Of a DNA stretch of 64,000 nt, positions 1 through 64,000 are shown piece by piece. Position 1 is the first letter of the stretch; each line of letters starts with the position of its first letter. The stretch covers positions 39,634 through 103,633 of the forward strand of contig JBEKOM010000011.1 of the NCBI GenBank assembly GCA_049521795.1. Reading direction: 5' to 3'. The position numbers and the translations under genes are program-made. This DNA is from Candidatus Bathyarchaeia archaeon (GTDB lineage Archaea; Thermoproteota; Bathyarchaeia; Bathyarchaeales; Bathycorpusculaceae). The notes under the pieces were generated by a model. The model saw only the letters and a list, made by a program, of their open reading frames with translations, searched no databases and was not told where the DNA came from.

Positions 1-277
1 GCTTGCCAATATCAGCTTGACTGCAAGGGAAGAGTTGAAGAAGGACAAAATCGTCGTCAGTGTCGTGTACCCGTACATGACGCTCACAGATTTCGAGAAG
101 AACACGATTAAAGACGTTGTTCTCGAGGGAGCGGAGCAGAATGGTGGCCCTCCCTTTCCAGCTGACACGGCAGAGTATGTGGCACAGAAGATACTGGAAG
201 GAATAGAAACCGGAGAAGCAGAAATCTTTGCACACGACTGGATGAAAGGAAGAGCCAACACAAACTCGGTTGGATGA
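1..277 (+). CDS. Short-chain dehydrogenase/reductase, C-terminal part (5' truncated by window)
   Basis: Frame is open from the window edge; LANISLTAREEL...IVVSVVYP...TDF...AEYVAQKILEGI matches an SDR C-terminus. Confidence 0.7.
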   Translation, partial: LANISLTAREELKKDKIVVSVVYPYMTLTDFEKNTIKDVVLEGAEQNGGPPFPADTAEYVAQKILEGIETGEAEIFAHDWMKGRANTNSVG

Positions 278-419
278 AGCTTAGCGCACCGCGCGCGTGG
301 CATAAAGTGTGCGTGCAACGGTGATAGGCCCGCCTATTCGAGGGCCCAAATATGTTCTGATTTCGAAAGCTCGCTCTTGAGGTTTAAGGTTTATATGTTT
401 TCGTGTTGAAGCTTCTGTT

Positions 420-1325
420 ATGCCACATAGGCGCGGGAGGTCTCACGGACTTAGAAATGCGCTCATCGTCGCAGTAGTCCTGATGCTTATCCTTGGCATC
501 GTAGTTGCGGCTTATCGGATGAGCGGCGGCGGACCGGCTAGTGCCAGTCCTCCCACGTTTTCGTATGTGTCGAGCAATTCAACGGTAGTAGGTTCATCAT
601 GTACCTTCAGTGCTCTATGGGCGGATAATGCGAACGTAAGCGGTTACATTTTCGAAACCAACAACACTGGCGCATTCGTTAATGACACGTGGACACCGTT
701 CTCCCGTTTCGTAGGTCCCACATCCAGCAATGCCACGGTTACCAAGACGTTGGATAACACGATCGGCGACGTCGTTCAATGGAGATTCTGGTGCAACGAC
801 ACTGACAACAATTGGAACGCGGTTCCAACGCAGAGCTTTTTCGTTGACAAGGCGGTTCTTCTCGTGACAAGCATGGGAAATATAACGATCGAACTCTACG
901 ATGACATGCCAATTACAACGGATAACTTCAAGAATCTAGTCGGCACTGGAGCGTATGATGGAACCCTCTTTAGCAGAGTTGCCTATGGTTTTGTGATCCA
1001 AGGCGGAGACACTACGCCCAAGGGCATAACGGTGCCTCCGATTCAGGATGAACTTCCTAACAAGCACAGCAACGTGCGCGGAGCAGTGGCCATGGCCAAA
1101 ACAAGCCAAGCCAACTCTGCAACGAGCCAGTTTTTCATAGACTTGAACGACGCCAACGCTGCCAGTTTGGACGGCAATTACACGGTCTTCGGCAACGTGA
1201 TATCAGGCATGGACGTCGTCGACGCTATCGGCCAGGTGCCCATCACCCCCACGAATCCCCAGAACCCGACTGACGGCACGCCAAATCAGGACATAACCAT
1301 CATATCAGCACAATTCACCCAATAA
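420..1325 (+). CDS. Membrane-anchored cyclophilin-type peptidyl-prolyl isomerase with an extra beta-rich extracellular domain
   Basis: N-terminal TM helix; C-terminal TSMGNITIELY, FSRVAYGFVIQGGD, GAVAMAK, SATSQFFI, YTVFG cyclophilin motifs. Confidence 0.88.
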   Translation: MPHRRGRSHGLRNALIVAVVLMLILGIVVAAYRMSGGGPASASPPTFSYVSSNSTVVGSSCTFSALWADNANVSGYIFETNNTGAFVNDTWTPFSRFVGPTSSNATVTKTLDNTIGDVVQWRFWCNDTDNNWNAVPTQSFFVDKAVLLVTSMGNITIELYDDMPITTDNFKNLVGTGAYDGTLFSRVAYGFVIQGGDTTPKGITVPPIQDELPNKHSNVRGAVAMAKTSQANSATSQFFIDLNDANAASLDGNYTVFGNVISGMDVVDAIGQVPITPTNPQNPTDGTPNQDITIISAQFTQ

Positions 1326-1414
1326 CAAGCAAGACGGGCGCTCTAAATGGTATGCAATCATTCGTTCTCTGAGGGTCAAGTAATCAGAGTAGTGCGCCAG
1401 GAAGAAATGTTGAT

Positions 1415-1825
1415 CTAAACCAGTCGGTCCTTGTTGGTCGTCATCACGGAGAATTTTATCTGTTTCACAGGCTTGTTTGCTTTCAGGCCGTCTACGAGGC
1501 TTTTCAGACGCTTAGGAGACCCTTTTACCACCATGACCTCCAGACAGCTGCTTTCCGTCAAGTGTGAATGAAGGTATGCGGCGATCATGTCGCTGAACTC
1601 GTGCTGGAGCCTGAACAGTTCCTCGTTTTTTTCTGTTTTTTCATAGAGCACCGTTATCGTGGCCATTATGTCTCCTTTGATTTCGTCGAGTTCTTTGTAC
1701 TCTGAAATGTATGTCCGAAGAGCCTGTCTTATCACCTCAGACCTTGATGCGAATCTTTCTTCTCCAAGGATTGCATCTAGCTCTTTCAGCAGCTCCTCGG
1801 GTAATGATAGACTGATTATTCCCAA
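1415..1825 (-). CDS. nikR: NikR-family (ribbon-helix-helix + ACT-like) metal-responsive regulator
   Basis: IISLSLPEELL..LD...SRSEVIRQALR RHH domain; QHEF, LHSHL, CLEV metal site; TTG start at 1825 after GAGG preferred over the ORF-track start at 1939. Confidence 0.85.
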   Translation of the reverse strand: MGIISLSLPEELLKELDAILGEERFASRSEVIRQALRTYISEYKELDEIKGDIMATITVLYEKTEKNEELFRLQHEFSDMIAAYLHSHLTESSCLEVMVVKGSPKRLKSLVDGLKANKPVKQIKFSVMTTNKDRLV

Positions 1826-2043
1826 CGTCCTCGCCTCAGCATCATGCAGTGTATTAACGTGGTCTTTTTCTAATAAGACTGACTGGAGCAGCTTATGAAT
1901 CGCCCGCGCGATAACGTTATCGAGATGGGACCCTCGCATGAGTCGTTGTGTTCAAGACGGCTTAGTCTCGTTTCCTTGAAGAGATGGTGGTGATGGCGGT
2001 ACCAGTTTTTGGATGCGGGTTCTTACGAGTTGGTGTCGGGCTG

Positions 2044-2838
2044 CTATGAGGTAATTTTCTCGCGCCATCTGATTACTATTACTACGGCGAAAATGGCAAC
2101 TCCGGACACTACCACCAAGGGGCCGGGAAGCACGTTGAAGTAGCTTGACAGTAGTATGCCTGAAATTGAGGAGATGGCACCGAAAATGGCGCTTAATGCA
2201 AGGTATCTAGAGAGATTTGCGCTTACTGTTCTTGCTGCTGCAGCGGGAGTCACCACCAAGAAACCGACGAGTAAAGTTCCAGTTATTCTTATTCCTATGG
2301 CCACAGTGAGGGAAACGAGTAACAGATACAGAAGATTCGTTCTAGCGATGTTGATGCCTTTTGAAACCGCGAGTTCCTCGGAGATCAATCCCAAGACAAT
2401 TTTCCTGTAGATGGCCCTTGTTAGTGCTACAACTGCAATTGAGATTACGATTGCAATTAACGCGTCTATCCAGCCAACTTTGGTTATGTCGCCGAACAAA
2501 GCTTCCAGTAAGTCGGGTTGGGGGACGAGAAGTATTCCTATTGCCAGCGCCAGAGTAAATACTGCGCCCACGAGGGTTTCGAATGAAAGTTTCGTGACTC
2601 TCCCGAGATACCATATTAGGACTGCCGAGGTGAAAAGGAAGGCAAATGCGCCGACAAACGGGTTGAAATGCAGCAAGATTCCTATTGCCAGTCCTGGTAG
2701 GGCTACGTGGGACAAAGCGTCGCCGACGAGGGCCATTTTTTCGAGTACCATTATGGATCCTAAGTAGCCCGCGGAAAGCCCAACTGCGATCCCCACAATC
2801 AGACTGAACAGTAGCGGCTCAACCATGGGGTTCACCAT
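2044..2838 (-). CDS. znuB: Zn/Mn ABC transporter permease (ZnuB-like)
   Basis: GDALSHVALPG, LFGDI, GTLLVGFLVVTPAAAA motifs; multiple TM helices. Confidence 0.9.
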   Translation of the reverse strand: MVNPMVEPLLFSLIVGIAVGLSAGYLGSIMVLEKMALVGDALSHVALPGLAIGILLHFNPFVGAFAFLFTSAVLIWYLGRVTKLSFETLVGAVFTLALAIGILLVPQPDLLEALFGDITKVGWIDALIAIVISIAVVALTRAIYRKIVLGLISEELAVSKGINIARTNLLYLLLVSLTVAIGIRITGTLLVGFLVVTPAAAARTVSANLSRYLALSAIFGAISSISGILLSSYFNVLPGPLVVVSGVAIFAVVIVIRWREKITS

Positions 2839-3520
2839 ATTCTCTGCAAACTGGCTCTCCGTAGATCAACTTCTGCGTATCCGGATTCATCACATCCTTG
2901 GATTTCCCGAAGAAAATCACGTGTCTGTTCAGGGCCAAGACATAATCCGAATATTCCCTGACTATGTGGAGGTCATGAGAAATCAGAAGGAGTGTAATCC
3001 CGTTTTCAGCCGTCATTTTTTTTAACATTCCATAAATGGCTTCTTCACCACCTAAGTCGATCCCGCTTGTAGGCTCGTCAAACAATAGAACATTGGGTTT
3101 GTCAATTATTGCCCAAGCGATCAAAACCCTTCGCAGTTGACCTCCTGACAAGGCATCGAGACTTTTTTCCAAGACAGTCTGACTATCCAGTCCGACAGAG
3201 GCAAGAGCGTTGCTAGCGTCCGAACCATCCTTGAATGACAAGAACTCCTTGACTGAAATCGGTATATCGTGCACCGACAAAATCTGAGGCACGTATCCTA
3301 CTTTGACCTTCCCGTTCCACTCGATCTTTCCCTTGTAGGGAATCAGACTTAGCAAAGCTCTAAACAGGGTCGTTTTGCCGGCGCCGTTTGGTCCGACTAT
3401 CGACAAGGTTATGCCTTTCTTGATCGTGAAACTAACGTTCTCCAGAATTTTCTGGTTTGAAATCTCTAAGCTCAGGTCGGACACGTTTAGGAAATACTCA
3501 TCAGTTACCATAAGAACCAA
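2819..3520 (-). CDS. znuC: Zn/Mn ABC transporter ATP-binding subunit (ZnuC-like)
   Basis: Walker A GPNGAGKTT, GYVPQ, LSGGQ, Walker B LLFDEP, SHD. Confidence 0.9.
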   Translation of the reverse strand: MVLMVTDEYFLNVSDLSLEISNQKILENVSFTIKKGITLSIVGPNGAGKTTLFRALLSLIPYKGKIEWNGKVKVGYVPQILSVHDIPISVKEFLSFKDGSDASNALASVGLDSQTVLEKSLDALSGGQLRRVLIAWAIIDKPNVLLFDEPTSGIDLGGEEAIYGMLKKMTAENGITLLLISHDLHIVREYSDYVLALNRHVIFFGKSKDVMNPDTQKLIYGEPVCREYGEPHG

Positions 3521-3627
3521 TCCAATTCAAATTAGAATGTCTAGCCCCACCGCTGACGCCACCAGGGCGCGTCTATGAAGAAGCGCATATGTCATTTTGG
3601 ACCATCCATGATCCGTGTAAACAAGGA

Positions 3628-3659
3628 TATTATTAACTTTTGCGCAAAAGTTAATAATA
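3628..3659. promoter_or_regulatory. Perfect 32-bp palindrome, candidate metal-regulator operator upstream of znuC-znuB
   Basis: TATTATTAACTTTTGC|GCAAAAGTTAATAATA is its own reverse complement; about 110 bp upstream of znuC. Confidence 0.65.
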
Positions 3660-3977
3660 ATGTCGGCGGCCGGGGCAAAGGACCAATAATCATGCCGAGC
3701 CACTCAAGAAAGTGCACGCGTCGGAATGTTCCGTTGAAGCTTCAGCTTCAGCGCGTGAGGATTTCAAGGTGCTTTGCGGCCGGCCCGCTTTGGAATAGGG
3801 TGATAATGCTTCTACGTGGGGATGACTCGGAACCTAGCTTTTGTGGAAACAGTCTCGGATTTTCGGTCGAATTGGTCTGAGAACAAGCCGGCTGCACATT
3901 TGCCCGGAGAAGTGATGAAACGTCTCAAGTATTCCTGTTGGCACTGTGGATGAAAAGAAAAGGGGGAGGAGCTGGCT

Positions 3978-5762
3978 TTATTTGGCACTGATTCTCTGTG
4001 GACTCGTGATTGGCACAGAGGGCTTCTGCTTGCGGACGAGCGTTGCGTTAGCGATTCTTTTCAGTGCGTTCATGTAGGCTGCGATGCGCATGTTGACCTT
4101 GTGTTCTTCTGCAACTGCAAAGACTTCGTTGAATGCGTTGACTATGGTACTCTGCAGTTTGCTGCGTACCTCTTCTTCAGACCAGTAGTAGTTCATTTGG
4201 TTCTGAACCTGTTCGAAGTAGCTCACGATTACGCCGCCTGAATTTGCCAGGATGTCTGGGATCACGAACACGCCGTTTCTGAACAGTATTTCGTCCGCCT
4301 CAGGCGTCGTGGGCCCATTTGCTCCTTCGGACACTATCTTTGATTTGATCTTGCCTGCATTCGTCTCAGTGATCTGGTTTTCCATTGCCGCGGGCACAAG
4401 GATGTCACATTCTAACTCCAGAAGTTCCCCGTTGGTTAGGCTTTTGCAGTTCTCATAGTCGATGACAGTTCCTCTTTCGTTTTTGTATTCTGAGACTTTT
4501 GCTGGGTCTAACCCTTCTGGACTGTAGATCGCGCCTTTGGAATCAGAGATTGCCACGATTCTGCATCCAAGCTCATGGAGCAGTTTTGCTGCGTGGTAGC
4601 CCACGTTTCCGAACCCTTGAACGGCAACGGTTGCTCCTTTGAGCTCTATGTTCAAGTGTCTTGCAGCTTCGACGATGGTGTACATCACTCCTCTGGACGT
4701 TGCTTCGACTCTTCCAAGTGAACCGCCTATGCAAACTGGTTTCCCTGTGACAACGCCGAAAGCGTTGCATCCGACCATCTGACTATACTCATCCATTATC
4801 CATGCCATCGTTTGTGCGTCCGTGTAAACATCTGGTGCGGGCACATCAGAGTATGGACCGATGAATCTTGCCAACGCGCGTGTGTAACCTCTTGTTAGCC
4901 TTTCCAGCTCTCCAGAAGACATCTCTTTCGGGTTGCAGCGTATTCCTCCTTTGCCGCCGCCAAGAGGGAGTCCTACGACCGCCGTTTTCAACGTCATCCA
5001 CGCAGACAGCGCTATGACCTCCTCAAGTGTCAGTTCAGGATGATATCTTATGCCGCCTTTTGTCGGACCCAAAGTGTCGTTGTACTGCACACGGTAACCC
5101 GTGAACACTCGCATGCTTCCATCGTCCATCACAACCGGGACATTGACGATCATTGTTCTCATTGGACGTTTGAGCATTTCGTGGATTCCCTCGTCCAGTT
5201 TCAGTTTTTCTCCCGCGATCTGCATCAGTTCCAGAACGGTTTTGTAGGGATTCGGCATCGTCGTTATGGGCGAAAGCGTTTCCGTTCTGATCGACAAAGC
5301 CGTCTGAGTCTTCTCAACCAGGTTTCGGAAGTTTTCTCTAGCCAGTTCACCGTTTCCTTCAGAAGTTCCAAAGAACCACTTGTAAGCCTCTATCACTGAT
5401 TCAGTTCTGCTTGCGACGAAGCCACTCGCAGATGTCATTCTGGGATTCGGAGAGAAGTAGTCGATGAGCACTCGAACCATGTTGACTTCGTCTCTGGACA
5501 GGGCAATCCATCTCTTAACCGGATAAGGCGCTTCCACGTGAACATATTCCGCTTCATTGATTTTTCTCTCAATTTCCTCAAGTATCTTCCAAGCGTCGGC
5601 TTCAGGAACGTCAAAGTTCTCCGAATACGTCGTTGTCAACGCATAATGAGCCGTAGAGTAGCTCTCAATCTTTGCGGCCAGCTCAGGTTTTTCAGAGAGA
5701 AACTCCGCCATCAGTTTTATCATTCCAAGTTCTCGGCCTGAAAGTTCTATCGAGCTTAACAT
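3978..5762 (-). CDS. gdhA: Glutamate dehydrogenase (Glu/Leu/Phe/Val DH family) with ~170-aa N-terminal extension
   Basis: GPTKGGIRYHP, TLKTA, LGGGKGG, DVPAPDV, QGFGNVG, EGANGP, PDILANSGGV; ATG at 5762 (ORF track opens at 5795). Confidence 0.92.
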   Translation of the reverse strand: MLSSIELSGRELGMIKLMAEFLSEKPELAAKIESYSTAHYALTTTYSENFDVPEADAWKILEEIERKINEAEYVHVEAPYPVKRWIALSRDEVNMVRVLIDYFSPNPRMTSASGFVASRTESVIEAYKWFFGTSEGNGELARENFRNLVEKTQTALSIRTETLSPITTMPNPYKTVLELMQIAGEKLKLDEGIHEMLKRPMRTMIVNVPVVMDDGSMRVFTGYRVQYNDTLGPTKGGIRYHPELTLEEVIALSAWMTLKTAVVGLPLGGGKGGIRCNPKEMSSGELERLTRGYTRALARFIGPYSDVPAPDVYTDAQTMAWIMDEYSQMVGCNAFGVVTGKPVCIGGSLGRVEATSRGVMYTIVEAARHLNIELKGATVAVQGFGNVGYHAAKLLHELGCRIVAISDSKGAIYSPEGLDPAKVSEYKNERGTVIDYENCKSLTNGELLELECDILVPAAMENQITETNAGKIKSKIVSEGANGPTTPEADEILFRNGVFVIPDILANSGGVIVSYFEQVQNQMNYYWSEEEVRSKLQSTIVNAFNEVFAVAEEHKVNMRIAAYMNALKRIANATLVRKQKPSVPITSPQRISAK

Positions 5763-5805
5763 ATCCTTTTCATCTCCCCATAGTCTCGATTTCAAAGCAC
5801 ATCGC

Positions 5806-6126
5806 TTAGCGCAATCCTCTGTCGACCGTTTTTATACCTTTGAAGCTCAGTGGAACCTCGGATACTTCCTCTTCAAACCTGAGCTCATACACATCTTTTG
5901 AACCACATTCTTGGCACTCTCTGGCTTTCAATCTGCACACTTGGCACGCTTCTGATTCCATTCCGATTCGAAGGCACAGGTCTTCCTTTCCGTCTCTGTG
6001 GCCGATGACCATGCCTACAAACTCAGTCCAAGTTATTCCGCAGCTAGCGCACGCGAATCTTCGCTTTCTCAGCTCCTCACTTGAATCTCTGCTTTTCATT
6101 TCTTGAAATATCTGTTCTAGTTTCAT
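5806..6126 (-). CDS. Small Cys-rich zinc-ribbon protein, probably co-transcribed with gdhA
   Basis: CASC, CQVC and CQECGS motifs; ATG MKLEQ after GGAG; ends about 44 bp before the gdhA start. Confidence 0.65.
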   Translation of the reverse strand: MKLEQIFQEMKSRDSSEELRKRRFACASCGITWTEFVGMVIGHRDGKEDLCLRIGMESEACQVCRLKARECQECGSKDVYELRFEEEVSEVPLSFKGIKTVDRGLR

Positions 6127-6349
6127 TTTACTCTCCCAACATTTTAAGCACATTTGGCCCTATTTATACGTTTTGTCCGATTTCAACTTAAATATTCGCA
6201 CATTTTAAGATAATCTCGCTATATAGTGCGGATAATGTCCCGCGATAATCGTTTTTCTTCTTGAGACATTCGACACTGTAAGATTTCAAGGGTCAAATCA
6301 TAGGATTTAAAAGCTTTGAACGCCTATTTTTCGGTTAAGAGGATGTAAG

Positions 6350-6829
6350 TTGGCTTCCAAAACGAAGATTGACGAAATTGACGTGAACGTCATTCGAGCT
6401 TTGCAGGAAGACGCGCGCACGAACTTTGCGGATATTGCCAAGGGTTGCAAGGTGTCTGTGGATACGATAAGCAAGAGGTTTGGGAGGTTGAGGAGAACCG
6501 GTGTTGTCAGAGGAACAACGATACTGCTGAACCCTAAGAGCTTTGGCTGTGATTGTGTTGCGAGCTTCGGAATTCGCGTCGAGTATCCTCACGTAGAGGA
6601 TGTCGTGGACTTTATCGAAAGGATGCCAGGGGTGGTTTTCTGCAGCCCATCTATGGGCAGACACAACATATTTGCAATAGCAGTGCTGGAAAACGTTGGC
6701 AGGTTGGGGCAACTGAAGGAGTCTATACAGGGACATCCCATGGTTAGGGAGGTGGCCACCAGCATATGGGTCGATGAGATACTGTTGTGTCCAAAGAACT
6801 TTGAATTCGAACAGCTTAGGAAGAAGTGA
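6350..6829 (+). CDS. Lrp/AsnC family transcriptional regulator
   Basis: IDEIDVNVIRALQEDARTNFADIAK...L..TGVV HTH plus RAM domain (GRHNI). Confidence 0.88.
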   Translation: MASKTKIDEIDVNVIRALQEDARTNFADIAKGCKVSVDTISKRFGRLRRTGVVRGTTILLNPKSFGCDCVASFGIRVEYPHVEDVVDFIERMPGVVFCSPSMGRHNIFAIAVLENVGRLGQLKESIQGHPMVREVATSIWVDEILLCPKNFEFEQLRKK

Positions 6830-6835
6830 CAAGGA

Positions 6836-7309
6836 TTGGACAAAACAGACCTTGCCATAATTGATAAGCTTACTGAGAATGCTCGCATGTCTTTCAGGAA
6901 GATTGCCAGGGAACTGGGTGTCTCACCTGATACGGTGGTGCACAGATACACTGCGCTGCAGAAAGAGGGAGCGATTCGCGGGTCCACGATCGTGATCGAC
7001 CCCCAGAAGATTGGGTACCAAGCAATGGCCGTGTTTGTGATCGACACCTCGCCTACGCACATACTGCCGCGTCAAAACAATCCTCCTGATTCATCAATGA
7101 TCTTGGACAGGCTCATTCATATGCCTAACATAATTGTGGCTGCGAAGAGTGTTGGAGACCACGATTTACTCGCTATCAGCGTGGTGATGAGTTTCGAGCA
7201 TTTGATCAAGGTGAGAGATGATATCGCCAGAATACCTGGAGTCAAAGACCTTCAGGTGTCTTTCTGGGTTAAGGATATGGAGATCTGCCCTAAATACTTC
7301 ATTGTTTGA
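6836..7309 (+). CDS. Lrp/AsnC family transcriptional regulator
   Basis: MDKTDLAIIDKLTENARMSFRKIARELGVS...L.KEGAI; GDHDL. Confidence 0.88.
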   Translation: MDKTDLAIIDKLTENARMSFRKIARELGVSPDTVVHRYTALQKEGAIRGSTIVIDPQKIGYQAMAVFVIDTSPTHILPRQNNPPDSSMILDRLIHMPNIIVAAKSVGDHDLLAISVVMSFEHLIKVRDDIARIPGVKDLQVSFWVKDMEICPKYFIV

Positions 7310-7536
7310 CCGCGCCGCACGTTTTTATTCTACAATGCAGGAAAGCTCAGTGTTTCCCAACCATGAGCCTAAAAGATTATCTCCCGCGAGAGTCTAAGAG
7401 AAGAGACGATCGCTTCTCTGCAATGGTGGGGCTTCGGATGATTTTTGTACGGAAAATCTGTTCTCCAGCCATGAGAACAAAAAAAGTTCTGAAGAGGAAT
7501 CAGAAGAACATCGGGATCAGTTACGTGACGAACGCG

Positions 7537-8064
7537 TTAGGACTTCTTTGTTGTCTCTTGTACGGCTTCTTGGAAGAGTTTCTTCACCGCTGTGATTCTT
7601 GCCTTCTGTGCCAGGACGTCGCTCGTGACGAGGTCTAGGGCTTCTTCTGGGCACCATTTGATGCATTGGGGCTCGCCTTTTTCTTTGCACAAGTCACAAA
7701 TGTAGACTACTTTGTCGTCTGGATGCAGCATGACTGCGCCGTAGTCGCAGGCTTCGATGCACCATCCGCAGCCGTTGCACTTGTCTTTGTCCACGGATAC
7801 GAGTCCTGTTTCTTCCGACTGAGTGAGCGCCTCTCTTGGGCATGCGGCAACGCAGGGCGGGTCTTCGCAGAGTCTGCAGGTGACTGCCATGTTTATCAGC
7901 TGGTTTATCCTGACGACGCGTATTCTGGATTTCAACGGGTTGAAGGCTTTTTCCTTAGTCCATGAGCAGATGTACTCGCACACTTGGCATCCTACGCACT
8001 TGTCTGGGTCTGCTGAAACGAATTTTCTATCATGAATCTTTACCATGGTTTTTCCTCCGGTCAC
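7537..8064 (-). CDS. 4Fe-4S dicluster electron-transfer subunit of AOR (AorA/CooF-like)
   Basis: CVGCQVCEYIC, CRLCEDPPCVAACP, CNGCGWCIEAC, CDLC...C...CP. Confidence 0.9.
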   Translation of the reverse strand: MTGGKTMVKIHDRKFVSADPDKCVGCQVCEYICSWTKEKAFNPLKSRIRVVRINQLINMAVTCRLCEDPPCVAACPREALTQSEETGLVSVDKDKCNGCGWCIEACDYGAVMLHPDDKVVYICDLCKEKGEPQCIKWCPEEALDLVTSDVLAQKARITAVKKLFQEAVQETTKKS

Positions 8065-9908
8065 TTCTGAACTATGGGTGTTAGGTCTTCCATCCCAAGT
8101 TCCTTGAGCTTCTCCACTGTGGGTACTCCCTGCTTTGTCCAGCCTCGGGCTTCATAATAATCATCGAGAAGCAGGTCCAGCTCCGCTTGAGTGAAGACGG
8201 CTCCTTTTGACGGGCCCTCGTCGGGGATCGGCAAGTGCATAACCTTGTAAGGCAACGTGTCGTCCTTCCTGCCCAGTCCTTCTCTTATGTTGAACAGTCT
8301 GCCGAGGTTGTTTATCCTTTCACCAGCACGTCTGAGTTCTTCAGGCGTCATCGGGTAACCTGTGACGACGCTGTAGAGTTTAGCCATGTCCTCCCATTCC
8401 TTGTAGTAAGTGCCCCTTGAGAACTTGCACACGACCAGTGAGTCGATGACTGCGTACGAGTCTTCCATGCCCATCACCATCTTTCCCCTGCCCTTCTCAG
8501 CGATCAGTCGGTTGACTTTTCCCTTCACGTCGAACGCGTAGGCCCCGTGTCTGTTGTGGTCTGCTCCACGGAACGAAACTGCGAAACCCAGCGCGGCCGT
8601 CTTCAGGCATCTCAGGTCGTAACCCGTTACTTCAACGCCTTTAATGTGTGCAGCCAGCTTCTCCGAGCCTTGGCCGATCTTTTCTGAGGCAACTTTGACC
8701 CCGTCGGCCAACACTTCGCCTATGCCCTCGCGTTTGCCTATCTTCTCGACGAGCTGAACCATCGCTTCATGGTTACCGAAGTGAGCGTCTATCCCGCCGA
8801 GGTCCTTGTCGGTCAGTATGCCCTTCTCGTAGCAGTCCATGGTGAAGCCCGCGATAACGCCGGCGCTGATCGCGTCTACTCCGTAGTAGTTTGAGAGTTC
8901 CATCCCCTTTATTATCGCGTCAAGGCGGTCCACACCGCAGAACGGACCTAGCGCCCACAAGGTCTCGTACTCCATACGCGTCATCGTGTTCTTGTACGGG
9001 CCCTCTGCGACGACGCACATGTGTTCACACCGCATCGCACAGGAACTGCATCCTATGATCTTCGCGACGTACTTCTCGTTCAGGACCTCTCCGCTGATTT
9101 TCTCTGCACCCTCAAAAGATGCGTTGTTGTAGTTCCTCGTAGGCATGCAAGCCAAGGAGTTGTGAACGAGAACATTCTCCGGAGTCCCCAACGTGCGGTA
9201 CTTCTGCGCTGCGGGACCTTTCATCCTCTCGTGAAACTCTTTGACCATCTCCATAAACTCTTCAGGCTTAGCCACCGTGATGTCATGCGTGCCACGGGCA
9301 GCGATTGCCTTCAAGTTCTTTGACCCCATGATTGCGCCTAGTCCAGTTCTTCCACAGGCTCTGGTCTTATCGTTGATGATGCACGCGATGCGCGAGAGTT
9401 TCTCGCCGGCGACGCCTATCGCCGCGACGCGGATATAGTAGTCTCCCAACTCTTCTCTTATCGCGTCCTCTGTTTCAGCCGGCGACTTGCCCATCAATCG
9501 TGAAGCGTCCAGAAGCTGAACAGCGTCATCGTCAATCCACAAATAAACTGGTTTTTCAGCCTTGCCCTTGATTATTACGCCGTCGTATCCGGCTCTTTTC
9601 AACTCTGTCCCGAACGTGCCGTGAGCCTTGGACTCGCCGACGCCGTAGCTTGCTGGCGACTTTGAGACGAAAGCGTGTCCGTTTCCGCCCGTGGGCCACA
9701 TTGTGCCCGCTATCGACCCAGTCGTCAGGATGAGGGGGTTCTCCGGGCTGAACGGTTCCACTCCGGGTTTAGAGTTGTCTAACCACAGGCGCATGCCTAA
9801 GCCTATTCCGCCGATGTATTTCTTAGCGTACTCTTCGTTCAAAGGCTCAACATGGGTTTTTCCTGAGGTTAAGTCAATATGAAGCATTCGACCAGCGTAT
9901 CCTAACAA
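8061..9908 (-). CDS. aor: Tungsten-dependent aldehyde:ferredoxin oxidoreductase family protein
   Basis: GYAGRMLHIDL, SKSP, GRTGLGAIMGSKNLKAI, CSSCAMRC, EYET, DSLVVCKF, YYEARGW. Confidence 0.93.
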   Translation of the reverse strand: MLGYAGRMLHIDLTSGKTHVEPLNEEYAKKYIGGIGLGMRLWLDNSKPGVEPFSPENPLILTTGSIAGTMWPTGGNGHAFVSKSPASYGVGESKAHGTFGTELKRAGYDGVIIKGKAEKPVYLWIDDDAVQLLDASRLMGKSPAETEDAIREELGDYYIRVAAIGVAGEKLSRIACIINDKTRACGRTGLGAIMGSKNLKAIAARGTHDITVAKPEEFMEMVKEFHERMKGPAAQKYRTLGTPENVLVHNSLACMPTRNYNNASFEGAEKISGEVLNEKYVAKIIGCSSCAMRCEHMCVVAEGPYKNTMTRMEYETLWALGPFCGVDRLDAIIKGMELSNYYGVDAISAGVIAGFTMDCYEKGILTDKDLGGIDAHFGNHEAMVQLVEKIGKREGIGEVLADGVKVASEKIGQGSEKLAAHIKGVEVTGYDLRCLKTAALGFAVSFRGADHNRHGAYAFDVKGKVNRLIAEKGRGKMVMGMEDSYAVIDSLVVCKFSRGTYYKEWEDMAKLYSVVTGYPMTPEELRRAGERINNLGRLFNIREGLGRKDDTLPYKVMHLPIPDEGPSKGAVFTQAELDLLLDDYYEARGWTKQGVPTVEKLKELGMEDLTPIVQK

Positions 9909-10068
9909 TGTTTCCTCCCCTTGCTGTTTGTAAAGGAACGATGCGCGGTTGATATTAATTTATCGATTTGCAAACGAGAATCTCCATGGAGAGCAACTAG
10001 GGCAGGTGAGAAATGGGAAGGCACGTTGAAAAAACGCGTGTTGAGAAAGTCGCGAGGTTTTCGGGGCC

Positions 10069-11643
10069 CTATGTTGCTTCTTTGATGAGTTCGAGGATGT
10101 CTTTCACGGCAATCTTGTTTTCGACGTCCAGCACTTTGACAGCGTCTTCGAGAGTTGTCACGCAGTAGGGACATGCAACGGCCACGGTGTCAACGCCGAG
10201 TTCAAGGGCTTCATGAAGTCTGTTCGTGCTTGGCCTCTTCTCTGTCACCGCGTCTTCTGTCCAGACTCTGCCTGCTCCTCCGCCGCAGCAGAAGCTACTC
10301 TGTCTTGTTCTCTTCATCTCAACAAGCTTGATACCGTTTATTGACTGCAAGATCTGTCTCGGCGCGTCGAACACGTCGTTGCGCTTGCCTAAGAAGCATG
10401 GGTCATGGTAGGCAACGGTTTTCTTCACTGGCTTGCCGAGTTTGATTTTGCCGCTGCTTAATGCCTCGGCCAAGAATTGTGTGTAATGCTGAACGTTGAA
10501 GTTGGCGTCTTTGTATGGTTTGTCATTCTTGAAGGTGTTGTAGCAGTGCGGCGACAGCGTCACAATCTTTCCAGCGTCGAACTTCTTGAACATGGAGACG
10601 TTATGTTCGGCCAGTTCTTCGAAAAGTCCTTTCTCGCCCATTCTCAGCATGTGGTCTCCGCAGCACCACTCTTCGGCGCCCAGTGTTGCGAAGGACACGT
10701 CCATACTGTTAAACACTGCGGCCATGTTTCTAGCGGCTTCTTGGTTCCTCATGTCATACACGTTTGAGCAACAAACGAAGAAGAGCACGTCCGCTTTCGT
10801 GACTGTTGGGTAAGTTCTTACGTTCAGGTCTTTTGCCCAGTCCATTCTTTTTGCCTGCGGCGTGCTCATTGGGTTGTGGTATTTGTAGACGCTCTCAAGC
10901 ACGTCTTTGACGGTTCTGGGTATGTTGCTGCCTTCTACGAGAAGGCTGTGGTCGTCGACTATCGCGTCGGCGCAGCTTAGTTTCTTTGGGCAGAAAAGCG
11001 TGCATGAATTGCACTGAGTGCACAGCCACACATTGTCTGCCATCGGCTTCAACCGTTCATCCGCGCCTTGATCCCTTGAATCTGCTACAAACCGGTAATT
11101 CGACGTCAAAGCCGAAGGGCCCAAGAATTTCTCGTCTATGATCGCCGGGCATGCAGAGTTGCAGATGGAACATTTTATGCAGAGCGTTAAGTCCCAGTAC
11201 TTCTTGAGGTCGGCCGGAGACTGGACAAATTCGATTGGTTTTTTCAGCTCGTCTCCAGGTTTGATTAGGTAAGGCTTTATCCTCTTGTACGTGTCGAAGA
11301 AAGGCTGCATATCGACTACCAGGTCTTTTATGACCGGTGCGTTCGAGAGCGGCTCGATGAGTAACGAGTCTGAACCGAGATCGAGAATCTGCGTGTAGCA
11401 TGCCAGCATAGGTTTTCCGTTGACGTTGATGGCGCAGTCTCCGCATATGCCCATTCTGCACGACTGCCTAAAAGTGAGTGATTCGTCCAGATTGTCCTTG
11501 ATGTAGAGAAGAGCGTCCAGCAGTGTTGTTCCTTTTCGAACTGGAACCTTGAACGTTGAAGTGTACCTTCTCTTTTGCGTAGGGTCAAAACGGTTTATCT
11601 TGAACTCGACGGTTTTCTCAACATGTGTGCTCATCAAACTCAC
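10069..11643 (-). CDS. tfrB: SdhB/FrdB Fe-S domain fused to HdrD-like CCG domains (thiol:fumarate reductase subunit B-like)
   Basis: CRMGICGDC 2Fe-2S, CIKCSICNSACP, CTQCNSCTLFCP, then WCCG, YHDPC, FCCGGG, ACPYC. Confidence 0.8.
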   Translation of the reverse strand: MSLMSTHVEKTVEFKINRFDPTQKRRYTSTFKVPVRKGTTLLDALLYIKDNLDESLTFRQSCRMGICGDCAINVNGKPMLACYTQILDLGSDSLLIEPLSNAPVIKDLVVDMQPFFDTYKRIKPYLIKPGDELKKPIEFVQSPADLKKYWDLTLCIKCSICNSACPAIIDEKFLGPSALTSNYRFVADSRDQGADERLKPMADNVWLCTQCNSCTLFCPKKLSCADAIVDDHSLLVEGSNIPRTVKDVLESVYKYHNPMSTPQAKRMDWAKDLNVRTYPTVTKADVLFFVCCSNVYDMRNQEAARNMAAVFNSMDVSFATLGAEEWCCGDHMLRMGEKGLFEELAEHNVSMFKKFDAGKIVTLSPHCYNTFKNDKPYKDANFNVQHYTQFLAEALSSGKIKLGKPVKKTVAYHDPCFLGKRNDVFDAPRQILQSINGIKLVEMKRTRQSSFCCGGGAGRVWTEDAVTEKRPSTNRLHEALELGVDTVAVACPYCVTTLEDAVKVLDVENKIAVKDILELIKEAT

Positions 11644-11647
11644 CCTT

Positions 11648-13357
11648 CTAATAGGTTCTGGCCGCGGGCAGCCACCTTGTGATCGTCACTGGCGAGTACT
11701 CTAGTCTCGGCCCGTCTTTCGTGTAATAAGCCAATGTGTGTTTCAGCCATTTTTCGTCGTCACGTTTCGGATAATCAGTTCTCGAGTGGGCTCCGCGCGA
11801 CTCGTTTCTCGGAAGCGCTCCGACAAAAGTGACCTCAGCTAGGTCTAGCATGAAATCCAGCTGCAAGGCATTCAGCATGCCAGTGTTGAAGGGTCTGCCC
11901 TTGTCTTTGACCCTTATTTTTTTGAATCTGTTCTTCAGCTGTCTTATTTCTTTCAGGCCGCTTTCAAGCTGGTCGCCTCTTCGGTAGATCCAGGCTTTCT
12001 CATTCATCGTGCGCCTCATCTCATCCCTGATTTTGGGCACACTTTCACCGCCCTCGCTTCCCAGTATCCCGTCAAAAACCCGCTTCTCTTCTGCTATGAG
12101 TCTTTCGTGTTGAATCTCGTGCACACCGTTCTTAAGAGCGTGCTTGGCGGCTTCTTCGCCTGACACGGCTCCGAAAACTAGACATTCGCTTGTTGAGTTT
12201 GTTCCCAGCCTGTTTGCTCCGTGTATGCTCAGACAGGAGCATTCTCCGGAAGCGTACAATCCAGAAATCGGCGTTTCAGCTCTTACGTTGGCTTTGATTC
12301 CTCCCATCGAGTAATGAGCCGCGGGCCTGATGGGGATCAGCTCCTTTACAGGGTCTACGCCGCCGAGTTTCATTGCAACGTCCCGGATCAGCGGCAATCT
12401 CAGGTTGATTTTTTCTTCACCCAAGTGTCTCAGGTCTATGGCTATGTAGGGCCCGTAAGGTCCTTGCAGACCTCTTCCTTCCAGGATTTCCGTCTGTTCA
12501 GCCCTTGAGACTACGTCGCGTGGGGCAAGCTCCATCTTCTCCGGCGCATAACGTTTCATGAAACGCTCGCCTTTGGCGTTAACCAAGTAACCTCCTTCGC
12601 CACGAGCACCTTCGGTTATCAGCACGCCGGGGGGAACCAGCCCCGTCGGATGAAATTGCACAAATTCCATGTCTTCCAGTGGTGCTCCGGCACGGTAGGC
12701 CATTGCCATTCCGTCGCCGGTCGTTGTGTGTGAAAAAGTGGTGAACTCGTAGATGCGCTCGTGACCTCCGGTTGCCATCACGATCGATTTAGCACTGAAC
12801 GCATGCATTTCCCCACTTTTCATTTCTATGGCAGTTAACCCTGTTGCCCTGTCGTTCTCGACTATGAGCGACGTGGCGAACCACTCGTCGTAGAACTTGA
12901 TGTTTGGGTATGATGTTGCTTTTCCGTACAACGCGTGCATCTCATGGAATCCAGTCATGTCCGCTGCAAAGCATGCTCTTGGAAACGTGTGACCGCCGAA
13001 AGCTCTTTGGTCTATCTTTCCGTCTGGGGTTCGGCTCCAGGGGCATCCCCAGTGTTCAGTGAGAACTATTTCTCTTGGAGCCCTTTTTACGAAGAATTCT
13101 ACGACGTCTTGGTCTGCCAGGTAATCCGCACCTTTCACCGTGTCGAAAGCGTGCTGTTCAAACGAGTCTTTTTCACGCATCGCCGCTGCGGTTCCACCCT
13201 GCGCGCACACCGAGTGTGAACGTATCGGGTGGTGCTTTGAGATTACGGCTATGTCCAGTTTGTCGCTGACGTCCGCGGCGGCCACTGCGGCTCTGAGACC
13301 GGCTAGGCCGGCTCCGATTATGGCTACATCATGAGTGAATTTTTCCATGCCGTTCAC
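11648..13357 (-). CDS. tfrA: Fumarate reductase/succinate dehydrogenase flavoprotein (TfrA-like)
   Basis: GAGLAG, SHSVCAQGG (FAD His), QFHPT, TEGARGEGG, ELAPRD, HYSMGG, HGANRLG, ESRGAH. Confidence 0.88.
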   Translation of the reverse strand: MNGMEKFTHDVAIIGAGLAGLRAAVAAADVSDKLDIAVISKHHPIRSHSVCAQGGTAAAMREKDSFEQHAFDTVKGADYLADQDVVEFFVKRAPREIVLTEHWGCPWSRTPDGKIDQRAFGGHTFPRACFAADMTGFHEMHALYGKATSYPNIKFYDEWFATSLIVENDRATGLTAIEMKSGEMHAFSAKSIVMATGGHERIYEFTTFSHTTTGDGMAMAYRAGAPLEDMEFVQFHPTGLVPPGVLITEGARGEGGYLVNAKGERFMKRYAPEKMELAPRDVVSRAEQTEILEGRGLQGPYGPYIAIDLRHLGEEKINLRLPLIRDVAMKLGGVDPVKELIPIRPAAHYSMGGIKANVRAETPISGLYASGECSCLSIHGANRLGTNSTSECLVFGAVSGEEAAKHALKNGVHEIQHERLIAEEKRVFDGILGSEGGESVPKIRDEMRRTMNEKAWIYRRGDQLESGLKEIRQLKNRFKKIRVKDKGRPFNTGMLNALQLDFMLDLAEVTFVGALPRNESRGAHSRTDYPKRDDEKWLKHTLAYYTKDGPRLEYSPVTITRWLPAARTY

Positions 13358-13456
13358 CTGATTGGCAAGTATTTAGGGATAAGGTAGACTTGTTACCTTT
13401 GCTTTATAGTTTTCCAAACCCGGTTCTGTTAACTCTTCGGGGTCTAAAGGAGTTTG

Positions 13457-16024
13457 TTAACTGGCGGGGCTTTTTCTCCTACCATCCGCGTTGTTGCGAG
13501 AGACCTTTTCGTGATTTTTGTTGTTGAAATGCGCATGTCTCATGTGGACAAAGGAGTGCCTGCCTGCTGGGTGTCTCATCAGGTATTTGACGGTTTCAAC
13601 GATTAACAGCATGCCAAAACCGACGCTGAATACTAATATCCAATCGTTAAGGTGCAGTGGTACGACGCCTAAGATGTTGTTCAGAGCAGGAATATAGAGA
13701 GCTAAGAGTTGCTGGGAGAAACCTAGACCGACTGTGCCGAAGAGCCACTTATTTGTGAAGAAGTTGCCTGATTTGGCCAGGGAGTGCCTAAGGCTGCGGT
13801 AGGCGAAAATGTATATCAACTCTTGTACGGCTAGGACTGTAAACACTATGGTTCTGCCTGATTCTATGTCGTGGTAGATTTGCCAGAAAGACCAGAACAG
13901 AATTAGAGAACACGCTGCAGAGATGAGGCTTATAGCGAGAATCAAGGTTTTGGCCCAGTTATCCAGAATGTTCTCTTTCATGCTCTTTGGTTTCTCATTC
14001 ATTACGCCTGCTTCTCCTTTTTCGAAGCCGAGGACAATGTCAGACGGGCCATCACATATTAGGTGGACCCACAGGATCTGCGGGACTGTCAATGGGGCTG
14101 GCCAGCCTAGAATCATAGCGCCGAAGATTGTGAAGATCTCGGCGAATGAGTTGGAAAGAACGTAGGCTACGACTTTCTTTATGTTGTCGAAGACTATTCT
14201 TCCTTCTTCAACCGTGTCTACAAGCGTCTGGAAATTATTGTCCAGAAGGATTAAGCTAGCTGTTTCCTTTGCTACGTCGGTAGCGTTTCCAACTGAGACT
14301 CCGATGTTTGCTTTCTTGAGAGCCGGCGCGTCGTTCACGCCATCTCCGATCATTGCCGTTACTTCGGAGCGTTTCTGAAGGGCATTGACAATTTTCAGCT
14401 TATGGTGTGGCGCGACGCGGCAAAACAGTACAACATCATCCACAATCTTCGCGAGATCCGACTCGCTCATGGTTTCAAGCTCTTTGCCTTCAAGAATCTG
14501 GTTTGAATTGACAGAAAGACCGATTGCAGCAGCTACCTTCTGCGCTGTGCCGCGGTAATCTCCAGTCACTACTTTCACTTTGATTCCAGCCTTGTGACAA
14601 AGGGCCACAGCGTCTTTGACGCTCGGTCTTATTGGATCTTCGATTCCGACAAGTCCGAGCCACTCGAAATCCTTCAATTCTCTGCGTTGTCCATCTCGTT
14701 TGTATGCTAGAGCGAGGACCTTCAAGCCTGAGTTAGCCCACTCTGTGAATTCACCGATTGCTTCCTTCTTTTCTTTCTGTGACACCGAACAGAAGTCCAG
14801 AACTATTTCAGGTGCTCCCTTCAGGAGTGCAACTTCAGCTCCTTCTATGACGTTGACCGTCAACATGTGCTTTCTTTCACTTGAAAACGGCACTTCGTGA
14901 GTGCGCTTACATTTTTCGGAGAGCGCTTGAGGATCTACGCCCATGACTTTCGTCCTATTCCACATAGACACTTCCAAAGAGTCTGCAAGATCATTGCACA
15001 ATGCCATCACGTGCACTGCCATCTTCTCGTTGCGAAAATCGGTTCGCACAACTTGCATGATTCCTTCGGTAAGGGTTCCTGTTTTGTCAGTACAAATGAC
15101 GGTTACAGAGCCAAGTGTCTCCACGGCCAATAGCTTTTTGACGAGACCTCTCCGGTGCAGGATGGCTCTCATGCCAATGACAAGAATCATTGTGACAGCA
15201 ATTGGCAACCCTTCGGGTATGGCGGCAATGGCCAAGACCACCGCTACCTTGACCATCTGTAAGAAGTCGATTCCTGAGAGCAGCCCGATGCCAAGAATTA
15301 CAGCACTTATGACTATTACGATGTAGGTTAAGGAGCGACCGAAGCCTTCAAGTCTCATTTGCAAGGGTGTAGGTCCTTCTTTCATCTCGGACAACGAATC
15401 GGCGATCTTTCCGAGTTCGGTTGATATTCCTGTTGCAGTGACTTTCACGAGACCTCTGCCGGAAACTGCAGTTGTTCCCATGTAGACAGGGTCGCTGACA
15501 TCTTTGACCACGGGCTCGCTTTCACCAGTCAAGATGGCTTCATTGATGTTCAGGTTTACAGCTTCAATGAGCTCGCCATCCGCAGCTATTTTGTCGCCAT
15601 CGTTCAGAGCTATTACATCGCCGGGCACAATTTCCGAGGCATCTATTTCGGCCAATTGTCCGTCTCTGATCACCCTTGCAGTGGGCTTCAGTAAGTGCCT
15701 AAGAGCTACGACGGCTTTCTCAGCTCTGTGTTCTTGAAAGAAGCCAACGACAGTGTCTAGGAGAATTACGATTGCTATTATCAATGCATCGTTGTAATCT
15801 TTGAGAATAACGGATATGATGGCGGCGGCTGTGATTACATAGATCAGCGGGTTTTTGAACTGCGACAAATAGATGGTGAGAGCACTTCGGCCTTCTTTCT
15901 GGGGGAGCCTGTTCAAGCCAAAGCTTTTCTTCAGTTCCTGCACTTGCGAACTTTGCAGTCCTTTCCTTTGGAGGTTTTCGCCAGAGTCTGCTTCATGCAA
16001 GAATCTCAATCTTTCCTCCGGCAA
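13457..16024 (-). CDS. P-type ATPase, P2-like cation transporter
   Basis: LTGES, IPEGL, DKTGTLT, KGAPE, TGD, GDGVNDAPAL; multiple TM helices. Confidence 0.92.
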   Translation of the reverse strand: MPEERLRFLHEADSGENLQRKGLQSSQVQELKKSFGLNRLPQKEGRSALTIYLSQFKNPLIYVITAAAIISVILKDYNDALIIAIVILLDTVVGFFQEHRAEKAVVALRHLLKPTARVIRDGQLAEIDASEIVPGDVIALNDGDKIAADGELIEAVNLNINEAILTGESEPVVKDVSDPVYMGTTAVSGRGLVKVTATGISTELGKIADSLSEMKEGPTPLQMRLEGFGRSLTYIVIVISAVILGIGLLSGIDFLQMVKVAVVLAIAAIPEGLPIAVTMILVIGMRAILHRRGLVKKLLAVETLGSVTVICTDKTGTLTEGIMQVVRTDFRNEKMAVHVMALCNDLADSLEVSMWNRTKVMGVDPQALSEKCKRTHEVPFSSERKHMLTVNVIEGAEVALLKGAPEIVLDFCSVSQKEKKEAIGEFTEWANSGLKVLALAYKRDGQRRELKDFEWLGLVGIEDPIRPSVKDAVALCHKAGIKVKVVTGDYRGTAQKVAAAIGLSVNSNQILEGKELETMSESDLAKIVDDVVLFCRVAPHHKLKIVNALQKRSEVTAMIGDGVNDAPALKKANIGVSVGNATDVAKETASLILLDNNFQTLVDTVEEGRIVFDNIKKVVAYVLSNSFAEIFTIFGAMILGWPAPLTVPQILWVHLICDGPSDIVLGFEKGEAGVMNEKPKSMKENILDNWAKTLILAISLISAACSLILFWSFWQIYHDIESGRTIVFTVLAVQELIYIFAYRSLRHSLAKSGNFFTNKWLFGTVGLGFSQQLLALYIPALNNILGVVPLHLNDWILVFSVGFGMLLIVETVKYLMRHPAGRHSFVHMRHAHFNNKNHEKVSRNNADGRRKSPAS

Positions 16025-16322
16025 ATAGACGTAAATGCAATCTTCGATGAAGACCTCCGAACAAGCGGGGGAGTAACTATTTTTTGGTTGTGCCTTATAG
16101 GCGTTGCGCGCGTGCTATGAAAAGAGCAAAACTGGGTTCATCGTTGGCTAAAACCCATACCTTGCTTAGGGAACTCTAATCCAGTTCATTACAGTGCCGA
16201 GTCTCTGAGAGTTGCCAGAACCTTGGACCATAGCCAAAACGTCTTTATTCCTCATTATCGCTTTTTTGTGCGTTTTACAAGATTTTTATAGTCCCCCGTT
16301 TATCCTAGCTTGTGATGGTCTG

Positions 16323-17276
16323 ATGTTTGATGCTGAGAAATTTATAGAGGGCACTGTTGAGGAGTTAAGACGCAGGATAAAGGGCGTTGCTGTTATCGGC
16401 GTTTCCGGCGGCGTTGACTCTACTGTTGCCGCGGTGTTGGTGAACAGGGCGATCGGGAAGAGCCTGCGGTGTGTTTTGGTCGACACTGGCTACATGAGGA
16501 AGAATGAGGTAGCCAACAATCAGAAACTGCTGGAGAAGCTGGGGTTAAACGTACTTGTCGTGGATGTGAAGGAACGATTTTATGAAAAGCTGAAGGGTGT
16601 TGTCGACCCGGAGAAGAAGAGGAAGGTCATAGGTGAGCTTTTCATAAGGGTCTTCGAGGAAGTCGCGAGGAAAGAGAACGCTAGATTCTTTGTTCAGGGA
16701 ACGATCGCGCCGGACTGGATAGAAAGTGGAGGGGGACTCAGGGACAGAATCAAGTCTCACCACAACGTCGGCGGTCTGCCCGAGAAAATAGAGTTTGAAA
16801 TTGTTGAGCCGCTTAGAGACTTGTACAAGGATGAAGTCAGAATCGTCGGACAGGAGCTGGGGTTGCCTAAGCATATTTATGAGAGACAGCCTTTCCCAGG
16901 CCCCGGGTTGGCCGTAAGAATTCTCGGCGAGGCTGATCCGGACAGTGCGAGAATCGTAAGAGAAGCGTGCGCCATAGTCGAAGAGGAGATCGAGAACGCC
17001 GTAGCGAACAATGAGATGAGCAGGCCCTGGCAATACTTTGCTGTCCTGCTGCCCTGCAAGACCGTTGGCGTTCACGGCGACGTCAGGGTCTACAGAAGCA
17101 CAATATCTGTCCGCGCTGTTGAAAGCCTAGACGGGATGAGCGCTGCTTACTCGAAGATTCCTCACCTAGTGTTGGAGAGAATATCCGTCAGAATAACAAA
17201 CGCTCTAAAGGATGATGTTGGAAGGGTTGTTTTTGACGTTACGAACAAGCCGCCGGGGACGATCGAGTATGAATAA
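16323..17276 (+). CDS. guaAB: GMP synthase subunit B (ATP pyrophosphatase)
   Basis: SGGVDS, IKSHHNVGG, EPLRDLYKDEVR, PFPGPGLA, KPPGTIEYE; ATG at 16323. Confidence 0.95.
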   Translation: MFDAEKFIEGTVEELRRRIKGVAVIGVSGGVDSTVAAVLVNRAIGKSLRCVLVDTGYMRKNEVANNQKLLEKLGLNVLVVDVKERFYEKLKGVVDPEKKRKVIGELFIRVFEEVARKENARFFVQGTIAPDWIESGGGLRDRIKSHHNVGGLPEKIEFEIVEPLRDLYKDEVRIVGQELGLPKHIYERQPFPGPGLAVRILGEADPDSARIVREACAIVEEEIENAVANNEMSRPWQYFAVLLPCKTVGVHGDVRVYRSTISVRAVESLDGMSAAYSKIPHLVLERISVRITNALKDDVGRVVFDVTNKPPGTIEYE

Positions 17277-17844
17277 ACCCGCGAAAATCAACGTTATCGA
17301 CAACGGCGGACAGTGGACTCACAGGATCTGGAGAGTTCTGCGAGAGATAGGATGCGAAACCAAGATTATCCCAAACACGACTCCAGTAAGCGAGATAGAC
17401 GCGGATGCACTGGTTTTGAGCGGCGGCGCACCGCGAGTCGTCTGGGAATCTCCTAGGCTGGGCAACTGCACTGACTATTTGAACGAGTTTCACGGTCCCA
17501 TAATGGGAATATGCGTCGGGCTTCAACTGATGGCCATCCACTGCGGAGGCAAGGCTGGGCCGTCGAAGGTTCCAGAATACGGGTTGGCCAAGATCAGAGT
17601 CATCGAAGAGGATGATCTGTTCAAAGGACTGCCGAAAGAGTTCCTTGTTTGGGAGTCGCACAACGACGAGGTCAAAGATGCACCGGGCTTCAAGGTTCTT
17701 GCGGTTTCAGAGAACTGCAGTGTCCAAGCTGTTAAACATCTGGAAAGGTCGTATTATGGTGTTCAGTTCCATCCAGAAGTGAACAACACTGAGCACGGTG
17801 AAGAGATTTACAGGAATTTTGTACGCGTAGTCGAAACAAGATGA
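17269..17844 (+). CDS. guaAA: GMP synthase subunit A (glutamine amidotransferase)
   Basis: DNGGQW, LSGG, GICVGLQ, ESHND, QFHPEV; ATG overlaps the end of guaAB. Confidence 0.93.
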   Translation: MNKPAKINVIDNGGQWTHRIWRVLREIGCETKIIPNTTPVSEIDADALVLSGGAPRVVWESPRLGNCTDYLNEFHGPIMGICVGLQLMAIHCGGKAGPSKVPEYGLAKIRVIEEDDLFKGLPKEFLVWESHNDEVKDAPGFKVLAVSENCSVQAVKHLERSYYGVQFHPEVNNTEHGEEIYRNFVRVVETR

Positions 17845-18005
17845 CGAACGGGGCTCATTCTCTGAGTTACGTTGCCACGAATTTCGAGAGATGTCCACCT
17901 CCACTTGTAGGTGAGTCATAGTATGATTCTTACAGTCTATGATCATGTTTGGGCTTAGCAGGCATTATGGGAAATAAAAAGAGGAAGGGATTATGGTGTG
18001 CGCGT

Positions 18006-18323
18006 CTAGAATATGGTGGGCATTTCGTCTGCGTGTGCCAAGAGTTCTTTTGTCGGTGTGACGAGGTGGAAGTCAATTTCCAAAAAGTGCATGAAACCGG
18101 CTCTAGCAAGGAAGTCTCTGACGGCCTCTGCATTAGGGGCCTCGAACAGCATGAAGGCCTTATGGTTTGGGTCAAGATGAATGTCCATCAAGATCTTCAC
18201 GTTTAGCTGCTTGGCCAGCTTCGGAACTTGTCGGTAAGTTTTCTTGGCAAACTCCCTGACTGCTTTGTTTGTCATTGGACAATTGTCAGGCGGATGGCTT
18301 CCTATTATAGCATATTGCGGCAT
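18006..18323 (-). CDS. Small conserved hypothetical protein (ferredoxin-like fold, DUF3303-like)
   Basis: MPQYAIIGSHPPDNCP...HKAFMLFEAPNAEAVRDFL...VTP pattern. Confidence 0.6.
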   Translation of the reverse strand: MPQYAIIGSHPPDNCPMTNKAVREFAKKTYRQVPKLAKQLNVKILMDIHLDPNHKAFMLFEAPNAEAVRDFLARAGFMHFLEIDFHLVTPTKELLAHADEMPTIF

Positions 18324-18767
18324 AACATACCACAATTCAGAATTGCGCTGGTGGCCTTTTTGAGTCTTGGGACTATTCACGGAAGACGTTTCGTCGTTTT
18401 ATGTCAAAGCTCTTGGCGCGTGTTGATAGTTACTTCAGGAACGGAATATTTCTTTTCATGCGACCAAGTGTGCCCATTCAATCGAACTTCTCGATGTCAA
18501 TGACGCAGGTAACGCCATGTTGCTGTTGACATCGACCGTTAGAAAACTTCAGTAGGGCTTCAGTTTCAAGTACTCGAGCTAGAACTCATTAATTGCAACG
18601 AATTGAAAGGCGCGCACGCAACTTCCAGGCTTCAGCATTGCACGTAGCCGATTTGGAATTCTATTCCAGCCGTTTTATAATGTGATAGCCGAAAGAAAAG
18701 TTTGGTTATCAACGCCCATGAGGATCATCCTAAAATACTCGGCGCAACTTCCAGTTTCACCTCGATA

Positions 18768-19205
18768 ATGACGATGAACAGAAAATCTCTGTTTATAATA
18801 TGCTTCGCAATCATCGTGCTTGCATGTCAGCAGAGGGCGGCAATGGCCTTAATTCCCAGTGAGGAAATGAGCAGTAGTTCCCAACTTCTGTATGTAACGC
18901 GTTTGTCAGACGGTACAGTCGAGAGGCATTATGCTAATGGAACTGTTATGCATGACTATGCCGTAACGATGCAGTTTCACACGGTTGAAACATGGACGAT
19001 GGCAGCCACAACAAGTACGATTATTGTAGAACCGAAGCCTCCAGACACTCCCGATGATGACTCCAACCCTTTCAACCACACTGAATTGATATATTCATTC
19101 TTGGTTGTTATCGGAGCAGGAACCATTCTAAGTGTATGGGCAAAACAGAAGAAATCATGTCGGTTACCAGCGCCGTTGGGCCGCGCTAATGTTGGTCGCC
19201 AATAG
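18768..19205 (+). CDS. Hypothetical exported protein with C-terminal membrane anchor
   Basis: Signal-like N-terminus (KSLFIICFAIIVLAC), Pro/Asp linker, C-terminal TM followed by KQKK. Confidence 0.55.
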   Translation: MTMNRKSLFIICFAIIVLACQQRAAMALIPSEEMSSSSQLLYVTRLSDGTVERHYANGTVMHDYAVTMQFHTVETWTMAATTSTIIVEPKPPDTPDDDSNPFNHTELIYSFLVVIGAGTILSVWAKQKKSCRLPAPLGRANVGRQ

Positions 19206-19217
19206 GAAGATGAACGC

Positions 19218-20153
19218 ATGATGAAATACAAGAAATGCGCTGCGAAAACGCTTTTGCCCTTGATTTTTGTGTTAGCATGCATAGTCGTTGCCGGAAGAGC
19301 TGTGAATGTAAAAGCATCGAACACGACGCCTTCCCCGCAATTTGACATGATGATGCAGCTCGAAATCTATTCTATCGACCTCAAGACCGAAACACTGTAT
19401 AGCTCGTATTATTCATTCACGATGTATACGACCGATCCATCAGTCCAGTGCTTCAGGGTCGCGGTCTTACAACCCGATATGAACCAAGGACTTGGAATGA
19501 CAAGCTGGAACTCGTCCGGCGAGCAGCTTGTCAGTGAAAGCATCAGCACTGATCCACAGAAGGTCGCGGTTCCTTGGCAGTGGCACATGAACCCGATACG
19601 CAATGCTGGCCTAGGAACCCCTTTTGACTACTATGAACTTTCCTCTTTGATAGCTGTCAACATGTCAACGCATCTGATGATAAACGACGGCACGGTGATT
19701 ATGCCGGTGTATTTGCGGGGAGATTGGGTTTGGTCCTCAGACATATCGGCTGAGAAACTGGTTTCAGTTCCGACCAACGAAACATTAAGATCGTGGGGCT
19801 TGAGTCCAGAAAGGTTCTATCAATATGGGTGTGAAAACATGCCAGATTTCTACTTGTTCAAGGTGAGTCTGAGTGCTCCAGCTATGAAAGCATTAAGAAT
19901 GACTGTTGCATTTCTGCTTCCTTCTCTGGCCCTCCTTGGAGTTCTCTCAGTCACAACATACTATCGGCGCAGATTGGAAAGGGGGGATTTCTTGGCCATC
20001 TTTGTCGGCGCCGGTTTGTTCACATTATCTTTCCTTGTTTCGTTCTATCAATATGCCCCGCCAGATGTTTTCACCTGGGAAGAGCTGTTACTCATCGTCG
20101 ATTTCGTCTTCGCAAGTATTCTCGCAGTGTATTCCATAGTCAAGCGAGAGTGA
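19218..20153 (+). CDS. Membrane protein resembling a prokaryotic pentameric ligand-gated ion channel (Pro-loop) subunit with 3 C-terminal TMs
   Basis: Signal peptide; IYSIDLKTET, PFD Pro-loop, M1 FLLP, M2-M3 loop APP..FT. Confidence 0.55.
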   Translation: MMKYKKCAAKTLLPLIFVLACIVVAGRAVNVKASNTTPSPQFDMMMQLEIYSIDLKTETLYSSYYSFTMYTTDPSVQCFRVAVLQPDMNQGLGMTSWNSSGEQLVSESISTDPQKVAVPWQWHMNPIRNAGLGTPFDYYELSSLIAVNMSTHLMINDGTVIMPVYLRGDWVWSSDISAEKLVSVPTNETLRSWGLSPERFYQYGCENMPDFYLFKVSLSAPAMKALRMTVAFLLPSLALLGVLSVTTYYRRRLERGDFLAIFVGAGLFTLSFLVSFYQYAPPDVFTWEELLLIVDFVFASILAVYSIVKRE

Positions 20154-20237
20154 TCGTGCTGTTGCTCGTATGCGTATACGCATATCATGACCGCGTCGCT
20201 CAATCATCTGATAGGTGGTTTGCTGCGAGGTTCAACT

Positions 20238-21107
20238 ATGGCCAAAAATAACAAGTCTAAGGATAAGGCCATTGACGATTGGCTTTCCAAGTCAACCTCA
20301 AACCTCAAGTCTGCCAAGATACTCTACGATGGCGGACAATGGGAGGATTGTTTGAGTCTTCTGCAACAGAGCCATGAGAAACTGTTCAAAGCATTGCAGC
20401 TTTCCTTGGGAAGGATGACCCTGAAACAAACAAAGGCAGATTTGAGAGTACAGAAAATGTTGGGGTTTCTGCCAAGGGAACCACGAGCGTATAGGCACAG
20501 AACAACGATGCCTCTCATTTCTGACATGGAAACGGCTGCTCCGTTCATAGAAAACTTTTTGATGCGAATGAAAGGTAGCGACTTAAGACCTCAAATTGAA
20601 GGCTTTATCGAAGGTGTTCGGAATAGTCGGAAGAGATTGCAGGAGCTGAAGAAGAAACCGTTTGGTCTAATCAAGACGACAGAGCAACTTGAGACAGAAG
20701 TCAAGGTGGCAGAAGACATTCTTAATTTGCTTGATCAACTTGAAACGGTGGCAAAGGAAACAGCTGCCAAGTTTGATACTGCGGAGCTCTTGCGCACCGC
20801 AGCTTCTGTGGCGAACAGTCTAGGGTACAAGGTAGACATGAGTGAAACCGTTTCCGTTGATGGCGTGATAGCTGATGTTCTGCCAAGGATAAGAATCGCC
20901 GAACTTTCATCCCTCTCAGCTGGGCTAGGCACCTTTCTCGATCCCTTATTCAAAGTCACTCGCTACCCGGAAGAGCCGCATGAACCTTTCGACGAGAACA
21001 ATCCATACATCAAGAATTTTATGGGCCTCTACGGTGTGTTGGATCGTATGCTCAAACAGAGCCGCGAGGCCGTGAAGAGTCCGTCAAACATCAATGCTGG
21101 CCGCTAA
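20238..21107 (+). CDS. HEPN-domain protein with large central helical insertion
   Basis: WLSKSTSNLKSAKILYDGG.W...L.QQSHEKLFKAL N-terminal HEPN signature; C-terminal TRYP. Confidence 0.75.
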   Translation: MAKNNKSKDKAIDDWLSKSTSNLKSAKILYDGGQWEDCLSLLQQSHEKLFKALQLSLGRMTLKQTKADLRVQKMLGFLPREPRAYRHRTTMPLISDMETAAPFIENFLMRMKGSDLRPQIEGFIEGVRNSRKRLQELKKKPFGLIKTTEQLETEVKVAEDILNLLDQLETVAKETAAKFDTAELLRTAASVANSLGYKVDMSETVSVDGVIADVLPRIRIAELSSLSAGLGTFLDPLFKVTRYPEEPHEPFDENNPYIKNFMGLYGVLDRMLKQSREAVKSPSNINAGR

Positions 21108-21239
21108 AGCCCAGTCAACCTTGTTCTGAGGCAGCGTTTGGAGACTTCCAGAACCTCGCGGATCACTCAACACTTCGCCGCGCTCACATGACACAACATT
21201 CACGATGGCGCCGTCACTGAAGCGTTGTGATAAACGAAG

Positions 21240-21512
21240 TTACAGTCGCTTTATAATGTGACACCCAAACTTTGTCCTTACTATCGGCGACGTTTGACCC
21301 TTTTGGAGCCCAAACGCGGCTGTTTCGAACTCTTTAACCATCTTCCCTCTTGTGAAGGTCCCAAGGTCTCCACCACGTTTTCCTGAAGGGCACAGAGAGA
21401 CCTCCCTTGCCACGTTCGAGAACTTTTCGCCCTTGTTCAGACGGTCCAGCACGGTCTTGGCTTCCTGCTCGGTCTTCACAAGAATGTGGGCACAATGAAC
21501 CTTGTCTGACAT
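21240..21512 (-). CDS. ppiC: Parvulin-type peptidyl-prolyl isomerase
   Basis: HILVK, SLCPSGKRGGDLG.F.RGKMV.EFE.AAF, TKFGCHII. Confidence 0.92.
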   Translation of the reverse strand: MSDKVHCAHILVKTEQEAKTVLDRLNKGEKFSNVAREVSLCPSGKRGGDLGTFTRGKMVKEFETAAFGLQKGQTSPIVRTKFGCHIIKRL

Positions 21513-21840
21513 ACGCTAACTGTTCCATCATTGAACTTATTAACACTTCTTCAAAAAGGATCAGAATACCTGAAGATGGTCACTCTTGGTTTTGCGGAAA
21601 AGTTATAGCTGAGCCGAAGTGATGTACCGGCGCGCCTTGAATTAGACCAAAACATTGAAATTTCCAGTTGCTATTAGAAAGGTTGGACAATGAAGAAATC
21701 GAGGTACGAGTACGCTTTTGCGGATGACATCTTTTTCCGCTCCTGAGTCCAAAAAGACCTTTGCATGCTAAACTCCACCGCGCAGTGGAGGCTCTGAAAG
21801 CTAGATTCTGCGTACAAAGAAAGGGGATGGGGGAGAGCTG

Positions 21841-22059
21841 TTAACGTTCTGGAGATCCGCTGATGTAGGCCCAAATAGCCACTAGTGAAACTGTTAGCAA
21901 AGCTCCGGCGAGTCCTGACAACAGGTACCCTGCGCTGAGGAATGCAGGGAGCACTGCAGCGAGAGCTGGAATGGCATATGTGGCTGCGAGGTCTGCTATG
22001 ACTCCTGCGAAGAATCCTAAGATTGCGATGAAGAGGAACATCTTTAGCCTTTCGCCCAT
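21841..22059 (-). CDS. Small hydrophobic membrane protein, divergent from the cdv operon
   Basis: 72 aa with two hydrophobic segments; AGGTG RBS before ATG. Confidence 0.6.
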   Translation of the reverse strand: MGERLKMFLFIAILGFFAGVIADLAATYAIPALAAVLPAFLSAGYLLSGLAGALLTVSLVAIWAYISGSPER

Positions 22060-22285
22060 TTTTTCACCTTTTGCTTAGCTATTGAATTCAAGCCGCTTTT
22101 TAGTCTAACTTACACTTATTTGTCTATTCTCAGAAAAGCGGCAACATAGTCTTTTAGTTGGAAAATTAAAGGCCAAAACCGCTCTGACCGAGACGTATAG
22201 CTCCACATATATCCGCGCATATTGTCATCATGTTAACAATGCATAAGCTGGTTTTATGCGACTTCTGTTTTTGGAGGTAATTAAT

Positions 22286-22957
22286 TTGTCAGAAAGGTTT
22301 AGCAAGAAATGGGAATCGAGAAGAGAAGAACAACCGTTTCCGAACAAGCTCAAGGAGACAATACGGCCACCTGGTCCTCTGAAGCCGCGGCTAGACTTTG
22401 CTGTCCGACGCATTGAAATGCAAGTTCAGAAGCTCGATCAGGCCACAGACAGATTCGGTCAAAGAGACAAGACGATCTTTGCGAGAATAGTTGACGCTTA
22501 CACAAAACACGACACTGCTCGCGCAAATGTCTTCGCCAATGAGTTAGCAGAGATACGAAAAATGGAAAGGCTCATCATAAATGCCAGGCTCGCGCTCGAA
22601 CAGATCGTGTTAAGATTACGCACTGTGTCAGAGCTAGGAGATGTCGTGTCCACACTGGGCCCAGCAGTCGGTGTCCTAAGATCAGTCAGAGCGGGACTCG
22701 TAAGCGTTTTTCCAGAGGCAGAGAACGAACTTGGCGAAATAGGCAACATGCTGAGCGGCATAATGATGGAAGCTGGAACAAATTCAGGAATGACAATGGA
22801 CTTCAACACGGTTAACGAAGACGCAGCCAAAATTCTCACAGAAGCCTCAACAGTCGCAGAGCAGAGAATCAAAGAAAAGTTCCCAGACCTGCCACCAGGA
22901 ATCCCAGGACTTCCAGCAGCCCCAATAGGCGAGAAATCTTCGACAGAGACCTCATAA
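22286..22957 (+). CDS. cdvB: ESCRT-III/Snf7 protein (CdvB1/B2-like)
   Basis: Snf7 core ANVFANELAEIRK...ALEQIVLRLRTV; C-terminal FPDLP; TTG after GGAGG. Confidence 0.88.
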   Translation: MSERFSKKWESRREEQPFPNKLKETIRPPGPLKPRLDFAVRRIEMQVQKLDQATDRFGQRDKTIFARIVDAYTKHDTARANVFANELAEIRKMERLIINARLALEQIVLRLRTVSELGDVVSTLGPAVGVLRSVRAGLVSVFPEAENELGEIGNMLSGIMMEAGTNSGMTMDFNTVNEDAAKILTEASTVAEQRIKEKFPDLPPGIPGLPAAPIGEKSSTETS

Positions 22958-22973
22958 ACAGGGGATGTAAACC

Positions 22974-23693
22974 ATGTCACAAAACCCCAACCTTTTTCTT
23001 TCCCTTGGAAAGCAAGTTAAAGACGAGTATGGATATGCAATAGGAAAGATTGCATCCTTTGCTGTCACCCCAAGCGGGAAATTCGACTCCGTCTTCATCG
23101 AAGGTGGCGACGGAAGAATCTCGAAACACTCTTCTGAACTCCTCAAGCTGGAAGGTGCTAACGTAACTCTAACATCTAACATAAAGGCTCAAGCGAGTAT
23201 CCTGTGCGATCAGATCCCCCTCATCTGGCGCAAAGACCAAGCCCTCAAAGACTTGTCGGAAAAGAAGAAGATCTCCAAAGAGATGTACACTGAGCTGCAC
23301 ACCAGCTTCGACGGTGTACTAACCCAGCTTAAGACCGAAGCTCAAGCTCTCACGGAGGACATAGACAATGAAATTGCAAGGTGCCTTGACGAAACGAAGG
23401 CCCTGAACTACGCATTCGTGCACCTCGAACTCGAACACGAGATAGGAAAATTGGACAACCAATCCTATGAAACGGCCTTCGCACTCGTTCAGGAAAGCCT
23501 CAAGAGAGTCCACATGGAGAAAACCGACCTAGACCTCACGAGAGGCAAGCTGTCAAACATTCTCTTAGGCGATCAAGCCAAAAACAAGGGGATCGAAGGA
23601 TCGAAAGCAGGGACTTCTGCTTCATCCTCTCCAGGGCTTCCAGAGCCGCCTGTAGTAGTCTACGTGAAGGAAATCGGAAAGACCGGCATTTAG
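22974..23693 (+). CDS. cdvA: Cell division protein CdvA
   Basis: N-terminal PRC-barrel-like LGKQVKDEYG..IG; coiled coil; C-terminal EPPVVVYV ESCRT-III-binding-like motif. Confidence 0.85.
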   Translation: MSQNPNLFLSLGKQVKDEYGYAIGKIASFAVTPSGKFDSVFIEGGDGRISKHSSELLKLEGANVTLTSNIKAQASILCDQIPLIWRKDQALKDLSEKKKISKEMYTELHTSFDGVLTQLKTEAQALTEDIDNEIARCLDETKALNYAFVHLELEHEIGKLDNQSYETAFALVQESLKRVHMEKTDLDLTRGKLSNILLGDQAKNKGIEGSKAGTSASSSPGLPEPPVVVYVKEIGKTGI

Positions 23694-23728
23694 AATCGAA
23701 ACAGGAAAGCGGCGGCGGAGGGAGAGCT

Positions 23729-24628
23729 ATCAAAAGTTTCATTCGTTCGCACCCTCCACCATTCCGCGAAATCGTTCTAAAGTCCGTTCAGACCTTGAGA
23801 ATTGAGCAGGGCAAGCTTGGTCAAGCAGCTCACAGACTCAAAAACAGGCACGATATCCTCTTCCAAACATGCGTCAGCGCATTGAAAAACAAGAACAGGG
23901 AAAGAGCCGCAATATGTGCAAACGAGATTTCTGAAGTTCGAAAAATCCTACAATTTCTCCACAGCGTAGAGCTGGCCATAGAACGTGTAGTGCTGAGACT
24001 TGAAACCGTAAAAGAGCTAAGCGATGTCATCGTCGACCTGAAACCAGCTTTGAGACTTCTCCAAGGTGTCTCGCAGGAGCTGATTTCGGTTCTTCCTGAC
24101 GTCTCGTCTGAACTGTGCAGGGTCAACGATACTATTAGCGAGACGCTCTACTCGACCAAGATAACGACTGATGAATCTGTGATACCCATGAATTGGAAAA
24201 CACCTGCCGGTCAAGAGATAATGAATGAAGTCTCAAACTATCTTGAGAAGAAACTTGCTGAGGATCTTCCAGAACCGCCCGCCGCTCAGAAAATTGCGGA
24301 TGCTGAGAAAACCACGATAAAAGAGATGGTTGCAATAGCTTCTGGCGTGACAGAGTCAGCAGGCAGGAAGGCCGTTGAGGAATCCGGAAGAGATTCTTCT
24401 CAAACTCTCTTTTCTTTTAAGAAAGCCGAGATTAAGGAATTCTCCTTAAAAGTTGAAAATTCGCAACTAGAAGACGTTCTTCTAGATTATGTTAGGAAAG
24501 TCAACGGACAGATCGACTTGGCACGTTGCTCAGTTGATTTGGAAACCTCGAATGAGGAGATCGAGAAGGCCCTTCATAACCTAGGGTCTAAGGGGAAAAT
24601 AAAGATTGAAGTTAAAACGGGGGAGTAG
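23729..24628 (+). CDS. cdvB: ESCRT-III protein CdvB with C-terminal winged-helix domain (probable non-canonical ATC start; first canonical start is TTG 23795)
   Basis: AAICANEISEVRK...AIERVVLRLETV, LPEPP MIM-like motif, C-terminal wH (LLDYVRK.NG.ID...L...G.I). Confidence 0.85.
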   Translation: MKSFIRSHPPPFREIVLKSVQTLRIEQGKLGQAAHRLKNRHDILFQTCVSALKNKNRERAAICANEISEVRKILQFLHSVELAIERVVLRLETVKELSDVIVDLKPALRLLQGVSQELISVLPDVSSELCRVNDTISETLYSTKITTDESVIPMNWKTPAGQEIMNEVSNYLEKKLAEDLPEPPAAQKIADAEKTTIKEMVAIASGVTESAGRKAVEESGRDSSQTLFSFKKAEIKEFSLKVENSQLEDVLLDYVRKVNGQIDLARCSVDLETSNEEIEKALHNLGSKGKIKIEVKTGE

Positions 24629-24633
24629 AACGT

Positions 24634-25812
24634 ATGAGCGCTTCACAAGAACTTGAGAAGGCTGCAACCAACTATGCGTTGGAAGCGGTACGCTTGGACA
24701 AACAAGGTTCTAAAGGCATGGCAATAACCATGTACCAGAAGGCTATCGAAAGCCTCTTGCAGCTTGTCCAGCTTTATCCTGAGTACAGCCTGAACAAAGT
24801 CTACGTGCAAAGAGCAATAGCGTATCAGGAGCGGATTAAGGCTATTCAAGGCGCTGTGATCACTTTTCGGGAGCAACCTCACGTTGAAGCGAGAAACGGT
24901 GAAGTTGACGGCGAACCTAAGAGCAGTGAGGGTGGAAAGTCCAGTTATGAGGAGCTGATAATAACAGAGAAGCCTAACGTCAAATGGGAAGAAGTTGTTG
25001 GGCTTGACCCGGCAAAGAAGGCAGTGAAGGAAGCGATAATCTACCCGGTTGAGAGGCCTGACCTGTTCCCGCTGGGTTGGCCACGGGGAATACTGCTCTT
25101 CGGACCACCTGGTTGCGGAAAGACACTGATTGCAGCGGCCGTCGCGACAGAAATAGACGCAACCTTTGTTTCAATAGACGCAGCTTCAATAATGTCGAAA
25201 TGGTTAGGTGAGGCTGAACAGAACGTTTCACGTCTCTTTGGTCAAGTGAGAAAATCAGCCGTGGAAGGTAAACCCGCTATAGTTTTCGTCGATGAATTGG
25301 ACTCGCTGATGGGAAAACATTCAAACGAGGTTGGAGGTGAGATTCGCGTTAGAAACCAGTTCTTGAAAGAGATGGACGGAATAGTGGACAAAGGCAAGAA
25401 CCTTCACGTGTACGTTATTGGAGCAACAAACAAACCTTGGGACTTGGACTGGGCCTTCATAAGGAGGTTCCAGAAAAGGATCTTGGTGCCTCTGCCAGAT
25501 CACCATACGAGGTTGATGATGTTCAATCTGTACACCACTAATCTGCAATTGGCGCCTGACGTTGACCTGCATGAGCTCGCAAGACTTTCAGAAGGGTTCT
25601 CGGGAAGCGACATAAGGGATGTTAACCAGTCGGCACAGCTGAAACTCATAGGTGAATTCTTCGAGTCAGGAAAAGCAAGCGATAAAATGGCGAAGCCGCG
25701 ACCCTTGACGATGGATGATTTCAGACAAATACTTGAAGACCGAAAACCCAGCGTATCCCTCGACATGGTCGCCTTGTACACGCGATGGTTTGAAGCCTTC
25801 AAGGCTCTCTAG
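24634..25812 (+). CDS. cdvC: CdvC/Vps4 AAA ATPase with MIT domain
   Basis: N-terminal MIT domain (A..YA..AV.LD..G), GPPGCGKT, FVDELD, ATNKPWDLD.AFIRRF. Confidence 0.93.
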   Translation: MSASQELEKAATNYALEAVRLDKQGSKGMAITMYQKAIESLLQLVQLYPEYSLNKVYVQRAIAYQERIKAIQGAVITFREQPHVEARNGEVDGEPKSSEGGKSSYEELIITEKPNVKWEEVVGLDPAKKAVKEAIIYPVERPDLFPLGWPRGILLFGPPGCGKTLIAAAVATEIDATFVSIDAASIMSKWLGEAEQNVSRLFGQVRKSAVEGKPAIVFVDELDSLMGKHSNEVGGEIRVRNQFLKEMDGIVDKGKNLHVYVIGATNKPWDLDWAFIRRFQKRILVPLPDHHTRLMMFNLYTTNLQLAPDVDLHELARLSEGFSGSDIRDVNQSAQLKLIGEFFESGKASDKMAKPRPLTMDDFRQILEDRKPSVSLDMVALYTRWFEAFKAL

Positions 25813-25830
25813 AAGGAGATGATGCAACAA

Positions 25831-25956
25831 GAGTGTGTTGAACTGTCGGGTGGAAAGGTTTGGAGAATTACCTTTGAATTTTTAACCTATCTCCTTTCTC
25901 CCATCTCCCCCTCAGATAATATCTCCAAACCCCACAGCCCTGACACAACACAACTC
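25831..25956. repeat. Imperfect long inverted repeat between convergent cdvC and mobB
   Basis: GTGTTG/CAACAC, TGTCGGG/CCTGACA, GGTTTGGAGA/TCTCCAAACC arms around a pyrimidine-rich loop. Confidence 0.55.
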
Positions 25957-26491
25957 AAGTTGCAGCCTTTTTCTTAACAATCCTTTCAACCAGGTCTGCA
26001 AGTTTTTCAGGGTCTTTTCGTATGTCGACGTATGGAATTCCCTTCAAGCCTGACTTGGGCTGATAAGGTCCTGTGAAAGCCAGTATAGGCGGAAAAATCT
26101 TGAAGTCTTCCGCGATTTCTTCAGGGGATCTCACGAGGGCAATTTTGTAGATAGACTTGTCTTGGGCAACTAGTTTTCTAAGCCCCTCAAGAAAAATCAA
26201 ATCGCTTCCCCTGCATTTTCGCAGGATCGCTTTCAAGGAAAGGTTTCTCGTTTCCGTTTTCTCAATCGTTGCGATCTCGGCAGCTGATACGCCGACGATA
26301 ATCTTGGCTCCCGACTGCGCGAACTTCCAAGTGTCTTTTCCCTTTGTGTCAATCGTGAAATCTGGTTCGGGGATGTGCTTCACGGCTGCGACCTTGTATC
26401 CCCTTTGTGTAAGCTCTTTGATCAGGATCTCTATGGTTTCTGTCTTCCCTGACTTTTTTCCTCCGACAACGGCGATCGCAACGGGTGCCAT
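25955..26491 (-). CDS. mobB: Molybdopterin-guanine dinucleotide biosynthesis protein B
   Basis: VVGGKKSGKT, VAAVKH, DTKGKDTWKF..SGA, EGL. Confidence 0.9.
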   Translation of the reverse strand: MAPVAIAVVGGKKSGKTETIEILIKELTQRGYKVAAVKHIPEPDFTIDTKGKDTWKFAQSGAKIIVGVSAAEIATIEKTETRNLSLKAILRKCRGSDLIFLEGLRKLVAQDKSIYKIALVRSPEEIAEDFKIFPPILAFTGPYQPKSGLKGIPYVDIRKDPEKLADLVERIVKKKAAT

Positions 26492-26503
26492 GGTGATTTC
26501 CTG

Positions 26504-26971
26504 CTACTCCGTTTCTTCCATGAAGACTTTTCTTAAAGTGCCTTTGTCCATGTGCAGTTTCTCTGCAAGGTCTGTCACCCATCGAATATAAGCCCTGAAA
26601 AGGTCTTGCAATATCTCTGCTTTCTCCTTTTGAGAAAGGTCTCTTTGTTCAGCTAGCAGCAGCGCAAACCACCTTCCCGCATCCGAAAGCATATAGGCTT
26701 TAACCCACACGTTACGTCCCTCTTGCTCAACTTTCTCCATGTGTTCCTTCATTATTCGAAGTCTTGTCAGCGATTTCAAATTCCCGATGATTGTTTTGTT
26801 TGAGTAGGGCAGTTTTTTCATGAGGTCCTTCTGGTAGATCTTATTCGAAATGCCCTGTTTCAAAGAGAACCTCAAAACGTCGACAGCTGCTTTTGAGCCG
26901 AAAATCGCACTCAATATCTTTGTTTTTTGTTCGGACGGAAGGAACACTACATAGGGATGTAAATCTTCCAC
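26504..26971 (-). CDS. Winged-helix DNA-binding protein
   Basis: YQKDL...YSNKTIIGNLKSL...Y.LS..G wHTH pattern. Confidence 0.6.
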   Translation of the reverse strand: MEDLHPYVVFLPSEQKTKILSAIFGSKAAVDVLRFSLKQGISNKIYQKDLMKKLPYSNKTIIGNLKSLTRLRIMKEHMEKVEQEGRNVWVKAYMLSDAGRWFALLLAEQRDLSQKEKAEILQDLFRAYIRWVTDLAEKLHMDKGTLRKVFMEETE

Positions 26972-27082
26972 TACGACTCACTGCACTCAGCTCTGTGGCA
27001 TTCTTGTCTTAAACGTTACGGGTCTGTGCAATATGTTTTTTTAACACTGTGAACCAGTCTATCGCGGTGCGCTAAGACGAAC

Positions 27083-28102
27083 ATTGGCAGCTGGATTCCT
27101 GAGGACGGAGATACCTTCGTGACCAAAACAGGATTCATATTCAACGTTTTCGGATATGAGCATCCGGCTGGTCGAGTCTTTGCCTTCTTGAAGTACATTC
27201 CGGCCAAGTACAAGAAACTCTTCAACATCGCATATCTGGACAACACTTGGAACTACGGAAGGCAGAAAGTTTTCAGGGCAGAGAGGCTTTACACAGCCCA
27301 AAACTATCAGAGTTTCCTTGAGACTTTCAGAAAGAATTTGCCCAGCCACGTATATTTCTGCCCTTACAGAGGCAAAGAGGTTATCACAGCACCCCTGAAC
27401 TCTGTGAAAGACATCTATGTTCCAAAAGAGTGTCTGCGCCGCTTGGCAAAGCTTCAGACCAGGGACAGTTTGCAGAAAGTTGCTCTGGACCTTATCAAAC
27501 TGCTGTCAAGCGAATCACAAATAGACACTGAAGACTTTGGAATCCACGGTTCAATTGCCTTAAACATGCACACGCCAAAGTCGGACATAGACCTTGTAGT
27601 CTATGGAGCACAAAACTTTCGCAAACTCGAAGCAACAATAAACAGACTTGTCGAAGCAGGGACACTCAGCTACATGTCCAAGAATCGTATAGACGCAGCG
27701 AGACAATGCAAGGGAAAATACCAAGGCAAAATATTCATGTACAACGCAGTGCGAAAGCCCGAGGAAATCAATTCAAAATACGGAATAGCTGAATATTTTC
27801 CCATTGCCCCTGTCAGTTTCTGTTGTACGGTAAAGGACGACTCTGAAGCGATGTTTCGCCCAGCCATTTACGGAATTGAAAATTACGTTCCAGCGGACAG
27901 GGAGGCAACCTTCAGCGAGAACAAGGTGCCCAACCAGGTGGTCTCAATGATTGGGTGTTACCGAAACGTTGCCCGGCGAGGCGACAGGATCCGAGTTTCC
28001 GGAATGCTTGAGCGCGTTGAAAACCTCGAAACAGGACAGGTTTCTCATCAAGTAGTCGTCGGCACGGGCACAAGTGAGGAAGAGCACATTTGGCCGCTCT
28101 GA
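27083..28102 (+). CDS. Predicted nucleotidyltransferase (Pol-beta superfamily, COG1665-like), paralog 1; start uncertain (ATT 27083/27095 or GTG 27119)
   Basis: G.IF.V.G..HP...LKY; GIHGS...SDIDLVVYG; C-terminal OB-like R.SG.LE.V. Confidence 0.78.
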   Translation: MGSWIPEDGDTFVTKTGFIFNVFGYEHPAGRVFAFLKYIPAKYKKLFNIAYLDNTWNYGRQKVFRAERLYTAQNYQSFLETFRKNLPSHVYFCPYRGKEVITAPLNSVKDIYVPKECLRRLAKLQTRDSLQKVALDLIKLLSSESQIDTEDFGIHGSIALNMHTPKSDIDLVVYGAQNFRKLEATINRLVEAGTLSYMSKNRIDAARQCKGKYQGKIFMYNAVRKPEEINSKYGIAEYFPIAPVSFCCTVKDDSEAMFRPAIYGIENYVPADREATFSENKVPNQVVSMIGCYRNVARRGDRIRVSGMLERVENLETGQVSHQVVVGTGTSEEEHIWPL

Positions 28103-29160
28103 AACTCCGTGACCGTGACGCGATCATCACAGAAGAAGGGTTGATCTTTCGCGTCTTCGGCTACTCGCATCCTTCAAACTCTTATATTTGCGATGTCGAG
28201 TACGCGCCTTCCAGCATCCTCAAGTCCGACAATCCAAAAGCCTTCAGAAACGAGCGCCAAAACGTATTCTACAAGTTCTATGAGGATGAAGGCTGGAAGT
28301 TCGTTGAAAGCAAATACCCACGATACATGATTTTCCACGAGATGCTGCGAAAAAAAGTGGTCGGAGTCAACCACAATGACATACTTGAAGTCAGAAGACC
28401 GAAAGAAATTCTTCAAGAACGTATCGAAACACTACGAAAGGATGAACTTCTTACAGCATTGCAAAGAGTACTCGATACGGTGACAGAGTCTGCAGGTTTG
28501 CGCCTCGAAGACCTCGGGGTTTTCGGCTCTTTGCTGCATGGCTTTTATCATCCAAGGTTCTCTGATATTGACCTGGTCGTTTACGGTAGAAGGAACGTTG
28601 CCAAGCTTTGTGAAACGCTCAAAGAACTTTATGAAGGTGATTCCTCGACGCTTAAGAATGAGTTCGAAACCGGACATTCAATCGAAGGCAAGAATTGGTG
28701 GTTTCGGAACTTTAGTCTCGAAGAATACTTGTGGCACCAGAGAAGAAAGCTGATCTATGCCCTGTTTGACGACGCACGAAATGGCAGAAAAATAAAGACA
28801 GAGTTTGAGCCCGTGAAAGACTGGAAAGAGATCAGCAACGAATATAGCCCCAAAACAAGAATTCTGCGAAAAGGTTGGACTAAGATTCTGGCCACGGTGA
28901 CCGATGCTAGTCAGGCGTCATTCATTCCTTCGATCTATGGCATTGAACCACAACAGGTTCTTGAAGGACCAAGGGAAGCCGCTGAAGCGAGAAGAATTGT
29001 CTCCTACATGGAGGAATTTCGAATGCAAGCATGGGACGGAGAAACTGTGTGTGTCGAAGGAAACCTTGAGGAAGTGACAGCTCCGAAACGCAGTTTCTAT
29101 CAGATAGCGTTAACCTACTGCGAAAGATACTATGAGCAGGTTCTGAAAGTGAAGAATTGA
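28090..29160 (+). CDS. Predicted nucleotidyltransferase (COG1665-like), paralog 2
   Basis: RDRDAIIT.EGLIFRVFGYSHP; GVFGSLLHG.....SDIDLVVYG; EGNLEEV. Confidence 0.8.
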   Translation: MAALKLRDRDAIITEEGLIFRVFGYSHPSNSYICDVEYAPSSILKSDNPKAFRNERQNVFYKFYEDEGWKFVESKYPRYMIFHEMLRKKVVGVNHNDILEVRRPKEILQERIETLRKDELLTALQRVLDTVTESAGLRLEDLGVFGSLLHGFYHPRFSDIDLVVYGRRNVAKLCETLKELYEGDSSTLKNEFETGHSIEGKNWWFRNFSLEEYLWHQRRKLIYALFDDARNGRKIKTEFEPVKDWKEISNEYSPKTRILRKGWTKILATVTDASQASFIPSIYGIEPQQVLEGPREAAEARRIVSYMEEFRMQAWDGETVCVEGNLEEVTAPKRSFYQIALTYCERYYEQVLKVKN

Positions 29161-29164
29161 ATTA

Positions 29165-30178
29165 CTACGCCAGCACCATATAGTCCGACGGCTTGTTCCC
29201 AATCAACAGTCTAAAGTACTCTAGATTTCGTTTTGAATCTGTGACGCTCTCGACTTTTCCCTGTGCGATGATAGTCTCTCCGTTTCTGGCCTGTTCACAA
29301 AACCTGCCACGGAAAGAGGAAATCTCCGTTATTGAAGGGAGCCGTGGCCCGTCTATGATCGCCGTTTTTTCAAGCATGTACTTGCATGGGGTGAAAATCG
29401 ATTCAGAATCGTCTGCGATTGTTGCTTTGATTCTTGCATAACCAATATTCTTGTATTCAACATCGCCATACTTTTCGCCACCTTCATCCCAATTCTTCAC
29501 GAAGCGGACAAAGTAGTCGGTCTCCTCAAACTTGCCTTGCATGACTTTTCTCGATTCAATTCGAACAAAGCTCTCAAAATCGGTCGCAGTGTCCTTCGAA
29601 CGAAAGTCGAACAGAGTTCGCAGTTCATCTCGCGTGTAGGAGCGCATTTGTTCATGTCTGCTGCCAAGCATCGTTTCAAGTGTAGAGTACACTTTTCTAC
29701 AATTCTGTGAACCATAGACAATGGGGTCAATGTCTGAATTTGCCGTGTGAAGCCCGACCAAGATGGAGCCTGAGACCCCGATTGACTCCCAAGAAACATT
29801 GGCTTCTTCTTTCAGCACCTCTGCCAACTGTCGGGCTTTTCCCTCAAGCAGGTCCAATTCTGCTGAACCTCGCAATTCCTGAAGCTTTTCAGCGGGTCTA
29901 TAAATATTCTTCACGTCACCGGTTGGAACTTCACATAATGTCTCATCGAAAACTGGGTCAAAAACGAGGTATTGCGGAAATCTCTCACTGAGCAAAGCAT
30001 ATCTTTCGGAAAGAGAATAGACCTTGCCGTAGATGGTTCCTTTCCTTCTCCTTTCTCCTTCCTTGCTAGGGAAATATCGAATGAAAGCGATAATCCGATT
30101 TGGTGGATGAACTGAGCCTTTGACATCGAAGATCAGCCCTGCAGCGGTTTCTATTAGGTCTCCCTCGCAGGTTTTCAT
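29165..30178 (-). CDS. Predicted nucleotidyltransferase (COG1665-like), paralog 3
   Basis: EGDLIET..GLIFDVKG..HP; GVSGSILVGLH...SDIDPIVYG; QGKVESV. Confidence 0.8.
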   Translation of the reverse strand: MKTCEGDLIETAAGLIFDVKGSVHPPNRIIAFIRYFPSKEGERRRKGTIYGKVYSLSERYALLSERFPQYLVFDPVFDETLCEVPTGDVKNIYRPAEKLQELRGSAELDLLEGKARQLAEVLKEEANVSWESIGVSGSILVGLHTANSDIDPIVYGSQNCRKVYSTLETMLGSRHEQMRSYTRDELRTLFDFRSKDTATDFESFVRIESRKVMQGKFEETDYFVRFVKNWDEGGEKYGDVEYKNIGYARIKATIADDSESIFTPCKYMLEKTAIIDGPRLPSITEISSFRGRFCEQARNGETIIAQGKVESVTDSKRNLEYFRLLIGNKPSDYMVLA

Positions 30179-30186
30179 TCATCCAT

Positions 30187-30948
30187 TCACACCTGTGGTT
30201 GCAGTATTGACTTCTCTTTTATAGTCCATCCTGTATTCTTAAGCGCTAGCATCAACGGCACGGCTATGAGGGTTGCGAGTATTGCCTGCACGAACCGTAT
30301 TGCGGGATATATGAAAGGGCTAACGACGAAGGCAACACGAACGCCCTCTAAGGGCATGCCAAAAATACCCCCATAGACTGTGGGAACTGCGAAGATGTCT
30401 GCTCCCCACATGTTGTCCGCCTGATTTCCGATAAATGAAATCAAGAAGAAGAGTATCGCAGCATTTTTTGGATTTGAGAGTCTTGTGCCGAGAGCTACAA
30501 TGGGAATGATGAGCAGAACAGCAATAACTTTGTCCCAAAGTACGGCGGCAGAGACGTAGTAATATGTTGCGATTGGTTGGGAGGGTGGAAGAAACAGAAA
30601 GGCTACGATTAATAGACCAAGTGAAGCAAAAGCCCACTTGGACTTCCTGTAGAAGATGAATCCGACAATCAGGGCGTTTAAGGGAGGTGAAAGCAAGAAA
30701 GGCGCGCCAGTCGGAGTCAAACTCGCTGGGGGCAATACCCAAGTTACAAGTCCTCCCATTAAAGCGGTGAAAGCGCCTAGGTAGGGGCCTAGAATGAATC
30801 CGAAAACAGAAGCCATCATAGCTTCGAGCTGAATGTTGAGGCCTGGCACGCCAATAGAAGGGATTTTTGGAGATATCAAGGACAAAACATAATAAAGTGC
30901 CGCGAAAACTGCCGCCAACGCCATATTTCGAGTGGACAGCTTCAACAA
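30187..30948 (-). CDS. ECF transporter S component
   Basis: STRNMALAAVFAALY, GFILGPYLG, about 7 TM helices. Confidence 0.75.
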   Translation of the reverse strand: MLKLSTRNMALAAVFAALYYVLSLISPKIPSIGVPGLNIQLEAMMASVFGFILGPYLGAFTALMGGLVTWVLPPASLTPTGAPFLLSPPLNALIVGFIFYRKSKWAFASLGLLIVAFLFLPPSQPIATYYYVSAAVLWDKVIAVLLIIPIVALGTRLSNPKNAAILFFLISFIGNQADNMWGADIFAVPTVYGGIFGMPLEGVRVAFVVSPFIYPAIRFVQAILATLIAVPLMLALKNTGWTIKEKSILQPQV

Positions 30949-31047
30949 TGCATACGTCCAGTGTAGATTTGTAGCTGGCGATGTATTTTTTTACACAAGC
31001 TTAATAAGACTTTCTTATGGACTTACGCGTGGTGTTAAGCCTTCCGC

Positions 31048-31986
31048 ATGTTTGAGGCCGCAAACAACGTCTCCAAGTGCTTAGAGCTAGCGATTCTTCT
31101 GGAAGCTAGCGCACACAAACCGGGAAATGTGAGCGTAGTTACCAACTTTGAGAGCACACGTTATGAGCATTTTCTTGCTTCTGCAGTTGCTGCGAGGTCT
31201 TCTTTTGAGTACGCAACTGAACGGGGAATCGCAGTTCATAATGGCAAAAGCCCCGTAGCGAACGTTAATGTTGGACAGATCATAAAGAACTGCGTCACAG
31301 AAATTGACCATTGGCAGCACGGGGGTAACACGTTGCTGGGTACCGTGATTCTGCTTTCTCCGATGGCCGTCGCTGCTGGCATGACTATGTCGAGAGAGCG
31401 TTTTGACGTGTCCGCTTTGAGGAAGAACTTGAAGCTGGTTGTGGAGTCAACCACGGCCAAGGACGCCGTTGACGTTTATGAGGCTATAAGGATCGCTAAT
31501 CCCAGCGGACTTGGGAAGGCTCCTGAATTAGACGTCAACGACCCCACTGCGACTGAAAGAATAATAGGTCAGAAAATATCCCTGTACGAGGTTTTCAAGA
31601 TAGCTGAGAAATACGACACGATCTGTTCCGAGTGGACGAAGAATTATCCAGTAACTTTTGATCTTGCTTATCCCTCCTTGGCAGATCGGTTGCGAAACAG
31701 CTCAGATCCAAGTTTGGCCATCGTTCAAACCTTCTTGCAGGTGCTTGCTGAAGTTCCAGACACTTTTATAGCCAGGAAGACGAGCATAGAGAAAGCGCGT
31801 CAGATTTCACTGAAAGCCAGAGAGGTCATAGAGCTCGGTGGAGTTGAAACATCCAGCGGAAGAAAGAGCCTAGACAAGCTGGACGGGGAACTCAAGAAAT
31901 CCAGCAATCTTTTGAATCCAGGCACCACTGCTGACATCATAGGAGCTGCACTGGCCCTATGCATTCTTGCCGGTTACAGGCCCTAA
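31048..31986 (+). CDS. Archaeal CitG-like triphosphoribosyl-dephospho-CoA synthase family protein
   Basis: LEASAHKPGNV, NTLLG..LL.P, PDTFIARK, NPGTTAD. Confidence 0.85.
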   Translation: MFEAANNVSKCLELAILLEASAHKPGNVSVVTNFESTRYEHFLASAVAARSSFEYATERGIAVHNGKSPVANVNVGQIIKNCVTEIDHWQHGGNTLLGTVILLSPMAVAAGMTMSRERFDVSALRKNLKLVVESTTAKDAVDVYEAIRIANPSGLGKAPELDVNDPTATERIIGQKISLYEVFKIAEKYDTICSEWTKNYPVTFDLAYPSLADRLRNSSDPSLAIVQTFLQVLAEVPDTFIARKTSIEKARQISLKAREVIELGGVETSSGRKSLDKLDGELKKSSNLLNPGTTADIIGAALALCILAGYRP

Positions 31987-32180
31987 ACACTTTCACTGTG
32001 CACCCATCATTTGACGAGAAGAACCATTGAACCCAATAGGAGCTACGTTGCCGCTGCGACCTAGAGCCATTATTGATGTTCAGATGGGAAATCAGTTAGG
32101 CTAAATAACCCGTTGATGCACTGAGACTACTTCTAAGAGCCGAAAAGATGTCGACGCAGAAGATCGAGTAGGAACGTGAA

Positions 32181-32588
32181 ATGAGGAACGAAGTAAGACT
32201 CTCCGTTACGTTGCTGACAGGGCGAACGATTGAACAGGGCGTTGGCAAGGAGCGTGGAAAAGCTTCAAAAGAGTACGCTGAAAGTGTTACTGTCTGTTTC
32301 ATTGACCCGCAGGACATGAAGAAACTCAAGGTCAAAGAAGGAGCCAACGTGGAAGTGTCAACGAGCCACGGTTCTATCGTTTTGAAATCCGTTAAATCCA
32401 GAAGAGGCCCTCATCCTGGCATAGTTTTTGTTCCCTACGGCCCGTGGGCAAACGTCATCGTTGATTCAGGGACAGACAGCATCGGAATGCCCTCGTTGAA
32501 AGGAATCCCAGCCGAAATAGAATCTGCGCCGGAAAAATCAGTACTAGATTTACCCAGACTTCTTGCACAGCTCTTCGGGAATGAGTGA
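32181..32588 (+). CDS. fwdD: Formylmethanofuran dehydrogenase subunit D
   Basis: LLTGRTIEQG, VFVPYGPWAN, TDSIGMPSLKG. Confidence 0.92.
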   Translation: MRNEVRLSVTLLTGRTIEQGVGKERGKASKEYAESVTVCFIDPQDMKKLKVKEGANVEVSTSHGSIVLKSVKSRRGPHPGIVFVPYGPWANVIVDSGTDSIGMPSLKGIPAEIESAPEKSVLDLPRLLAQLFGNE

Positions 32589-32589
32589 C

Positions 32590-34044
32590 ATGCCAGTCGT
32601 CAAAGCGGTGACCTGTCCGATCTGCGGATGTCTCTGCGACGACATAGAGTTAACGGTCAAAGATGATGCGATAGTCAAGGTGAAAAACGGCTGCTCCATG
32701 TGCGAGTCGAAATTCTCCAGTTACACGGGGCACAGACAGTTGAAACCTCTGATCAAGAGGAACGGGCAGCTGGTTCAAGTTTCTTACAAGGAAGCTGTAT
32801 CTGCTGCAGCTGAAATATTGGCCGAAGCAAGTTACCCGCTGCTTTACGGTTGGAGCTCCACTAGCTGCGAGGCCATACGCGTGGGTCTTGAGTTGGCCGA
32901 AGAAGTAGGCGGGATAATCGACAACACTTCAACAATCTGCCACGGCCCGTCTGCCTTAAGCATTCAGGATGTTGGATTGCCATCGTGCACGCTTGGACAG
33001 ATAAGACACAGAGCGGACCTGGTGATCTATTGGGGAAGCAACCCTTGGAGTGCTCACCCGAGACACATCGAAAGGTACACATCGTTCTCGGAGGGAAGGT
33101 TTGAGAAGAGCGAGTGGGAAGCGTACCTGAAGAAAACGAAGGCTGCGACAGCCAAGAAGAAGGTTGAAAGCGCTCTCAGAAGAGTCAAAGCAGAAGAAAC
33201 AAGACCTTTCCCGTCATCTCCCGTGGGAGCACCATGCCCGGCTATCTTGAAAGGAGGCAGAAAACTCTTAGTCGTGGACGTCAGAAGGACCAGGACAGCT
33301 GAGAACGCTGACTACTTTATCCAAGTTGAACCGAACAAGGACTACGAGCTTTTCGAAGCTCTGAGAGCCCTGATTCGAGACGAAGAGCTTGAGGTTGACG
33401 AAGTTGCAGGAGTGCCTGTGGAATACTTGGAAGAAGTGGCAGATTTGATGATCGGATGCAACTTCGGTGTGATTTTCTTCGGACTAGGCCTCACTATGAG
33501 CAAGGGAAAACTGCGAAACGTGGACGCAGCTCTCTCTTTGACCAGAGACTTGAACATGCGCACCAAATTTATGATACTGCCGATGCGAGGGCACTTCAAC
33601 GTTACAGGTGCGGACACGGTTTTCACTTGGCAGACCGGTTACCCGTACGCTGTTGATTTTTCCTTGGGCTACCCGAGATACAACCCGGGAGAAACGTCAG
33701 CAGTAGACGCACTGTTGCGAAAAGAAACAGACGCAGCACTGGTGGTGGCTTCAGACCCCGTTTCAAACTTTCCCAGAGCTGCTGCGGAACATTTGGTTAA
33801 GAATCCTTTGATCGTCATAGACCCGCACATGAATGTGACAGCTCAGATGGGCGATGTGGTTTTTCCCTCAGCTTTTGTTGGAATAGAGACAAGTGGAACC
33901 GCGTACCGCATGGATCACGTGCCCCTTTCACTTAAAAAAATCGTTGACCCGCCAAGAGGAGTCCTTTCCGATGAAGTGATTTTAAACAGGGTCCTGTACG
34001 AGGTTAGACGGATAAGAAAGAAGAAGCGAAGGGAGGCAAAGTAG
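32590..34044 (+). CDS. fwdB: Formylmethanofuran dehydrogenase subunit B (Cys-type Mo/W ligand)
   Basis: CPICGCLCDD..C, CHGP, HPRH, MRGHFNV, GTAYRMD. Confidence 0.93.
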   Translation: MPVVKAVTCPICGCLCDDIELTVKDDAIVKVKNGCSMCESKFSSYTGHRQLKPLIKRNGQLVQVSYKEAVSAAAEILAEASYPLLYGWSSTSCEAIRVGLELAEEVGGIIDNTSTICHGPSALSIQDVGLPSCTLGQIRHRADLVIYWGSNPWSAHPRHIERYTSFSEGRFEKSEWEAYLKKTKAATAKKKVESALRRVKAEETRPFPSSPVGAPCPAILKGGRKLLVVDVRRTRTAENADYFIQVEPNKDYELFEALRALIRDEELEVDEVAGVPVEYLEEVADLMIGCNFGVIFFGLGLTMSKGKLRNVDAALSLTRDLNMRTKFMILPMRGHFNVTGADTVFTWQTGYPYAVDFSLGYPRYNPGETSAVDALLRKETDAALVVASDPVSNFPRAAAEHLVKNPLIVIDPHMNVTAQMGDVVFPSAFVGIETSGTAYRMDHVPLSLKKIVDPPRGVLSDEVILNRVLYEVRRIRKKKRREAK

Positions 34045-35736
34045 ATGGAGCTTCTGGTGAAAAACGGCTTTGTCTACGACCCGATTAACGGCATAAACGG
34101 CGAAAAGATGGACATTGCAGTAAGAAATGGTAAGATAGTTGAAAACGTGAACGAACGCAAAGCTAGGAAGATAGACGCTTCTGGAATGATGGTCATGCCC
34201 GGAGGCGTTGATATACACTGCCACATTGCCGGGTCAGAGGTCAACACTGGAAGGCTCTTGAGGCCAGAAGACCACTTCAAAGATTTTGAAGTGAAGACAT
34301 CAATAACAAGGTCCGGAGTCGGACGCTCGATTCCGTCCACTTTCACGACTGGCTACCGGTACTCCAGGATGGGTTACACGACGATAATGAACCCTTCCAT
34401 GCCTCCGCTCGAAGCGAAGCACACGCATGAAGAGTTAAACGACACCCCTATGGTTGACAAGGCTTCTTATCCGCTTCTCGGCGACTGGTGGTTCGTGCTC
34501 GAGTACCTCGCGCAAGGAAACATCGAAGAGTGCGCAAGGCACGTAGCGTGGCTGATGGACGCGACCAAGGGGTACGCGATAAAAATAGTTAACCCAGGCG
34601 GGCTAGAAGCATGGGGATTCGGCCACAACATCAAAAGCCTCGACGACCAGGTTCCGCATTTCTGCACAACCCCACGCGAGATAATCAGGGGCCTGTGCAA
34701 AGTGAACAAGCTTCTTGCATTGCCCCACACGATTCACGTTCACACGAACAACCTTGGAAAACCTGCAAACTATCTCACGGCGTTAGAAACGATGAAGTGT
34801 GTTGAAGACTTGGCCGTTGAAAACAAGCCTGTGATCCACATAACGCACTGCCAGTTCAGCGCCTTCAAGGGCGACGACTGGGCAACACTCGAATCCGGTG
34901 CGGAGGACATCGCAAAATACGTTAACGGCCACCATCACGTCACGATGGACATGGGCCAAGTCATATTCACAGACACGACGACCATGACGGCTGACGGTCC
35001 GTTCCAGTATGACCTCTACGGGCTTACAGGCAACAAATGGGTAAACCATGATGTTGAAACGGAAACAAGCGCGGGCATCGTTCCCTTCCGTTACCGCCGC
35101 AAGAGCTACGTTCACGCAACGCAATGGTCAATAGGCTTAGAGCTGGCCTTACTGATCAAGGATCCTTGGAAAATATTCATGACCACGGACCATCCGAACG
35201 GCGGACCATTCACAGCGTATCCCAGAATCATCGCTTGGCTCATGAGTTCAAAGGCAAGAAATGCAACGATGAAAAGGATCAACAGGCGGGCGAGGAGCAG
35301 AAGCCTCCTTCCCTCAATAGACCGTGAGCTAGACTTCTACGAGATCGCGGTCATGACGAGGGCCGGACAAGCTAGGGCGTTGGGTCTCAAGAATAAGGGA
35401 CATTTGGGCGTGGGAGCAGACGCTGACATAGCGATATATGCTGTGAACCCTGAAATAGCCGATCCTTCAGGAAAGTACAAGACCGTGAGAAAAGCGTTCA
35501 GGAGAGCAGCATACACGATCAAAGATGGAAAAATAGTTGTTAAAAATGGAGAGATCGTGAGACACGCTGATGGTGCTACGATGTGGCTTGATGTTCACGT
35601 GTCTGAACCCGTCAGGTTGACCGATGACATGAAGAAGAGGTTCAGGGAATACTGGACGGTTGAGTATGAGAATTATCCTGTCGGTAAAGAGTGCCTTAAG
35701 GTTTCAAACCCGATCGCTGTGAAGGCATGTGTTTAG
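34045..35736 (+). CDS. fwdA: Formylmethanofuran dehydrogenase subunit A (amidohydrolase)
   Basis: DIHCHIAG, RPEDH, KIVNPGG, HTIHVH, TTDHPNGG, GADAD. Confidence 0.95.
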   Translation: MELLVKNGFVYDPINGINGEKMDIAVRNGKIVENVNERKARKIDASGMMVMPGGVDIHCHIAGSEVNTGRLLRPEDHFKDFEVKTSITRSGVGRSIPSTFTTGYRYSRMGYTTIMNPSMPPLEAKHTHEELNDTPMVDKASYPLLGDWWFVLEYLAQGNIEECARHVAWLMDATKGYAIKIVNPGGLEAWGFGHNIKSLDDQVPHFCTTPREIIRGLCKVNKLLALPHTIHVHTNNLGKPANYLTALETMKCVEDLAVENKPVIHITHCQFSAFKGDDWATLESGAEDIAKYVNGHHHVTMDMGQVIFTDTTTMTADGPFQYDLYGLTGNKWVNHDVETETSAGIVPFRYRRKSYVHATQWSIGLELALLIKDPWKIFMTTDHPNGGPFTAYPRIIAWLMSSKARNATMKRINRRARSRSLLPSIDRELDFYEIAVMTRAGQARALGLKNKGHLGVGADADIAIYAVNPEIADPSGKYKTVRKAFRRAAYTIKDGKIVVKNGEIVRHADGATMWLDVHVSEPVRLTDDMKKRFREYWTVEYENYPVGKECLKVSNPIAVKACV

Positions 35737-36561
35737 ATGATAGGGCTTCGACTAGCGAGAGAATTCAGGTTTCCAATAGTTGCCGAGTGTATAAACCCGG
35801 ATGTGCTTGAAGGCAAGAGCGCTGGCGAAATTGGAGAGTTGAAGGTTTGGGAAGGGAACAGACAGAAGAAGCTGTGTGAACTTTTCCGGATTGACGAAGT
35901 CAGGGACGAAGGTGCGCCGGAAAGCGTTGCCATAGCGATCCATGGGGACGTTGGCAAAGTTCGAAGAATTGGGTCATGCATGAAAAGCGGAGAAATCGTG
36001 ATTAACGGGGATGTTGGCATGCACTTGGGTGAAGAAATGAAGGGAGGAAAAATAACTGTTCACGGAAACGTCGGCGCTTGGCTTGGCTCAATGATGACTG
36101 GCGGCGCAATCGAGGTTCATGGAAACGCGAGCGACTATGTCGGCGCACCGTACCGTGGAAGCACCAAGGGCATGCAAGGCGGGAAGATGACCGTTTATGG
36201 AAACGTGGGAAACGAAGTTGGAGCGTGGATGAAGAAAGGCACGATCAAAGTGTACGGAGGCGCAGGTCAATTCGTCGGCTTTCGCATGCGTGACGGTACG
36301 ATTTACGTTCAAAACGGTTGCGAAGCAAGAGCTGGCGCATGCATGACGGATGGGAAGATCGTTGCCGGCGGCTGCCTAAACTCGGTTTTGCCCAGCTTCA
36401 CGATAGACAGCGTTAAACCAAGAGTCAAGATTGAGGAAAACGAAACGGTTGAAGGGCCCTTCTATCTTTTCTTGGGAGACCTCGCCGAAGGTGGAAAAGG
36501 CAAACTCTACGTCTCTAAAGTCAAGAACCCACATCTAGCCTGCTATGAGAAGTTACTCTGA
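35737..36561 (+). CDS. fwdC: Formylmethanofuran dehydrogenase subunit C
   Basis: Repeated G..M.GG.I.V.GN beta-helix units; YRG...GM.GG; GDL...GKG. Confidence 0.93.
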   Translation: MIGLRLAREFRFPIVAECINPDVLEGKSAGEIGELKVWEGNRQKKLCELFRIDEVRDEGAPESVAIAIHGDVGKVRRIGSCMKSGEIVINGDVGMHLGEEMKGGKITVHGNVGAWLGSMMTGGAIEVHGNASDYVGAPYRGSTKGMQGGKMTVYGNVGNEVGAWMKKGTIKVYGGAGQFVGFRMRDGTIYVQNGCEARAGACMTDGKIVAGGCLNSVLPSFTIDSVKPRVKIEENETVEGPFYLFLGDLAEGGKGKLYVSKVKNPHLACYEKLL

Positions 36562-37558
36562 GGAGAAATATCCTTTGAAAAACGCTCTAAGTGTAAACCG
36601 GTTGGCTTGGAAGCTTCTGGAAGAACTGGTCAAAAGCCCAGACTTCTACGGCGTCAAAGTGGAAAAGACGAGCAACGGGACAACGATCGTAGATGCTGGC
36701 GTGCAGGCAAGAGGCGGCTTTGAAGCTGGCAGACTCATCACGGAGATCTGCATGGGCGGCCTTGGAAAAGCCCAAGTGTGCTCCAGAAAATACGGGGACT
36801 TGGAACTTCAGTCAATATTCGTTTACACTGACCACCCGGCAATAGCGACTCTAGGCTCGCAGTACGCTGGTTGGCAGATAAGCGAGGAGGGATACTTCGC
36901 GATAGGCTCTGGACCAGCAAGAGCATTAGCTTTGAAACCGAAAGAAGTTTACGAGGAAATCCAATACAAAGACGAGTGCGATAAGGCCGTTGTCATCTTG
37001 GAAACTCAGACATTTCCACCGCCGAAATTGATAGAACGCTTTGCAAGAGACTGCAGAGCATCACCCGAGAATCTGGCGGTAATTCTTACCCCAACAACCA
37101 GCTTGGCCGGAGCAACTCAAGTTTCAGGAAGAATCGTTGAAACGGGAGTACACAAACTGAGAAGGCTAGGGCTGGACCCCAAGACAATTCTCTACGCTTG
37201 GGGATGTGCCCCCATTCCGCCAGTGCATCCCAAGTTCGCGGACGCGATGGCACGAACGAATGATGCAATTCTTTACGGCGGCACATCCTGCTATGTTCTT
37301 GAGTGTGATGATGAAGAAAAGCTCAGCGAGATAATAGAGAAGGCTCCGTCGAGGGCGTCCAAGGCTTACGGCAAGCTTTTCAAAGAAATATTCAAGGAAG
37401 CTAATCATGATTTCTACAAGATAGATCCAGACCTGTTTGCCCCAGCGGTAATCATCATCAACAACGCAAGGACTGGCCGCACGTTTCAGAATGGCAAGAT
37501 AAACGCCGCCGCATTAGCAGAGTCATTTGATCTTGAGAAAGACGGGCAAGACAGATGA
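36545..37558 (+). CDS. mch: Methenyltetrahydromethanopterin cyclohydrolase
   Basis: LSVN, ICMGGL, SQYAGW, GSGPARAL, RIVETG.HK, TNDA.LYGG, DFYKID..LFAPA (TTG at 36575 is an alternative start). Confidence 0.95.
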   Translation: MRSYSEEKYPLKNALSVNRLAWKLLEELVKSPDFYGVKVEKTSNGTTIVDAGVQARGGFEAGRLITEICMGGLGKAQVCSRKYGDLELQSIFVYTDHPAIATLGSQYAGWQISEEGYFAIGSGPARALALKPKEVYEEIQYKDECDKAVVILETQTFPPPKLIERFARDCRASPENLAVILTPTTSLAGATQVSGRIVETGVHKLRRLGLDPKTILYAWGCAPIPPVHPKFADAMARTNDAILYGGTSCYVLECDDEEKLSEIIEKAPSRASKAYGKLFKEIFKEANHDFYKIDPDLFAPAVIIINNARTGRTFQNGKINAAALAESFDLEKDGQDR

Positions 37559-37567
37559 TTTTTGCTG

Positions 37568-38167
37568 CTAATTCCTAGTTGATTTGTTCGCTTTTTGAGT
37601 ATTAAGGAACCTGTTGACGAATTCTCTGAAGCCCGTGTTTCCGGCAAGTGCACCCATTAGAATGCTCATTACGGTTATTTCCACCCATGCTTTCGCAGTG
37701 ACGACTGGAGCAAGGGCCGCCATACCTGGGCCAATGACCGCAGTCATGATATATAGAAAGTACAGAACAGTGTAGATTGATTCTGGAACATACGACAGAA
37801 GTGTTGCTGGCACAGCCAGATATGAATGCTGCGAACCGCTTCCTATCTTCAGTTTCTTGTAAAGTATGCCCGCCATGAGTCCCGTCATTGCCTTTCCCAG
37901 TGGGACCCCCACTACAGCAATCAGTCCCTGGCCATAAAAAAACCCAAAATAATAGCCGGAATAGAGGCCGCCCAGAAGCCCAACAATCGCTCCTACGATC
38001 GGACCCCCGAAGATCGCTGCTATGAACGTGGCAATGTGGGAAAGGTCTAGGGCGGCGCCGCCTTGTCCCACGGTGCTAAGAATGGGCGCAACGTTAAGCG
38101 AAATCGCAGAAAGGGCTATTCCTAGGGCACTCAGCATTCCGATGAATGCAACCGTCTTTGAATCCAT
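37568..38167 (-). CDS. ECF transporter S component
   Basis: SKTVAFIGMLSAL, DLSHI, GGPIVG, about 6 TM helices. Confidence 0.72.
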   Translation of the reverse strand: MDSKTVAFIGMLSALGIALSAISLNVAPILSTVGQGGAALDLSHIATFIAAIFGGPIVGAIVGLLGGLYSGYYFGFFYGQGLIAVVGVPLGKAMTGLMAGILYKKLKIGSGSQHSYLAVPATLLSYVPESIYTVLYFLYIMTAVIGPGMAALAPVVTAKAWVEITVMSILMGALAGNTGFREFVNRFLNTQKANKSTRN

Positions 38168-38370
38168 GGCCTTTCCATCCCGAAACGACGCGTCATGATA
38201 GTTTGAGATAACTACTTAAGAGTAACTACCCATAAAAGAGTACAAGACCAGTGAAGGTTCTGGTAACTTAGCGTCAGACGGCTTCTAGCTGTTAACTCTC
38301 GTCAGATGACTCTGAGCGCACGCTAACTTATGCAAATGCAGAAGTTCGAAAAAAGAGAAAGTGTGGGTTT

Positions 38371-38556
38371 CTAGGTTGCGAGGTCTTCTATTTCTGCTTT
38401 GGAAGCATTTTCCTTGACTGATGCTATTCCTTTTTGGCATCCCTCTTTTGATCCGTAACCTTGGCTTTCCGCTATAATCTCCCCATTTTGAGCTCTAAGT
38501 CTGAACCTGAATTTTCCTACCGCATCTTTGAATATTTCAAAACGTTCTCCTGCCAA
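38371..38556 (-). CDS. YegP/DUF1508 family protein
   Basis: FEIFKDAVGKFRFRLRAQNGEIIAESQGY.SK..C.KGI.SVK.NA; TTG after GAGGTG. Confidence 0.85.
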   Translation of the reverse strand: MAGERFEIFKDAVGKFRFRLRAQNGEIIAESQGYGSKEGCQKGIASVKENASKAEIEDLAT

Positions 38557-38701
38557 TTTCACACCTCTTTCATTCTTGGTTTTGGTTTGTGAAAACTTGT
38601 ATTTATAAATTTCCATCCGTGGTGCTGATTCGGGTTCTGGTGCATCTTAGGGTGATGGTTCTTCGTGGTGCAAATCGGGTGATAGCGATGATACTGACTG
38701 T

Positions 38702-38977
38702 CTACTTCGCCAAGTAATAATATTGACCTTTTATAATGTTTATTCTGATCTTGCCTTTTGCAACCAAATTGTTAAGAATTGTGGGGAATCCAAGGATGGC
38801 AATTCCAGAAAGCAACCCTACAACAACATTGCTAAAATCAGTCTGAAAGTTTATGCCATCCATTATTTCATCTGAGGTAAAAGCTTGTGCGTGACCTTTT
38901 TCTAAGAAGCTGATTATTCTTTTTTCCAGATCACTTAAGATTTGTCCTGATTCAAATTCGCTCCGACTTATGGGCAA
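38702..38977 (-). CDS. Small winged-helix-like hypothetical protein
   Basis: IISFL......AFTSDEI...L..LV.KGKI.......YY pattern; GGTGG RBS. Confidence 0.6.
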   Translation of the reverse strand: MPISRSEFESGQILSDLEKRIISFLEKGHAQAFTSDEIMDGINFQTDFSNVVVGLLSGIAILGFPTILNNLVAKGKIRINIIKGQYYYLAK

Positions 38978-39199
38978 TTTACCACCTACCCCAGTTTTGC
39001 TTTTTCAGGTTAAAAGGTTTTACTTTTCGCTGGATGCACTCTACCAAAATGAGCCCATAGTGATTTTTCTTTTGGTGATTCAAAGTTGCCTTATCAAAGG
39101 AGATATACGAAGTACAAGAAGAGACAAGCTCAAAGAAGAGTCACGGGAGTTCGCCACTAAAAAAGAGTCCATATACGATTTTTCTTCTGTGAGCCCTTT

Positions 39200-39409
39200 A
39201 TGAGTTATCGTCGAAGACCGTCTAAGCCTTGGCTTGTCGTCAGAAAACAGGGCAGACTTCCCGTAAGAGTTGTTCCCAGAGCGCATTTTCGCACGAAGAA
39301 ACGAGCCCAGAAAGAAGCAAGAGCCCTGCAAAGAGCTTACAAACCTAGAAAAGACATAAAATTCGTCGTGCGGAAAGAGGGCTGGAACAGAAAACGCTGG
39401 TGGTCTTGA
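39200..39409 (+). CDS. Small highly basic hypothetical protein
   Basis: 69 aa, Arg/Lys-rich, W.VV...F.TKK.A..EAR.L motif. Confidence 0.5.
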   Translation: MSYRRRPSKPWLVVRKQGRLPVRVVPRAHFRTKKRAQKEARALQRAYKPRKDIKFVVRKEGWNRKRWWS

Positions 39410-39481
39410 ATACTATCTATTTTTCTCCTGAGGCGTTAGACCAAAGAAAAGGGGGAAGGACTAATGCGAGTTAGTCCTTTT

Positions 39482-39691
39482 CTAACGCCTTCTAGTTCGG
39501 CACGCTAGCTCGACAATCCAAAGCAATGCTGAAGCGGCAATCAAATACCAACCTGCTTGAGACAGGGTGGAGTTTGCGGTGAATCTCTCGGTTGTCGTTC
39601 CAAGGATTTCAAAGAGGCATCCGAAGAACAACATTTCAGGGGGAAGGTTCTTCGGATTTTCGAGCTTTATGTGCACTCTTGCTTTTTTCAT
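39482..39691 (-). CDS. Small membrane protein
   Basis: 69 aa, two hydrophobic segments, basic C-terminus. Confidence 0.4.
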   Translation of the reverse strand: MKKARVHIKLENPKNLPPEMLFFGCLFEILGTTTERFTANSTLSQAGWYLIAASALLWIVELACRTRRR

Positions 39692-39902
39692 GTTTTACAC
39701 TGCTTTTTCTTCCTAGAATGGCTCGTATTGTGCACATCTTTCCACCCTGACTGCGCATAAGTTTTAAATGCTACAAGTAGCATTATCCTTATTGGCATTA
39801 GTAGCTAGGATGGCGATGATATGAGTCATTCTGGTTTCTATTTCAACCTTTCCTGTATAAAGCACTTTGTTTTAACCTACTATTGTAAGTTAGAGTATTT
39901 TG

Positions 39903-40185
39903 CTATTGTTTGGTGTCTTGATGGCTTGCGTTTTGGATTAGGGTTAACCACTTGTTTTTTCCTTCTACCTTTATTCCGCAAGCTTCAGCAGGTGTTTTTC
40001 CTTCTAATGCTCCATGTGGTCTTATGTAGTTGTGGAAAATCTGATAGCCTGAGAGTATGGGCGTGTCTTTTGTCTTGAGTCCTCGCATGGTTTTTTTCTC
40101 GGTCTCGGACCTCTCCGTTCATGCGTTCCATTTTGTTTTTGTTCATGTCGCCTCTTAGTCTGATGTGGCGTATGTGTTGAGCTTG
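39903..40185 (-). pseudogene. Truncated, frameshifted DDE transposase/integrase (IS6-like) C-terminal remnant
   Basis: HIRHIRLRGDMNKNKMERMNGEVRDREK joins MRGLK...YQIFHNYIRPHGALEGKTPAEACGI only if one A is removed from the A7 run (T7 at 40091-40097); no N-terminal part present. Confidence 0.8.
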
Positions 40186-40254
40186 AGAGAAAACCGTACG
40201 ACGACAACTTCAGAACGCCAGTGAAACTGAAACATAAATATTCCTAATGCATAT

Positions 40255-41523
40255 TTGCTAGATGGGAAGAAACTGTTGTCTGAAGCGCTGAAATTCTCCT
40301 CAACAGCCGTTAAGGCGTGGCTTGAACGCGAAACTGGGTCGATTTTCACTCCTGTTCATGCGAGGGCGCAGAAGCTGCTGAACGACGTGGGCAGAACGCT
40401 TGATAACCTTTCAGAAACTTCGAAGACTCTTTTGGACAATAGCGCAAGAGAAATCGAGAGAAGAAACATGAAGACCTACGGAAGAGCAAGAGCGATGAAC
40501 AAGCTGGCCCGGCTGTTCGTCGACAGAAATCGCCAAATGAAAGTTCCTGAAAAGGTGACGTATGAGAGTGCCAGCGACTTTGTACGGGAAACTCAAAAGG
40601 CGTTCTTAGCAACAGAAATTGACATTAGAAACTGGTTTCCACGGATCTCGCCCTTTTTCATCCTTGACAGAAGAAGATTCTTATCCGTTTTCGAGAAGGC
40701 AAAAGCCTTGTTGAAAGAGCTCGACGGCTTCGTCAGCAAGGAGTACGTTAAAACCAAGACTTTGGAGGACACGTTCCAGCTGATCGACGAGCTGTCGAGT
40801 CTTGAGAGCCAACTGAAGGTTCTGAGCGAACGAAAAGCGAAGGTTGAAAGCGCGAAAGCTTCGCTGGAGAAGGAAATCGCCGAAGCAAAACAGAAAATAG
40901 GTGACTTGAAAACGATGGGCAGCGTGGGCCAGCTTAGTCAGACGGGAACTGAGATAGAAGCCTTAAGCTTGGAAATCAAGCACAGCTTGCAACATCTTCA
41001 GAAACCTTTCATCAAGCTTCAATCTCTGGCAAGTCATGGTTCAGGAAGCGGTCTGACGCCTGAAGAACTGAACAAACTTGCCCAATACTTGGAAAATCCG
41101 TTTGAAGCTCTTTCAACAGAGGACGAAGGACACCCGCTGTTGAAGCAGGTACTTGAGAAGCTGCACATGTCTATCTCTGAGGACAAGCTGAAGCTGAAAC
41201 CCGAGAAAGCCCGCAAGGCTGAACAAGACATAAGCAACATCCTCAGGAACAATTCACTAGTAAATCTGCATCAACGATGCAGGGACGCGATGAGCCGAAG
41301 AACACAACTGTCCACATCAGAAGAAGTCGCTGCCACGCAGAAAGACCTCACAAAACTTCACGAGCACGTTGCAAACCTAACGAGAAGCAAGGGAGTTCAT
41401 GAGGGAGAAGAGCACTCGATCAACAGAACCTACGTTGAAACGGCTGAGAAGATCCAAAGTCACAAGAGCGAAATAGAGAAGAACATTTTCAGTTTCACGA
41501 ATAAGAGAGTCACGATCACGTAG
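40255..41523 (+). CDS. Hypothetical alpha-helical/coiled-coil protein
   Basis: 422-aa ORF with heptad-rich segments, no Walker A; 16 bp upstream of the phosphatase gene. Confidence 0.75.
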   Translation: MLDGKKLLSEALKFSSTAVKAWLERETGSIFTPVHARAQKLLNDVGRTLDNLSETSKTLLDNSAREIERRNMKTYGRARAMNKLARLFVDRNRQMKVPEKVTYESASDFVRETQKAFLATEIDIRNWFPRISPFFILDRRRFLSVFEKAKALLKELDGFVSKEYVKTKTLEDTFQLIDELSSLESQLKVLSERKAKVESAKASLEKEIAEAKQKIGDLKTMGSVGQLSQTGTEIEALSLEIKHSLQHLQKPFIKLQSLASHGSGSGLTPEELNKLAQYLENPFEALSTEDEGHPLLKQVLEKLHMSISEDKLKLKPEKARKAEQDISNILRNNSLVNLHQRCRDAMSRRTQLSTSEEVAATQKDLTKLHEHVANLTRSKGVHEGEEHSINRTYVETAEKIQSHKSEIEKNIFSFTNKRVTIT

Positions 41524-41539
41524 TTTCGAGGCGAGCTTT

Positions 41540-42469
41540 TTGCAGACAGGCCTTGCGCGGACTGTGAAGGAAGCGATGGAAATCCCGATTGATGGTTTCA
41601 CTAAACTGGTCGCGGAGGCAAGGCGGTTTCTTGAAAAGGAAAGCGGCAGAGTTGGCAACCTTCAAATCCTCGGAAGGCTCGTCAAGATGAAGCCCTTAGG
41701 CGAGGCAGTCGTGGTCGGTGATTTGCACGGCGACCTTGAGAGTCTGATTCAGATACTGCAGCAAAGTGAGATTCTGCAAAGAATGGAAAAGTCTCAACTT
41801 GTCTTCCTGGTCTTTCTTGGAGATTACGGTGATCGCGGTGAGTTCTCTGCAGAAGTCTACTACACGGTTCTAAGCCTGAAACTTCAACATCCAGCACAAG
41901 TGGTTTTGATGCGGGGAAACCACGAGGGACCAAAAGACCTTCTAGCATCTCCTCATGACCTGCCCCTGCAGTTTCAAAACAGGTTCGGAAAAGAATGGAC
42001 CGAAGCCTACAAGAGCATTCTCGAACTGTTTCCGCTTCTCTGCAATTCAGTGTTGGTAGAAGAGCGTTACCTGATTGTTCACGCGGGCTTACCTCAGCAG
42101 GCGCGGACGATTGAGGATTTCGCGTATGCCCACACGAAGCATCCGAAGGTGACGTTCCTTGAGGACATGCTTTGGAGCGACCCGGAGGAGTCTCTTGAAG
42201 GAACATATCCTTCTACAAGAGGTGCGGGCCATCTGTTCGGTAAAGACGTAACAACCGCCGTTCTGAAAGCGCTGAAAGTGAAAATACTGATACGTGGACA
42301 CGAACCATGTAGTGAAGGCTTCAAAATCGACCACGATGGCAAGATCTTGACGCTCTTTTCAAGAAAAGGTCCTCCCTACTGCAACACGTACGGTGCTTAC
42401 TTGGACGTGAACCTGTTCAAAAAGTTCCAAAAGGCAACGCAACTGATTCCGTACATTCACAAATTCTGA
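41540..42469 (+). CDS. PPP-family serine/threonine protein phosphatase
   Basis: GDLHG, GDYGDRG, RGNHE, HAG, LWSDP, RGAG..FG, IRGHE, TLFS. Confidence 0.9.
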   Translation: MQTGLARTVKEAMEIPIDGFTKLVAEARRFLEKESGRVGNLQILGRLVKMKPLGEAVVVGDLHGDLESLIQILQQSEILQRMEKSQLVFLVFLGDYGDRGEFSAEVYYTVLSLKLQHPAQVVLMRGNHEGPKDLLASPHDLPLQFQNRFGKEWTEAYKSILELFPLLCNSVLVEERYLIVHAGLPQQARTIEDFAYAHTKHPKVTFLEDMLWSDPEESLEGTYPSTRGAGHLFGKDVTTAVLKALKVKILIRGHEPCSEGFKIDHDGKILTLFSRKGPPYCNTYGAYLDVNLFKKFQKATQLIPYIHKF

Positions 42470-42546
42470 GCGCAACATGGCACAGAAACTTTAAGAAACA
42501 CAGCCTACAGCATTTTTCACAGGTTGAACACTGGAGAGTTCCTTTT

Positions 42547-43425
42547 TTGAGATTTGGAATCATAACGCGGAACAGAAACTCTTACAGTTCACTCCAAGTG
42601 CGGGAAGCCCTTGAAAGACGTGCAATTCCGTACGTGTGCTTCAGGTTTCCAAGGCTGATTGCGAGTGTAGGACATGCTTCGCTGACAAGGGTCGATAACG
42701 TTGACGTGCAGAAAGAGTTGGACGGACTAATAGTTCGCCCAATCGGGCGAGGCTCACTTGAAGAGCTGGTTTTCAGGATGGATGTCCTCTACAGACTTCA
42801 GCGTGCAGGCCTGTACATCATAAACCCGCCGGAGGCGATTGAACACTGTGCTGACAAGTACGACATCCTTGCTATCTTGGAAGAAAACGGCGTACCCGTA
42901 CCGCGCACAGCTGTGACCGAAAGCATCAGCGAGGCTCTGAGAGCTTTCAAGGAGTTAGGAGGCGACGTTATCGTGAAACCGATATTCGGCTCCAGAGGCA
43001 TAGGAGCCACAAGGGTAAACGATTCGGAAGTGGCTGCAACAGTTTTCAGGGCTGTAACATTCTATCATGGCGTCATTTATCTGCAGGAGTTTGTTGACCA
43101 CGGTTTTTCTGATATTCGCGCTTTCGTGGTTGGCAACCGGGTGGTCGCAGCGATGAAGCGTGTTGCACGCAGCTGGAAGACAAACTACAGTCAAGGTGCT
43201 AGGCCTTTGAAAATAGAGCTTGAAAAAGTCCATGAAGAAATCGCCGTCAAATCGGCCAAATCCATCGCTTGTAAGATAGCCGGAGTGGACATTCTTGAGA
43301 GCCCTTCTGGGCCTGTTGTGGTCGAAGTGAACAGTCAGCCAGGATGGCGTGGACTGCAGTCAGTTGCGACCGTTAACATTGCGGATGAAATTGTGGACTT
43401 TGTGCTTTCAGAGTTGAAGAAGTGA
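42547..43425 (+). CDS. RimK-family ATP-grasp alpha-L-glutamate ligase (MptN-like)
   Basis: DKY, PVPRT, KPIFGSRGIG, QEFV, DIRAFVVG, WKTN..QG, AGVDI, EVNSQPGW. Confidence 0.85.
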   Translation: MRFGIITRNRNSYSSLQVREALERRAIPYVCFRFPRLIASVGHASLTRVDNVDVQKELDGLIVRPIGRGSLEELVFRMDVLYRLQRAGLYIINPPEAIEHCADKYDILAILEENGVPVPRTAVTESISEALRAFKELGGDVIVKPIFGSRGIGATRVNDSEVAATVFRAVTFYHGVIYLQEFVDHGFSDIRAFVVGNRVVAAMKRVARSWKTNYSQGARPLKIELEKVHEEIAVKSAKSIACKIAGVDILESPSGPVVVEVNSQPGWRGLQSVATVNIADEIVDFVLSELKK

Positions 43426-44210
43426 GAAGCGTGCGAGAAGTTGAAATTCTGAGAATCGACGTTTCTAGCAGACAAGCAAATCAGATGAAAGACTGCGTAG
43501 CGCAGGAAAAGCCAATGCACCTTTTCTTAAACCGAACATTGTACGCCACCATTTTCTGCACTCCTTCAAAACTGAAGGAATTGGCGGTTGGGCATTTGGT
43601 CTCTGAGGGAATCTTAAAATCGATTGAGGAGATTGAAGAAGTCAACCTGAAAAAGGATGTTTGCAGGGTTAAGCTGAAACCCAGCGTTGACTTGAACAAA
43701 AGGCTAAGCTTGTCGAAGCATTTTCAGCGAGTTATTCTTTCAGCCTGCGGAAGCACGGGAACGTATACTCCTTCGCAAAGGTTGCCCAGAATCAAGTCAA
43801 ACTTGACGATCAAAGCAGAGACGGTGCTTGATTGCGTCAACTCTCTGAATCGCGCCGCAGAAATCTTTAGAAAAACCGGCGGGGTACACGCTGCTGCGAT
43901 TTTCAGCAGCGATGGAATTCTTATGGCTTCAGCTGAGGACGTTGGTCGCCACAACGCGGTCGACAAAGTTATAGGCATCACGATGATGCGCAAGACTAAT
44001 CTTGGAAAATGTTTTCTCACCTTGACTGGAAGAATGACAGGCGACATAGTGATGAAAGCGGCAAGATTAGGAATGCCCGTCGTAGCTTCCATGGCAGCGG
44101 CCATAGATTCTGGAATTGCTATTGCGAAGAAAGCCGATTTGACTCTGGTTGGGTTCGTCAGAGGGAAGCGCATGAATGTTTACAGCGTTCCTGAACGAAT
44201 TTTGTTATGA
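43422..44210 (+). CDS. fdhD: Formate dehydrogenase accessory sulfurtransferase FdhD
   Basis: TP..L.ELAVG.L.SEG, SACG, F..TGGVHAA, EDVGRHNAVDK.IG, GFVRG. Confidence 0.92.
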   Translation: MRSVREVEILRIDVSSRQANQMKDCVAQEKPMHLFLNRTLYATIFCTPSKLKELAVGHLVSEGILKSIEEIEEVNLKKDVCRVKLKPSVDLNKRLSLSKHFQRVILSACGSTGTYTPSQRLPRIKSNLTIKAETVLDCVNSLNRAAEIFRKTGGVHAAAIFSSDGILMASAEDVGRHNAVDKVIGITMMRKTNLGKCFLTLTGRMTGDIVMKAARLGMPVVASMAAAIDSGIAIAKKADLTLVGFVRGKRMNVYSVPERILL

Positions 44211-44220
44211 TGAAGCTCTT

Positions 44221-44856
44221 TCAACAGACGGAGGCTCTATGTCTGTCAAGAATTCCCTTGAGTGATGTGGCCGCTTGTTCAGGGCTCTTCGCTTTAAGGA
44301 TGGCTGAGGTGACGGCTATTCCATCCGCTCCAGCTTCAAGAACAAGGTGGGCGTTCTTTGGAGTTATGCCTCCAGCAGCAAATATCGGAATCGTGGTTCT
44401 GGATTTCGCAGCTCTGATCGTCTCAAGAGGCACGGTCTCGCATTGAGTGGCAGAAGACGTTGGAAAAATAGAGCAGAAGGAAACATAATTCGCTCCCATG
44501 GATTCGGCCCACTCTAGCCTTCTCAGGTTATTTCCCAATGTGTAGCCAACTATGCATCGTTCACCAAGTATTCGCTTGACCTCGTCTGGTACGACATCGT
44601 AGCTGTCGAAGTGTAACCCGTCGGCTTTGATCTCCTTAGCTAAGAGACAGTTGCCGTTGATGAGGAAAGGTACATCGAACTGTTCGCTCAGCTTGGATAA
44701 ATCTTTGGCCACCTCTAGCGCTTCGGAGTTTTGTCTCCCAGGAACGAATTGAAGCACGTCGACGCCTCCCTTCAAGGCTTTCTTGACCGCACTCAACACT
44801 TCATGAGAAGGTAAGATAGGGGCAATAACTAAGTACAGGCCTTCTAGCCTTTTCAA
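44221..44856 (-). CDS. ThiE/TenI-fold protein with degenerate pyrophosphate-binding site
   Basis: GLYLV, GGVD.LQ, ADGLH, IFPTSS, AAGGI, AGADGIAVTSAI; QxRxK, ND and TxTK motifs altered. Confidence 0.8.
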   Translation of the reverse strand: MKRLEGLYLVIAPILPSHEVLSAVKKALKGGVDVLQFVPGRQNSEALEVAKDLSKLSEQFDVPFLINGNCLLAKEIKADGLHFDSYDVVPDEVKRILGERCIVGYTLGNNLRRLEWAESMGANYVSFCSIFPTSSATQCETVPLETIRAAKSRTTIPIFAAGGITPKNAHLVLEAGADGIAVTSAILKAKSPEQAATSLKGILDRHRASVC

Positions 44857-44861
44857 ATTGG

Positions 44862-45929
44862 TTACTTCCGTCCTTCGCGGGAAGCTTTCCAGTAGGCTTC
44901 CCAGTAGGGGTCAGTCTTGGGTTTTTTCAGAGGTTGTTTTGCTCCGTCTTTTCTAACCCATCTGCCATCTTTAGAGCGTTTGACTTTGCCAATCACTTTG
45001 CTTCTTATCCCTTTCAAACTCAACTCATGTATGACTTCTTCAGCCTTTTCAGGATTCGCGCTGATCAACAGAGTTCCTTCGCTCAGAGTTGAATAGGGCG
45101 ATAGGCCGAAAAGATCACACACTCGTTTTGCTTCCTCAGTAACTATGACGTCGGTAAGCTCTATTTCCAGTCCAACGTGCGAAGCTTCAGAGAATTCGTA
45201 GAGGGCTCCAAACAAGCCTCCCTCTGTAACATCATGCATAGCTGTGACTCCTCGATCTCTTAAGCCAACAGAAGCCGCTGTCAATGCGTCCTCGACTACG
45301 CTAAACTGGCTCAGATATGATTGAGCTCTTTTCAAGAAAGATGTTCCGTAAGCCTTCTTAATTGTCTGAGGGAAGACTCTTGCAAGTATTCCGGTTGTCG
45401 CTATCGCAACACCTTTCGTCATTATCAGCAGGTCGCCTGGCTTGCTCATGCTGCTTGACACGTATTGTCTCTCTGGTACCACAGACATCATCACGCCTCC
45501 TCCTACAACTGTGTAGTCGGAACCAACGTATCTGCCGGTGTGTCCTCCGATGATGGCGATTCCTAGTCTTTTGCATTCAACGTGTATGTTCGTCCAGTAT
45601 TCTTCGAACTCTTCGTTGCTCATCCTGGGGGGAAGACTGAGATTTACCATCATGAATTGAGGCGGAAAACCGCAAGTAGCCAAGTCTGAGGCAAGCAGTT
45701 GTACTGAGAGATGTGCTGAGTCCTTAAGTCCTAATTCTGGGATCACCGATAGCGGATCAGCCGTCACGACGAGAACCTGATTGCAACCTAAGCGTACGAC
45801 CGCGTTATCACGACCATGGCCGGGTCCAACGATGACGTCTGCCCTTTCTGCTCCTAATCTGGGGTAGACAGCTCTCTCAATTAGATCCAACTCGAATTTC
45901 CCGATCTTCGGTTTAGTCATAAGCATCAC
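44862..45929 (-). CDS. AIR synthase (PurM)/HypE/ThiL-superfamily ATP-dependent enzyme
   Basis: G.DNAVV, TADP, SDLAT.G, IGGHT, PGDL, AMHDVTEGG, SEGTLL. Confidence 0.85.
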   Translation of the reverse strand: MMLMTKPKIGKFELDLIERAVYPRLGAERADVIVGPGHGRDNAVVRLGCNQVLVVTADPLSVIPELGLKDSAHLSVQLLASDLATCGFPPQFMMVNLSLPPRMSNEEFEEYWTNIHVECKRLGIAIIGGHTGRYVGSDYTVVGGGVMMSVVPERQYVSSSMSKPGDLLIMTKGVAIATTGILARVFPQTIKKAYGTSFLKRAQSYLSQFSVVEDALTAASVGLRDRGVTAMHDVTEGGLFGALYEFSEASHVGLEIELTDVIVTEEAKRVCDLFGLSPYSTLSEGTLLISANPEKAEEVIHELSLKGIRSKVIGKVKRSKDGRWVRKDGAKQPLKKPKTDPYWEAYWKASREGRK

Positions 45930-46599
45930 GGAACTTTACTGCTAATCCGAGGTAAGAACCAAACGGGAAAAAGGCTGATTCTTGGCTGCCGAGAGCTTTC
46001 GGAAAGACTGTTGTGCTCCAATAGTCAACGGTGTGCGTGTTGTGAAAGGTTTTTCTCAATATCCGCTTTATGTCTAGGATGGAGTAGAACTTCGCGTTTT
46101 TGTAAAATGGGTTCTTTCCCATCTTAACTTGGGCAATCCTCCGGATAGTGCTTAGGCTCCACTTGTTCATGAGTCCGATGATCATTCCTTTTCGAGCGAC
46201 CCTTGCGGCTTCCTGAAAAACTGTGCCGACATTCGGCATGTACTCTAGGCACGCTATAAAGGCTATTACATCAAAAGACCGGGATTTGAAGGGCAAGTGG
46301 TGAGATTCACCTTGTATCAATTGTCCATTAGGCCAGTGCTTCCTCGCTTCAACAAGCATGAGATGTGACAAGTCAAGCCCGCAGCATTCCAGCCCAAGAG
46401 ATTCCATCCATCTTGTGAAATGACCTGTTCCGCATCCCACTTCAAGCACTTTCTGTACATCACCAAACTGATTCAGAAGCTTCCTCAACAATTTCTTCTC
46501 AAGCACGTCTGCACGTCTGTACTTAGTCTGGTAGTATGCCTCGTATCCCTTGACTATTCGTTCCTGCAAATACCACGGTTCTTCTTGCATTCCACTCAT
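45913..46599 (-). CDS. Class I SAM-dependent methyltransferase
   Basis: VLEVGCGTG, GLDLS..ML..A, LPF....FD. Confidence 0.88.
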   Translation of the reverse strand: MSGMQEEPWYLQERIVKGYEAYYQTKYRRADVLEKKLLRKLLNQFGDVQKVLEVGCGTGHFTRWMESLGLECCGLDLSHLMLVEARKHWPNGQLIQGESHHLPFKSRSFDVIAFIACLEYMPNVGTVFQEAARVARKGMIIGLMNKWSLSTIRRIAQVKMGKNPFYKNAKFYSILDIKRILRKTFHNTHTVDYWSTTVFPKALGSQESAFFPFGSYLGLAVKFRDAYD

Positions 46600-47124
46600 C
46601 TAGGCTAGATAGGTAATGTCCAAATTTCTCCTGACTGCCACAAGAATTCCATAGGTTACTGGAACGAAAACAAGGTCCACCAATGTCCCGAAATCTAAGA
46701 TAGCCGTCCCGAACCCGAATGCATAGAAGTCCAGCCCAAAAAAGAGTAAGGTCTCAACTGCCACTCCGAAGATCATCGCGATTATCTCGTTTTTTTTACG
46801 AAGCAACCCCACGGTGAGACCCATCGGACCACGGGCAACTACTATTCCAAACAGAAACCAGTACGAGAACCCACCTGAAATTGTGCCTAACGTCGAGCCA
46901 AAAGAGTAGCCGATCGCAGATCCAATAACAGTCGAGATCAGTCCTGCTGCAGGGCCCAAGAGAATGCTTGTTACAAAGATAATAATCGGTGCCAGAGTTA
47001 TTGCGGCAAGCGGAGTGGGCATCGGTATGGCGATCACCGTTCCCACTGCAATCAAAGCAGCCAAAACAGATATCAAGGCAACTATTCTCGTTCGAGATAT
47101 TGGCACAGGTGTTTTCTGTTTCAC
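46600..47124 (-). CDS. ECF transporter S component, TPP-riboswitch controlled (thiamine/precursor uptake)
   Basis: TRIVALISVLAAL, IPMP, ILLGPAAG, 5-6 TM helices; directly downstream of the TPP aptamer. Confidence 0.8.
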   Translation of the reverse strand: MKQKTPVPISRTRIVALISVLAALIAVGTVIAIPMPTPLAAITLAPIIIFVTSILLGPAAGLISTVIGSAIGYSFGSTLGTISGGFSYWFLFGIVVARGPMGLTVGLLRKKNEIIAMIFGVAVETLLFFGLDFYAFGFGTAILDFGTLVDLVFVPVTYGILVAVRRNLDITYLA

Positions 47125-47220
47125 TTTTTTCCCTCCGCCAGCATTACCTGGATCAGGTTCTAAGGGTCGACGATGTTCAACCGTCCTCTCAGCCGGGTCA
47201 CAGTCCCAGCTCCCCGAAAC
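47125..47220 (-). ncRNA. TPP (THI-box) riboswitch
   Basis: Minus strand GTTTCGGGGAGCTGGG..CCCGGCTGAGAGGACGGT..ATCGTCGACCCTTAGAACCTGATCCAGGTAATGCTGGCGGAGGGAAA carries the CUGAGA, ACCUGA and GUAAUGC..CG.AGG consensus motifs with pairable stems. Confidence 0.95.
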
Positions 47221-47383
47221 CTATGAACGGTAGTGCCATCAATCGGTATAAAAGCGTTCTGGATGACACTTAACACTACGTAACCAACGAAACATGCGTT
47301 GCTTGGGAGATCGTGATCTGTTGCTGCTTCTCGCCGATCACACAGACTTAAAAACTTCATTGATCAATTAGTCTTGATGTTTC

Positions 47384-47947
47384 ATGGACAGACCAATCAG
47401 GATTCTGGGTTTTGCGGGGAGCTTGCGAAAAAACTCGCTCAACAAAGCACTGCTACGCGCCGCTGTTCAACTGGCACCAAAAAGTGCTGTGATTGAGACC
47501 TTCGACCTTGAAGGTATTCCGCTTTTCAACCAGGACTTAGAGACTCAACCGCCAAAGAAGGTCAAGGACTTCAAGGCCAAGATCAGAGATGCAGATGCAA
47601 TACTGATCGTCACTCCTGAATACAACTATTCCATTCCCGGCGTTCTCAAGAACGCGATCGACTGGGTTTCAAGACCATATTCAGACAACGCGTTTGACGG
47701 TAAGCCCGTGGCCGTTATGGGAGCATCGACAGGGATGCTAGGCACAGCGAGGGCACAGTATCACCTGCGCCAATGCCTCGTTTTCCTTAATATGCATCCA
47801 ACTAATCTTCCTGAAGTCTTCGTAACCTTTGCACGAGAAAAGTTTGATGAAAACGGCGGATTGAAAGACGAAGACACCAAGAAACACATAGTTAAGGCGC
47901 TTGAAAACTTGACCTCTTGGACTCTGAGGCTGAGAAAAGATGAGTGA
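47384..47947 (+). CDS. NAD(P)H-dependent FMN reductase (ChrR-like)
   Basis: GSLRKNSLN, TPEYNYSIPGVLKNAIDW.SR, GKPVA, GTARAQYHLRQ. Confidence 0.92.
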   Translation: MDRPIRILGFAGSLRKNSLNKALLRAAVQLAPKSAVIETFDLEGIPLFNQDLETQPPKKVKDFKAKIRDADAILIVTPEYNYSIPGVLKNAIDWVSRPYSDNAFDGKPVAVMGASTGMLGTARAQYHLRQCLVFLNMHPTNLPEVFVTFAREKFDENGGLKDEDTKKHIVKALENLTSWTLRLRKDE

Positions 47948-48069
47948 GTTCCATCCACAAGGATGCTCGTAGGCCGTTCATAGCGCCCGCGACGCTCTTG
48001 CAAGGGTCTCAAGGGAAACGTATAAACGATCACCTGTCTTAAGCAAAGAGAAAAGGGCGCTTCTCCAGC

Positions 48070-48885
48070 ATGAAATGTGAAGTGTGTGGCCAAGAAACAT
48101 TCCTACCGTTCCAGTGCCCATACTGCAACGGACAATTCTGTGAAGCTCACCGTTTGCCAGAAAACCACAATTGTTCAAGGATACATCTTGCCCGCGCACC
48201 GAAACAGGAGGAAGAATATGTTGTTTCGAGACCAGCCACGTATGAGTACAGGGTTACTCTTGGATCAACTCGGCAACATAAAGGACGAGTTTATTTCAGC
48301 CCGAAAGAAGTTAAGCATTTGACCATAGCTGCGCTGCTCGTCATCGCCGTCGGAATGTTGTCCGTTCTCTACGGCGGCATGTCACCTGAGGCTAGTTTGA
48401 GCATCTCTGTCGTCGCTTTCACCGTCATCCTGACCATGTCTTTTTTCACTCATGAAATGGCACATAAAATAACGGCCCAGAGAAGAGGTCTCTGGTCAGA
48501 ATTCAGATTGACACTCTGGGGCTCCGTTGTGACTCTAATCTTTGCGTTTCTGCCAATCAAATTCATTTCTCCAGGCGCCGTGATGATCGCCGGAGCCGCC
48601 GATAGAAAAGAAATAGGAGAAATATCCATAGCTGGACCCATCACTAACATCGTCTTGTCAATACTATTCTTCGGCACAGCGTTCGCATCAGGCCCGTATT
48701 CCCAGATCTTCCTCTTCGGCGGCTTCTTCAATGCCTACGTAGCCGCATTTAACCTCCTACCAATCGGAATTTTCGACGGACACAAAATATTCAACTGGAG
48801 CAAAGTAATCTGGGGCCTAGCCTTCGCCACAAGCGCAGCCTTAACAGCAATCGGCTTCATAATGTACTCACAATACCTACAGTGA
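48070..48885 (+). CDS. AN1-type zinc finger fused to site-2 (M50) intramembrane metalloprotease
   Basis: CEVC...PFQCPYC...FC..HRLPENHNC; HEMAH, AGP..N, FNLLP...FDG. Confidence 0.88.
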   Translation: MKCEVCGQETFLPFQCPYCNGQFCEAHRLPENHNCSRIHLARAPKQEEEYVVSRPATYEYRVTLGSTRQHKGRVYFSPKEVKHLTIAALLVIAVGMLSVLYGGMSPEASLSISVVAFTVILTMSFFTHEMAHKITAQRRGLWSEFRLTLWGSVVTLIFAFLPIKFISPGAVMIAGAADRKEIGEISIAGPITNIVLSILFFGTAFASGPYSQIFLFGGFFNAYVAAFNLLPIGIFDGHKIFNWSKVIWGLAFATSAALTAIGFIMYSQYLQ

Positions 48886-49152
48886 AAGACTTACAAAGCG
48901 GGCAGCGCGAGGGCCCCCAGCTAGCACAAGAGGCTTCCAGAAACGATGTATTTCTGTCGTTCTCGAGTTTTGATCTTGCATGCGCTGTCTACGCTGAGCG
49001 CGCGCTTGAGGGATGACGTATTCCTCCGTACCCAACATGACTTTAACTCCACTCTCTCCACTCTTCAAGAGCGTCGCATTGACAAACGCCTTTTAACTCT
49101 GAAACTCAGCGTTTCAACCGTGGCAAATCCTGCCTTCACCAAGGCGAACCTA

Positions 49153-49326
49153 ATGTCTAATGATTGTTTGACCAAACCATGCAGCGTGTGCGGCACTCGT
49201 ATTCAAGGCGCCAACTACTACTGCCCAACGTGCAAGATCTGCATTTGCTTCGGCTGTGGACTGAAAATGGTCAGCAAAGAGAACTATCCCCTCAGATGCC
49301 CTAGGTGTAGCGCAAAACTTCACTGA
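49153..49326 (+). CDS. 57-aa protein with four CxxC motifs (RING/treble-clef-like)
   Basis: CSVC, CPTC, CFGC, CPRC; ATG at 49153. Confidence 0.6.
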   Translation: MSNDCLTKPCSVCGTRIQGANYYCPTCKICICFGCGLKMVSKENYPLRCPRCSAKLH

Positions 49327-49395
49327 CAAGCTGTCAAGGTCATTTCCTTAACACGCTATCAGCGAGCGCTAGATTGACAAACACCGCTTTTTGGT

Positions 49396-49440
49396 GGTTG
49401 GTTGGGGCAAAGTTTTATCCCAAACCCAAACCCCAAAACG
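49396..49440 (+). repeat. Dispersed intergenic repeat, copy 1 (GGTTGGTTGGGGYAAAGTTTTATC)
   Basis: Core at 49404-49419 (one mismatch); also at 49931, 62480 and 63490. Confidence 0.75.
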
Positions 49441-49527
49441 TGCGTGTACCCTGTCTGTCTCTGTCAGTTAGTAACACACAACTGCATAGAAAACCAAAAC
49501 TCACACACAAGAAAGAGCGCGCGCTTG

Positions 49528-49839
49528 TTATGGGATTATTTGGGCGTCTGCGCAACCACTGATTAGATTTGTTATTTTTATTTTTAGGTGTTCGTTGGGT
49601 TTTGCGTTGCTGATGAAGATTGGAAAGCCTTTGATTCTGGCGATGCCTTCCCCGTTTGGATTCATATCTACTATGTCTACTTCGTATTCTTCCCCAATTT
49701 TAATAGGGTAATTTATGCCTTTGCCGTGTTTGTTTTTTGCGTTTCTTGGAGCTCGCTTTTTGGGACTAAAAAGACATTCCTCGCTTTCAACATTAAATAC
49801 TAAGAAATGCATTCCAAAGGCATAAGGGTTTTGTCTCAA
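49528..49839 (-). CDS. Single TRAM domain RNA-binding protein (start uncertain)
   Basis: PIKIGEEYEVDI......GEGIARIKGF.IFI..AK..E..KIKI.......A.A. Confidence 0.8.
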   Translation of the reverse strand: MRQNPYAFGMHFLVFNVESEECLFSPKKRAPRNAKNKHGKGINYPIKIGEEYEVDIVDMNPNGEGIARIKGFPIFISNAKPNEHLKIKITNLISGCADAQIIP

Positions 49840-49930
49840 CCCTGCTAAGAAAAAAGTTAAAGAAACAGACTAGTAGGCTCAGGTACTATACACAGCGCGT
49901 GCGTGTCTAGAATTATTCCTAAGATTGTGT

Positions 49931-50045
49931 GGGGTAAAGTTTTATCTTCTCTCTCTCCCCTATTAACTCTCTCTTACTCTCTCACTCACTGTCTGTACAA
50001 AAACAAAAAAATAAAGAACACACGCACACAGACAAACTCACCCGA
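49931..50045 (+). repeat. Dispersed intergenic repeat, copy 2, with CT- and CA-rich tail
   Basis: GGGGTAAAGTTTTATC + TTCTCTCTCTC ... AAAATAAA..ACACACGCACACA..GACAAACT, matching 63490-63575. Confidence 0.75.
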
Positions 50046-50225
50046 AAAAGAATTAAAACCATTTTTACACTGAAAAAGTTCATGAAAACGTGAATTAGTT
50101 TAATCATAACTTCGCGCGCGCTAAAGAGGGAGGCTATTTCTTCCTTCAGCTTACTGGTTATTAAGTAGAATCGTATTGTCATTTCGGCATAGTAAAGGTA
50201 TCGCGTAAACGAAAAACATCAGCCG

Positions 50226-50519
50226 ATGGCGACTTTCACGCTGAGCCAAAAGCGAACCGCCTCGATAATACTGTTTGTTCTAGGCTTAATTCTAATAGGT
50301 GTCGGAACGGGCTTATCCAATGTCTCTGAAACAGGCATGACAACGAGGGGTCCGTGGACGGATTACCCATATCTAAGCGAAGGTGCGGTTGTAATTATCA
50401 TCGGGACAGTTGTTCTGGTTGTTGCCTATCTTATGATGCTTCTCAAGAAAACCGTTTCAACGGCTGGCGAGATGCCAAAAACCGTGCTCAAGCGGAGATT
50501 TCGGGAGACATTGCCTTAA
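50226..50519 (+). CDS. Small two-TM membrane protein
   Basis: Two hydrophobic helices flanking a YPY motif. Confidence 0.55.
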   Translation: MATFTLSQKRTASIILFVLGLILIGVGTGLSNVSETGMTTRGPWTDYPYLSEGAVVIIIGTVVLVVAYLMMLLKKTVSTAGEMPKTVLKRRFRETLP

Positions 50520-50583
50520 TTAGGAAGATATTTACTTTTCCTAGCCATAGTCCACAATTTGCGTCAGGATGCAGTTGAGTGCA

Positions 50584-53043
50584 ATGAAGAGACTGCCAAA
50601 AGTGCTCGATATTTCGGCTATTGAGAAGAAGTGGCAGAGCGAATGGGAAAAGACGGGCACCTACCGTTTCGACTGGAAGGATAGTGGAAGCCCAAGGTTC
50701 AGTATTGACACGCCTCCGCCGTATGCGTCTGGAGAGTTCCACATGGGAACGGTTCTCAACTGGACATACTTTGACATCGTGGCTCGTTACAAACGCATGA
50801 ACGGCTACAACGTTCTCTTTCCACAAGGATGGGACTGTCACGGTTTGCCCGTTGAGGTCGAAGTTGAAAAGGAGCACGGGATCAAGAAAACGGACATTCC
50901 TCCCGACCATTTTAGGAAGCTGTGTGAAAAGCTCGTGAACGAATACATCGGTTCCATGAAGGCCGACATGACCCGGCTTGGATACTCAATGGATTGGACG
51001 ACAGAGTACAAGACGATGGACCCGGACTACTGGAGACGCACGCAGCTCTCGTTCATTCTCCTCTACAACAAGGGCTTCATCTACCGCGGAACGCATCCTG
51101 TGAACTGGTGTCCAAGATGTGAAACCGCAATCGCTGACGCTGAAGTCGAACACGAAACAAGAAACGCCCAGCTGCATTACATCAAGTTCGAGCTTGAAAT
51201 GGGCGGCTTCCTCGAGATAGCCACAACAAGACCCGAGCTCATTCCAGCTTGCGTAACCGTGACTGTGAACCCCAACGACGAACGCTACAAAAAGTACGTT
51301 GGGAAGAGTGTTAAGGTGCCAACGACGAACAGAACGGTTGAAGTTGTAACTGATGAAATGGTCGACCCGAAGTTCGGCACTGGCGCAGTGATGATCTGCA
51401 CGTACGGCGACAAGGCCGATGTCAAGAGCGTCGCAGTGCATCATCTGCCTGTCATAATGAGCATAGACGAAAAGGGCAGAATGACCGAAAGCGCCGGAAA
51501 ATACGCTGACATGCAGACTAATGAGGCCAAAGAGGCCATTCTCAAAGACCTGCGGAATACTGGGCTGCTTGGAAAGACCGAAACTCTCAAGCAGGAGGTG
51601 AGCATCTGCTGGAGATGCAAGACTCCGATAGAAATCCTTGAGAGGGAACAATGGTTCATGAAGACACGTGTCCTCACCGACAAGGTCGAAAAGAACGCTC
51701 TGGAGATCAAGTGGTATCCTGACTACATGAAGCATCGCCTGATCGACTGGGCGAAGTCGCTTGAGTGGGACTGGGTAATATCGCGGCAGAGAGTGTTCGC
51801 AACGCCGATACCCATCTGGTACTGCAAAAAATGCGGTGAAATAGTCCTTGCCGAACCTGAGTGGGTGCCGATAGACCCGCGGCTAGAAGGACCAAGAACT
51901 GCGAAGTGTCCGAAATGCGGCCACGGGGAGTTTAGGCCAGAAACAGATGTGTTTGACACTTGGTTTGACTCGTCGATAACGTGTGCTGTGCACGCTGGGT
52001 GGCCTGACAGGAAAGACTGGAGGAGACTGTTCCCAGCGGACATGCACCCTTCAGGTGTAGACATCATCCGTACGTGGGCTTACTATTTGATGGTCAGGCA
52101 CTTGGCCCTGTTTGACGAAAAGCCGTACAAGAGCTGCTTGATCAACGGCATGGTGCTGGGAACAGACGGGCGCGAGATGCACAAGTCTTTGGGCAATTAT
52201 GTGTCTTCTGAAGAAGTTCTTGAGAAGTACGGAGCAGACGCGACGAGGCAGTGGGCCGCAGGCGGCGGAGCCACGGGTTCAGACATTCCGTTTCGATGGC
52301 CCGACGTAGAATACGGCTGGCGCTTCTTGATCAAACTTTGGAACGCATCGGGCTTCGTGAGCAACTTGTTGAAAGATTATGCGCCGAGTGAGAGGTCTGG
52401 AGACGATCTTCAGCCCTTGGATAAGTGGATACTGAGCAAGGCTGAGAAGGTTACTGAAAAGGTGACTGAAGCTCTGGAGAACTGTCAGTTCAACACGGCT
52501 TTGGAAGAAACACGCAACTTCACTTGGCACATCTTCTGCGACTGTTACCTAGAGGCTGTGAAAGACCGCCTTTACAGGCCAGAAATCTACGGAGAAGACA
52601 AGAAGAGGGCGGCGCAGTACGCGTTACACGTTGTCTTAAACAGAATCCTGCATCTTCTGGCACCGATAACGCCTCACGTTACCGAAGAGATCTATCGCAC
52701 TCTGTACGCGGAAGAGGGAAAGCAAGGAAGCATCCATCGTTCTTCTTGGCCACGAATTGACAAGACGCGTCTTGATGAAGAAGCCGAAAAGGGTGGAGAC
52801 CTGATCATGGCGATCATCACGGAGGTTCGAAGGGAGAAAGCTGAAAAGCATCTGCCATTGAATGCGCCAATCAAGAAGCTGACGATCTACGCTGGAGAAA
52901 AAAGCCTTGGAGAAACCCTTGCGGAAGGCAAGGAGGACATATCTGGTGCTTGCAAGGTCGCAGAGATGAAGATTCTGCCAGACAAGGGTGAGGGCAGAGA
53001 GGCCAAACCGTTCAAAGTCAGCTTCGTCGCAGATTATCAGTGA
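50584..53043 (+). CDS. valS: Valine--tRNA ligase (archaeal type)
   Basis: IDTPPPY, HMGT (HIGH), GWDCHGLP, ATTRPE, GTGAVM, DWVISRQR, DTWFDSS, EMHKS (KMSKS). Confidence 0.95.
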   Translation: MKRLPKVLDISAIEKKWQSEWEKTGTYRFDWKDSGSPRFSIDTPPPYASGEFHMGTVLNWTYFDIVARYKRMNGYNVLFPQGWDCHGLPVEVEVEKEHGIKKTDIPPDHFRKLCEKLVNEYIGSMKADMTRLGYSMDWTTEYKTMDPDYWRRTQLSFILLYNKGFIYRGTHPVNWCPRCETAIADAEVEHETRNAQLHYIKFELEMGGFLEIATTRPELIPACVTVTVNPNDERYKKYVGKSVKVPTTNRTVEVVTDEMVDPKFGTGAVMICTYGDKADVKSVAVHHLPVIMSIDEKGRMTESAGKYADMQTNEAKEAILKDLRNTGLLGKTETLKQEVSICWRCKTPIEILEREQWFMKTRVLTDKVEKNALEIKWYPDYMKHRLIDWAKSLEWDWVISRQRVFATPIPIWYCKKCGEIVLAEPEWVPIDPRLEGPRTAKCPKCGHGEFRPETDVFDTWFDSSITCAVHAGWPDRKDWRRLFPADMHPSGVDIIRTWAYYLMVRHLALFDEKPYKSCLINGMVLGTDGREMHKSLGNYVSSEEVLEKYGADATRQWAAGGGATGSDIPFRWPDVEYGWRFLIKLWNASGFVSNLLKDYAPSERSGDDLQPLDKWILSKAEKVTEKVTEALENCQFNTALEETRNFTWHIFCDCYLEAVKDRLYRPEIYGEDKKRAAQYALHVVLNRILHLLAPITPHVTEEIYRTLYAEEGKQGSIHRSSWPRIDKTRLDEEAEKGGDLIMAIITEVRREKAEKHLPLNAPIKKLTIYAGEKSLGETLAEGKEDISGACKVAEMKILPDKGEGREAKPFKVSFVADYQ

Positions 53044-53062
53044 TCTTCGGAAGCGGTGGACA

Positions 53063-53803
53063 TTGAAGACCGTTGGGATAATAGGGTGCGGCGTGATCGG
53101 CACCGTTATCGCAAAAGCGGTTGATGAAGGGATCGTCAAGTGTGACATGCTCATTCTCTACGACTACGATCATGAGAAGGCGGAGAACCTTAGAAAGTCT
53201 CTGCGCGTCGAAGTCGAAGTCGTCGGAAGCCTTGAGGAAATGCTCAGAGCTAAACCCGCAGTGATTGTGGAGGCAGCGTCGCAGCAAGCGGTCAAAGAGT
53301 ACCTGCAGAGGGTTCTAGCGGAGAACGTTGAACTCATAGTCATGAGTGTGGGTGCCCTTCTTGAAATTGACGTCAGAAGCTGCAAGATTCACGTGCCCTC
53401 AGGAGCTATAGGCGGCTTGGACGCAGTTTCCAGCGCAGCGCTCGCTGGGATTGACGAGGTGACCCTGACTACGAGAAAGAACCCTCAGACTCTTGACCTA
53501 AACGATCAAAGAGAAAAGACTGCTTACGATGGGTATGCTGAGGAGGCTGTTAGGCTTTTTCCAAGAGAGATGAACGTCGCTGCAACTCTGGCTTTGGCTG
53601 TGCGGCCCAGAAAAGTGATGGTCAAAGTGATATCAGATCCTAAAGCGAACAGGAACATCCATGAGATCAAAGTCGCTTGGAAACATGGCGATATGCTTTT
53701 GAGGTTTGAAAACGACCCGTATCCAGACAACCCTAAGACAAGTGCGCTTGCAGCATGGTCCGCGATAAAGCTACTGAATGAAGTGCTGGAAAAAACTCCT
53801 TAG
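53063..53803 (+). CDS. nadX: L-aspartate dehydrogenase
   Basis: GCGVIG, VEAAS, SVGAL, PSGAIGGLD, FP..MNVAA, N.HEI, NPKTS.LAA. Confidence 0.85.
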   Translation: MKTVGIIGCGVIGTVIAKAVDEGIVKCDMLILYDYDHEKAENLRKSLRVEVEVVGSLEEMLRAKPAVIVEAASQQAVKEYLQRVLAENVELIVMSVGALLEIDVRSCKIHVPSGAIGGLDAVSSAALAGIDEVTLTTRKNPQTLDLNDQREKTAYDGYAEEAVRLFPREMNVAATLALAVRPRKVMVKVISDPKANRNIHEIKVAWKHGDMLLRFENDPYPDNPKTSALAAWSAIKLLNEVLEKTP

Positions 53804-53805
53804 CC

Positions 53806-54633
53806 TCACGGCCTTAACCCCGTGCCCACATCTATCCAGAGTTTTTCGCCGATTTTTCTATAACCGATCTTCTCATAGACTCTGATTGCAGGATAATTGT
53901 CTGACCTCACAAACAAAGCCGCCGCTTCCGAATGCCCTAAGGCTTCTTCGGTCACTGCAGACGTGGCTAGGAGTGCGTACCCTTTGTTCCTGTGCTTGGG
54001 GTCAGTGTACACTCCTCCTATCATCCAGACCTGGGGAAGTTGAATGAAGGAGCCTGCGTACGAGACCAGCACGTCTTTCTTGAAGACCCCGTAGATCGGC
54101 AACTTCGTTATCCATTCAATGTACTTCTTCATCATTCTCTTGGGACGATCTGTCCTTTGGAGAAGAAGGTTAGCTAGCAGAGCTGCGTCCTCTTCGGTTA
54201 GCAATCGCTTCACAAGTCTTGAATTGTAAAAGCTTGCTTCAGTCTTCCTTATCAACATCCAGTTTTCGATGTAGTCTTTTGCGTTAGGGAACTTTCTCTT
54301 TATGACTGGCAGAAGGTTTGGTGTCGTATGCATTATGAAGTGGTTCTCGGGTGCGTGGGCAATCAGCGTTTCAGCAGCATCTTCTTCGGATTCTAGGATT
54401 ACGCTTAGAACGTCTGTGGCCGTGTATGTGAGGATGTATCCTATCATGTGGTTTTTTTGGAAGGCCGCGTAGGTTGCTGTGTGTTCAGGGTCGTTTTGAA
54501 CATCGTAGAAGGCGAAAACATGTTTGATGATGTCTGACTTGATACATTCAACGAAGCGTTGTTTGTTGTGCTCGTCGATCTTCTCAACTTTGAACATTAA
54601 ACTCACGGTGCAGCAATGTTCATTATCACGCAT
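53806..54633 (-). CDS. GNAT-family N-acetyltransferase (C-terminal GNAT domain)
   Basis: IGGVYTDPKHRNKGYA, LFV..DN.PAIRVYEKIGY. Confidence 0.88.
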   Translation of the reverse strand: MRDNEHCCTVSLMFKVEKIDEHNKQRFVECIKSDIIKHVFAFYDVQNDPEHTATYAAFQKNHMIGYILTYTATDVLSVILESEEDAAETLIAHAPENHFIMHTTPNLLPVIKRKFPNAKDYIENWMLIRKTEASFYNSRLVKRLLTEEDAALLANLLLQRTDRPKRMMKKYIEWITKLPIYGVFKKDVLVSYAGSFIQLPQVWMIGGVYTDPKHRNKGYALLATSAVTEEALGHSEAAALFVRSDNYPAIRVYEKIGYRKIGEKLWIDVGTGLRP

Positions 54634-55763
54634 TAGTCCTTCAGTTTCTTGATTTCTTCTATGAGCTGGTCAATCTCTTCCTCTGTGTTGTAGAAATGTG
54701 GTGAGACCCTTATTCCATTGGCTCTTGCAGAAACGACTATGCCTTTCTTGTTCAGCCTATCCGTTACTTTCTGCGGTTTTCCAATCTTGAAATTCACTAT
54801 TCCGGAGCGGCACTGCTTCTGTTCCGGCGTTTGAAGTTCAAGCCCCAGATCCTTGATTGAATCTATCAGACGATCCGTAAGCTTGATGATTATTCGTTTG
54901 ATGTTTTCAGTTCCGCAGTTCAGCAGCATCTTCATCGCTTCCGCTGCACCCACAAAGCTTGTCGTTGCCGACGAGCCCACCTCGAAACGACTTGCCGTCT
55001 TCGAGAGCTTCAGGTTCCAGATGTCCCAAAAATCTGTCGTCTTAAATACCTCTGGCTTCACGCTTGCCCAACCGACGTAAGGTGGTTCAAACTCTTCGAT
55101 AAGTTCGTCCTTCACGTACAAGTAGGCTGCTCCTGGCGGGCTCAGCAGCCATTTGTAGCAGGCGGCCATAAGGAAGTCAACGTCATCAGTTTTGACGTTG
55201 ATCGGCATGGTTCCAACGGATTGTATTGCGTCAACGATTAGGTAAGCTCCGTGTTCATGGGCCACTTCGCTTAGCACTCTCAGGTTGTGGCGGAAGCCGT
55301 TGACGTATTCGACGTGGCTTATGGCAACGGCCACTGTCTTGTCGTCAACAGCCTTTTCCATGTCGTCTAACGATACTCTTCCGTCGACGCTCTTAACGTA
55401 GTGGACTCTTGCGCCGAGGTTCTTGCGGAGCCAAGGATAGACGACGGAAGGATACTCCAAGTCTGTCGTGACCATCTTCGAGCCTGGTGGGTATTGGAGG
55501 ACGCTTGCGGCTATGTTTAAGCCTACCGAGGTATTTTCGATCAGCGCTATTTCCTCAGACCTGGCGCCGATGAGTTTGGCGAAGTGGGGTTTCCCCCACC
55601 TGTCACATTCGATCGAGCTTGTTCCAAACTTGGAGAAGTCATCCGTGTACCTGTGAATCGCATCAGCGACTGGTTTGGGGAGTGGAGACTGCGCGGCATG
55701 GTTCAGGAAGACTTTGTTCTCGGTGACTGGAAACTGTTCACGGATTTTCTGGGCATTATCCAT
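54633..55763 (-). CDS. Class V PLP-dependent aminotransferase-fold enzyme lacking the cysteine-desulfurase Cys loop
   Basis: FLNHAA.SP, NTS.G, VDAIQSVG, YKWLLSPPG, RFE.G, RVSPHFYN; no R.G.HC. Confidence 0.85.
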   Translation of the reverse strand: MDNAQKIREQFPVTENKVFLNHAAQSPLPKPVADAIHRYTDDFSKFGTSSIECDRWGKPHFAKLIGARSEEIALIENTSVGLNIAASVLQYPPGSKMVTTDLEYPSVVYPWLRKNLGARVHYVKSVDGRVSLDDMEKAVDDKTVAVAISHVEYVNGFRHNLRVLSEVAHEHGAYLIVDAIQSVGTMPINVKTDDVDFLMAACYKWLLSPPGAAYLYVKDELIEEFEPPYVGWASVKPEVFKTTDFWDIWNLKLSKTASRFEVGSSATTSFVGAAEAMKMLLNCGTENIKRIIIKLTDRLIDSIKDLGLELQTPEQKQCRSGIVNFKIGKPQKVTDRLNKKGIVVSARANGIRVSPHFYNTEEEIDQLIEEIKKLKD

Positions 55764-55864
55764 ACAAACTTACATCCGCTGCGATGTTGGCAAGCCTAGA
55801 CTATTCGCTTCTGAGTTATTAAAGTCTCAAGTTTATGCGAGGTCATTGTCAGTGTTTTTGGCGC

Positions 55865-56995
55865 CTATTGTAGGCCTGAAATCGAGAAGCCTTCGAAGCA
55901 CGTCCAGTTTTTTCTCAGGAGTCTCTTTAGCTCGTCGATAGTGTTTGCGACGGTGCTTCGGCAGTCAGGCGGCTCTTTCGGCGGAGCATAGGGCTCCGTG
56001 GCAGTCATCTTCTCTATGCCGGCTATGCCTGCAATGAGCGCGTACCAGCAGAGGGGCAGAACTTTCGGGTTGTATCCGCTTCCAGGCATCAGCACAAGCT
56101 TTCCGCCGCAGACTCTGTCAGCGGTGTTTCTGATGACGTTGGCAAGTTCGAAGAAGCCGTTGGCTGTCAACGCTAAGCCTCCGAGCGTGTCTGCAAAATG
56201 TGGGTCGCTTCCTCCGTTGGTGATGATGATCTCGGGCTTGAACTCCTCAGCCAACGGGACAAAAATCTCATTCAACGCATACAGATAGGTGCTGTCGCCC
56301 GTTCCTGGTGGCAACGGTACGTTGATGTTGTAGCCTTCTCCTTTTCCTTCTCCGATCTGCCAGGTGAAGCCTGTTCCAGGATAGATCGTTCTCGGGTCTT
56401 GATGCAAAGATATGTAGAGCACTGTGGGGTCTCGGTAGTAGATGCTGCTCGTGCCGTTTCCAAAGTGAACATCGTGGTCTAGGATCAAGAACCGTCGAAG
56501 ACCATGTTCAGCTCTCAAGTACTCGGTCAGGACTGCGACATCATTGAATAAGCAGAATCCTCCTCCGTAGTTTTTTCCGGCGTGATGATAGCCCCCACCT
56601 ATGGAAACTGCTCTTCTAGCTCTGTTCTCGACAACTGCTTTGCCGCTTTCGATTGCGTTGCCACAGATGATGAGGGCTGCTTCAAGAATCTCTGGAGAGA
56701 CGGGTGTTTCAATATCGTATGCTCTGTCCTCTTTTGCCAGGCCGAAGATCAGGTCGACGTATTCCTCATCGTGAACCCTCAACAAGTCTTTTCGAGAGGC
56801 TGGCTCAGGTTGAACAAGAACGATTCCAGGATGGTTGAACAACCCTTGTGCACGAAAGAATTCCATTGCGTTAACAAAACGGTCGCCTCTGAACGGATGT
56901 CCTTCGCCCAGGTCGTACTGTTTCATTTTTTCGTGAAAACCGATGATGATCCTCTGATCCAATTGCGGAGCAGCCTCAAACAGGAATGAATACAA
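55865..56995 (-). CDS. Histone deacetylase/AcuC family amidohydrolase
   Basis: HPF...R, GGYHHA, GGFC.FND, D.DVHFGNG, SLH, YPGTG, NVPL, GSDPH..D, GSGY. Confidence 0.92.
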   Translation of the reverse strand: MYSFLFEAAPQLDQRIIIGFHEKMKQYDLGEGHPFRGDRFVNAMEFFRAQGLFNHPGIVLVQPEPASRKDLLRVHDEEYVDLIFGLAKEDRAYDIETPVSPEILEAALIICGNAIESGKAVVENRARRAVSIGGGYHHAGKNYGGGFCLFNDVAVLTEYLRAEHGLRRFLILDHDVHFGNGTSSIYYRDPTVLYISLHQDPRTIYPGTGFTWQIGEGKGEGYNINVPLPPGTGDSTYLYALNEIFVPLAEEFKPEIIITNGGSDPHFADTLGGLALTANGFFELANVIRNTADRVCGGKLVLMPGSGYNPKVLPLCWYALIAGIAGIEKMTATEPYAPPKEPPDCRSTVANTIDELKRLLRKNWTCFEGFSISGLQ

Positions 56996-57067
56996 ACCAG
57001 TATTAAATCCTGCACGGCTCGTCTGGGCACGTTTGAAAAGAAAAAGAGAGGAGAATAAGTGGCGTTG

Positions 57068-57676
57068 TTAAGCTGCTGGTTTTTCTTCAGCCTTAGCCTT
57101 GACTTCTAGCGACCCGGCCTGTGCTGTACACACTACTGATTGAACCACGGTATCCTTGTTGAGCTCAGCAGGGTCTTTTTCCTCTGTAGATGGCGACTCT
57201 TCCAAGAATCTGACTTCTTGCTGAGTAGCTTCGGTTTCCTGCGATAGCTGTTCAGGCTCTCGGTCCATCGTCAACTCGCCACCGGCGAGCTCGTCTGCCG
57301 CTTCCTTTACTTCGTCTAGTTCATGTTTCGTTGTTTCAAGTCCCACAGAAAGAAGGTCGTTCTCCCGCTGATAGACCTGGTCATCAATCTCACCTGTCAC
57401 GTGTCCAATTTCAAAGTTTGCAATAAGAACCTCCAGAGTTTTCACCTGTCCCTCGAGTTCAACTACTTTAGCAGCCATCTTCTCCAGCAAGGCCTTTTCT
57501 TCCTTCTCGACTTCTGCGAGCGCATCTTCTATCTCTCGATTGAAAACGTCGAAAGTCGACTGCGAAATTCTGCCCTTTTTCAGCAAATTGTCCAAAGCTT
57601 GTTTCTTTTTCCTCGCCACTTCGTATTCTTCGCTTAATCTCTTAAAAGAATGCTTCCACGAGATCAATTTCAGCAC
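57068..57676 (-). CDS. Orphan CdvA-like coiled-coil protein lacking the PRC barrel
   Basis: RKKKQALDNL..KGRISQSTF and FEIGHVTGEIDDQVY align with CdvA RKDQALKDL..KKKISKEMY and LELEHEIGKLDNQSY. Confidence 0.7.
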   Translation of the reverse strand: MLKLISWKHSFKRLSEEYEVARKKKQALDNLLKKGRISQSTFDVFNREIEDALAEVEKEEKALLEKMAAKVVELEGQVKTLEVLIANFEIGHVTGEIDDQVYQRENDLLSVGLETTKHELDEVKEAADELAGGELTMDREPEQLSQETEATQQEVRFLEESPSTEEKDPAELNKDTVVQSVVCTAQAGSLEVKAKAEEKPAA

Positions 57677-57943
57677 CGTGCAACTTTCTCGATTCGAAGT
57701 GACAAATAACCTTTGTTAATATGCAGATATATCGCAGACTGTTAAAAATGGCTTCTTTCGCCATTTACTAGAAAGATTGAGGTCTAAAAACGATGCCCAA
57801 ATGGTCTTATCTAGCCTTGAAAAGAGCAATATGTACAGGCGCCGAACGAGGCCGCTCACCTTCCCTATGAAAGGAATGAACCTAATAGAAACACTAAAGA
57901 ACACCTTCCCTGCCTCTCTGTAAGCGAAAGATCAGCCCAGAAT

Positions 57944-58042
57944 GGGCCCGTAGCTCAGTAAGGACAGAGCACCGGGCTTTTAAGCAAAAAGCTTTGCGCG
58001 GAAACCCGGGGGTCCCGGGTTCAATTCCCGGCGGGCCCGCCA
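57944..58042 (+). tRNA. tRNA-Lys(UUU) with 21-nt intron at 37/38 (57983-58003) and encoded CCA
   Basis: Acceptor GGGCCCG/CGGGCCC, D-arm GCTC/GAGC, anticodon stem CCGGG/CCCGG with CT-TTT-A, T-arm CCGGG-TTCAATT-CCCGG, G73-CCA. Confidence 0.92.
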
Positions 58043-58294
58043 TAGGACTCGACCCCTTTTGGGTACGGGTCCCAGCGAGACGAATCCTGGAAACGGTGCG
58101 AATCCTTATGGTTCTGCTTTTCTTTCGCATGCGCAAAATTAGCGCGCGCTTCTAGAGTTCTGCGGAAAGCGTCGCAAAATCCTTCGCAAAACCTGAAATC
58201 TGCATGTAATGGTTGAAAACGTCATTATTGAAAAGCCTTTTCAGATACTTGTTATTAACCTTCCAATGGTTTACTGTTATCAGAGGCGTTAAGT

Positions 58295-61200
58295 GTGGAG
58301 GAGATTCTGCATCAGGCAGAACGATTAGAAAAGGAGTATGACTGGCTTAAAGCTGCCGAGTCGTATGAGAAAGCGCTGAATCTGCTGCCTGAAGATGATT
58401 TCTTAAGTAAAGGCGAGATTCATGAGCGGCTGGGTTATGCTTTTTACCGTGCTGCATTTCAAGCTGAAAGCAATGATGAGTTTAGAGAGAGAATGCGCCA
58501 AGCCGTTGCAGGTTTTGAGAAGGCTAAGGAACTCTATCAAAAACTGAACGAACCAAAGAAAACGGGGATAATGCTTCATTGCGACGCCATGAATGCTTAC
58601 ATAGGTCACTGGCTTGCTTCGGACGTACCTGGGAAGAAGAGAAAGCTCAATGAATGTTGGAGGCTGACAAAGGAAGCTCTAAAGAGTTTCGAACAGACTG
58701 GAGATACCTCTCAATGTGGAAGAACCTACAACCAACTTTCAAGCAGCGTTGTCTTTGGATTCCCATTTGAGTGGGACTTTCAAACAAGAAAAACGATGAT
58801 TGGCGAAGCAGTGGAACATGGAGAGCAAACAATCAAGTCTCTCTCCTCAAATGAAGATAGCCTTGAACTTGCAAGAGCATACGCAAGAACAGCCCTCTAT
58901 CTAGAAGTTTTCGCCTTATATTTCTTGGACGCTGACGAGAAAAAAGCAAATTATCAACAAGCTCGCAACTATCGGGCAAGAGCCAAGGAAATATCCGAGG
59001 ATGTAGCCCTAAGTGAATTGACTTGGCCTATTTTTGGGTCTGAAGGGGTCTTCTGGGGCGGAGCCGCTGATGAAGCTGTGCCCAACCTTACGAAAGCCTT
59101 AGAGGATGGCAGAAAAACAAAGGACAAATTCACAATCGGCTGTGCGCTCGATTGGTTAGCATATCATACTTCCTACAAAGAAGGCGCAAGCCAAGACCCT
59201 GATGAACGTCTGCGTCTTCACGAGGCGATATTGCAGTACGCCGAAGACGCTAAGCAACATTACTTCCCAATCTCCTTCACCAGTCCACGTGACGATGAAT
59301 ATTGGGTCGAAGACGTTGGCGCTAGAAGTTTCCGTTTTCTGGCCAGCCGTGAAACAGACGTGAAGAAGAAGCAAGCCTTGCTTGAAAAGGCAATAGTGGC
59401 CGCGAGAGAAGGACTGAAACGAGCTGAGGCTTCAGAGTACATCGAAGTCATAATGGAGGAGCATTTCGAATTCAGCTCTGCACTTGAAGACATAGCTCAG
59501 CTCGAAAGGAAGACAGAGGAGAAAAAGGCAATTCTGCGAGAGGCAATGAAACACGCGGAAGAGTCCGCTAGAATCATGGAAAATGTCCAGCAATTCAGTT
59601 ACTGGAATCGCGCAGTCTATCAAGGAAACCTGGCCAGCATTAGGCGGCGTCTCGCCGAGGTGGCAAGAGACACTCCGGAAGAAAAGAACTTGATCCAAGG
59701 AGCAATACTTGACTTAGAAAATGCGACGAGGCTTGGTCTGACCGAATTATCGATGGCCCCATCAATGGGCGGAACGGGCGCAATCGTGTTCTTTAGCGGT
59801 GCCGGTAACAGCCGTTATACGATTGGGAGACACTTTAATCGCCTGCACGAGATTACGAGTGACAGAGAGTTTCTGAGAAAAGCCTTGGAAGCCTTTGCTA
59901 AAGCAGTCGAATATTATCAAAAAATCGGTCTGAGAAGCCGAATTGCAGAGTGCCAATGGAAGGCCGCCACGACCTACGACCTACTAGGTGAGCATTTGAA
60001 GGCTGCTGAAGACTTTGCCCTTGCCTCAGACAACTACAAGAACGCTGCTGGAAATATCCCACAACTCAAAGACCTCTACCAAGATCAAGCTTCTTACATG
60101 CTGGCTTGGACCGAAATTGAGAAAGCAAGAGATCATCACGAGAGACAGGAGCATGACCTGGCAAAGGAACATTTCGAAAAAGCTGCCAACATACACAAAT
60201 CATTGAAACAATGGAGCTACTTGGCTCCAAACTATTTCGCCTGGACCCAACTGGAACAAGCAGAAGAGTTCAGCAGAAAGGAGCAAGACGAAGAAGCAAG
60301 AGAATTATTCGAACAAGCGGCAAGACTGTTTGATGAAACCAAGACATCAATCCAATCGCAGTTTGACAAGATCGAGAACGCTGACGAGAAACGAATGGCA
60401 ACCAACATGCTCAAGGCGACTGACATGAGACACGAATACTGCGAGGCCAGGATCTCGGTCGAAGAGGCGAAGATACTCGACAAGAAAGGCGATCACTACT
60501 CCAGCTCTAAGAAATACGGTTCGGCCGCTGAAACTTTTGAGGGAGTAAGCCAGAAACAAGAGTCAGAGCAAGAGAAGAGAGAAATGCAATTCATAACCGC
60601 ACTCTCTCGCGCTTGGCAAAAGATGACACTGGCCGAAGCGGAAGCGTCACCCACACTGTACGCCGAGGCGTCTGAAGTTTTCGAACAGGCTCGAGACTAC
60701 GCTTCGAATGAAAAAACAAAAATGCTAGTGCTGGGACACAGTCGATTCTGCAAGGCACTTGAAGCAGGTACAAGATTCGCCGACACGAGGGACCAAGAAT
60801 TGCATGTTCTAGCTGTACAGCATCTGGCAAGCGCCTCAAACTACTACATTAAGGCAGACGTGCAAACCGCTTCTGAATACTCTAAAGCTACCAAACTACT
60901 ATTTGACGCGTACGCGTACATGGACAACGCTGAAAAAGAAAAAGACCCAGATAAGAAAGCCAAGCTGTACGTTATGATTGAAAGAGTCCTTCAAACGTCG
61001 GCTGGTTCGTATACAAGAGCGGAACACCCTGAGAAGAGGGAACAAATACTGAAACTGTTGGATAAAGCAAAGGAGGAACAAGAATTAGCTGCCTCCATGA
61101 CAGAAGCGTTGCATGCGCCGTCAATCGTTTCTGCGACAACAGCTTTTGCCAGTCCCACACCTACCCAGGAGGAAGCAGTTGGTTCAGAAAGGTTTGAACA

Positions 61201-61594
61201 CGCTGACATACAGGCAAACCTGATAATTCGGCAGAGGGAATTGAAAATCGGGGAGAACCTCAGCATAGAGCTGGAGCTGGTAAATGCTGGGAAGGGTTCT
61301 GCCCTCTTGACTAAAGTCACGGAAATCATTCCTAAAGGGTTTGAACTTGCTGGAGAACCGGAGACTTGTCGAGTGGAGGATAGTTATATCAACTTGAAAG
61401 GAAAGCGCCTTGACCCGCTGAAGACAGAAGAAGTAAAGCTCGTTCTCAAGCCAACCTTGCAGGGAACGTTTTCACTAAAACCGACGGTGCTTTATCTGGA
61501 CGAAAACGGCAAGTACAAGTCACACCAACCTGACCCCGTAACGATAATTGTGAAAGAACTTGGAATAAAGGGCTGGCTAAAAGGAGAAAGATGA
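58295..61594 (+). CDS. Large TPR/alpha-solenoid protein with C-terminal Ig-like (CARDB/BatD-like) domain
   Basis: Repeated A...Y.KA helical motifs over ~950 aa; C-terminal beta-rich LELVNAGK...IP.GF...G.F.L.P.V.Y.D. Confidence 0.85.
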   Translation: MEEILHQAERLEKEYDWLKAAESYEKALNLLPEDDFLSKGEIHERLGYAFYRAAFQAESNDEFRERMRQAVAGFEKAKELYQKLNEPKKTGIMLHCDAMNAYIGHWLASDVPGKKRKLNECWRLTKEALKSFEQTGDTSQCGRTYNQLSSSVVFGFPFEWDFQTRKTMIGEAVEHGEQTIKSLSSNEDSLELARAYARTALYLEVFALYFLDADEKKANYQQARNYRARAKEISEDVALSELTWPIFGSEGVFWGGAADEAVPNLTKALEDGRKTKDKFTIGCALDWLAYHTSYKEGASQDPDERLRLHEAILQYAEDAKQHYFPISFTSPRDDEYWVEDVGARSFRFLASRETDVKKKQALLEKAIVAAREGLKRAEASEYIEVIMEEHFEFSSALEDIAQLERKTEEKKAILREAMKHAEESARIMENVQQFSYWNRAVYQGNLASIRRRLAEVARDTPEEKNLIQGAILDLENATRLGLTELSMAPSMGGTGAIVFFSGAGNSRYTIGRHFNRLHEITSDREFLRKALEAFAKAVEYYQKIGLRSRIAECQWKAATTYDLLGEHLKAAEDFALASDNYKNAAGNIPQLKDLYQDQASYMLAWTEIEKARDHHERQEHDLAKEHFEKAANIHKSLKQWSYLAPNYFAWTQLEQAEEFSRKEQDEEARELFEQAARLFDETKTSIQSQFDKIENADEKRMATNMLKATDMRHEYCEARISVEEAKILDKKGDHYSSSKKYGSAAETFEGVSQKQESEQEKREMQFITALSRAWQKMTLAEAEASPTLYAEASEVFEQARDYASNEKTKMLVLGHSRFCKALEAGTRFADTRDQELHVLAVQHLASASNYYIKADVQTASEYSKATKLLFDAYAYMDNAEKEKDPDKKAKLYVMIERVLQTSAGSYTRAEHPEKREQILKLLDKAKEEQELAASMTEALHAPSIVSATTAFASPTPTQEEAVGSERFEHADIQANLIIRQRELKIGENLSIELELVNAGKGSALLTKVTEIIPKGFELAGEPETCRVEDSYINLKGKRLDPLKTEEVKLVLKPTLQGTFSLKPTVLYLDENGKYKSHQPDPVTIIVKELGIKGWLKGER

Positions 61595-61656
61595 CCTAGT
61601 CACTAGTTTTGCGGAATCTGAGGGCGTGCACTTCTTCTCCAAAGCGCGCGCGTCAC

Positions 61657-61718
61657 GGGACTTGAACCCGTTTGGGTTCGAATCCCTAGGAGGTCTGAAC
61701 TCGTTCGAGTTCAAGCCC
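61657..61718. repeat. Two tandem ~30-nt palindromes made of tRNA T-arm-like halves
   Basis: GGGACTTGAACCC-GTTT-GGGTTCGAATCCC and GGTCTGAACTCG-TT-CGAGTTCAAGCC. Confidence 0.6.
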
Positions 61719-61877
61719 ATAAGAAATAGCGCGCTGCCTTTTCCCGAAATTAAGTTAATTCTTATTTTAGCAGGTAAGGGCTTCTTCAACCTGCAAAATC
61801 ATATATAAAACTTTAGGTTAAAACGGTAAGATTGAGCTGTGTCTAACCTCAAAATGTAACACACGGGGGGTGATATT

Positions 61878-62315
61878 TTGGCAAAAATAGAAAAGTCAAT
61901 CGAAATCAAAGCCTCGCCAGAAAAAGTCTGGCCCATGGTTTTATGGGATAGAATTCCGGAATGGTACGATGATTTCAAGAAGGTTCAGTATACTTCTAAA
62001 GAAAAGCACAAAGTAGGCTCAACCGTCCACGTAATCGCTGAAACAGCGGGCATGAAAGCGGAATGGGATGCTGAGATAACAGAAGCGATAGAGAATGAGA
62101 AGGGAGCATGGCGAACCACTGGTGGAAGCTTTACAGGTTTTGGGAGTGTTACTCTCAGTCCCACAAAAGCGGGAACTAAAGTAACCATTGCGATGGATTA
62201 TGAATTGCCCTATTCGGTTCTCGGCAAGCTAATCGACAAATTGCGGGTTCACAAAGCATTGGAGAAGGGCAATGAGAGAGGTTTGGAAAAGCTGAAAGGT
62301 ATGCTGGAGAAATAG
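61878..62315 (+). CDS. SRPBCC (polyketide cyclase/START-like) family protein
   Basis: IEKSIEIKASPEKVW...PEW, GTKVT..MDY.LP...LG...L.KLK..LE. Confidence 0.88.
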   Translation: MAKIEKSIEIKASPEKVWPMVLWDRIPEWYDDFKKVQYTSKEKHKVGSTVHVIAETAGMKAEWDAEITEAIENEKGAWRTTGGSFTGFGSVTLSPTKAGTKVTIAMDYELPYSVLGKLIDKLRVHKALEKGNERGLEKLKGMLEK

Positions 62316-62466
62316 AGACTTCTAAGGCGCGCTGAATTAACGCGCAGTTTTTTCTTTATTTAGCGCATGCGCATGGGTTATTTTGACAAAAGAAGTCGAA
62401 AAAAGACTGCTATTACATAAATACCTCCTGAAAACCTCGCGCGCGCACGGCAGTTCCCGTCGTCGT

Positions 62467-62506
62467 GGTTTGGTTGGTTGGGGTAAAGTTTTATCCCCAA
62501 ACCCAA
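62467..62506 (+). repeat. Dispersed intergenic repeat, copy 3 (hairpin form)
   Basis: GGTTTGGTTGGTTGGGGTAAAGTTTTATCCCCAAACCCAA. Confidence 0.75.
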
Positions 62507-62596
62507 CTGATACAAGTTCGTGGGGGACTGTTTAGTGTGAAATCCAAATGGTTATAAGAATATGATACTTTTGTTTGAACCAAACGAGTGGTCAAA

Positions 62597-63223
62597 ATGG
62601 TAGAGATTAAAGAAATGCCTTATGATGAGAAGTATTCGAGTATGCTTAGTTACTTGAAACTGTTGAACGATAATGTTTTGTCTTTCGTAGAGAAGGAGTT
62701 GGGTGCTCAGAAAGTCGCTGAGCTTGGAACTATTTGGCAAAATGGGATACAAACTATACCTGAAGACGCTACTTATGAGGAGAAGTATAACATAGGTTAC
62801 GGCAACTGGGTGCGAAAATACGTGAGTGCCTTCAATTTTGTAAGTGACAATCTGGGCGAGAACGGCGTTGAAAAGTTCAAAGACATGAGCGTTGAAGCAT
62901 TTAAACGGAAAAGCTCCAGTCCAGCCCTGTTCCTGCTGAGGCTAATGAGGGCAGTTTCGCCACAAACAGCTTTTCGAACATTTGCCAAGCAGATGTCCTA
63001 CCAATGGCAAGTGTTTACGCCCCTCTCCGTTTCGGAGTTGTCTGGAAACAGGCTCGTTGCCCATGCGAGCCCTTGCAAAATATTTGACTATTCTGACTCT
63101 GAAGTCTGCTGCACAGTCAGCTGCCAATACGTTAGCGCTCGCTGGCTAGAAGACCAATTTAAGCATAAGATGACGACGAACCTTCAAGGCAAGAATTGCA
63201 CAATAACCATCGATAGGAAGTAA
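62597..63223 (+). CDS. Hypothetical protein with C-terminal Cys cluster (V4R/ATC-hydrolase-like fold suspected)
   Basis: Internal repeat (M/I)P.D..YEEKY and LG...V; C-terminal PCK...CC..SC...C. Confidence 0.6.
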   Translation: MVEIKEMPYDEKYSSMLSYLKLLNDNVLSFVEKELGAQKVAELGTIWQNGIQTIPEDATYEEKYNIGYGNWVRKYVSAFNFVSDNLGENGVEKFKDMSVEAFKRKSSSPALFLLRLMRAVSPQTAFRTFAKQMSYQWQVFTPLSVSELSGNRLVAHASPCKIFDYSDSEVCCTVSCQYVSARWLEDQFKHKMTTNLQGKNCTITIDRK

Positions 63224-63243
63224 ATAGGTCAGCGCGCGCTTGT

Positions 63244-63327
63244 GAGGGGTAAGTTTTCTCTTCCTTTTACCCCTCGTTGTCTTTGGTTCATTTGTAGGGG
63301 TAAGTTTTTGATTGAATTTTACCCCTC
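63244..63327. repeat. Two tandem AGGGGTAA...TTACCCCT hairpins, variants of the dispersed repeat
   Basis: GAGGGGTAAG..TTACCCCTC at 63244-63275 and AGGGGTAAG..TTACCCCT at 63296-63326. Confidence 0.65.
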
Positions 63328-63480
63328 ATAGCATAAACTGACTTTCCTATCCTTGTCCTATCCTTTATCCTCTTCCACTAGTATGCAAATGTATCCTGAG
63401 CGTCCATTTGGAACCACAAGGAAGATACTTGTCCCTTAACCGTCCGTCGTCGTTGTTCGTGGTCGTAGTCCGTCGTCCGT

Positions 63481-63575
63481 TGGTTGGTTGGGGTAAAGTT
63501 TTATCTTTCTCTCTCTCTAAAAAAACACAAAAATAAAAAAAACACACACGCACACACAAGAGACAGACAAACTGG
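63481..63575 (+). repeat. Dispersed intergenic repeat, copy 4, with CT- and CA-rich tail
   Basis: TGGTTGGTTGGGGTAAAGTTTTATC (core 63490-63505) then CTCTCTCT, AAAATAAAA, ACACACGCACACA, GACAAACT. Confidence 0.75.
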
Positions 63576-63884
63576 CGCGCGCGCATATTTGCTTGCTAAG
63601 TTTCTGAGGAATGAACGGGAAACATGGGTTCCAAGAATAGCGAGCCTAGCCTAATGGAAATAAGCGGCGATATCTCCCGTATTCCCGCTTAACATAGATA
63701 TCGCCAATAAATAACGAAAAGACGAGACTTTTAAGGAATATGTCGAAAGTGTAGAACAGAAAAACATGAAATGAATCTTCACTTTTTGGTTTGGGAGTAA
63801 AAAAAGGAAATTGGTTTTGTTTACCTCTTAGGTGATGTAGTGTGGAGAAGGGTTGAGGTTTGAGCGAAGAACTCCATTATGGTT

Positions 63885-64000
63885 TCATGCAAAAGGGTTC
63901 CATACGTTAACTGAATACGTTGCAGGCACCATCATAGCCATGACTTTTGTGTAGAATTCAGTCATGAACTCTTTGTCTTGCATCAGTCTGTTCATGGCTT
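63885..64000 (-). CDS. 3' end of a hypothetical protein starting beyond the window
   Basis: Open frame AMNRLMQDKEFMTEFYTKVMAMMVPATYSVNVWNPFA-stop. Confidence 0.5.
   Translation of the reverse strand, partial: AMNRLMQDKEFMTEFYTKVMAMMVPATYSVNVWNPFA

Follow-up and report, generated by a model that had tools for sequence, protein, structure and literature searches.

The NT locus and its neighbours

The window, a stretch of 64,000 nucleotides from a Bathyarchaeia genome, contains three nucleotidyltransferase (NT) genes side by side, together with a gene for an ECF S component, a CitG-like gene and the genes for formylmethanofuran dehydrogenase and methenyl-H4MPT cyclohydrolase (Table 1). Open reading frames and family matches confirmed all 13 genes, the NTs among them, that a preliminary description of this DNA had placed here. 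The start of NT-B and the end of NT-A share 13 bases, and the first S gene precedes NT-C on that gene's strand, separated from it by 8 bases. FwdB, FwdA and FwdC scored above their equivalog cut-offs (TIGR03129, 556 bits; TIGR03121, 811; TIGR03122, 249), and FwdD scored 111 bits against NF042908, under the cut-off of 175. MobB, which likely serves the Mo/W-pterin enzyme FwdB, is encoded close to the NT trio at 9 of 20 loci compared in relatives. The 155-aa candidate, a conserved neighbour of NT-A found at 12 of the 20, is probably a winged-helix protein, judging from weak Pfam and NCBIfam matches and from its language-model/Atlas neighbours, 19–29% of which have HTH_27; its sequence had no match in the PDB. 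The RimK-type ligase further along the window is of the glutamate-ligase type seen in C1-cofactor clusters.

Table 1 Features at the NT locus, in window coordinates
Feature	Position	Strand	Match
MobB (molybdopterin-guanine dinucleotide synthesis adaptor)	25955..26491	-	TIGR00176 101.7 bits (cut-off 76.2); PF03205 E 3.4e-24
155-aa small winged-helix (HTH_27/MarR-like) candidate	26504..26971	-	weak: SelB_WH E 0.0039, Sta1 E 0.0054
NT-A	27119..28102	+	PF01909 E 1.7e-5, 25.5 bits
NT-B	28090..29160	+	PF01909 E 1.3e-5, 26.0 bits
NT-C	29165..30178	-	PF01909 17.9 bits; full-length paralogue of NT-A and NT-B
First ECF S component	30187..30948	-	PF07155 34.1 bits (cut-off 26.7)
CitG-like gene	31048..31986	+	PF01874 E 7e-69, full length
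fwdD, fwdB, fwdA, fwdC (formylmethanofuran dehydrogenase)	32181..36561	+	
mch (methenyl-H4MPT cyclohydrolase)	36545..37558	+	TIGR03120 398.9 bits (cut-off 228.8)
Second ECF-S-like membrane protein	37568..38167	-	PF12822 35.8 bits (cut-off 30.7); convergent on mch
Metallophosphoesterase, RimK-type ATP-grasp ligase, FdhD	41540..44210	+	PF00149 E 6e-24, PF08443 E 2.6e-32, PF02634 E 3e-71

The three NTs are, as first described, full-length paralogues with an intact GS...SDID...VYG in each, a likeness far beyond chance; pairwise identity over the full length is 27–28% (BLASTP E 2e-26 to 6e-37). A whole-genome profile search found exactly these three copies, and 37 of 41 related genomes have NT matches, mostly three or four side by side. 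A Pfam scan returned generic NT families (PF01909) and no specific family, with NT-A and NT-B above and NT-C below the PF01909 gathering cut-off of 21 bits. The G, S, D and D of the hG[GS]...DxD motif are invariant across 139 family sequences. All three paralogue types retain GS and DxD: both are invariant among 17 A-type sequences, and among 14 B-type sequences GS is invariant and DxD is present in at least 90%. In a quick tree, the NT-B clade had a support of 100 and the NT-A clade was sister to a widespread 'D' clade. NT-C is the most widespread type, being nearest to 113 of 150 family representatives, and usually adjoins the CitG-like gene. A search for related loci with a narrower NT alignment gave 467, and of the best 80 of these, 76 were titled Bathyarchaeota, Bathyarchaeia or Bathyarchaeales and 4 were titled bacterial (Acidiferrales, Acidoferrum, Limnocylindrales).

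The CitG-like protein aligns from residue 10 to 304 with positions 2–283 of the 284 in PF01874. Against the CitG/MdcB equivalogs, whose cut-offs span 272–477 bits, its best score was 47.4 bits versus a cut-off of 280, over the C-terminal third only. By these profile scores, it is a distinct PF01874 subfamily and not a CitG/MdcB equivalog. CitX (PF03802) had no match in the whole genome at E ≤ 0.01.

Distribution and gene order across the phylum

The preliminary description had tied the NTs to an uptake-and-activation module for a C1 cofactor, in partnership with fwd and mch. We profiled 201 genomes from the phylum with a completeness of 85% or more. NT and CitG occurred together in 88 genomes, NT alone in 9, CitG alone in 3 and neither in 101, so that 88 of the 97 NT-holding genomes have CitG, although much of this co-occurrence may reflect a few deep losses, as related genomes are not independent. 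MptG is RFAP synthase, the first committed step of methanopterin synthesis; 71 of the 75 genomes with a strong MptG match have NT. Conversely, 26 NT-holding genomes have no strong MptG match, and 25 of these have mch. The NTs thus track the CitG-like gene and MptG but not fwd/mch, since mch is missing from 52 of the 97 NT-holders.

Four families without mch or MfnB keep NT, CitG and MptG together: f23 (each in 9 of 9 genomes), f28 (each in the same nine of 10), f30 (7 of 7) and f37 (8 of 8). MfnB was found in 0 of 9, 0 of 10, 0 of 7 and 0 of 8 of these genomes and in 0 of 6 of a fifth family, f25, a total of 0 of 40; all five families hold CitG and mostly NT. We therefore rejected a methanofuran role for NT and CitG, and the proposed C1-cofactor link narrows to methanopterin.

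CitG lies within the NT locus in 16 of 20 relatives. By coordinates, CitG and NT also lie next to each other on one strand in at least 10 additional genomes from other families (among them G191, G226, G063, G071, G056, G110, G125, G154, G130 and G138), and two complete mch-less genomes have the order DUF1464-NT-CitG, again with NT and CitG as direct same-strand neighbours. At locus L124 (genome G122), two NTs and CitG sit within a full methanopterin cluster, in the order NT, NT, CitG, DUF447, MptE-like, flavoprotein+Fer4, DUF1464, PTPS, MptG, Pterin_bind+DUF4346. In P0188, one of the family representatives, an HPPK (PF01288, E 3e-40) and an NT form a single fused protein. In f23, f28 and f37, an NT pair lies away from the pterin genes, beside PmbA/TldD and an unknown protein of 500–550 aa. 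NTs also occur in genomes with full de novo clusters (L124), so the family is not specific to salvage.

Missing early genes and a candidate importer

Salvage by the host itself gained real support. In its 98.75%-complete genome we found nothing matching MptG, Pterin_bind, GCHY-1/MptA or MfnB. A tblastn search with same-order or same-phylum proteins as queries returned no MptE, DUF447, DUF1464, PTPS, MptG or MptH-like sequence and no hydantoinase-like, AA-kinase-like, MfnB or mtd sequence; the same search did detect the NTs, CitG, two copies of ftr and an HMPTM-type radical SAM gene. The early methanopterin genes, DHPS-type ones included, and MfnB are thus missing, and the host retains fwd, ftr, mch, CitG, the NTs, the S components and an EcfAA'T module. 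Four congeners and genome G018 have no MptG above cut-off and no MfnB. MptA was found only in G001, a congener, in two pieces with an in-frame TAG. Across the host's family, the early genes for methanopterin and methanofuran were jointly lost in 4 of 10 genomes (95–100% complete), whereas 5 of the 10 keep both.

The EcfA-EcfA'-EcfT module lies on contig 1 as two ABC ATPase genes followed by CbiQ/EcfT, without an S gene of its own. Both S genes in the window scored above their S-component family cut-offs (PF07155 and PF12822), and both fell below the FolT cut-off of 60 bits (TIGR04518; 41.4 bits for the first and 21.1 bits for the second), which leaves the first weakly folate-family-like. Among 20 loci of relatives, 10 have an orthologue or a divergent S-like gene in the slot of the first S component, and one fragment was also found. 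Close orthologues (at least 44% identity) occur in 10 genomes, 9 of them without a strong MptG match. S-component-like genes also adjoin MptG in genomes that hold it (G098, G184, G201, G040, G106 and G075), so the importer is not tied to loss of MptG. The second S gene adjoins mch in G178, G012 and G213 as well. Its family is broad and occurs in 8 of 12 genomes of f20, a family with no mch, MptG or NT, so its proposed place in the C1 module, as a C1-specific importer, was unsupported.

Together, these data support part of the original interpretation, namely the C1-cofactor link, with methanopterin as the likely cofactor, and salvage by the host; they do not support salvage-specific NTs or a partnership with fwd and mch. 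On balance, we think it probable that the NTs and the CitG-like enzyme would act late in methanopterin side-chain synthesis and that, in the host's genus, they would finish or rebuild the cofactor from an imported precursor. CitG puts a 5-triphospho-alpha-ribosyl group on dephospho-CoA, and methanopterin contains an alpha-ribosyl-phosphodiester. By analogy, the CitG-like enzyme would use ATP to transfer a 5-triphospho-alpha-ribosyl group to the pterin-arylamine core, at its ribitol end. An NT in the role of CitX or MdcG would then link the hydroxyl of 2-hydroxyglutarate, or of another alcohol, to the alpha-phosphate, releasing pyrophosphate and leaving a ribose-phosphodiester tail. We infer this NT chemistry from the likeness to CitG/CitX as generally known. 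One tail needs one phosphodiester, which leaves three or four active paralogues unexplained; the additional NTs may catalyse further or alternative tail steps or may be partner subunits. A complex prediction for NT-A with NT-B scored 0.00 in two runs, made without controls from alignments of only 17 and 14 rows. Because the early pathway genes are missing in the genus, the module most likely completes or restores the cofactor, starting from a precursor that the cell takes up, and the candidate importer would be the adjacent S component with the genome's shared EcfAA'T module. More tentatively, the genus may be a double auxotroph for both methanogen-type C1 carriers: solitary ECF S components would bring in tail-less fragments, and the CitG-like enzyme and three specialised NTs would rebuild the ribosyl-phosphate-hydroxyglutarate tail of methanopterin.

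The missing early genes could hide non-orthologous enzymes. If so, the tail role would stand, and the early steps would run de novo through enzymes that we did not recognize, with the S components taking up unrelated vitamins. The many mch-holding genomes with NT but no strong MptG match could indicate a replaced enzyme and not many auxotrophs; the host keeps the HMPTM-type radical SAM, which in known pathways works on the pterin at an early stage, and the breadth of the second S component's family fits as well. However, at least six unrelated early families are absent together, the methanopterin and methanofuran genes went jointly where half of the family retains both, and a congener has a broken MptA. 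We therefore regard wholly de novo synthesis as unlikely.

Structural comparisons and biochemical precedents

RNA- or DNA-directed NTs, acting in 3'-end tailing or in tRNA or ssDNA modification, with an incidental or regulatory CitG/C1 linkage, would fit several structural likenesses. In an AF2 model of NT-C (pLDDT 97.5), residues 107–232 matched Pol X with a middling Z of 7.6 (rmsd 3.0, 88 aligned), and the core matched CutA (Z 7.3) and Pol beta (Z 6.8) at a similarly middling level. The C-terminal domain is modelled as an OB fold (Z about 8) like those of SSB, RPA and the editosome (Z 7–8.6). The N-terminal domain has no clear relative, its best match (Z 4.7, VIA-align) being to Sm/KOW/SH3-like barrels, and the weak Foldseek rows for the NT-C model were poly(A) polymerases and OAS1. 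These matches are all at the level of common folds, though; Foldseek returned nothing at E ≤ 0.001 for the whole model or the N-terminal domain, and PDB sequence searches with NT profiles of 3 and 139 sequences gave nothing below E 0.02. The HPPK fusion and the position within a methanopterin cluster ill suit a housekeeping RNA enzyme, as do the NT-CitG pairs on one strand seen in many lineages and the lack of NT in about half of the phylum. A nucleic-acid substrate is thus quite improbable. Isoelectric points, considered as a hint of nucleic-acid binding, were mixed (5.6, 6.5 and 9.2; family median 8.5) and uninformative. Least probable is that the CitG-like enzyme and an NT modify a protein, perhaps a C1-enzyme subunit, with a phosphoribosyl-type prosthetic group: citrate lyase, in which CitG and the NT-fold transferase CitX attach such a group to a carrier protein, is an exact precedent and in the host's family fwdDBAC directly follows the CitG-like gene, but the genome has no CitX, the pair occurs in at least 40 genomes without mch or MfnB, and the HPPK and MptG links speak for a pterin, a small molecule, as the substrate.

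In the synthesis of methanopterin, several steps still lacked an assigned enzyme, with an "estimated 7 unknown proteins" in a 2011 gene inventory (PMC3087415). Our literature search found no paper on the module or linking the NT family to methanopterin. For the tail steps, the module supplies concrete candidate genes that can be cloned. The gene losses in the genus suggest that some archaea running fwd, ftr and mch rely on neighbours for C1-carrier precursors, a dependence that bears on the resistance of Bathyarchaeia to cultivation and on how their metabolic models are read. If true, the double-auxotroph reading would describe for the first time how these cofactors are salvaged or remodelled, and it would mean that methanopterin and methanofuran fragments are traded within anoxic communities.

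In ECF-type vitamin salvage, solitary S components share one EcfAA'T and the imported vitamin is then re-activated inside the cell. The arrangement here is similar, with solitary S genes beside enzymes that may process the cargo and a single EcfAA'T module elsewhere in the genome. As points of difference, the folate-family model was matched only under its cut-off, and we know of no S component that takes up fragments of methanopterin or methanofuran. The NTs share the hG[GS]...DxD motif and core fold of generic Pol-beta-type enzymes (PF01909: kanamycin NT, MNT antitoxins and poly(A)/CutA-type enzymes). They differ in being about 340 aa long, mainly archaeal and of a fixed three-domain build, with two to five old paralogues per genome and no PAP-associated or HEPN partner domain seen. 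CitG with CitX, and MdcB with MdcG, offer a close parallel in logic. The NTs, unlike CitX and MdcG, match no CitX model or named family and have an additional N-terminal barrel and C-terminal OB fold, and no carrier protein is evident; the presumed acceptor here is a small molecule. A CitG-like protein is also found among methylotrophs, as orf7 in the gene lists of PMC3615186 and PMC11533326. In both known systems, as here, a PF01874 enzyme is paired with Pol-beta-fold transferases, often in one operon, and the two-step CitG/CitX logic, with its chemistry and the structure of the cofactor taken from general knowledge, would give the alpha-ribosyl-phosphodiester of methanopterin.

The nucleotidyltransferase family

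The gene set that the preliminary description had named between positions 25955 and 38167 was confirmed by the ORF list and by Pfam/NCBIfam scans, as were its three nucleotidyltransferase (NT) paralogues, NT-A, NT-B and NT-C, which are 27-28% identical end to end and each carry an intact GS...SDID...VYG motif. A profile search showed that these are the only three copies in the window's own Bathyarchaeia genome (2.44 Mb; completeness 98.75%, contamination 4.37%). Pfam/NCBIfam scans of the NTs returned no family besides the generic PF01909, and a search of solved structures by sequence profile gave no NT match. In a literature search that had most subscription journals outside it, we found no paper on the function of this family, nor any that describes salvage of methanopterin or methanofuran by Bathyarchaeia.

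Among 1.84 billion cluster representatives, the three-paralogue profile matched 1408 at E<=0.001 and 397 at E<=1e-30. One of these representatives (P0188, 505 aa) has an HPPK domain (residues 8-134, E 3e-40) fused to a full NT (residues 173-498). An AlphaFold2 model of NT-C, built from a 139-row alignment (pLDDT 97.5), comprises three domains. The N-terminal domain is beta-rich (pLDDT 95.7 when modelled alone), and its top structural match reached only Z 4.7, to Sm/KOW-type barrels. Residues 107-232 form a Pol-beta-type core (Z 7.6 against Pol X, 7.3 against CutA and 6.8 against Pol beta), and the C-terminal OB fold resembles the OB domains of SSB, RPA, MCM-N and the editosome (Z 7-8.6). Across 139 NT sequences the catalytic motif never varies at its G, S, D and D, and one Gly and one Glu of the OB domain are likewise invariant. 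Because the motif is kept in every paralogue type, no type looks like a dead copy, and genomes hold two to five predicted active copies.

NT matches were found in 37 of 41 related genomes, mostly as three or four adjacent genes. A quick maximum-likelihood tree of 86 family ORFs from 34 loci and the window, with SH-aLRT support only, resolved clades for C (93), B (100), A (100) and a further type, 'D' (94), the last as sister to A (84). Members of the D clade are the fourth paralogue that other Bathyarchaeia carry, the second NT of two-copy genomes and the sole NT of two mch-less families. Outside all four clades fall four divergent second copies, from families f23, f28 and f37. In the window's family, A occupies the place that D holds elsewhere. 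The trio is conserved, yet the wider core is a pair.

Several other features of the window were observed. Vps4, part of the cell-division cluster beside the NT locus, is a conserved neighbour of that locus among relatives. The 96-base tRNA probably carries an intron, and the genes from 47226 to 44221 form an archaeal thiamine operon headed by a riboswitch.

Features of the window and of three other loci of the same genome (G000). Genes within 25955-38167 were called from the ORF list and Pfam/NCBIfam scans; positions in the last three rows are those of the locus named.
Feature	Position	Strand	Remarks
CdvA, ESCRT-III (Snf7, under its cut-off), Vps4 cell-division cluster	22974-25812	+	directly upstream of MobB
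MobB		-	first gene of 25955-38167
Small protein, probable winged-helix		-	after MobB
NT-A	27119-28102	+	13-base overlap with NT-B
NT-B	28090-29160	+	13-base overlap with NT-A
NT-C	29165-30178	-	after NT-B
First ECF S component (PF07155)	30187-30948	-	end 8 bases upstream of NT-C
CitG-like gene (PF01874)	31048-31986	+	between first S component and fwdD
fwdD, fwdB, fwdA, fwdC, mch		+	in that order
Second S-like gene (PF12822)	37568-38167	-	last, after mch
Low-G+C region	38168-40254		2 kb; window's lowest G+C (0.427); no ORF >91 aa
Short frame	39903-40088	-	presumably resembles tail of transposase or integrase
ORF, 422 aa	40255-41523	+	no Pfam match at E<=0.001
Third ECF-S-like gene, methyltransferase, AIR-synthase-like (ThiL-type) gene, ThiE	44221-47124	-	last three downstream of ECF-S-like gene, same strand
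TPP riboswitch (RF00059)	47113-47226	-	66.6 bits against 54.3; directly ahead of third ECF-S-like gene
Second CdvA-like gene	57068-57676	-	30 kb from first cluster
tRNA, 96 bases	57944-58039	+	Rfam 59.4 bits; absent from ARAGORN output
ORF, 1099 aa	58295-61594	+	no Pfam match at E<=0.001
HMPTM-type radical SAM/MFS transporter pair (L127, G000:C3:82000-96000)	6213-7742, 7837-9204	-, -	retained radical SAM (pterin methylase type) directly downstream of transporter, same strand
First ftr copy (L128)			follows DUF2284 gene
Second ftr copy (L130, G000:C1:171000-184000)	5917-6831	+	among purine-synthesis genes (amidotransferase, GARS) and a PfkB kinase

Distribution and gene order across the phylum

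We searched 201 genomes of the phylum, each at least 85% complete, for the NT profile, mch, CitG, MptG (RFAP synthase, the first committed methanopterin step), the first S component and MfnB (a methanofuran-branch gene), with the second S component as a seventh search. NTs were present in 97 genomes, CitG in 91, mch in 48, MfnB in 35 and MptG in 87, of which 75 had a strong match (E<1e-15). NT and CitG occurred together in 88 genomes, NT without CitG in 9, CitG without NT in 3 and neither in 101, counts that are not independent events; the roughly one hundred genomes without everything may represent a few deep clades. NT accompanied mch in 45 genomes and occurred without it in 52, with mch lacking NT in 3, and 71 of the 75 strong-MptG genomes held an NT.

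Four families without mch and MfnB hold NT, CitG and MptG together: each gene is found in 9/9 genomes of f23, 9/10 of f28 (the same nine genomes), 7/7 of f30 and 8/8 of f37. A fifth, f17, has mch and MfnB in only one of eight genomes, with NT in 8/8, CitG in 8/8 and MptG in 7/8. With NT, CitG and MptG retained in these families, the association of the NTs is with the CitG-like gene and the arylamine branch of methanopterin-type cofactors, and not with fwd/mch or methanofuran. The link to a C1 cofactor that the preliminary description had drawn was correct in kind, with the evidence narrowing the cofactor to methanopterin; of the fwd/mch/mfn/mpt genes against which it would have profiled the NTs, strong MptG co-occurs with them, as does the CitG-like gene, but mch and MfnB do not track them.

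Gene order is more independent support than genome counts. Of 20 loci from relatives, 16 have CitG next to the trio and 11 have fwdA there. In several other families the gap between CitG and a same-strand C-type NT is 40-60 bases (genomes G191, G226, G063, G071, G056, G110, G125, G154, G130 and G138). The cluster in G122 (L124) starts with two NTs and CitG, followed by DUF447, MptE-like, flavoprotein-ferredoxin, DUF1464, PTPS, MptG and a Pterin_bind/DUF4346 protein. NTs also occur with hydantoinase-like, amino-acid-kinase-like and MfnB genes (G208), 4 kb from an HMPTM-type radical SAM (G191), and as three copies bracketing ftr next to mtd-fwdDBAC-mch (G106). The HPPK-NT fusion of P0188 belongs to the same line of support. 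As counter-evidence, the NT pairs of f23, f28 and f37 adjoin PmbA/TldD and an unknown large protein, with no pterin genes. DUF1464 (PF07318), found inside the G122 methanopterin cluster, is also a same-strand neighbour in the order DUF1464-NT-CitG in two complete mch-less genomes (L113, L114), and is a further pathway candidate.

Early biosynthetic genes, salvage and S components

Searches of the window's own genome for MptG, Pterin_bind, GCHY-1/MptA and MfnB found nothing at E<=0.001, whereas control archaea matched as expected. Among the controls, Sulfolobus acidocaldarius, Methanosarcina acetivorans and Methanocaldococcus jannaschii gave matches to both CitG and MptG. Using proteins of G122, G208, G191 and G106 as tblastn queries, we recovered from it the three NTs, CitG, two ftr genes, a MobA-like gene and an HMPTM-type radical SAM (50% identity), and no MptE-like, DUF447, DUF1464, PTPS, MptG, MptH-like, hydantoinase-like, amino-acid-kinase-like, MfnB or mtd gene. 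The failure of these searches to find MptG, MptA, MptE-like, PTPS and MfnB supports the proposal of a host that salvages these cofactors. Four congeners (one a single 2.3-Mb contig) and G018 likewise lacked MfnB and any MptG match over the cut-off. Within this group GCHY-1/MptA was found in G001 only (C1:901905-902644 (-)), split into two pieces of which one contains an in-frame TAG, and looks like a decaying gene of a lost pterin branch. Of the ten genomes of the family, five have both MptG and MfnB, one has MfnB alone and four (95-100% complete, the window's own included) have neither; all four retain mch, CitG and three NTs. Salvage in the window's genus is plausible on these genome-wide absences, but the NTs are candidates for a general tail step rather than a salvage device.

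A single EcfA-EcfA'-EcfT module is encoded in the genome and lacks an adjacent S gene, the arrangement of shared-module ECF systems. In 10 of the 20 relatives' loci, either an orthologue of the first S component or a more distant S-like gene occupies the slot between CitG and NT-C, and one more locus has a fragment there. In L031 and L032 (same genus) and L017 (same family) this gene is full-length and only 27-28% identical to the window's, and sequence comparison thus suggests importer turnover. Of ten genomes in which the first S component has a close orthologue, nine lack a strong MptG match. Weaker S-like paralogues also adjoin MptG where that gene is present, and the membrane protein is therefore a feature of the pathway neighbourhood in general rather than of auxotrophs alone. 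As for the second S-like gene, it adjoins mch in several relatives, but its family is broad and also present where there is no C1 gene.

Proposed chemistry of the methanopterin tail

Methanopterin ends in ribitol-alpha-ribose-5-phosphate esterified to 2-hydroxyglutarate. CitG converts ATP to a 5-triphospho-alpha-ribosyl adduct, and CitX or MdcG, enzymes with an NT fold, form a phosphodiester and release pyrophosphate. By analogy, the methanopterin tail may be built in two such steps, in which the CitG-like enzyme would act before an NT. The hydroxyglutarate and phosphate of methanopterin are described in PMC8141765, which gives the product of methylotrophic bacteria as dephospho-H4MPT, without phosphate and hydroxyglutarate. 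In these bacteria a CitG-annotated gene adjoins mch, according to PMC3615186 and PMC11533326. This combination fits a division of labour in which CitG would supply the ribosyl group and the NT the phosphodiester. The logic proposed for the window's CitG-like protein and NTs would be the same two-step logic as that of the CitG and CitX/MdcG systems.

Follow-up and report, generated by a model that had tools for sequence, protein, structure and literature searches.

What does a TPP riboswitch govern when the genes behind it encode a transporter component, a SAM methyltransferase, an ATP enzyme of the PurM superfamily and a protein with the fold of ThiE? This question is raised by a locus in a stretch of 64,000 nucleotides from a Candidatus Bathyarchaeia archaeon (GCA_049521795.1, contig JBEKOM010000011.1), referred to below as the window. 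The reading that we hold with moderate confidence is that of a TPP-repressed vitamin B1 salvage operon, apparently the organism's only route to TMP, which employs a PurM-like kinase and a methyltransferase/ThiE-like pair.

Anatomy of the operon and its riboswitch

According to the ORF list of the window, four packed ORFs on the minus strand lie directly 3' of a TPP aptamer. The features of the locus are as follows:

47384-47947 (+): FMN reductase, flanking neighbour
47247..47253 (-): TTTTATA, candidate archaeal TATA box, ~24 nt 5' of the first aptamer base
47113..47226 (-): TPP riboswitch aptamer RF00059, covariance-model match, model positions 1-105
47132..47136 (-): GGAGG, Shine-Dalgarno-like element within the conserved 3' region of the aptamer
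46600-47124 (-): S-component, 174 aa, PF07155, ECF type, solitary
45913-46599 (-): class I SAM methyltransferase, 228 aa, Methyltransf_11
44862-45929 (-): PurM/ThiL-superfamily ATP enzyme (PurM-like), 355 aa, AIRS and AIRS_C
44221-44856 (-): ThiE-fold protein (ThiE-like), 211 aa, PF02581 TMP-TENI
43422-44210 (+): FdhD, flanking neighbour

By their ORF coordinates, the S-component and methyltransferase genes abut with a gap of zero, the methyltransferase and PurM-like genes overlap by 17 nt, and 5 nt separate the PurM-like from the ThiE-like gene. Since both flanking genes are located on the plus strand, the four genes form a discrete unit. The RF00059 match in the window covers the full model with 66.6 bits (E 7.1e-11; gathering score 54.3) and is the sole TPP aptamer detected in the genome (2.44 Mb, completeness 98.75%). 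Together with the family matches of the proteins, this confirms the aptamer and the four-gene operon of S-component, methyltransferase, PurM-like and ThiE-like genes that the preliminary description had reported.

Upstream of the aptamer, the TTTTATA sequence at 47247..47253 is a candidate promoter element. The GGAGG element is positioned 7 nt ahead of the GTG start of the S-component gene at 47124, and in the ortholog from genome G062 an ATG occupies the equivalent place relative to its own aptamer (alignment A1). As the start codon and GGAGG both fall within the aptamer, control is probably translational; binding of TPP would sequester GGAGG and thereby control translation.

The S-component scores 35.4 bits against PF07155 (cut-off 26.7) and 21.5 bits against PF12822, which is under the cut-off of 30.7. 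The ThiT profile PF09515 gave no match to the window protein, and tblastn searches of the host genome detected neither a match to the ThiT of a related locus (L078) nor a second member of the window S-component family. Its gene is present in 19/19 Bathyarchaeia module loci that are uncut at that end, and a relative with 30-35% identity takes the place of ThiT in the two-gene operons described below. The protein is likely an importer of thiamine or of a thiamine vitamer, and it may act alone, without an energising EcfA/A'/T module.

Spread of the module and thiamine genes of its carriers

Among 80 related loci, which stem from Bathyarchaeia, Bacteroidota and one gammaproteobacterium, 78 carry the methyltransferase, PurM-like and ThiE-like genes in the same order. 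Of the two exceptions, one is a contig that breaks off within the module and the other is L078, a locus of the ThiT type. A search model built from 9 Rfam-verified aptamers (model R1) detected an upstream TPP aptamer on the same strand in 77/80 loci. The remaining three are contigs that start inside the module, i.e. the aptamer is present in all 77 loci having upstream sequence, and Rfam RF00059 itself matches in 5/5 complete carriers. The expectation that these genes accompany RF00059-type aptamers was thus borne out. With gene order and upstream aptamer repeated in 77 independent loci, the arrangement is far beyond chance. In the bacterial loci, the PurM-like gene never occurs without the pair of methyltransferase and ThiE-like genes (59/59). 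Carriers include Cyclobacterium, Algoriphagus, Mucilaginibacter, Chryseobacterium, Chitinophagaceae and many Bathyarchaeia, and several of them are cultured strains.

The host genome was also examined for the thiamine genes that the preliminary description had suggested checking. Its one ThiE-fold gene is the ThiE-like gene of the operon. A canonical ThiL is encoded elsewhere (C5:99329-100285, 261 bits). Searches of the host genome returned no match to ThiC, ThiN or TenA, and no TPK was found in it. Thi4 is likewise absent from the host genome, the matches being only FAD-motif stretches of at most 29 bits, and so are ThiD and ThiM, as the single HK/Phos_pyr_kin match there is a YjeF_N plus Carb_kinase protein.

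A similar picture was obtained for 50 carriers, in which ThiD over cut-off (0/50) and genuine ThiM (0/50) were missing and ThiC (2/50) and ThiG (1/50) were found in few, ThiL over cut-off being present in 48/50; these absences were counted in MAGs, whose completeness is known for genome G000 and the GTDB relatives and not for the 50 carriers. TPK over cut-off was found in 4/52 genomes (the 50 carriers plus G000 and G042). ThiD is present in 21/61 relatives, while it is absent from G000 and G042. The ThiE-like gene of the module is the sole PF02581 gene in 45/50 carriers. Two genomes (G091 and G102) possess ThiC and a ThiD-like gene besides the module, so that module and classical route do not strictly exclude each other. 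As ThiC, ThiD, ThiG, ThiM and TPK are nearly always missing and ThiL is kept, the module represents the carriers' only visible route to TMP. Searches of the literature and of NCBIfam retrieved no paper and no model describing the module. Its methyltransferase, PurM-like and ThiE-like proteins are outside every described B1 pathway found in the literature search, in agreement with the earlier suggestion of an undescribed route.

The ThiE-like protein and the methyltransferase

The ThiE-like protein matches PF02581 with 143 bits (cut-off 27) and aligns over its full length with B. subtilis ThiE (E 2.5e-25; structures 2TPS and 1G4T). Against TIGR00693 the window protein scores 142.4 bits, the cut-off being 145.1, and its Bacteroidota counterparts score 102 bits. 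The following residue numbers are those of B. subtilis ThiE, with positions taken from the alignment and counts made over 70 orthologs. At R59, K61, D93, D112 and K159, which we take to be the pyrophosphate/Mg ligands, the window protein has V, a gap, G, D and A. None of the 70 orthologs retains Arg at position 59, Asp at position 93 or Lys at position 159; K61 has been lost as well, and D112 mostly so among the bacterial members. At T156, T158, G188, I208 and S209, which form the thiazole-phosphate site, the window protein has T, S, G, T and S; the positions of T156, T158, G188 (70/70) and S209 (65/70) are largely retained among the orthologs, and those of Q57 (69/70), N92, H107 and S130 (as T) are retained as well. 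Residues C128 and C139, both gained relative to ThiE, are invariant in 70/70, and D84, a further gain, is present in 68/70. In three canonical ThiEs encoded by carrier genomes, the R, K and D residues are present and the Cys absent. Judged by these alignment columns, the ThiE-like protein is a distinct subfamily ('SFCS...C') that has retained the thiazole-phosphate site, lost the Mg-pyrophosphate site and gained two cysteines. The label of a degenerate ThiE given in the preliminary description consequently fits the lost ligands and not the fold, which is a good ThiE fold by profile. The ThiE-like gene is always accompanied by the methyltransferase gene. Assignment as a TenI thiazole tautomerase was rejected (NF005819, 67.5 vs 251 bits), the more so as ThiG is confined to one of the 50 carriers; the TenI-like gene of G091 differs at the signature columns.

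Cysteines in place of cationic pyrophosphate ligands bring to mind thiaminase I and TenA, in which a cysteine of the active site attacks C6' of the pyrimidine and displaces a leaving group other than phosphate. These enzymes, of which TenA was not found in the host, may be mechanistic analogues of the ThiE-like protein, although they share neither sequence nor fold kinship with it.

The methyltransferase matches Methyltransf_11 with 73 bits. SAM motif I (E53-x-G55-C-G57-T58), D76 and D110 are invariant in 30/30 orthologs, and by these Rossmann-type motifs the protein is classified as an intact class I SAM enzyme. All 32 NCBIfam matches fall below cut-off, the best being BioC with 63.8 vs 184.95 bits, and BioC, UbiE and the other named methyltransferase equivalogs were rejected on these grounds. 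The gene is functionally linked to the ThiE-like gene. In 58/59 bacterial loci the ThiE-like gene is followed by one resembling Trm112; the partners of Trm112 otherwise known are RNA and protein methyltransferases. Both methyls of thiamine are C-methyls; the ring carbons that bear them are poor in electrons, and their alkylation by a class I SAM enzyme is unexpected. These features point to a methylation that would serve the ThiE-like step, whose pyrophosphate site is lost, rather than a desmethyl precursor.

The PurM-like protein and a candidate route to TMP

The PurM-like protein matches AIRS (51.5 bits) and AIRS_C (74.8 bits), and its residues D41, D58, D82 and D233 are invariant in 63/63 orthologs. 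It thus has the two-domain AIRS fold and the four catalytic Asp of ThiL in common with that enzyme, and handling of a thiamine-type ligand, as in ThiL, is the likeness that we propose. Nevertheless, the protein is not ThiL: TIGR01379 yields 81.8 bits, below the equivalog cut-off of 184.15, and the host, like 48/50 carriers, encodes a true ThiL besides. HypE, the name used for homologs by JGI, was also rejected (TIGR02124, 85.3 vs 251.6 bits). The last cysteine of the PurM-like protein is located ~85 residues ahead of the C-terminus; in HypE a C-terminal cysteine bears the cyanide precursor. The nearest solved structures are HypE (E 2e-12) and ThiL (E 1.4e-7). The known members of the PurM superfamily use phosphate, selenide or the oxygen of an amide or carbamoyl group as substrate, and we know of none that phosphorylates an alcohol.

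The clade of the PurM-like protein was found in 30/301 Bathyarchaeia. Eleven of these 30 loci consist of ThiT followed by the PurM-like gene and 13 of a related S-component followed by the PurM-like gene; four are full modules, in one, on a cut contig, the S-component gene immediately precedes the PurM-like gene, and one is truncated. The ThiT of L078 scores 157.9 bits. A TPP aptamer accompanies 28/30 loci, the remaining two lying on cut contigs. TPK was detected in 0/28 clade-carrying Bathyarchaeia genomes and ThiL in 23/28, including 10/10 high-quality genomes, and the five best genomes with two-gene operons lack both ThiN (0/5) and ThiE (0/5). In the tree, ThiT-linked and S-component-linked proteins are intermixed and form the sister group of the archaeal module clade (support 0.997). 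Because the PurM-like gene stands beside ThiT or a related S-component under a TPP switch, with no TPK and, in the five genomes tested, no ThiE or ThiN, we read its product as a thiamine kinase. The two-gene operons indicate the probable role of the sister clade, with which the module copy shares 40-50% identity; the module copy could differ. We propose that the PurM-like protein is a new kinase for the alcohol of thiamine or hydroxyethylthiazole that feeds ThiL. Judged by the company these genes keep, its likeliest substrate would be thiamine or its thiazole alcohol and not a methylated intermediate, as had been suggested earlier, since its closest archaeal relatives sit with ThiT alone and no methyltransferase.

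The gene absences could also be explained if the PurM-like protein replaced ThiD as HMP/HMP-P kinase in a pyrimidine salvage ending in an ordinary ThiE reaction. ThiD over cut-off is missing from the 50 carriers, and ThiD from G000 and G042, phosphorylation of HMP-P would resemble ThiL chemistry, and in the wider family PurM-like proteins are fused to the TMP synthase ThiN (representatives P0148, P0160 and P0202; about 35/80 metagenome loci), mirroring the ThiD-ThiN fusions of archaea. However, the ThiN fusions shift their position with respect to the module clade from tree to tree, HMP-PP would be useless in the two-gene-operon genomes (five tested) devoid of ThiE and ThiN, the ThiE-like protein is without the pyrophosphate and Mg ligands in 70/70, and thiazole phosphate would still be missing in carriers lacking ThiM, ThiG and Thi4. 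We therefore consider this replacement unlikely. Quite unlikely, too, is a role of the PurM-like protein as an additional TMP kinase, or as an analogue of thiamine pyrophosphokinase acting in one step, with the methyltransferase and ThiE-like proteins as unrelated passengers. It would agree with the membership in the ThiL superfamily, the four shared Asp, the presence of the ThiL model among the two best NCBIfam matches and the lack of TPK in 48/52 and 28/28 carriers, but a second TMP kinase would be redundant next to canonical ThiL in the host, 48/50 and 23/28 genomes, and the step from thiamine to TMP would stay unfilled. Moreover, the supposed passengers are co-inherited with the PurM-like gene in 78/80 loci and in two domains.

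Returning to the salvage operon that we favour, the anatomy, riboswitch linkage, phyletic patterns and active-site changes observed here lead to a scheme in which we infer every substrate and the coupling chemistry of the pair. When TPP is scarce, the aptamer would be unliganded and the operon expressed, and the S-component would take in thiamine and/or a thiamine-derived vitamer. Using ATP, the PurM-like protein would place a phosphate on the hydroxyethyl alcohol carried by the thiazole moiety and convert thiamine to TMP, and probably also free hydroxyethylthiazole to thiazole phosphate, substituting for ThiK, TPK and ThiM; canonical ThiL, encoded elsewhere, would turn TMP into TPP. The methyltransferase and the cysteine-type ThiE-like protein would form an inseparable accessory pair, in which the latter binds thiazole phosphate and couples it to a pyrimidine donor other than HMP pyrophosphate, and the former makes or activates this donor using SAM. 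The pair thus probably makes TMP from a non-HMP-PP donor, by whatever chemistry it uses.

One version of this chemistry is put forward tentatively, as possible rather than probable. SAM-dependent methylation of an unphosphorylated pyrimidine from the environment would generate a neutral or cationic leaving group, and the cysteine-type ThiE fold would transfer the pyrimidine covalently, in a thiaminase-like manner, onto thiazole phosphate made by the PurM kinase, yielding TMP without HMP-PP. The starting pyrimidine could be AmMP (aminomethyl pyrimidine), a product of thiamine breakdown, or HMP.

Alternatively, the pair might be no biosynthetic branch at all and serve as a damage-control or antivitamin filter, methylating or exchanging toxic analogues, for example oxythiamine or methoxythiamine, that are taken up along with thiamine. 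Thiamine needs only a transporter, a kinase and ThiL, as in the two-gene operons, and the ThiE-like protein, having retained the residues that contact the pyrimidine N and the thiazole phosphate, could accommodate a molecule resembling TMP. Bacimethrin and methoxythiamin are mentioned as present in natural waters (PMC12345177), which counts for a filter. On the other hand, genes under a TPP switch are activated when B1 runs short, a timing better suited to acquisition than to detoxification, neither a hydrolase nor an exporter is linked, and the Bacteroidota kinase never occurs without the pair (59/59 bacterial loci), making a filter improbable in our estimate. The pathway drawn in the preliminary description, in which a pyrimidine or thiazole lacking its methyl group is taken up, methylated to the normal precursor, phosphorylated by the PurM-like protein and joined by ThiE, suits the order of transporter, methyltransferase, ATP enzyme and ThiE and the intact SAM enzyme, but is very improbable, given that methylation of these C-methyl positions is chemically unlikely for a class I SAM enzyme, that 24 two-gene operons have the kinase clade without a methyltransferase, that the lost pyrophosphate site excludes an ordinary ThiE step and that a kinase for the second moiety is absent.

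Among known systems, enterobacterial ThiK followed by ThiL, and TPK with PnuT or ThiT, are built alike: a TPP riboswitch governs a transporter together with a trapping kinase, and ThiL carries out the last step to TPP. The two-gene operons of ThiT and PurM-like protein are a direct analogue of this ThiK/TPK salvage. The kinase here has the PurM/ThiL fold, whereas ThiK has the APH fold and TPK, missing in carriers, its own fold. TPP-controlled uptake, activation and coupling are also combined in thiW/thiM/thiD/thiE-type salvage operons, in yeast THI6 (a ThiE-ThiM fusion) and in archaeal ThiD-ThiN; in contrast to the thiW/thiM/thiD/thiE operons, the module lacks ThiM and ThiD, includes an obligatory SAM methyltransferase and has a coupling enzyme without a pyrophosphate site. 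To our knowledge, the bacimethrin cluster is the only thiamine-related gene cluster with a SAM methyltransferase. As far as its gene content is described, the cluster of Clostridium botulinum comprises a thymidylate-synthase-like enzyme, a methyltransferase, ThiD2 and thiaminase I (PMC12345177); it differs in making an antivitamin from CMP and in its other partner enzymes.

Maps of B1 makers, users and sharers in soils, sediments and the sea are based on ThiC, ThiD, ThiE, ThiG, ThiM, ThiL and TPK. From this standard list, the visible B1 genes of 45/50 carriers are ThiL and the ThiE-like gene of the module only, and the module looks like the only route to the TPP cofactor for the host archaeon and for many bacteria of soils and the sea. 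Were the PurM-like protein the missing thiamine/thiazole kinase, the gap in the pathway would close and the PurM superfamily would gain an activity. If the pair builds TMP from a non-pyrophosphate donor, this would be new cofactor chemistry, and further dissolved B1-related compounds would become nutritionally relevant. Should the methylated donor hold true, it would add a third mode of pyrimidine activation and a new reaction type for PurM, and would constitute a source of B1 missed by auxotrophy predictions for Bacteroidota and Bathyarchaeia.

The operon, its riboswitch and thiamine genes of the host

The arrangement reported in the preliminary description, i.e. a TPP aptamer followed by four tightly packed genes, was upheld by a match to Rfam, by the coordinates of the open reading frames and by matches to protein families.

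The TPP aptamer and the four-gene operon (window coordinates, strand, feature, evidence)
47113-47226, minus: complete TPP aptamer; RF00059, 66.6 bits, gathering score 54.3, E 7.1e-11
46600-47124, minus: ECF S-component gene, 174 aa; PF07155, 35.4 bits, cut-off 26.7
45913-46599, minus: methyltransferase gene, 228 aa; Methyltransf_11, 73 bits
44862-45929, minus: PurM-like gene, 355 aa; AIRS plus AIRS_C
44221-44856, minus: ThiE-like gene, 211 aa; PF02581 (TMP-TENI), 143 bits

The S-component and methyltransferase genes abut, the methyltransferase and PurM-like genes overlap by 17 nt, and a gap of 5 nt separates the latter from the ThiE-like gene, while the genes flanking this unit lie on the opposite strand on either side. 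No other TPP aptamer is present in the host genome (2.44 Mb in 69 contigs, 98.75% complete). The GTG start codon of the S-component gene and a GGAGG motif 7 bases ahead of it are located within the 3' part of the aptamer, through which the operon would be regulated at the level of translation. The sequence TTTTATA, located ~24 nt upstream of the aptamer, is a candidate promoter of the operon.

Three further features of the window were recorded. A RimK-family glutamate ligase gene (42547-43425, plus strand), for which MptN (tetrahydromethanopterin:glutamate ligase) is the best model at 260.8 bits, below the cut-off of 350, overlaps an FdhD sulfurtransferase gene (43422-44210, plus strand) by 4 nt. 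The gene at 48070-48885 (plus strand) combines an N-terminal AN1 zinc finger and an M50 membrane peptidase domain in one protein. A tRNA at 57944-58039 (plus strand; 59.4 bits) has 22 nt inserted relative to the model in the region of the anticodon loop, most likely an archaeal tRNA intron.

The host was also inspected for thiL, thiD/thiN, thi4 and thiC, as the preliminary description had proposed. Canonical ThiL is encoded on contig C5 (99329-100285; 261 bits, cut-off 184), and ThiD, ThiN, Thi4 and ThiC were not found. Neither ThiC and ThiN nor TenA and TPK had a match in the host genome, and Thi4 matched only short FAD-motif stretches in unrelated long ORFs (at most 29 bits). The ThiM and ThiD kinase families yielded a single match, a 511-aa protein composed of YjeF_N plus Carb_kinase, which was accordingly discarded as ThiM. 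The genome has no ThiE-fold gene other than that of the operon, and tblastn detected neither ThiT nor a second S-component of the type found in the window.

Distribution of the module and of classical thiamine genes

More than 1000 relatives of the PurM-like protein were found in metagenomes, the top 120 being at least 65% identical. They are named HypE at JGI, and one NCBI record from Bathyarchaeia reads AIR synthase family protein. Scanning one genome per species yielded 80 loci, namely 20 of the Bathyarchaeia type, 59 bacterial ones and one further archaeal locus (L078). The bacterial loci belong to many genera of Bacteroidota (58 of 59) and to one gammaproteobacterium. As determined by tblastn with the four window proteins, the order methyltransferase, PurM-like, ThiE-like is kept in 78 of the 80 loci, the exceptions being L078 and L065, the contig of which begins within the PurM-like gene. 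The S-component gene occurs in all 19 archaeal loci whose contigs extend far enough on its side, and no bacterial locus has it. In bacteria, the three genes stand isolated among unrelated neighbours and are followed by a conserved fourth gene of ~90 aa, which is Trm112-like (PF03966) and occurs in 58 of 59 loci (L068:7742-8020; L114:7682-7966; 56 others); in the remaining one the contig ends in the ThiE-like gene. The Trm112-like homolog of the archaeal host is encoded far from the operon (contig C1, 617421-617684). One of the 20 loci of the Bathyarchaeia type (L049) is filed under Candidatus Acidoferrum sp.; it has the archaeal four-gene form including the S-component, and its PurM-like gene is 85% identical to that of the window. 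This appears to be a contig from Bathyarchaeia that ended up in an acidobacterial MAG through binning.

Co-occurrence of the module with RF00059 in other genomes, which the preliminary description had suggested to examine, is borne out. Most aptamers of bacteria escaped a regular expression composed by hand for the core of the aptamer, and loci were instead scanned with a covariance model built from nine Rfam-verified aptamers. One aptamer was detected upstream of the first gene and on the strand of the module in 77 of 80 loci; the contigs of the other three (L065, L066, L085) begin inside the module. An ORF of ~796-798 aa lies between switch and module in L114, L125 and L083, and the one that was scanned (L114) encodes a TonB-dependent receptor. 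In all five complete or near-complete carrier genomes, an Rfam TPP aptamer above cut-off is located directly upstream of the module, and in two of them the sole other such aptamer precedes a single TonB-dependent receptor gene.

Classical thiamine genes over cut-off in carrier genomes of unknown completeness (n = 50: 18 archaeal module carriers, 31 bacterial ones and the genome of L078)
ThiD (TIGR00097): 0/50
ThiC: 2/50
ThiG: 1/50
Genuine ThiM: 0/50; sole matches are YjeF-type proteins of archaea
TPK: 4/52 (carrier set plus the host genome and G042)
Canonical ThiL: 48/50

The two carriers with ThiC (G091, G102) encode ThiD-like proteins (139-151 bits) beside it. ThiD is present in 21 of 61 relatives of the host and absent from the module bearers among them, the host itself and G042. 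In 45 of 50 carriers the ThiE-like gene of the module is the sole PF02581 gene. Since the classical genes are missing and ThiL is kept, no route to TPP other than the module together with ThiL is visible in most carriers. A second PF02581 protein of a Mucilaginibacter carrier (L265; G099:C1:2377400-2378500) is atypical at the signature positions, with Ala and Asn at the positions of N92 and D93, Val at K159 and Asp at G109, and is thus neither canonical nor of the module type.

The PurM-like protein and the two-gene operons

The four metal-binding Asp residues of the PurM-like protein are invariant (63/63) and common to ThiL, and for this reason we consider it an active ATP enzyme. The protein encoded in the window scores 81.8 bits with the ThiL model (cut-off 184) and 85.3 bits with the HypE model (cut-off 251.6). 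That it serves as the ThiL of the organism is ruled out by this low score and by the canonical ThiL on contig C5. The JGI label HypE, a hydrogenase maturation factor, is likewise ruled out, as the score is far under cut-off and the C-terminal cysteine is missing; for the homologs, it is also contradicted by the position of the genes behind TPP switches.

The key clue to the function of the PurM-like protein is L078, where the only genes behind a TPP aptamer (58.3 bits) are ThiT (PF09515, 157.9 bits) and, after it, the PurM-like gene. The genome contains ThiL, and ThiE, ThiD, ThiC, ThiM, ThiG and TPK were not found in it. The PurM-like clade is present in 30 of 301 Bathyarchaeia genomes, 25 of which are among 43 genomes sampled from one family.

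Context of the PurM-like gene at the 30 clade loci
ThiT, then PurM-like: 11
S-component 30-35% identical to that of the window, then PurM-like: 13
Full module: 4
S-component directly before PurM-like, cut contig: 1
Truncated: 1

The covariance model detected an aptamer at 28 of these loci, the other two being cut contigs. TPK is absent from all 28 clade genomes inspected, ThiL is present in 23 of them and in 10 of 10 high-quality ones, and neither ThiN nor ThiE was found in the five best. Organisms with a two-gene operon could thus, as far as their gene content tells, only use intact thiamine, and the PurM-like protein, as the one enzyme co-regulated with the thiamine transporter, would have to convert thiamine into the compound on which ThiL acts. 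ThiT-linked and S-component-linked PurM-like proteins are intermixed in the tree and jointly form the sister group of the archaeal module clade (support 0.997). From the two-gene contexts, the missing genes and the tree, we infer a kinase activity throughout the clade, directed at the alcohol group of the hydroxyethyl side chain on the thiazole, which would yield TMP from thiamine and thiazole phosphate from free hydroxyethylthiazole. At one of the clade loci (L263; G195:C111), the gene order runs directly from an S-component (53% identical) to the PurM-like gene (68% identical) without an intervening methyltransferase, on a contig too short to show whether a ThiE-like gene follows; this arrangement may be an intermediate between two-gene and four-gene operons.

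The wider PurM-like family includes fusions with ThiN, the other TMP synthase, as seen in three of its representatives (P0148, P0160, P0202). Such fusions account for ~35 of 80 metagenome loci (L141-L220), occur in both domain orders and are often encountered in metagenomes of sediments and wetlands. Their placement in trees is unstable, their neighbourhoods (NadA, PP-loop ATPase, peptidase) are uninformative, an Rfam scan of 10 loci detected no aptamer, and no methyltransferase gene lies nearby; a fusion with ThiN fits any enzyme adjoining the TMP-synthase step. A second PurM-like paralog, 33-39% identical, forms a separate clade and is encoded by 54 of the 61 genomes of related Bathyarchaeia (host: contig C3, 114088-115089, minus strand; relatives: L021-L048). 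It matched no curated model (HypE 118.7 bits, ThiL 104.1 bits, each below cut-off), and none of 29 loci has a nearby aptamer or a thi gene of the module set.

The remodelled ThiE site and a proposed model of salvage

The ThiE-like protein and B. subtilis ThiE align throughout their length, the latter providing the numbering, and 70 module orthologs were compared with three canonical ThiEs from carrier genomes. Kept are Q57 (69/70), N92 (64/70), H107 (70/70), G188 (70/70) and S209 (65/70); the S130 position is always Thr (70/70), and those of T156 and T158 are Ser/Thr in most. Lost are R59 (Arg in 0/70, replaced by Trp, Ser, Val or Ile), K61 (a gap), D93 (Asp in 0/70), K159 (Lys in 0/70) and, in most bacterial members, D112 (Pro in 46/70). 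Gained, with the cysteines numbered as in the protein encoded in the window, are an invariant S126-F127-C128 where canonical ThiEs have G-L-G, a C139 that is likewise invariant, and D84 (68/70). With the residues of B. subtilis ThiE having the roles that we take them to have from published structures, the thiazole-phosphate and pyrimidine-recognition sites would survive, and a pocket rich in cysteines and aromatic residues would stand in place of the one for Mg-pyrophosphate. A TenI-like identity is ruled out by profile scores, by the signature residues and by the presence of ThiG in just one of 50 carriers. No longer, fused forms were found at E <= 1e-20, which is weak evidence that there are none.

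In the methyltransferase, all SAM-binding motifs and a set of aromatic residues are invariant (30/30 orthologs). No curated family claims the protein, the solved structures closest to it are of uncharacterised proteins, and a search of the ESM Atlas returned generic methyltransferase clusters only. Every locus with the ThiE-like gene also has the methyltransferase gene, which none of the 24 two-gene operons contains; methyltransferase and ThiE-like genes thus appear to behave as one functional unit.

Our analysis establishes that the module is under control of a TPP switch, how it is distributed, that classical genes are missing and that the ThiE site is remodelled. In the model that we propose, the S-component would import thiamine or a vitamer, which the PurM-like enzyme would phosphorylate. 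The methyltransferase would prepare a pyrimidine donor with a leaving group other than pyrophosphate, and the cysteine-type ThiE-like enzyme would couple this donor with thiazole phosphate. More speculatively, the latter reaction may proceed through cysteine addition as in thiaminase/TenA, and AmMP or HMP may be the species that is methylated. Alternatively, the PurM-like protein might replace ThiD or represent a second ThiL or an analogue of TPK, or the methyltransferase and the ThiE-like protein might form an antivitamin filter; the preliminary description had envisaged methylation of a desmethyl precursor. None of the four accounts as well as the proposed model for the operons with ThiT together with the loss of the pyrophosphate site.

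NCBIfam contains no model that any of the three enzymes matches at cut-off, in archaeal or bacterial form. A literature search, with supplementary files and most subscription journals beyond its scope, found no description of the gene set or of a thiamine kinase of the PurM fold. We classify the system as a form of riboswitch-controlled vitamin B1 salvage, and there is a real chance that its methyltransferase/ThiE-like branch represents new chemistry.

Follow-up and report, generated by a model that had tools for sequence, protein, structure and literature searches.

Can a TPP aptamer control translation when its own 3' strand is the Shine-Dalgarno (SD) sequence of the gene behind it? This question is raised by a leader on the minus strand of the window, a stretch of 64,000 nucleotides analysed from contig JBEKOM010000011.1 of a Candidatus Bathyarchaeia archaeon (assembly GCA_049521795.1). 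The archaeal origin of this DNA, which had been proposed from its letters alone, agrees with archaeal SSU model matches of 1474-1515 bits in genome G001, which is of the same genus, and in two other relatives, and with a tRNA of the window (57944-58039) that has a 22-nt insertion in its anticodon loop (intron-containing). A lead towards a Bathyarchaeia-like host is that the nearest protein-atlas clusters of the first gene product behind the leader, an S component, belong to Archaea, most commonly to Candidatus Bathyarchaeota. The features of the leader are the following.

47247-47253, minus strand: TATA-like box TTTTATA, a putative archaeal promoter.
47222-47224, minus strand: predicted transcription start (A47224 or A47222), placed by the archaeal TATA-to-start spacing.
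47113-47226, minus strand: RF00059 TPP aptamer, a full-model match and the only copy in the genome.
47217-47223, minus strand: 5' strand UAGGUUU, of which GGUUU (47221-47217) is the P1 5' strand in the Rfam alignment.
47187-47192, minus strand: CUGAGA, conserved junction of the pyrimidine-sensing arm (Rfam consensus), invariant in 107/107 aligned archaeal aptamers.
47154-47157, minus strand: CCUG, the P4 5' strand in the Rfam alignment and partner of the SD.
47132-47136, minus strand: GGAGG, SD-like core, complementary to the 16S CCUCC of same-genus G001.
47125-47131, minus strand: spacer of one G and six A, in which A47129-A47125 are the P1 3' strand in the Rfam register.
47122-47124, minus strand: GTG start codon, the first start past an in-frame TAG (47223-47221).
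47101-47109, minus strand: CCUGUGCCA, codons 6-8, complementary to UGGCGGAGG (47140-47132), with which it pairs in longer folds.

The original prediction of a TPP riboswitch was supported by the Rfam covariance model RF00059, which matched positions 47226-47113 with 66.6 bits, above the gathering score of 54.3 (E = 7.1e-11 in the 64-kb window and 6.3e-13 genome-wide). The alignment covered the full length of the model (positions 1-105 of 105), and this was the sole TPP match in the 2.44-Mb genome. The blocks that form the ligand pocket, CUGAGA and the ACCUGA ... UAAU ... GCG.AGGGA arm, are all present; their columns are invariant in the 107 aligned archaeal relatives, and every such position is intact in the window copy. 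Across these 107 sequences, the cells of P2, P3, P3a and P4/P5 were paired in 93%, 99%, 97% and 89% of cases, respectively, and two-sided changes were observed in 14 aptamer pairs. The covariation score was 0.237 against 0.130 for shuffles, none of 500 shuffles reached the observed value, and the score fell to 0.126 or less once the partners were slid. Judged from its sequence, the element is a genuine TPP riboswitch aptamer, predicted to bind TPP.

The TTTTATA box was found at 47253-47247, where it had been claimed, 25 nt upstream of P1. In archaea, the TATA box lies at a usual, fixed spacing from the transcription start, which would place the 5' end at A47224 or A47222 and give a predicted leader of about 100 nt, nearly all of it aptamer. 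The same box with equal spacing is present at three same-genus loci (L010, L013 and L017), and TATA-like boxes also lie upstream of the aptamers of relatives, at distances that are approximate, as they were scanned with an ad hoc motif list.

At the 3' end of the leader, GGAGGG (47136-47131), AAAAAA (47130-47125) and GTG (47124-47122) occupy exactly the predicted positions. Because of the in-frame TAG, the 174-aa ORF can start no earlier than GTG 47124; this codon adjoins the last P1 position (47125) and stands 7 nt after GGAGG, which starts at -12 relative to it. In the Rfam alignment, G47136 lies within a CG bulge and the P4 3' strand is made up of G47135, A47134, G47133 and G47132, so that three of the five GGAGG bases are in Watson-Crick pairs; the inner three P4 pairs are of standard type in all of the 107 sequences. 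With only 7 nt between GGAGG and the start codon, there is no space for a separate expression platform, and no other SD-like motif fits in this gap. No hairpin was found ahead of the start codon, and no run of at least five T was present on the minus strand from 47260 to 46744, which covers the leader and extends 380 nt into the gene. The claim that a separate platform or terminator is missing is therefore upheld by the short gap and by the lack of a T-run in it.

The use of GGAGG as an SD is in line with the translation signals of this genome. The 16S rRNA 3' end is CCUCCU / GGAUCACCUCCU in G001 and two further kin, from which the anti-SD was read, the genome of the window being without an assembled 16S. 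Among the 2135 ORFs of at least 150 aa in the genome of the window, GGAGG 5-mers start at -16 to -11 in 80 cases, against a background of 0-2 at each position from -40 to -20, and the GGAGG of the leader, at -12, lies inside this peak. The motif GGAGGG itself is not beyond chance, since AGGGA is contained in every TPP aptamer (consensus CGuAGGGAa). The element that is not due to chance is the fixed distance between GGAGG and the start codon, which recurs in related loci.

In a locus comparison that leaves out about 40 lower-scoring matches of the phylum, a start codon opening an ORF was found 5-14 nt past GGAGG in 61 of the 108 scored related archaeal TPP loci (direct loci). The spacer measures 6-9 nt in 56 of these 61, with a mode of 7-8 nt, and the 7 nt of the window fall within it. 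The direct layout is spread over 11 families of the archaeal class and occurs in other classes of the phylum as well (8/8 fetched loci of f44 and 1/2 of f56). Most of the non-direct loci have separate platforms with an SD of their own. In family f42 (eight loci), a perfect P1 is followed by CUCCUUCU and, in seven of them, also by AAGGAGGUG and ATG, and a UCUCAGC anti-aptamer motif was observed in 18 of the 47 non-direct loci. As these kin carry ordinary SD-based platforms, control at the level of the SD is therefore a local habit.

The direct layout is also marked inside P4. A G at the variable P4 position, by which GGAGG is completed, is present in 51/61 direct loci versus 26/47 others (Fisher p = 0.002, ignoring the relatedness among loci); in family f24 alone, the figures are 12/14 and 7/13 (p = 0.10). 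This G is incompatible with the G-U pair that the Rfam consensus has here, a pair kept in just 15 of 107 sequences. The premise that riboswitches are rare in archaea did not hold for this class, in which a TPP riboswitch is common (93 of 151 sampled genomes).

The aptamer lies upstream of four genes that were assigned as follows.

46600-47124, minus strand: ECF-type S-component-like membrane protein, 174 aa, first gene (PF07155, 35.4 bits vs a cut-off of 26.7).
45913-46599, minus strand: class I SAM-dependent methyltransferase, 228 aa (PF08241, 73 bits).
44862-45929, minus strand: AIR-synthase-family protein, ThiL-like, 355 aa (PF00586 and PF02769).
44221-44856, minus strand: thiamine-phosphate synthase ThiE, 211 aa, last gene (PF02581, 143 bits).

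From these assignments, the genes constitute a predicted operon for thiamine uptake and salvage. The ThiL assignment is tentative, because the 355-aa protein scored 81.8 bits with TIGR01379 (thiL), under the cut-off of 184; ThiE reached 142.4 bits with TIGR00693, for a cut-off of 145.1. Neither ThiC nor ThiT was found in the genome of the window (98.75% complete), which fits a dependence on thiamine uptake. In most same-genus relatives, the aptamer is followed by ThiT, unlike the first gene here, and the genes behind the aptamers of relatives include ThiT, ThiW, ThiC, ThiD and NCS1 permeases. A TPP aptamer also precedes homologues of the S component in G042 (58% identical) and G005 (36% identical), as well as at L034, and in the homologous loci L034, L040 and L042 the start codon has an equivalent relative place. 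A contig search with the S component as query returned a single locus. For annotation, the riboswitch marks the PF07155-like S component and its operon as thiamine-related in an organism where ThiC and ThiT were not found.

It had been suggested that the ribosome-binding site (RBS) is sequestered in P4 and P1 together. The first part of this suggestion fits the geometry, GGAGG being the P4 3' strand, but the contribution of P1 in this copy is small: 3/5 standard pairs are formed in the Rfam alignment, all of them A-U, or four if the register is shifted by one. At a fixed register, P1 was paired in 49.7% of the cells over the 107 sequences. Five other direct-type aptamers have 4, 4, 2, 0 and 0 of 5 pairs and a platform-type relative 5/5; L111 and L040 are those with 0/5, and in L066 and L064, with 4/5 pairs by Infernal, P1 extends on its 3' side as far as the first start-codon base. 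A hidden long-range P1 between the 30-nt 5' flank and 40 nt of 3' sequence did not beat shuffles in any group, in a test that has little power for helices of 4-5 bp and that missed the P1 of L066 and L064.

Another pairing was obtained in MFE folds, in which UAGGUUU (47223-47217) can pair with GAACCUG (47160-47154), a segment that includes the P4 5' strand. In the thermodynamic model, the MFE of 47224-47122 is -32.2 kcal/mol with this alternative helix present and the SD 80-97% unpaired, against -29.9 kcal/mol for the most stable fold with an intact aptamer core. In family f1, to which the window belongs, the complementarity of the flank to GAACCUG amounts to -5.7 kcal/mol for direct and -5.8 kcal/mol for platform-bearing loci, against about -2 for shuffles, and p <= 0.05 was reached in 19 of 29 direct loci. 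Outside f1, no enrichment was found (-2.7 vs -2.3 kcal/mol for shuffles, 32 direct loci of other families). The alternative helix was thus rejected as a general mechanism, and it is regarded as a trait of one lineage, as it is enriched in f1 only and equally in direct and platform loci.

Once 24 nt or more from the start of the coding sequence are added, codons 6-8 become the modelled partner of the SD in either ligand state. The duplex of CCUGUGCCA and UGGCGGAGG has -14.3 kcal/mol, a value reached by 1.5% of codon shuffles. As a conserved feature this helix was rejected: p <= 0.05 was obtained in 2 of 61 loci, and the closest homologue, L034, gave p = 0.35. It is probably due to chance and stands as a caveat to a model in which the SD is free without ligand.

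The reading that we consider probable is that the leader is a TPP-sensing translational OFF switch, with its RBS inside the aptamer and no separate platform. The mRNA would start at about 47224-47222, so that the leader would be essentially the aptamer alone. Its RBS would be built in, with GGAGG as the 3' strand of P4, the pyrophosphate-sensing arm, followed by an A-rich spacer that is the 3' strand of the short P1 and then by GTG. When TPP is abundant, it would clamp the P2/P3 arm to the P4/P5 arm; the SD would be kept in P4 and the spacer in P1, the 30S subunit would be excluded, and the S-component, methyltransferase, ThiL-like and ThiE genes would remain untranslated. When TPP is scarce, P4 would readily be lost, as it has only three standard pairs beside a G-G mismatch, and in this family the pairing of UAGGUUU with GAACCUG may remove the partner of the SD and leave GGAGG and the start codon single-stranded.

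Could the aptamer instead be functional and yet set the amount of mRNA, by premature termination or 5'-end-dependent decay, its proximity to the start reflecting a compact leader? The predicted transcript does begin with the aptamer itself. Pairing of the 5' nucleotides of the aptamer is predicted for the ligand-free state, and most of them are free when the aptamer is folded, so that exposure of the 5' end could change; moreover, the mechanisms of archaeal riboswitches are described as essentially uncharacterised in PMC8241225. However, neither decay nor termination would require the 6-9 nt distance of the 56 direct loci, which is SD geometry, and there is no T-run for a terminator in the leader or in the 380 nt behind it. 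Related platform-type loci, moreover, clearly pair an anti-SD with the SD, and aptamer reads paired with transporter-gene reads, as described for Thermoplasmatales in 10.1101/538918, indicate read-through transcripts. We regard this explanation as improbable. Slightly less probable still is that the aptamer blocks translation while GGAGG is not an SD, the start codon or spacer being buried beside P1 or access being hindered sterically. The obligatory AGGGA of every TPP aptamer needs no SD to explain it, GGAGG is incomplete in 10 of the 61 direct loci, with A or U instead of the variable G, and the contact of P1 with the start codon in L066 and L064 would suit such a block, as would a pairing of CAU (47225-47223) with GUG. 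The latter was rejected, as it is not general among relatives and its bases may precede the transcription start. Against this explanation stand the clear genomic SD signal at exactly this distance with a matching anti-SD, the enrichment of a variable-position G for which a P4 pair is given up, and the tight constraint on spacer length.

It is also conceivable, if on balance unlikely, that the leader is a two-state device in f1, in which UAGGUUU is an obligatory anti-sequestor and the SD would otherwise be buried even without TPP. This would account for the f1 complementarity (mean -5.7 vs -1.9 kcal/mol for shuffles, with 19/29 direct loci significant), for the presence of the helix in the MFE fold of the window leader and for the conservation of AGGUUU in f1 despite differing 3' tails. 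The helix is, however, equally found in f1 platform-type loci and is unenriched in the 32 direct loci elsewhere; all of its support comes from one lineage, and no covariation can be scored because the GAACCUG partner strand is invariant. Finally, the degenerate P1 and a first gene other than ThiT, unlike most same-genus relatives, could suggest a decaying, non-functional copy that merely happens to stand in front of the operon. This is very improbable: all positions invariant across the 107 relatives are intact, the score exceeds the curated cut-off, the aptamer is the only one of its type in a genome where ThiC and ThiT were not found, and in three further genomes or records a TPP aptamer likewise precedes a member of this S-component family.

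The OFF switch with a built-in RBS thus remains our preferred reading. By extension, we tentatively propose, at somewhat less than even chances, that the commonest control of thiamine transporters in this phylum is a stripped-down TPP riboswitch that makes up the entire 5' UTR: the transcript would start at P2 or a few nt before it, little or nothing would be left of P1 (0-4 of 5 pairs), and the P4 3' strand would be tuned from UAGGG to GGAGG as the SD, with the start codon 6-9 nt further on.

The direct layout is an archaeal case of a mechanism category already described in bacteria and brings no new mechanism. THI elements, archaeal ones included, were reportedly first compared by Rodionov et al. 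2002. 'Direct translation attenuation' is a published bacterial TPP category in which the purine-rich 3' end of the aptamer serves as RBS (Barrick and Breaker 2007, PMC2258182, where Rodionov et al. 2002 is cited for TPP); our literature search located the category in that source only. As outlined there, the bacterial cases share with the present leader a start codon at most 15 nt from the end of the aptamer core, a purine-rich 3' region as RBS, the absence of further platform sequence and the OFF logic. Compared with that outline (PMC2258182), the present case differs in its archaeal host and TATA-type promoter, in an aptamer that seems to lie at the mRNA 5' end or within a few nt of it, and in a P1 that is short or missing in many archaeal copies. 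The start distance, an RBS drawn from the 3' region of the aptamer and the lack of a terminator or extra sequestering hairpin were all found here.

In SAM-II, SAM-III (SMK box) and preQ1 riboswitches, which are bacterial and recognize other ligands, the SD lies inside the ligand-binding fold. They share with the present leader the principle that aptamer and RBS-sequestering element coincide in a single structure, and they differ from it in class and ligand; preQ1 and SAM-I riboswitches are mentioned in PMC2258182. Among archaea, the TPP switches of Thermoplasmatales (Thermoplasma, Ferroplasma) are described upstream of multi-pass membrane proteins (10.1101/538918, PMC5473149). By these descriptions, the likeness is that of archaeal TPP aptamers placed before putative thiamine-related transporters, and there the aptamer is co-transcribed with the transporter; unlike the window host, Thermoplasmatales belong to a different phylum. 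Expressed archaeal TPP riboswitches are listed in Supplementary Table S3 of 10.1101/538918. According to a 2021 paper (PMC8241225), the only experimentally tested archaeal riboswitch was the fluoride riboswitch of Thermococcus kodakarensis, and no mechanism of an archaeal TPP riboswitch had been experimentally verified at that date. That fluoride riboswitch is likewise archaeal and presumed translational, but it belongs to another class and switches an exporter on (PMC8241225). In a 2017 survey (PMC5473149), very few riboswitches are reported outside Euryarchaeota. Our literature search returned no match for the phrase 'archaeal TPP riboswitch' or its variants, and, by titles and abstract openings, none of the papers retrieved for riboswitch and Bathyarchaeota concerned riboswitches in these archaea.

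If TPP is bound and the ribosome gated as proposed, these stripped-down leaders would be a natural minimal TPP riboswitch without closing helix and the first archaeal metabolite riboswitch with a defined mechanism. With its 100 nt, the leader of the window is small and well defined, which suits it to toeprinting and probing in vitro, and it could serve archaeal genetics as a compact part that responds to thiamine.

In E. coli thiM, a separate expression platform is used, in which an anti-SD segment pairs with the SD outside the aptamer. In the window, unlike thiM, the SD coincides with the 3' strand of P4, and the aptamer class and the translational OFF control at the SD are the same (as summarised for thiM in PMC2018614). 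Across the 93 genomes, the aptamer takes two forms, with the SD within it or with a classical anti-SD platform, and the two together argue that regulation by SD occlusion is at work in these archaea. The loci closer to thiM among the relatives of the window are those of f42 and of the UCUCAGC type.

An Rfam scan of the 64-kb window returned two matches above the curated thresholds, RF00059 (TPP) and one tRNA. The RF00059 match lay at 47226-47113 on the - strand, covered the model from position 1 to 105 of 105 and scored 66.6 bits (gathering score 54.3; E = 7.1e-11). The original prediction had described a TTTTATA box, GGAGGG, six A residues and a GTG start from the sequence alone; this description was right at every coordinate, and the RF00059 search that it had proposed as a check was significant. 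It was concluded that the element is a real TPP riboswitch, present as a single aptamer copy in the genome (2.44 Mb, 69 contigs). The leader and the four closely packed genes of the operon downstream are as follows.

Leader and thiamine operon on the - strand of the window
47253-47247, - strand: TATA-like box TTTTATA, followed by 25 nt and then GGUUUC
G47135-A-G-G47132, - strand: 3' strand of P4, partner C47157-C-U-G47154 (Rfam alignment)
47136-47131, - strand: GGAGGG
G47136, - strand: in the CG bulge between P5 and P4
G47131 and A47130, - strand: junction
47130-47125, - strand: AAAAAA
A47129-A47125, - strand: 3' strand of P1, opposite G47221-G-U-U-U47217
47124-47122, - strand: GTG start codon
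46600-47124, - strand: ECF-type S-component-like membrane protein (PF07155, 35.4 bits, cut-off 26.7)
45913-46599, - strand: class I SAM-dependent methyltransferase (PF08241, 73 bits)
44862-45929, - strand: AIR-synthase-family protein (thiL match of 81.8 bits, under the cut-off)
44221-44856, - strand: ThiE (PF02581, 143 bits)

The frame of the first gene (174 aa) is closed upstream by a TAG at 47223-47221 and contains no ATG, GTG or TTG between this codon and 47124, so that no start earlier than GTG 47124, 7 nt past GGAGG, is possible. In the window, P4 consists of three Watson-Crick pairs and a mismatch, G-G in place of the consensus G-U, and P1 has only three standard pairs of five, all U-A, in the Infernal alignment. 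In our reading, a one-step register shift would give a four-pair P1 made of C47216-G47131 and three U-A pairs. Owing to these positions of P4 and P1, the ribosome-binding region is made of aptamer nucleotides throughout and the start codon adjoins P1. No run of five or more T was found on the - strand from 47260 to 46744. In the tRNA gene (57944-58039, + strand, 59.4 bits), the anticodon loop carries a 22-nt insertion, which fits an intron of archaeal type.

The operon ends with thiE, since the next open reading frames are convergent on the + strand. The methyltransferase gene lies between the S-component and ThiL-like genes. No ThiT family member and no ThiC were found in this genome, which is 98.75% complete; the Thi4 search gave only short, partial, N-terminal matches of dinucleotide-binding type, and the one ThiM-like match (43 bits) falls within a 517-aa frame of contig C5. 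The organism is probably auxotroph-like, depending on imported thiamine or its precursors. Homologues of the S-component directly follow TPP aptamers in two relatives, G042 (58% identity) and G005 (36%). A scan of contigs found a sole public record, locus L034, with a homologue of 83% identity, a 65-bit aptamer and GGAGGGAAAAGTG. This 15-kb contig is titled as a 'Candidatus Acidoferrum' MAG, an acidobacterial label, and its positions 1300-2025 hold the same archaeal-style TATA region (aaagataaatatac), TPP aptamer and GGAGGGAAAAGTG as the window; it is probably a mis-binned archaeal contig rather than a case of gene transfer.

The use of Shine-Dalgarno (SD) sequences was examined over the 2135 open reading frames of at least 150 aa in the window's genome, each taken from its first start codon. 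GGAGG began at positions -16 to -11 in 7, 17, 18, 14, 15 and 9 cases, respectively, and in 0-2 cases per position from -40 to -20. The window's genome lacks an assembled 16S rRNA; the 16S 3' end reads ...GGAUCACCUCCU in a genome of the same genus (G001) and in two further relatives. From the GGAGG peak and this 16S end, it was concluded that the organism uses SD sequences and that the riboswitch GGAGG, which begins at -12, stands at the preferred distance.

Of 61 close relatives, 40 have RF00059, among them 31 of the 36 genomes of f1, the window's family; it also occurs in 93 of the 151 genomes sampled from the class and, at E <= 1e-5, in 30 of 151 sampled from the phylum. We examined 110 class loci, 30 from the close-relative scan and 80 from the top of the score-ranked tables of the close-relative and class scans, about 40 weaker matches falling outside this sample; sequence anchors were located in 108 (all except L045 and L052). 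In 61 of these, from 11 families, a start codon opening a long reading frame lies 5-14 nt past GGAGG (direct type). Spacers of 5, 6, 7, 8, 9, 11, 12 and 14 nt occurred in 1, 6, 19, 20, 11, 2, 1 and 1 loci, so that 56 of the 61 fall at 6-9 nt; the starts are ATG (40), TTG (12) and GTG (9), and the products, in overlapping counts, ThiT (Thia_YuaJ, 49), PF07155 (11), ThiW (5) and a ParA-like ATPase (1). Outside the class, where 19 of the 20 loci taken could be scored, the direct layout precedes ThiW-like proteins in 8/8 loci of family f44 and 1/2 of f56.

Six loci scored as 'other' have ACG (L008, L029, L101, L114) or ATA (L017, L097) at the usual start position, 7-10 nt past GGAGG, although a ThiT-type frame reaches up to the aptamer. 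When L008 was compared with L009, no canonical start was seen upstream of the conserved N-terminal TK(I/V)LAE motif. Either transporter genes under riboswitch control start here at near-cognate codons, or the same kind of assembly error has recurred.

In a structure alignment of 107 distinct sequences, P2, P3, P3a and P4/P5 were paired in 93%, 99%, 97% and 89% of cells, and 14 pairs showed changes on both sides. The covariation score was 0.237; shuffles gave 0.130, none of 500 reaching the observed value, and slid partners no more than 0.126. Within P4, only the outermost pair is weak: 15 sequences have G-U there and 92 have no pair, the 3' base being G (77/108) or A (16/108). This G, which completes GGAGG, is present in 51/61 direct loci and 26/47 'other' loci (Fisher p = 0.002, uncorrected for relatedness), and in 12/14 and 7/13 within family f24 alone (p = 0.10). 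These counts mildly suggest that the variable position is tuned towards SD function at the cost of one base pair. P1, in a fixed register, was paired in only 49.7% of cells. Infernal placed 4, 4, 2, 0 and 0 of five standard P1 pairs in five further direct-type loci, and 5/5 in the platform-type L130. In two direct loci with a P1 (L066, L064), its 3' strand is the spacer between SD and start and extends to the first base of the start codon. By our own reading, some f1 members seem to carry compensatory P1 changes (L003, GGGUCU/AGACC; L006, GGGU/ACCC).

The original prediction had proposed that ligand binding directly sequesters the ribosome-binding site in P4/P1, which plausibly holds for this riboswitch. 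Bound TPP would clamp the two aptamer arms and keep GGAGG in P4 and the spacer beside or within P1, so that SD and start would be out of reach of the 30S subunit; without TPP, the three-pair P4 would be marginal. With a nearest-neighbour model, the preferred fold of the leader 47224-47122 (-32.2 kcal/mol) pairs UAGGUUU (47223-47217) with GAACCUG (47160-47154), retains P5 and leaves SD and start 80-100% unpaired; with the aptamer core kept, the best fold reaches -29.9 kcal/mol. Typical TPP binding energies far exceed this difference of about 2 kcal/mol, so that the ligand could tip the balance on binding. The alternative helix is enriched statistically in f1, in direct and platform-type loci alike, and in no other family, and is therefore taken as a lineage-specific refinement. 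A caveat to this alternative-fold model is that, once the folded RNA extends at least 24 nt into the gene, the model pairs UGGCGGAGG with CCUGUGCCA (47109-47101; -14.3 kcal/mol), a helix unusual for the gene, being reached by 1.5% of codon shuffles. It is not class-wide, occurring in 2 of 61 direct loci, and is not kept in L034.

The 'other' loci, 45 of 47 of which were scanned for genes, precede ThiT (13), ThiC (8, all the ThiC loci), ThiW (6), NCS1 permeases (4), ThiD (2) and various remaining genes. U(C/U)UCAG occurs within 70 nt past the aptamer in 18/47 of them versus 4/61 direct loci, mostly as UCUCAGC, the complement of the aptamer's GCUGAGA. UCUCAGC lies 10-25 nt past the aptamer in families f24, f26, f27, f30 and f35 (for example L078, L080, L082, L085, L087, L093, L095, L096, L113), with C-rich, anti-SD-like runs and an SD of its own kind further downstream; it looks like an anti-aptamer strand in platform-type riboswitches of the class. 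In f42, which belongs to another class of the phylum, all eight loci have a perfect P1 (GGUAGC/GCUACC) and then CUCCUUCU, followed in seven by AAGGAGGUG and ATG, a textbook anti-SD/SD hairpin. In these same aptamers (L127, L129, L130, L133, L138, L139, L141, L146), upstream of a periplasmic-binding-protein-like gene (MRIGWR...), GCUCCUUCU is what comes after P1 and, in seven of eight, AAAGGAGGUG with ATG next, a classical SD-sequestering hairpin in archaea. These archaea thus have direct and platform architectures side by side, each of which points to regulation at the SD. The f1 thiC/permease loci (L007, L012, L024, L025, L026, L035, L036, L057, L058) have 75-90-nt spacers with common T-rich blocks (e.g. 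CTTTTTTAAG) and TTTTGGAGG right before the start. Their oligo-T tracts could serve in archaeal termination, and transcriptional and translational control might thus be joined in these copies.

In Barrick and Breaker 2007 (PMC2258182), which credits prior comparative work on TPP, 'direct translation attenuation' denotes a start codon no more than 15 nt from the aptamer core; the window element has all the sequence-level features of this design. Since the design is already known, the element is an archaeal example rather than a new mechanism. Thermoplasmatales TPP aptamers have been known since 2002 upstream of membrane proteins and share a transcript with a transporter (10.1101/538918). In the counts of McCown et al. 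2017, Euryarchaeota have 79 riboswitches, Crenarchaeota 6, and Korarchaeota and Thaumarchaeota 1 each (PMC5473149). A 2021 paper names the Thermococcus fluoride riboswitch as the sole archaeal one tested experimentally (PMC8241225). Nothing specific to the way archaeal TPP riboswitches act turned up in our literature search. Added here are the prevalence in the class (93/151 genomes), the sharp 6-9-nt geometry (56/61 direct loci), the platform-bearing versions alongside direct ones, and the weak or absent P1 with an apparently 5'-terminal aptamer, the transcript start being predicted.

This prediction follows from the usual archaeal TATA spacing: in an approximate motif scan, TATA-like motifs end about 31-36 nt upstream of P2 in f1 and 23-28 nt in other families, which would place the start 8-12 nt and 0-5 nt before P2, respectively. 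About 60 nt upstream of the f1 aptamers, the promoter TTTAGGAAAAATAAATATAC-AACTAAATAACAATTA(C/T)CC is kept nearly letter for letter across many genera and before different genes (thiT, thiC, NCS1 permease). The conserved stretch includes the segment from TATA to the presumed start and exceeds the needs of a TATA box alone; a protein-binding site or a copied promoter-plus-riboswitch cassette may account for this. Pairs of aptamers 1.6-3.6 kb apart on one contig were seen at G080:C19 (L072, L073), G159:C42 (L089, L097), G098:C46 (L100, L114), G144:C81 and G179:C7, an arrangement that suggests neighbouring thiamine genes under separate regulation or a local duplication of the cassette; L072 and L073 are identical across the compared part.
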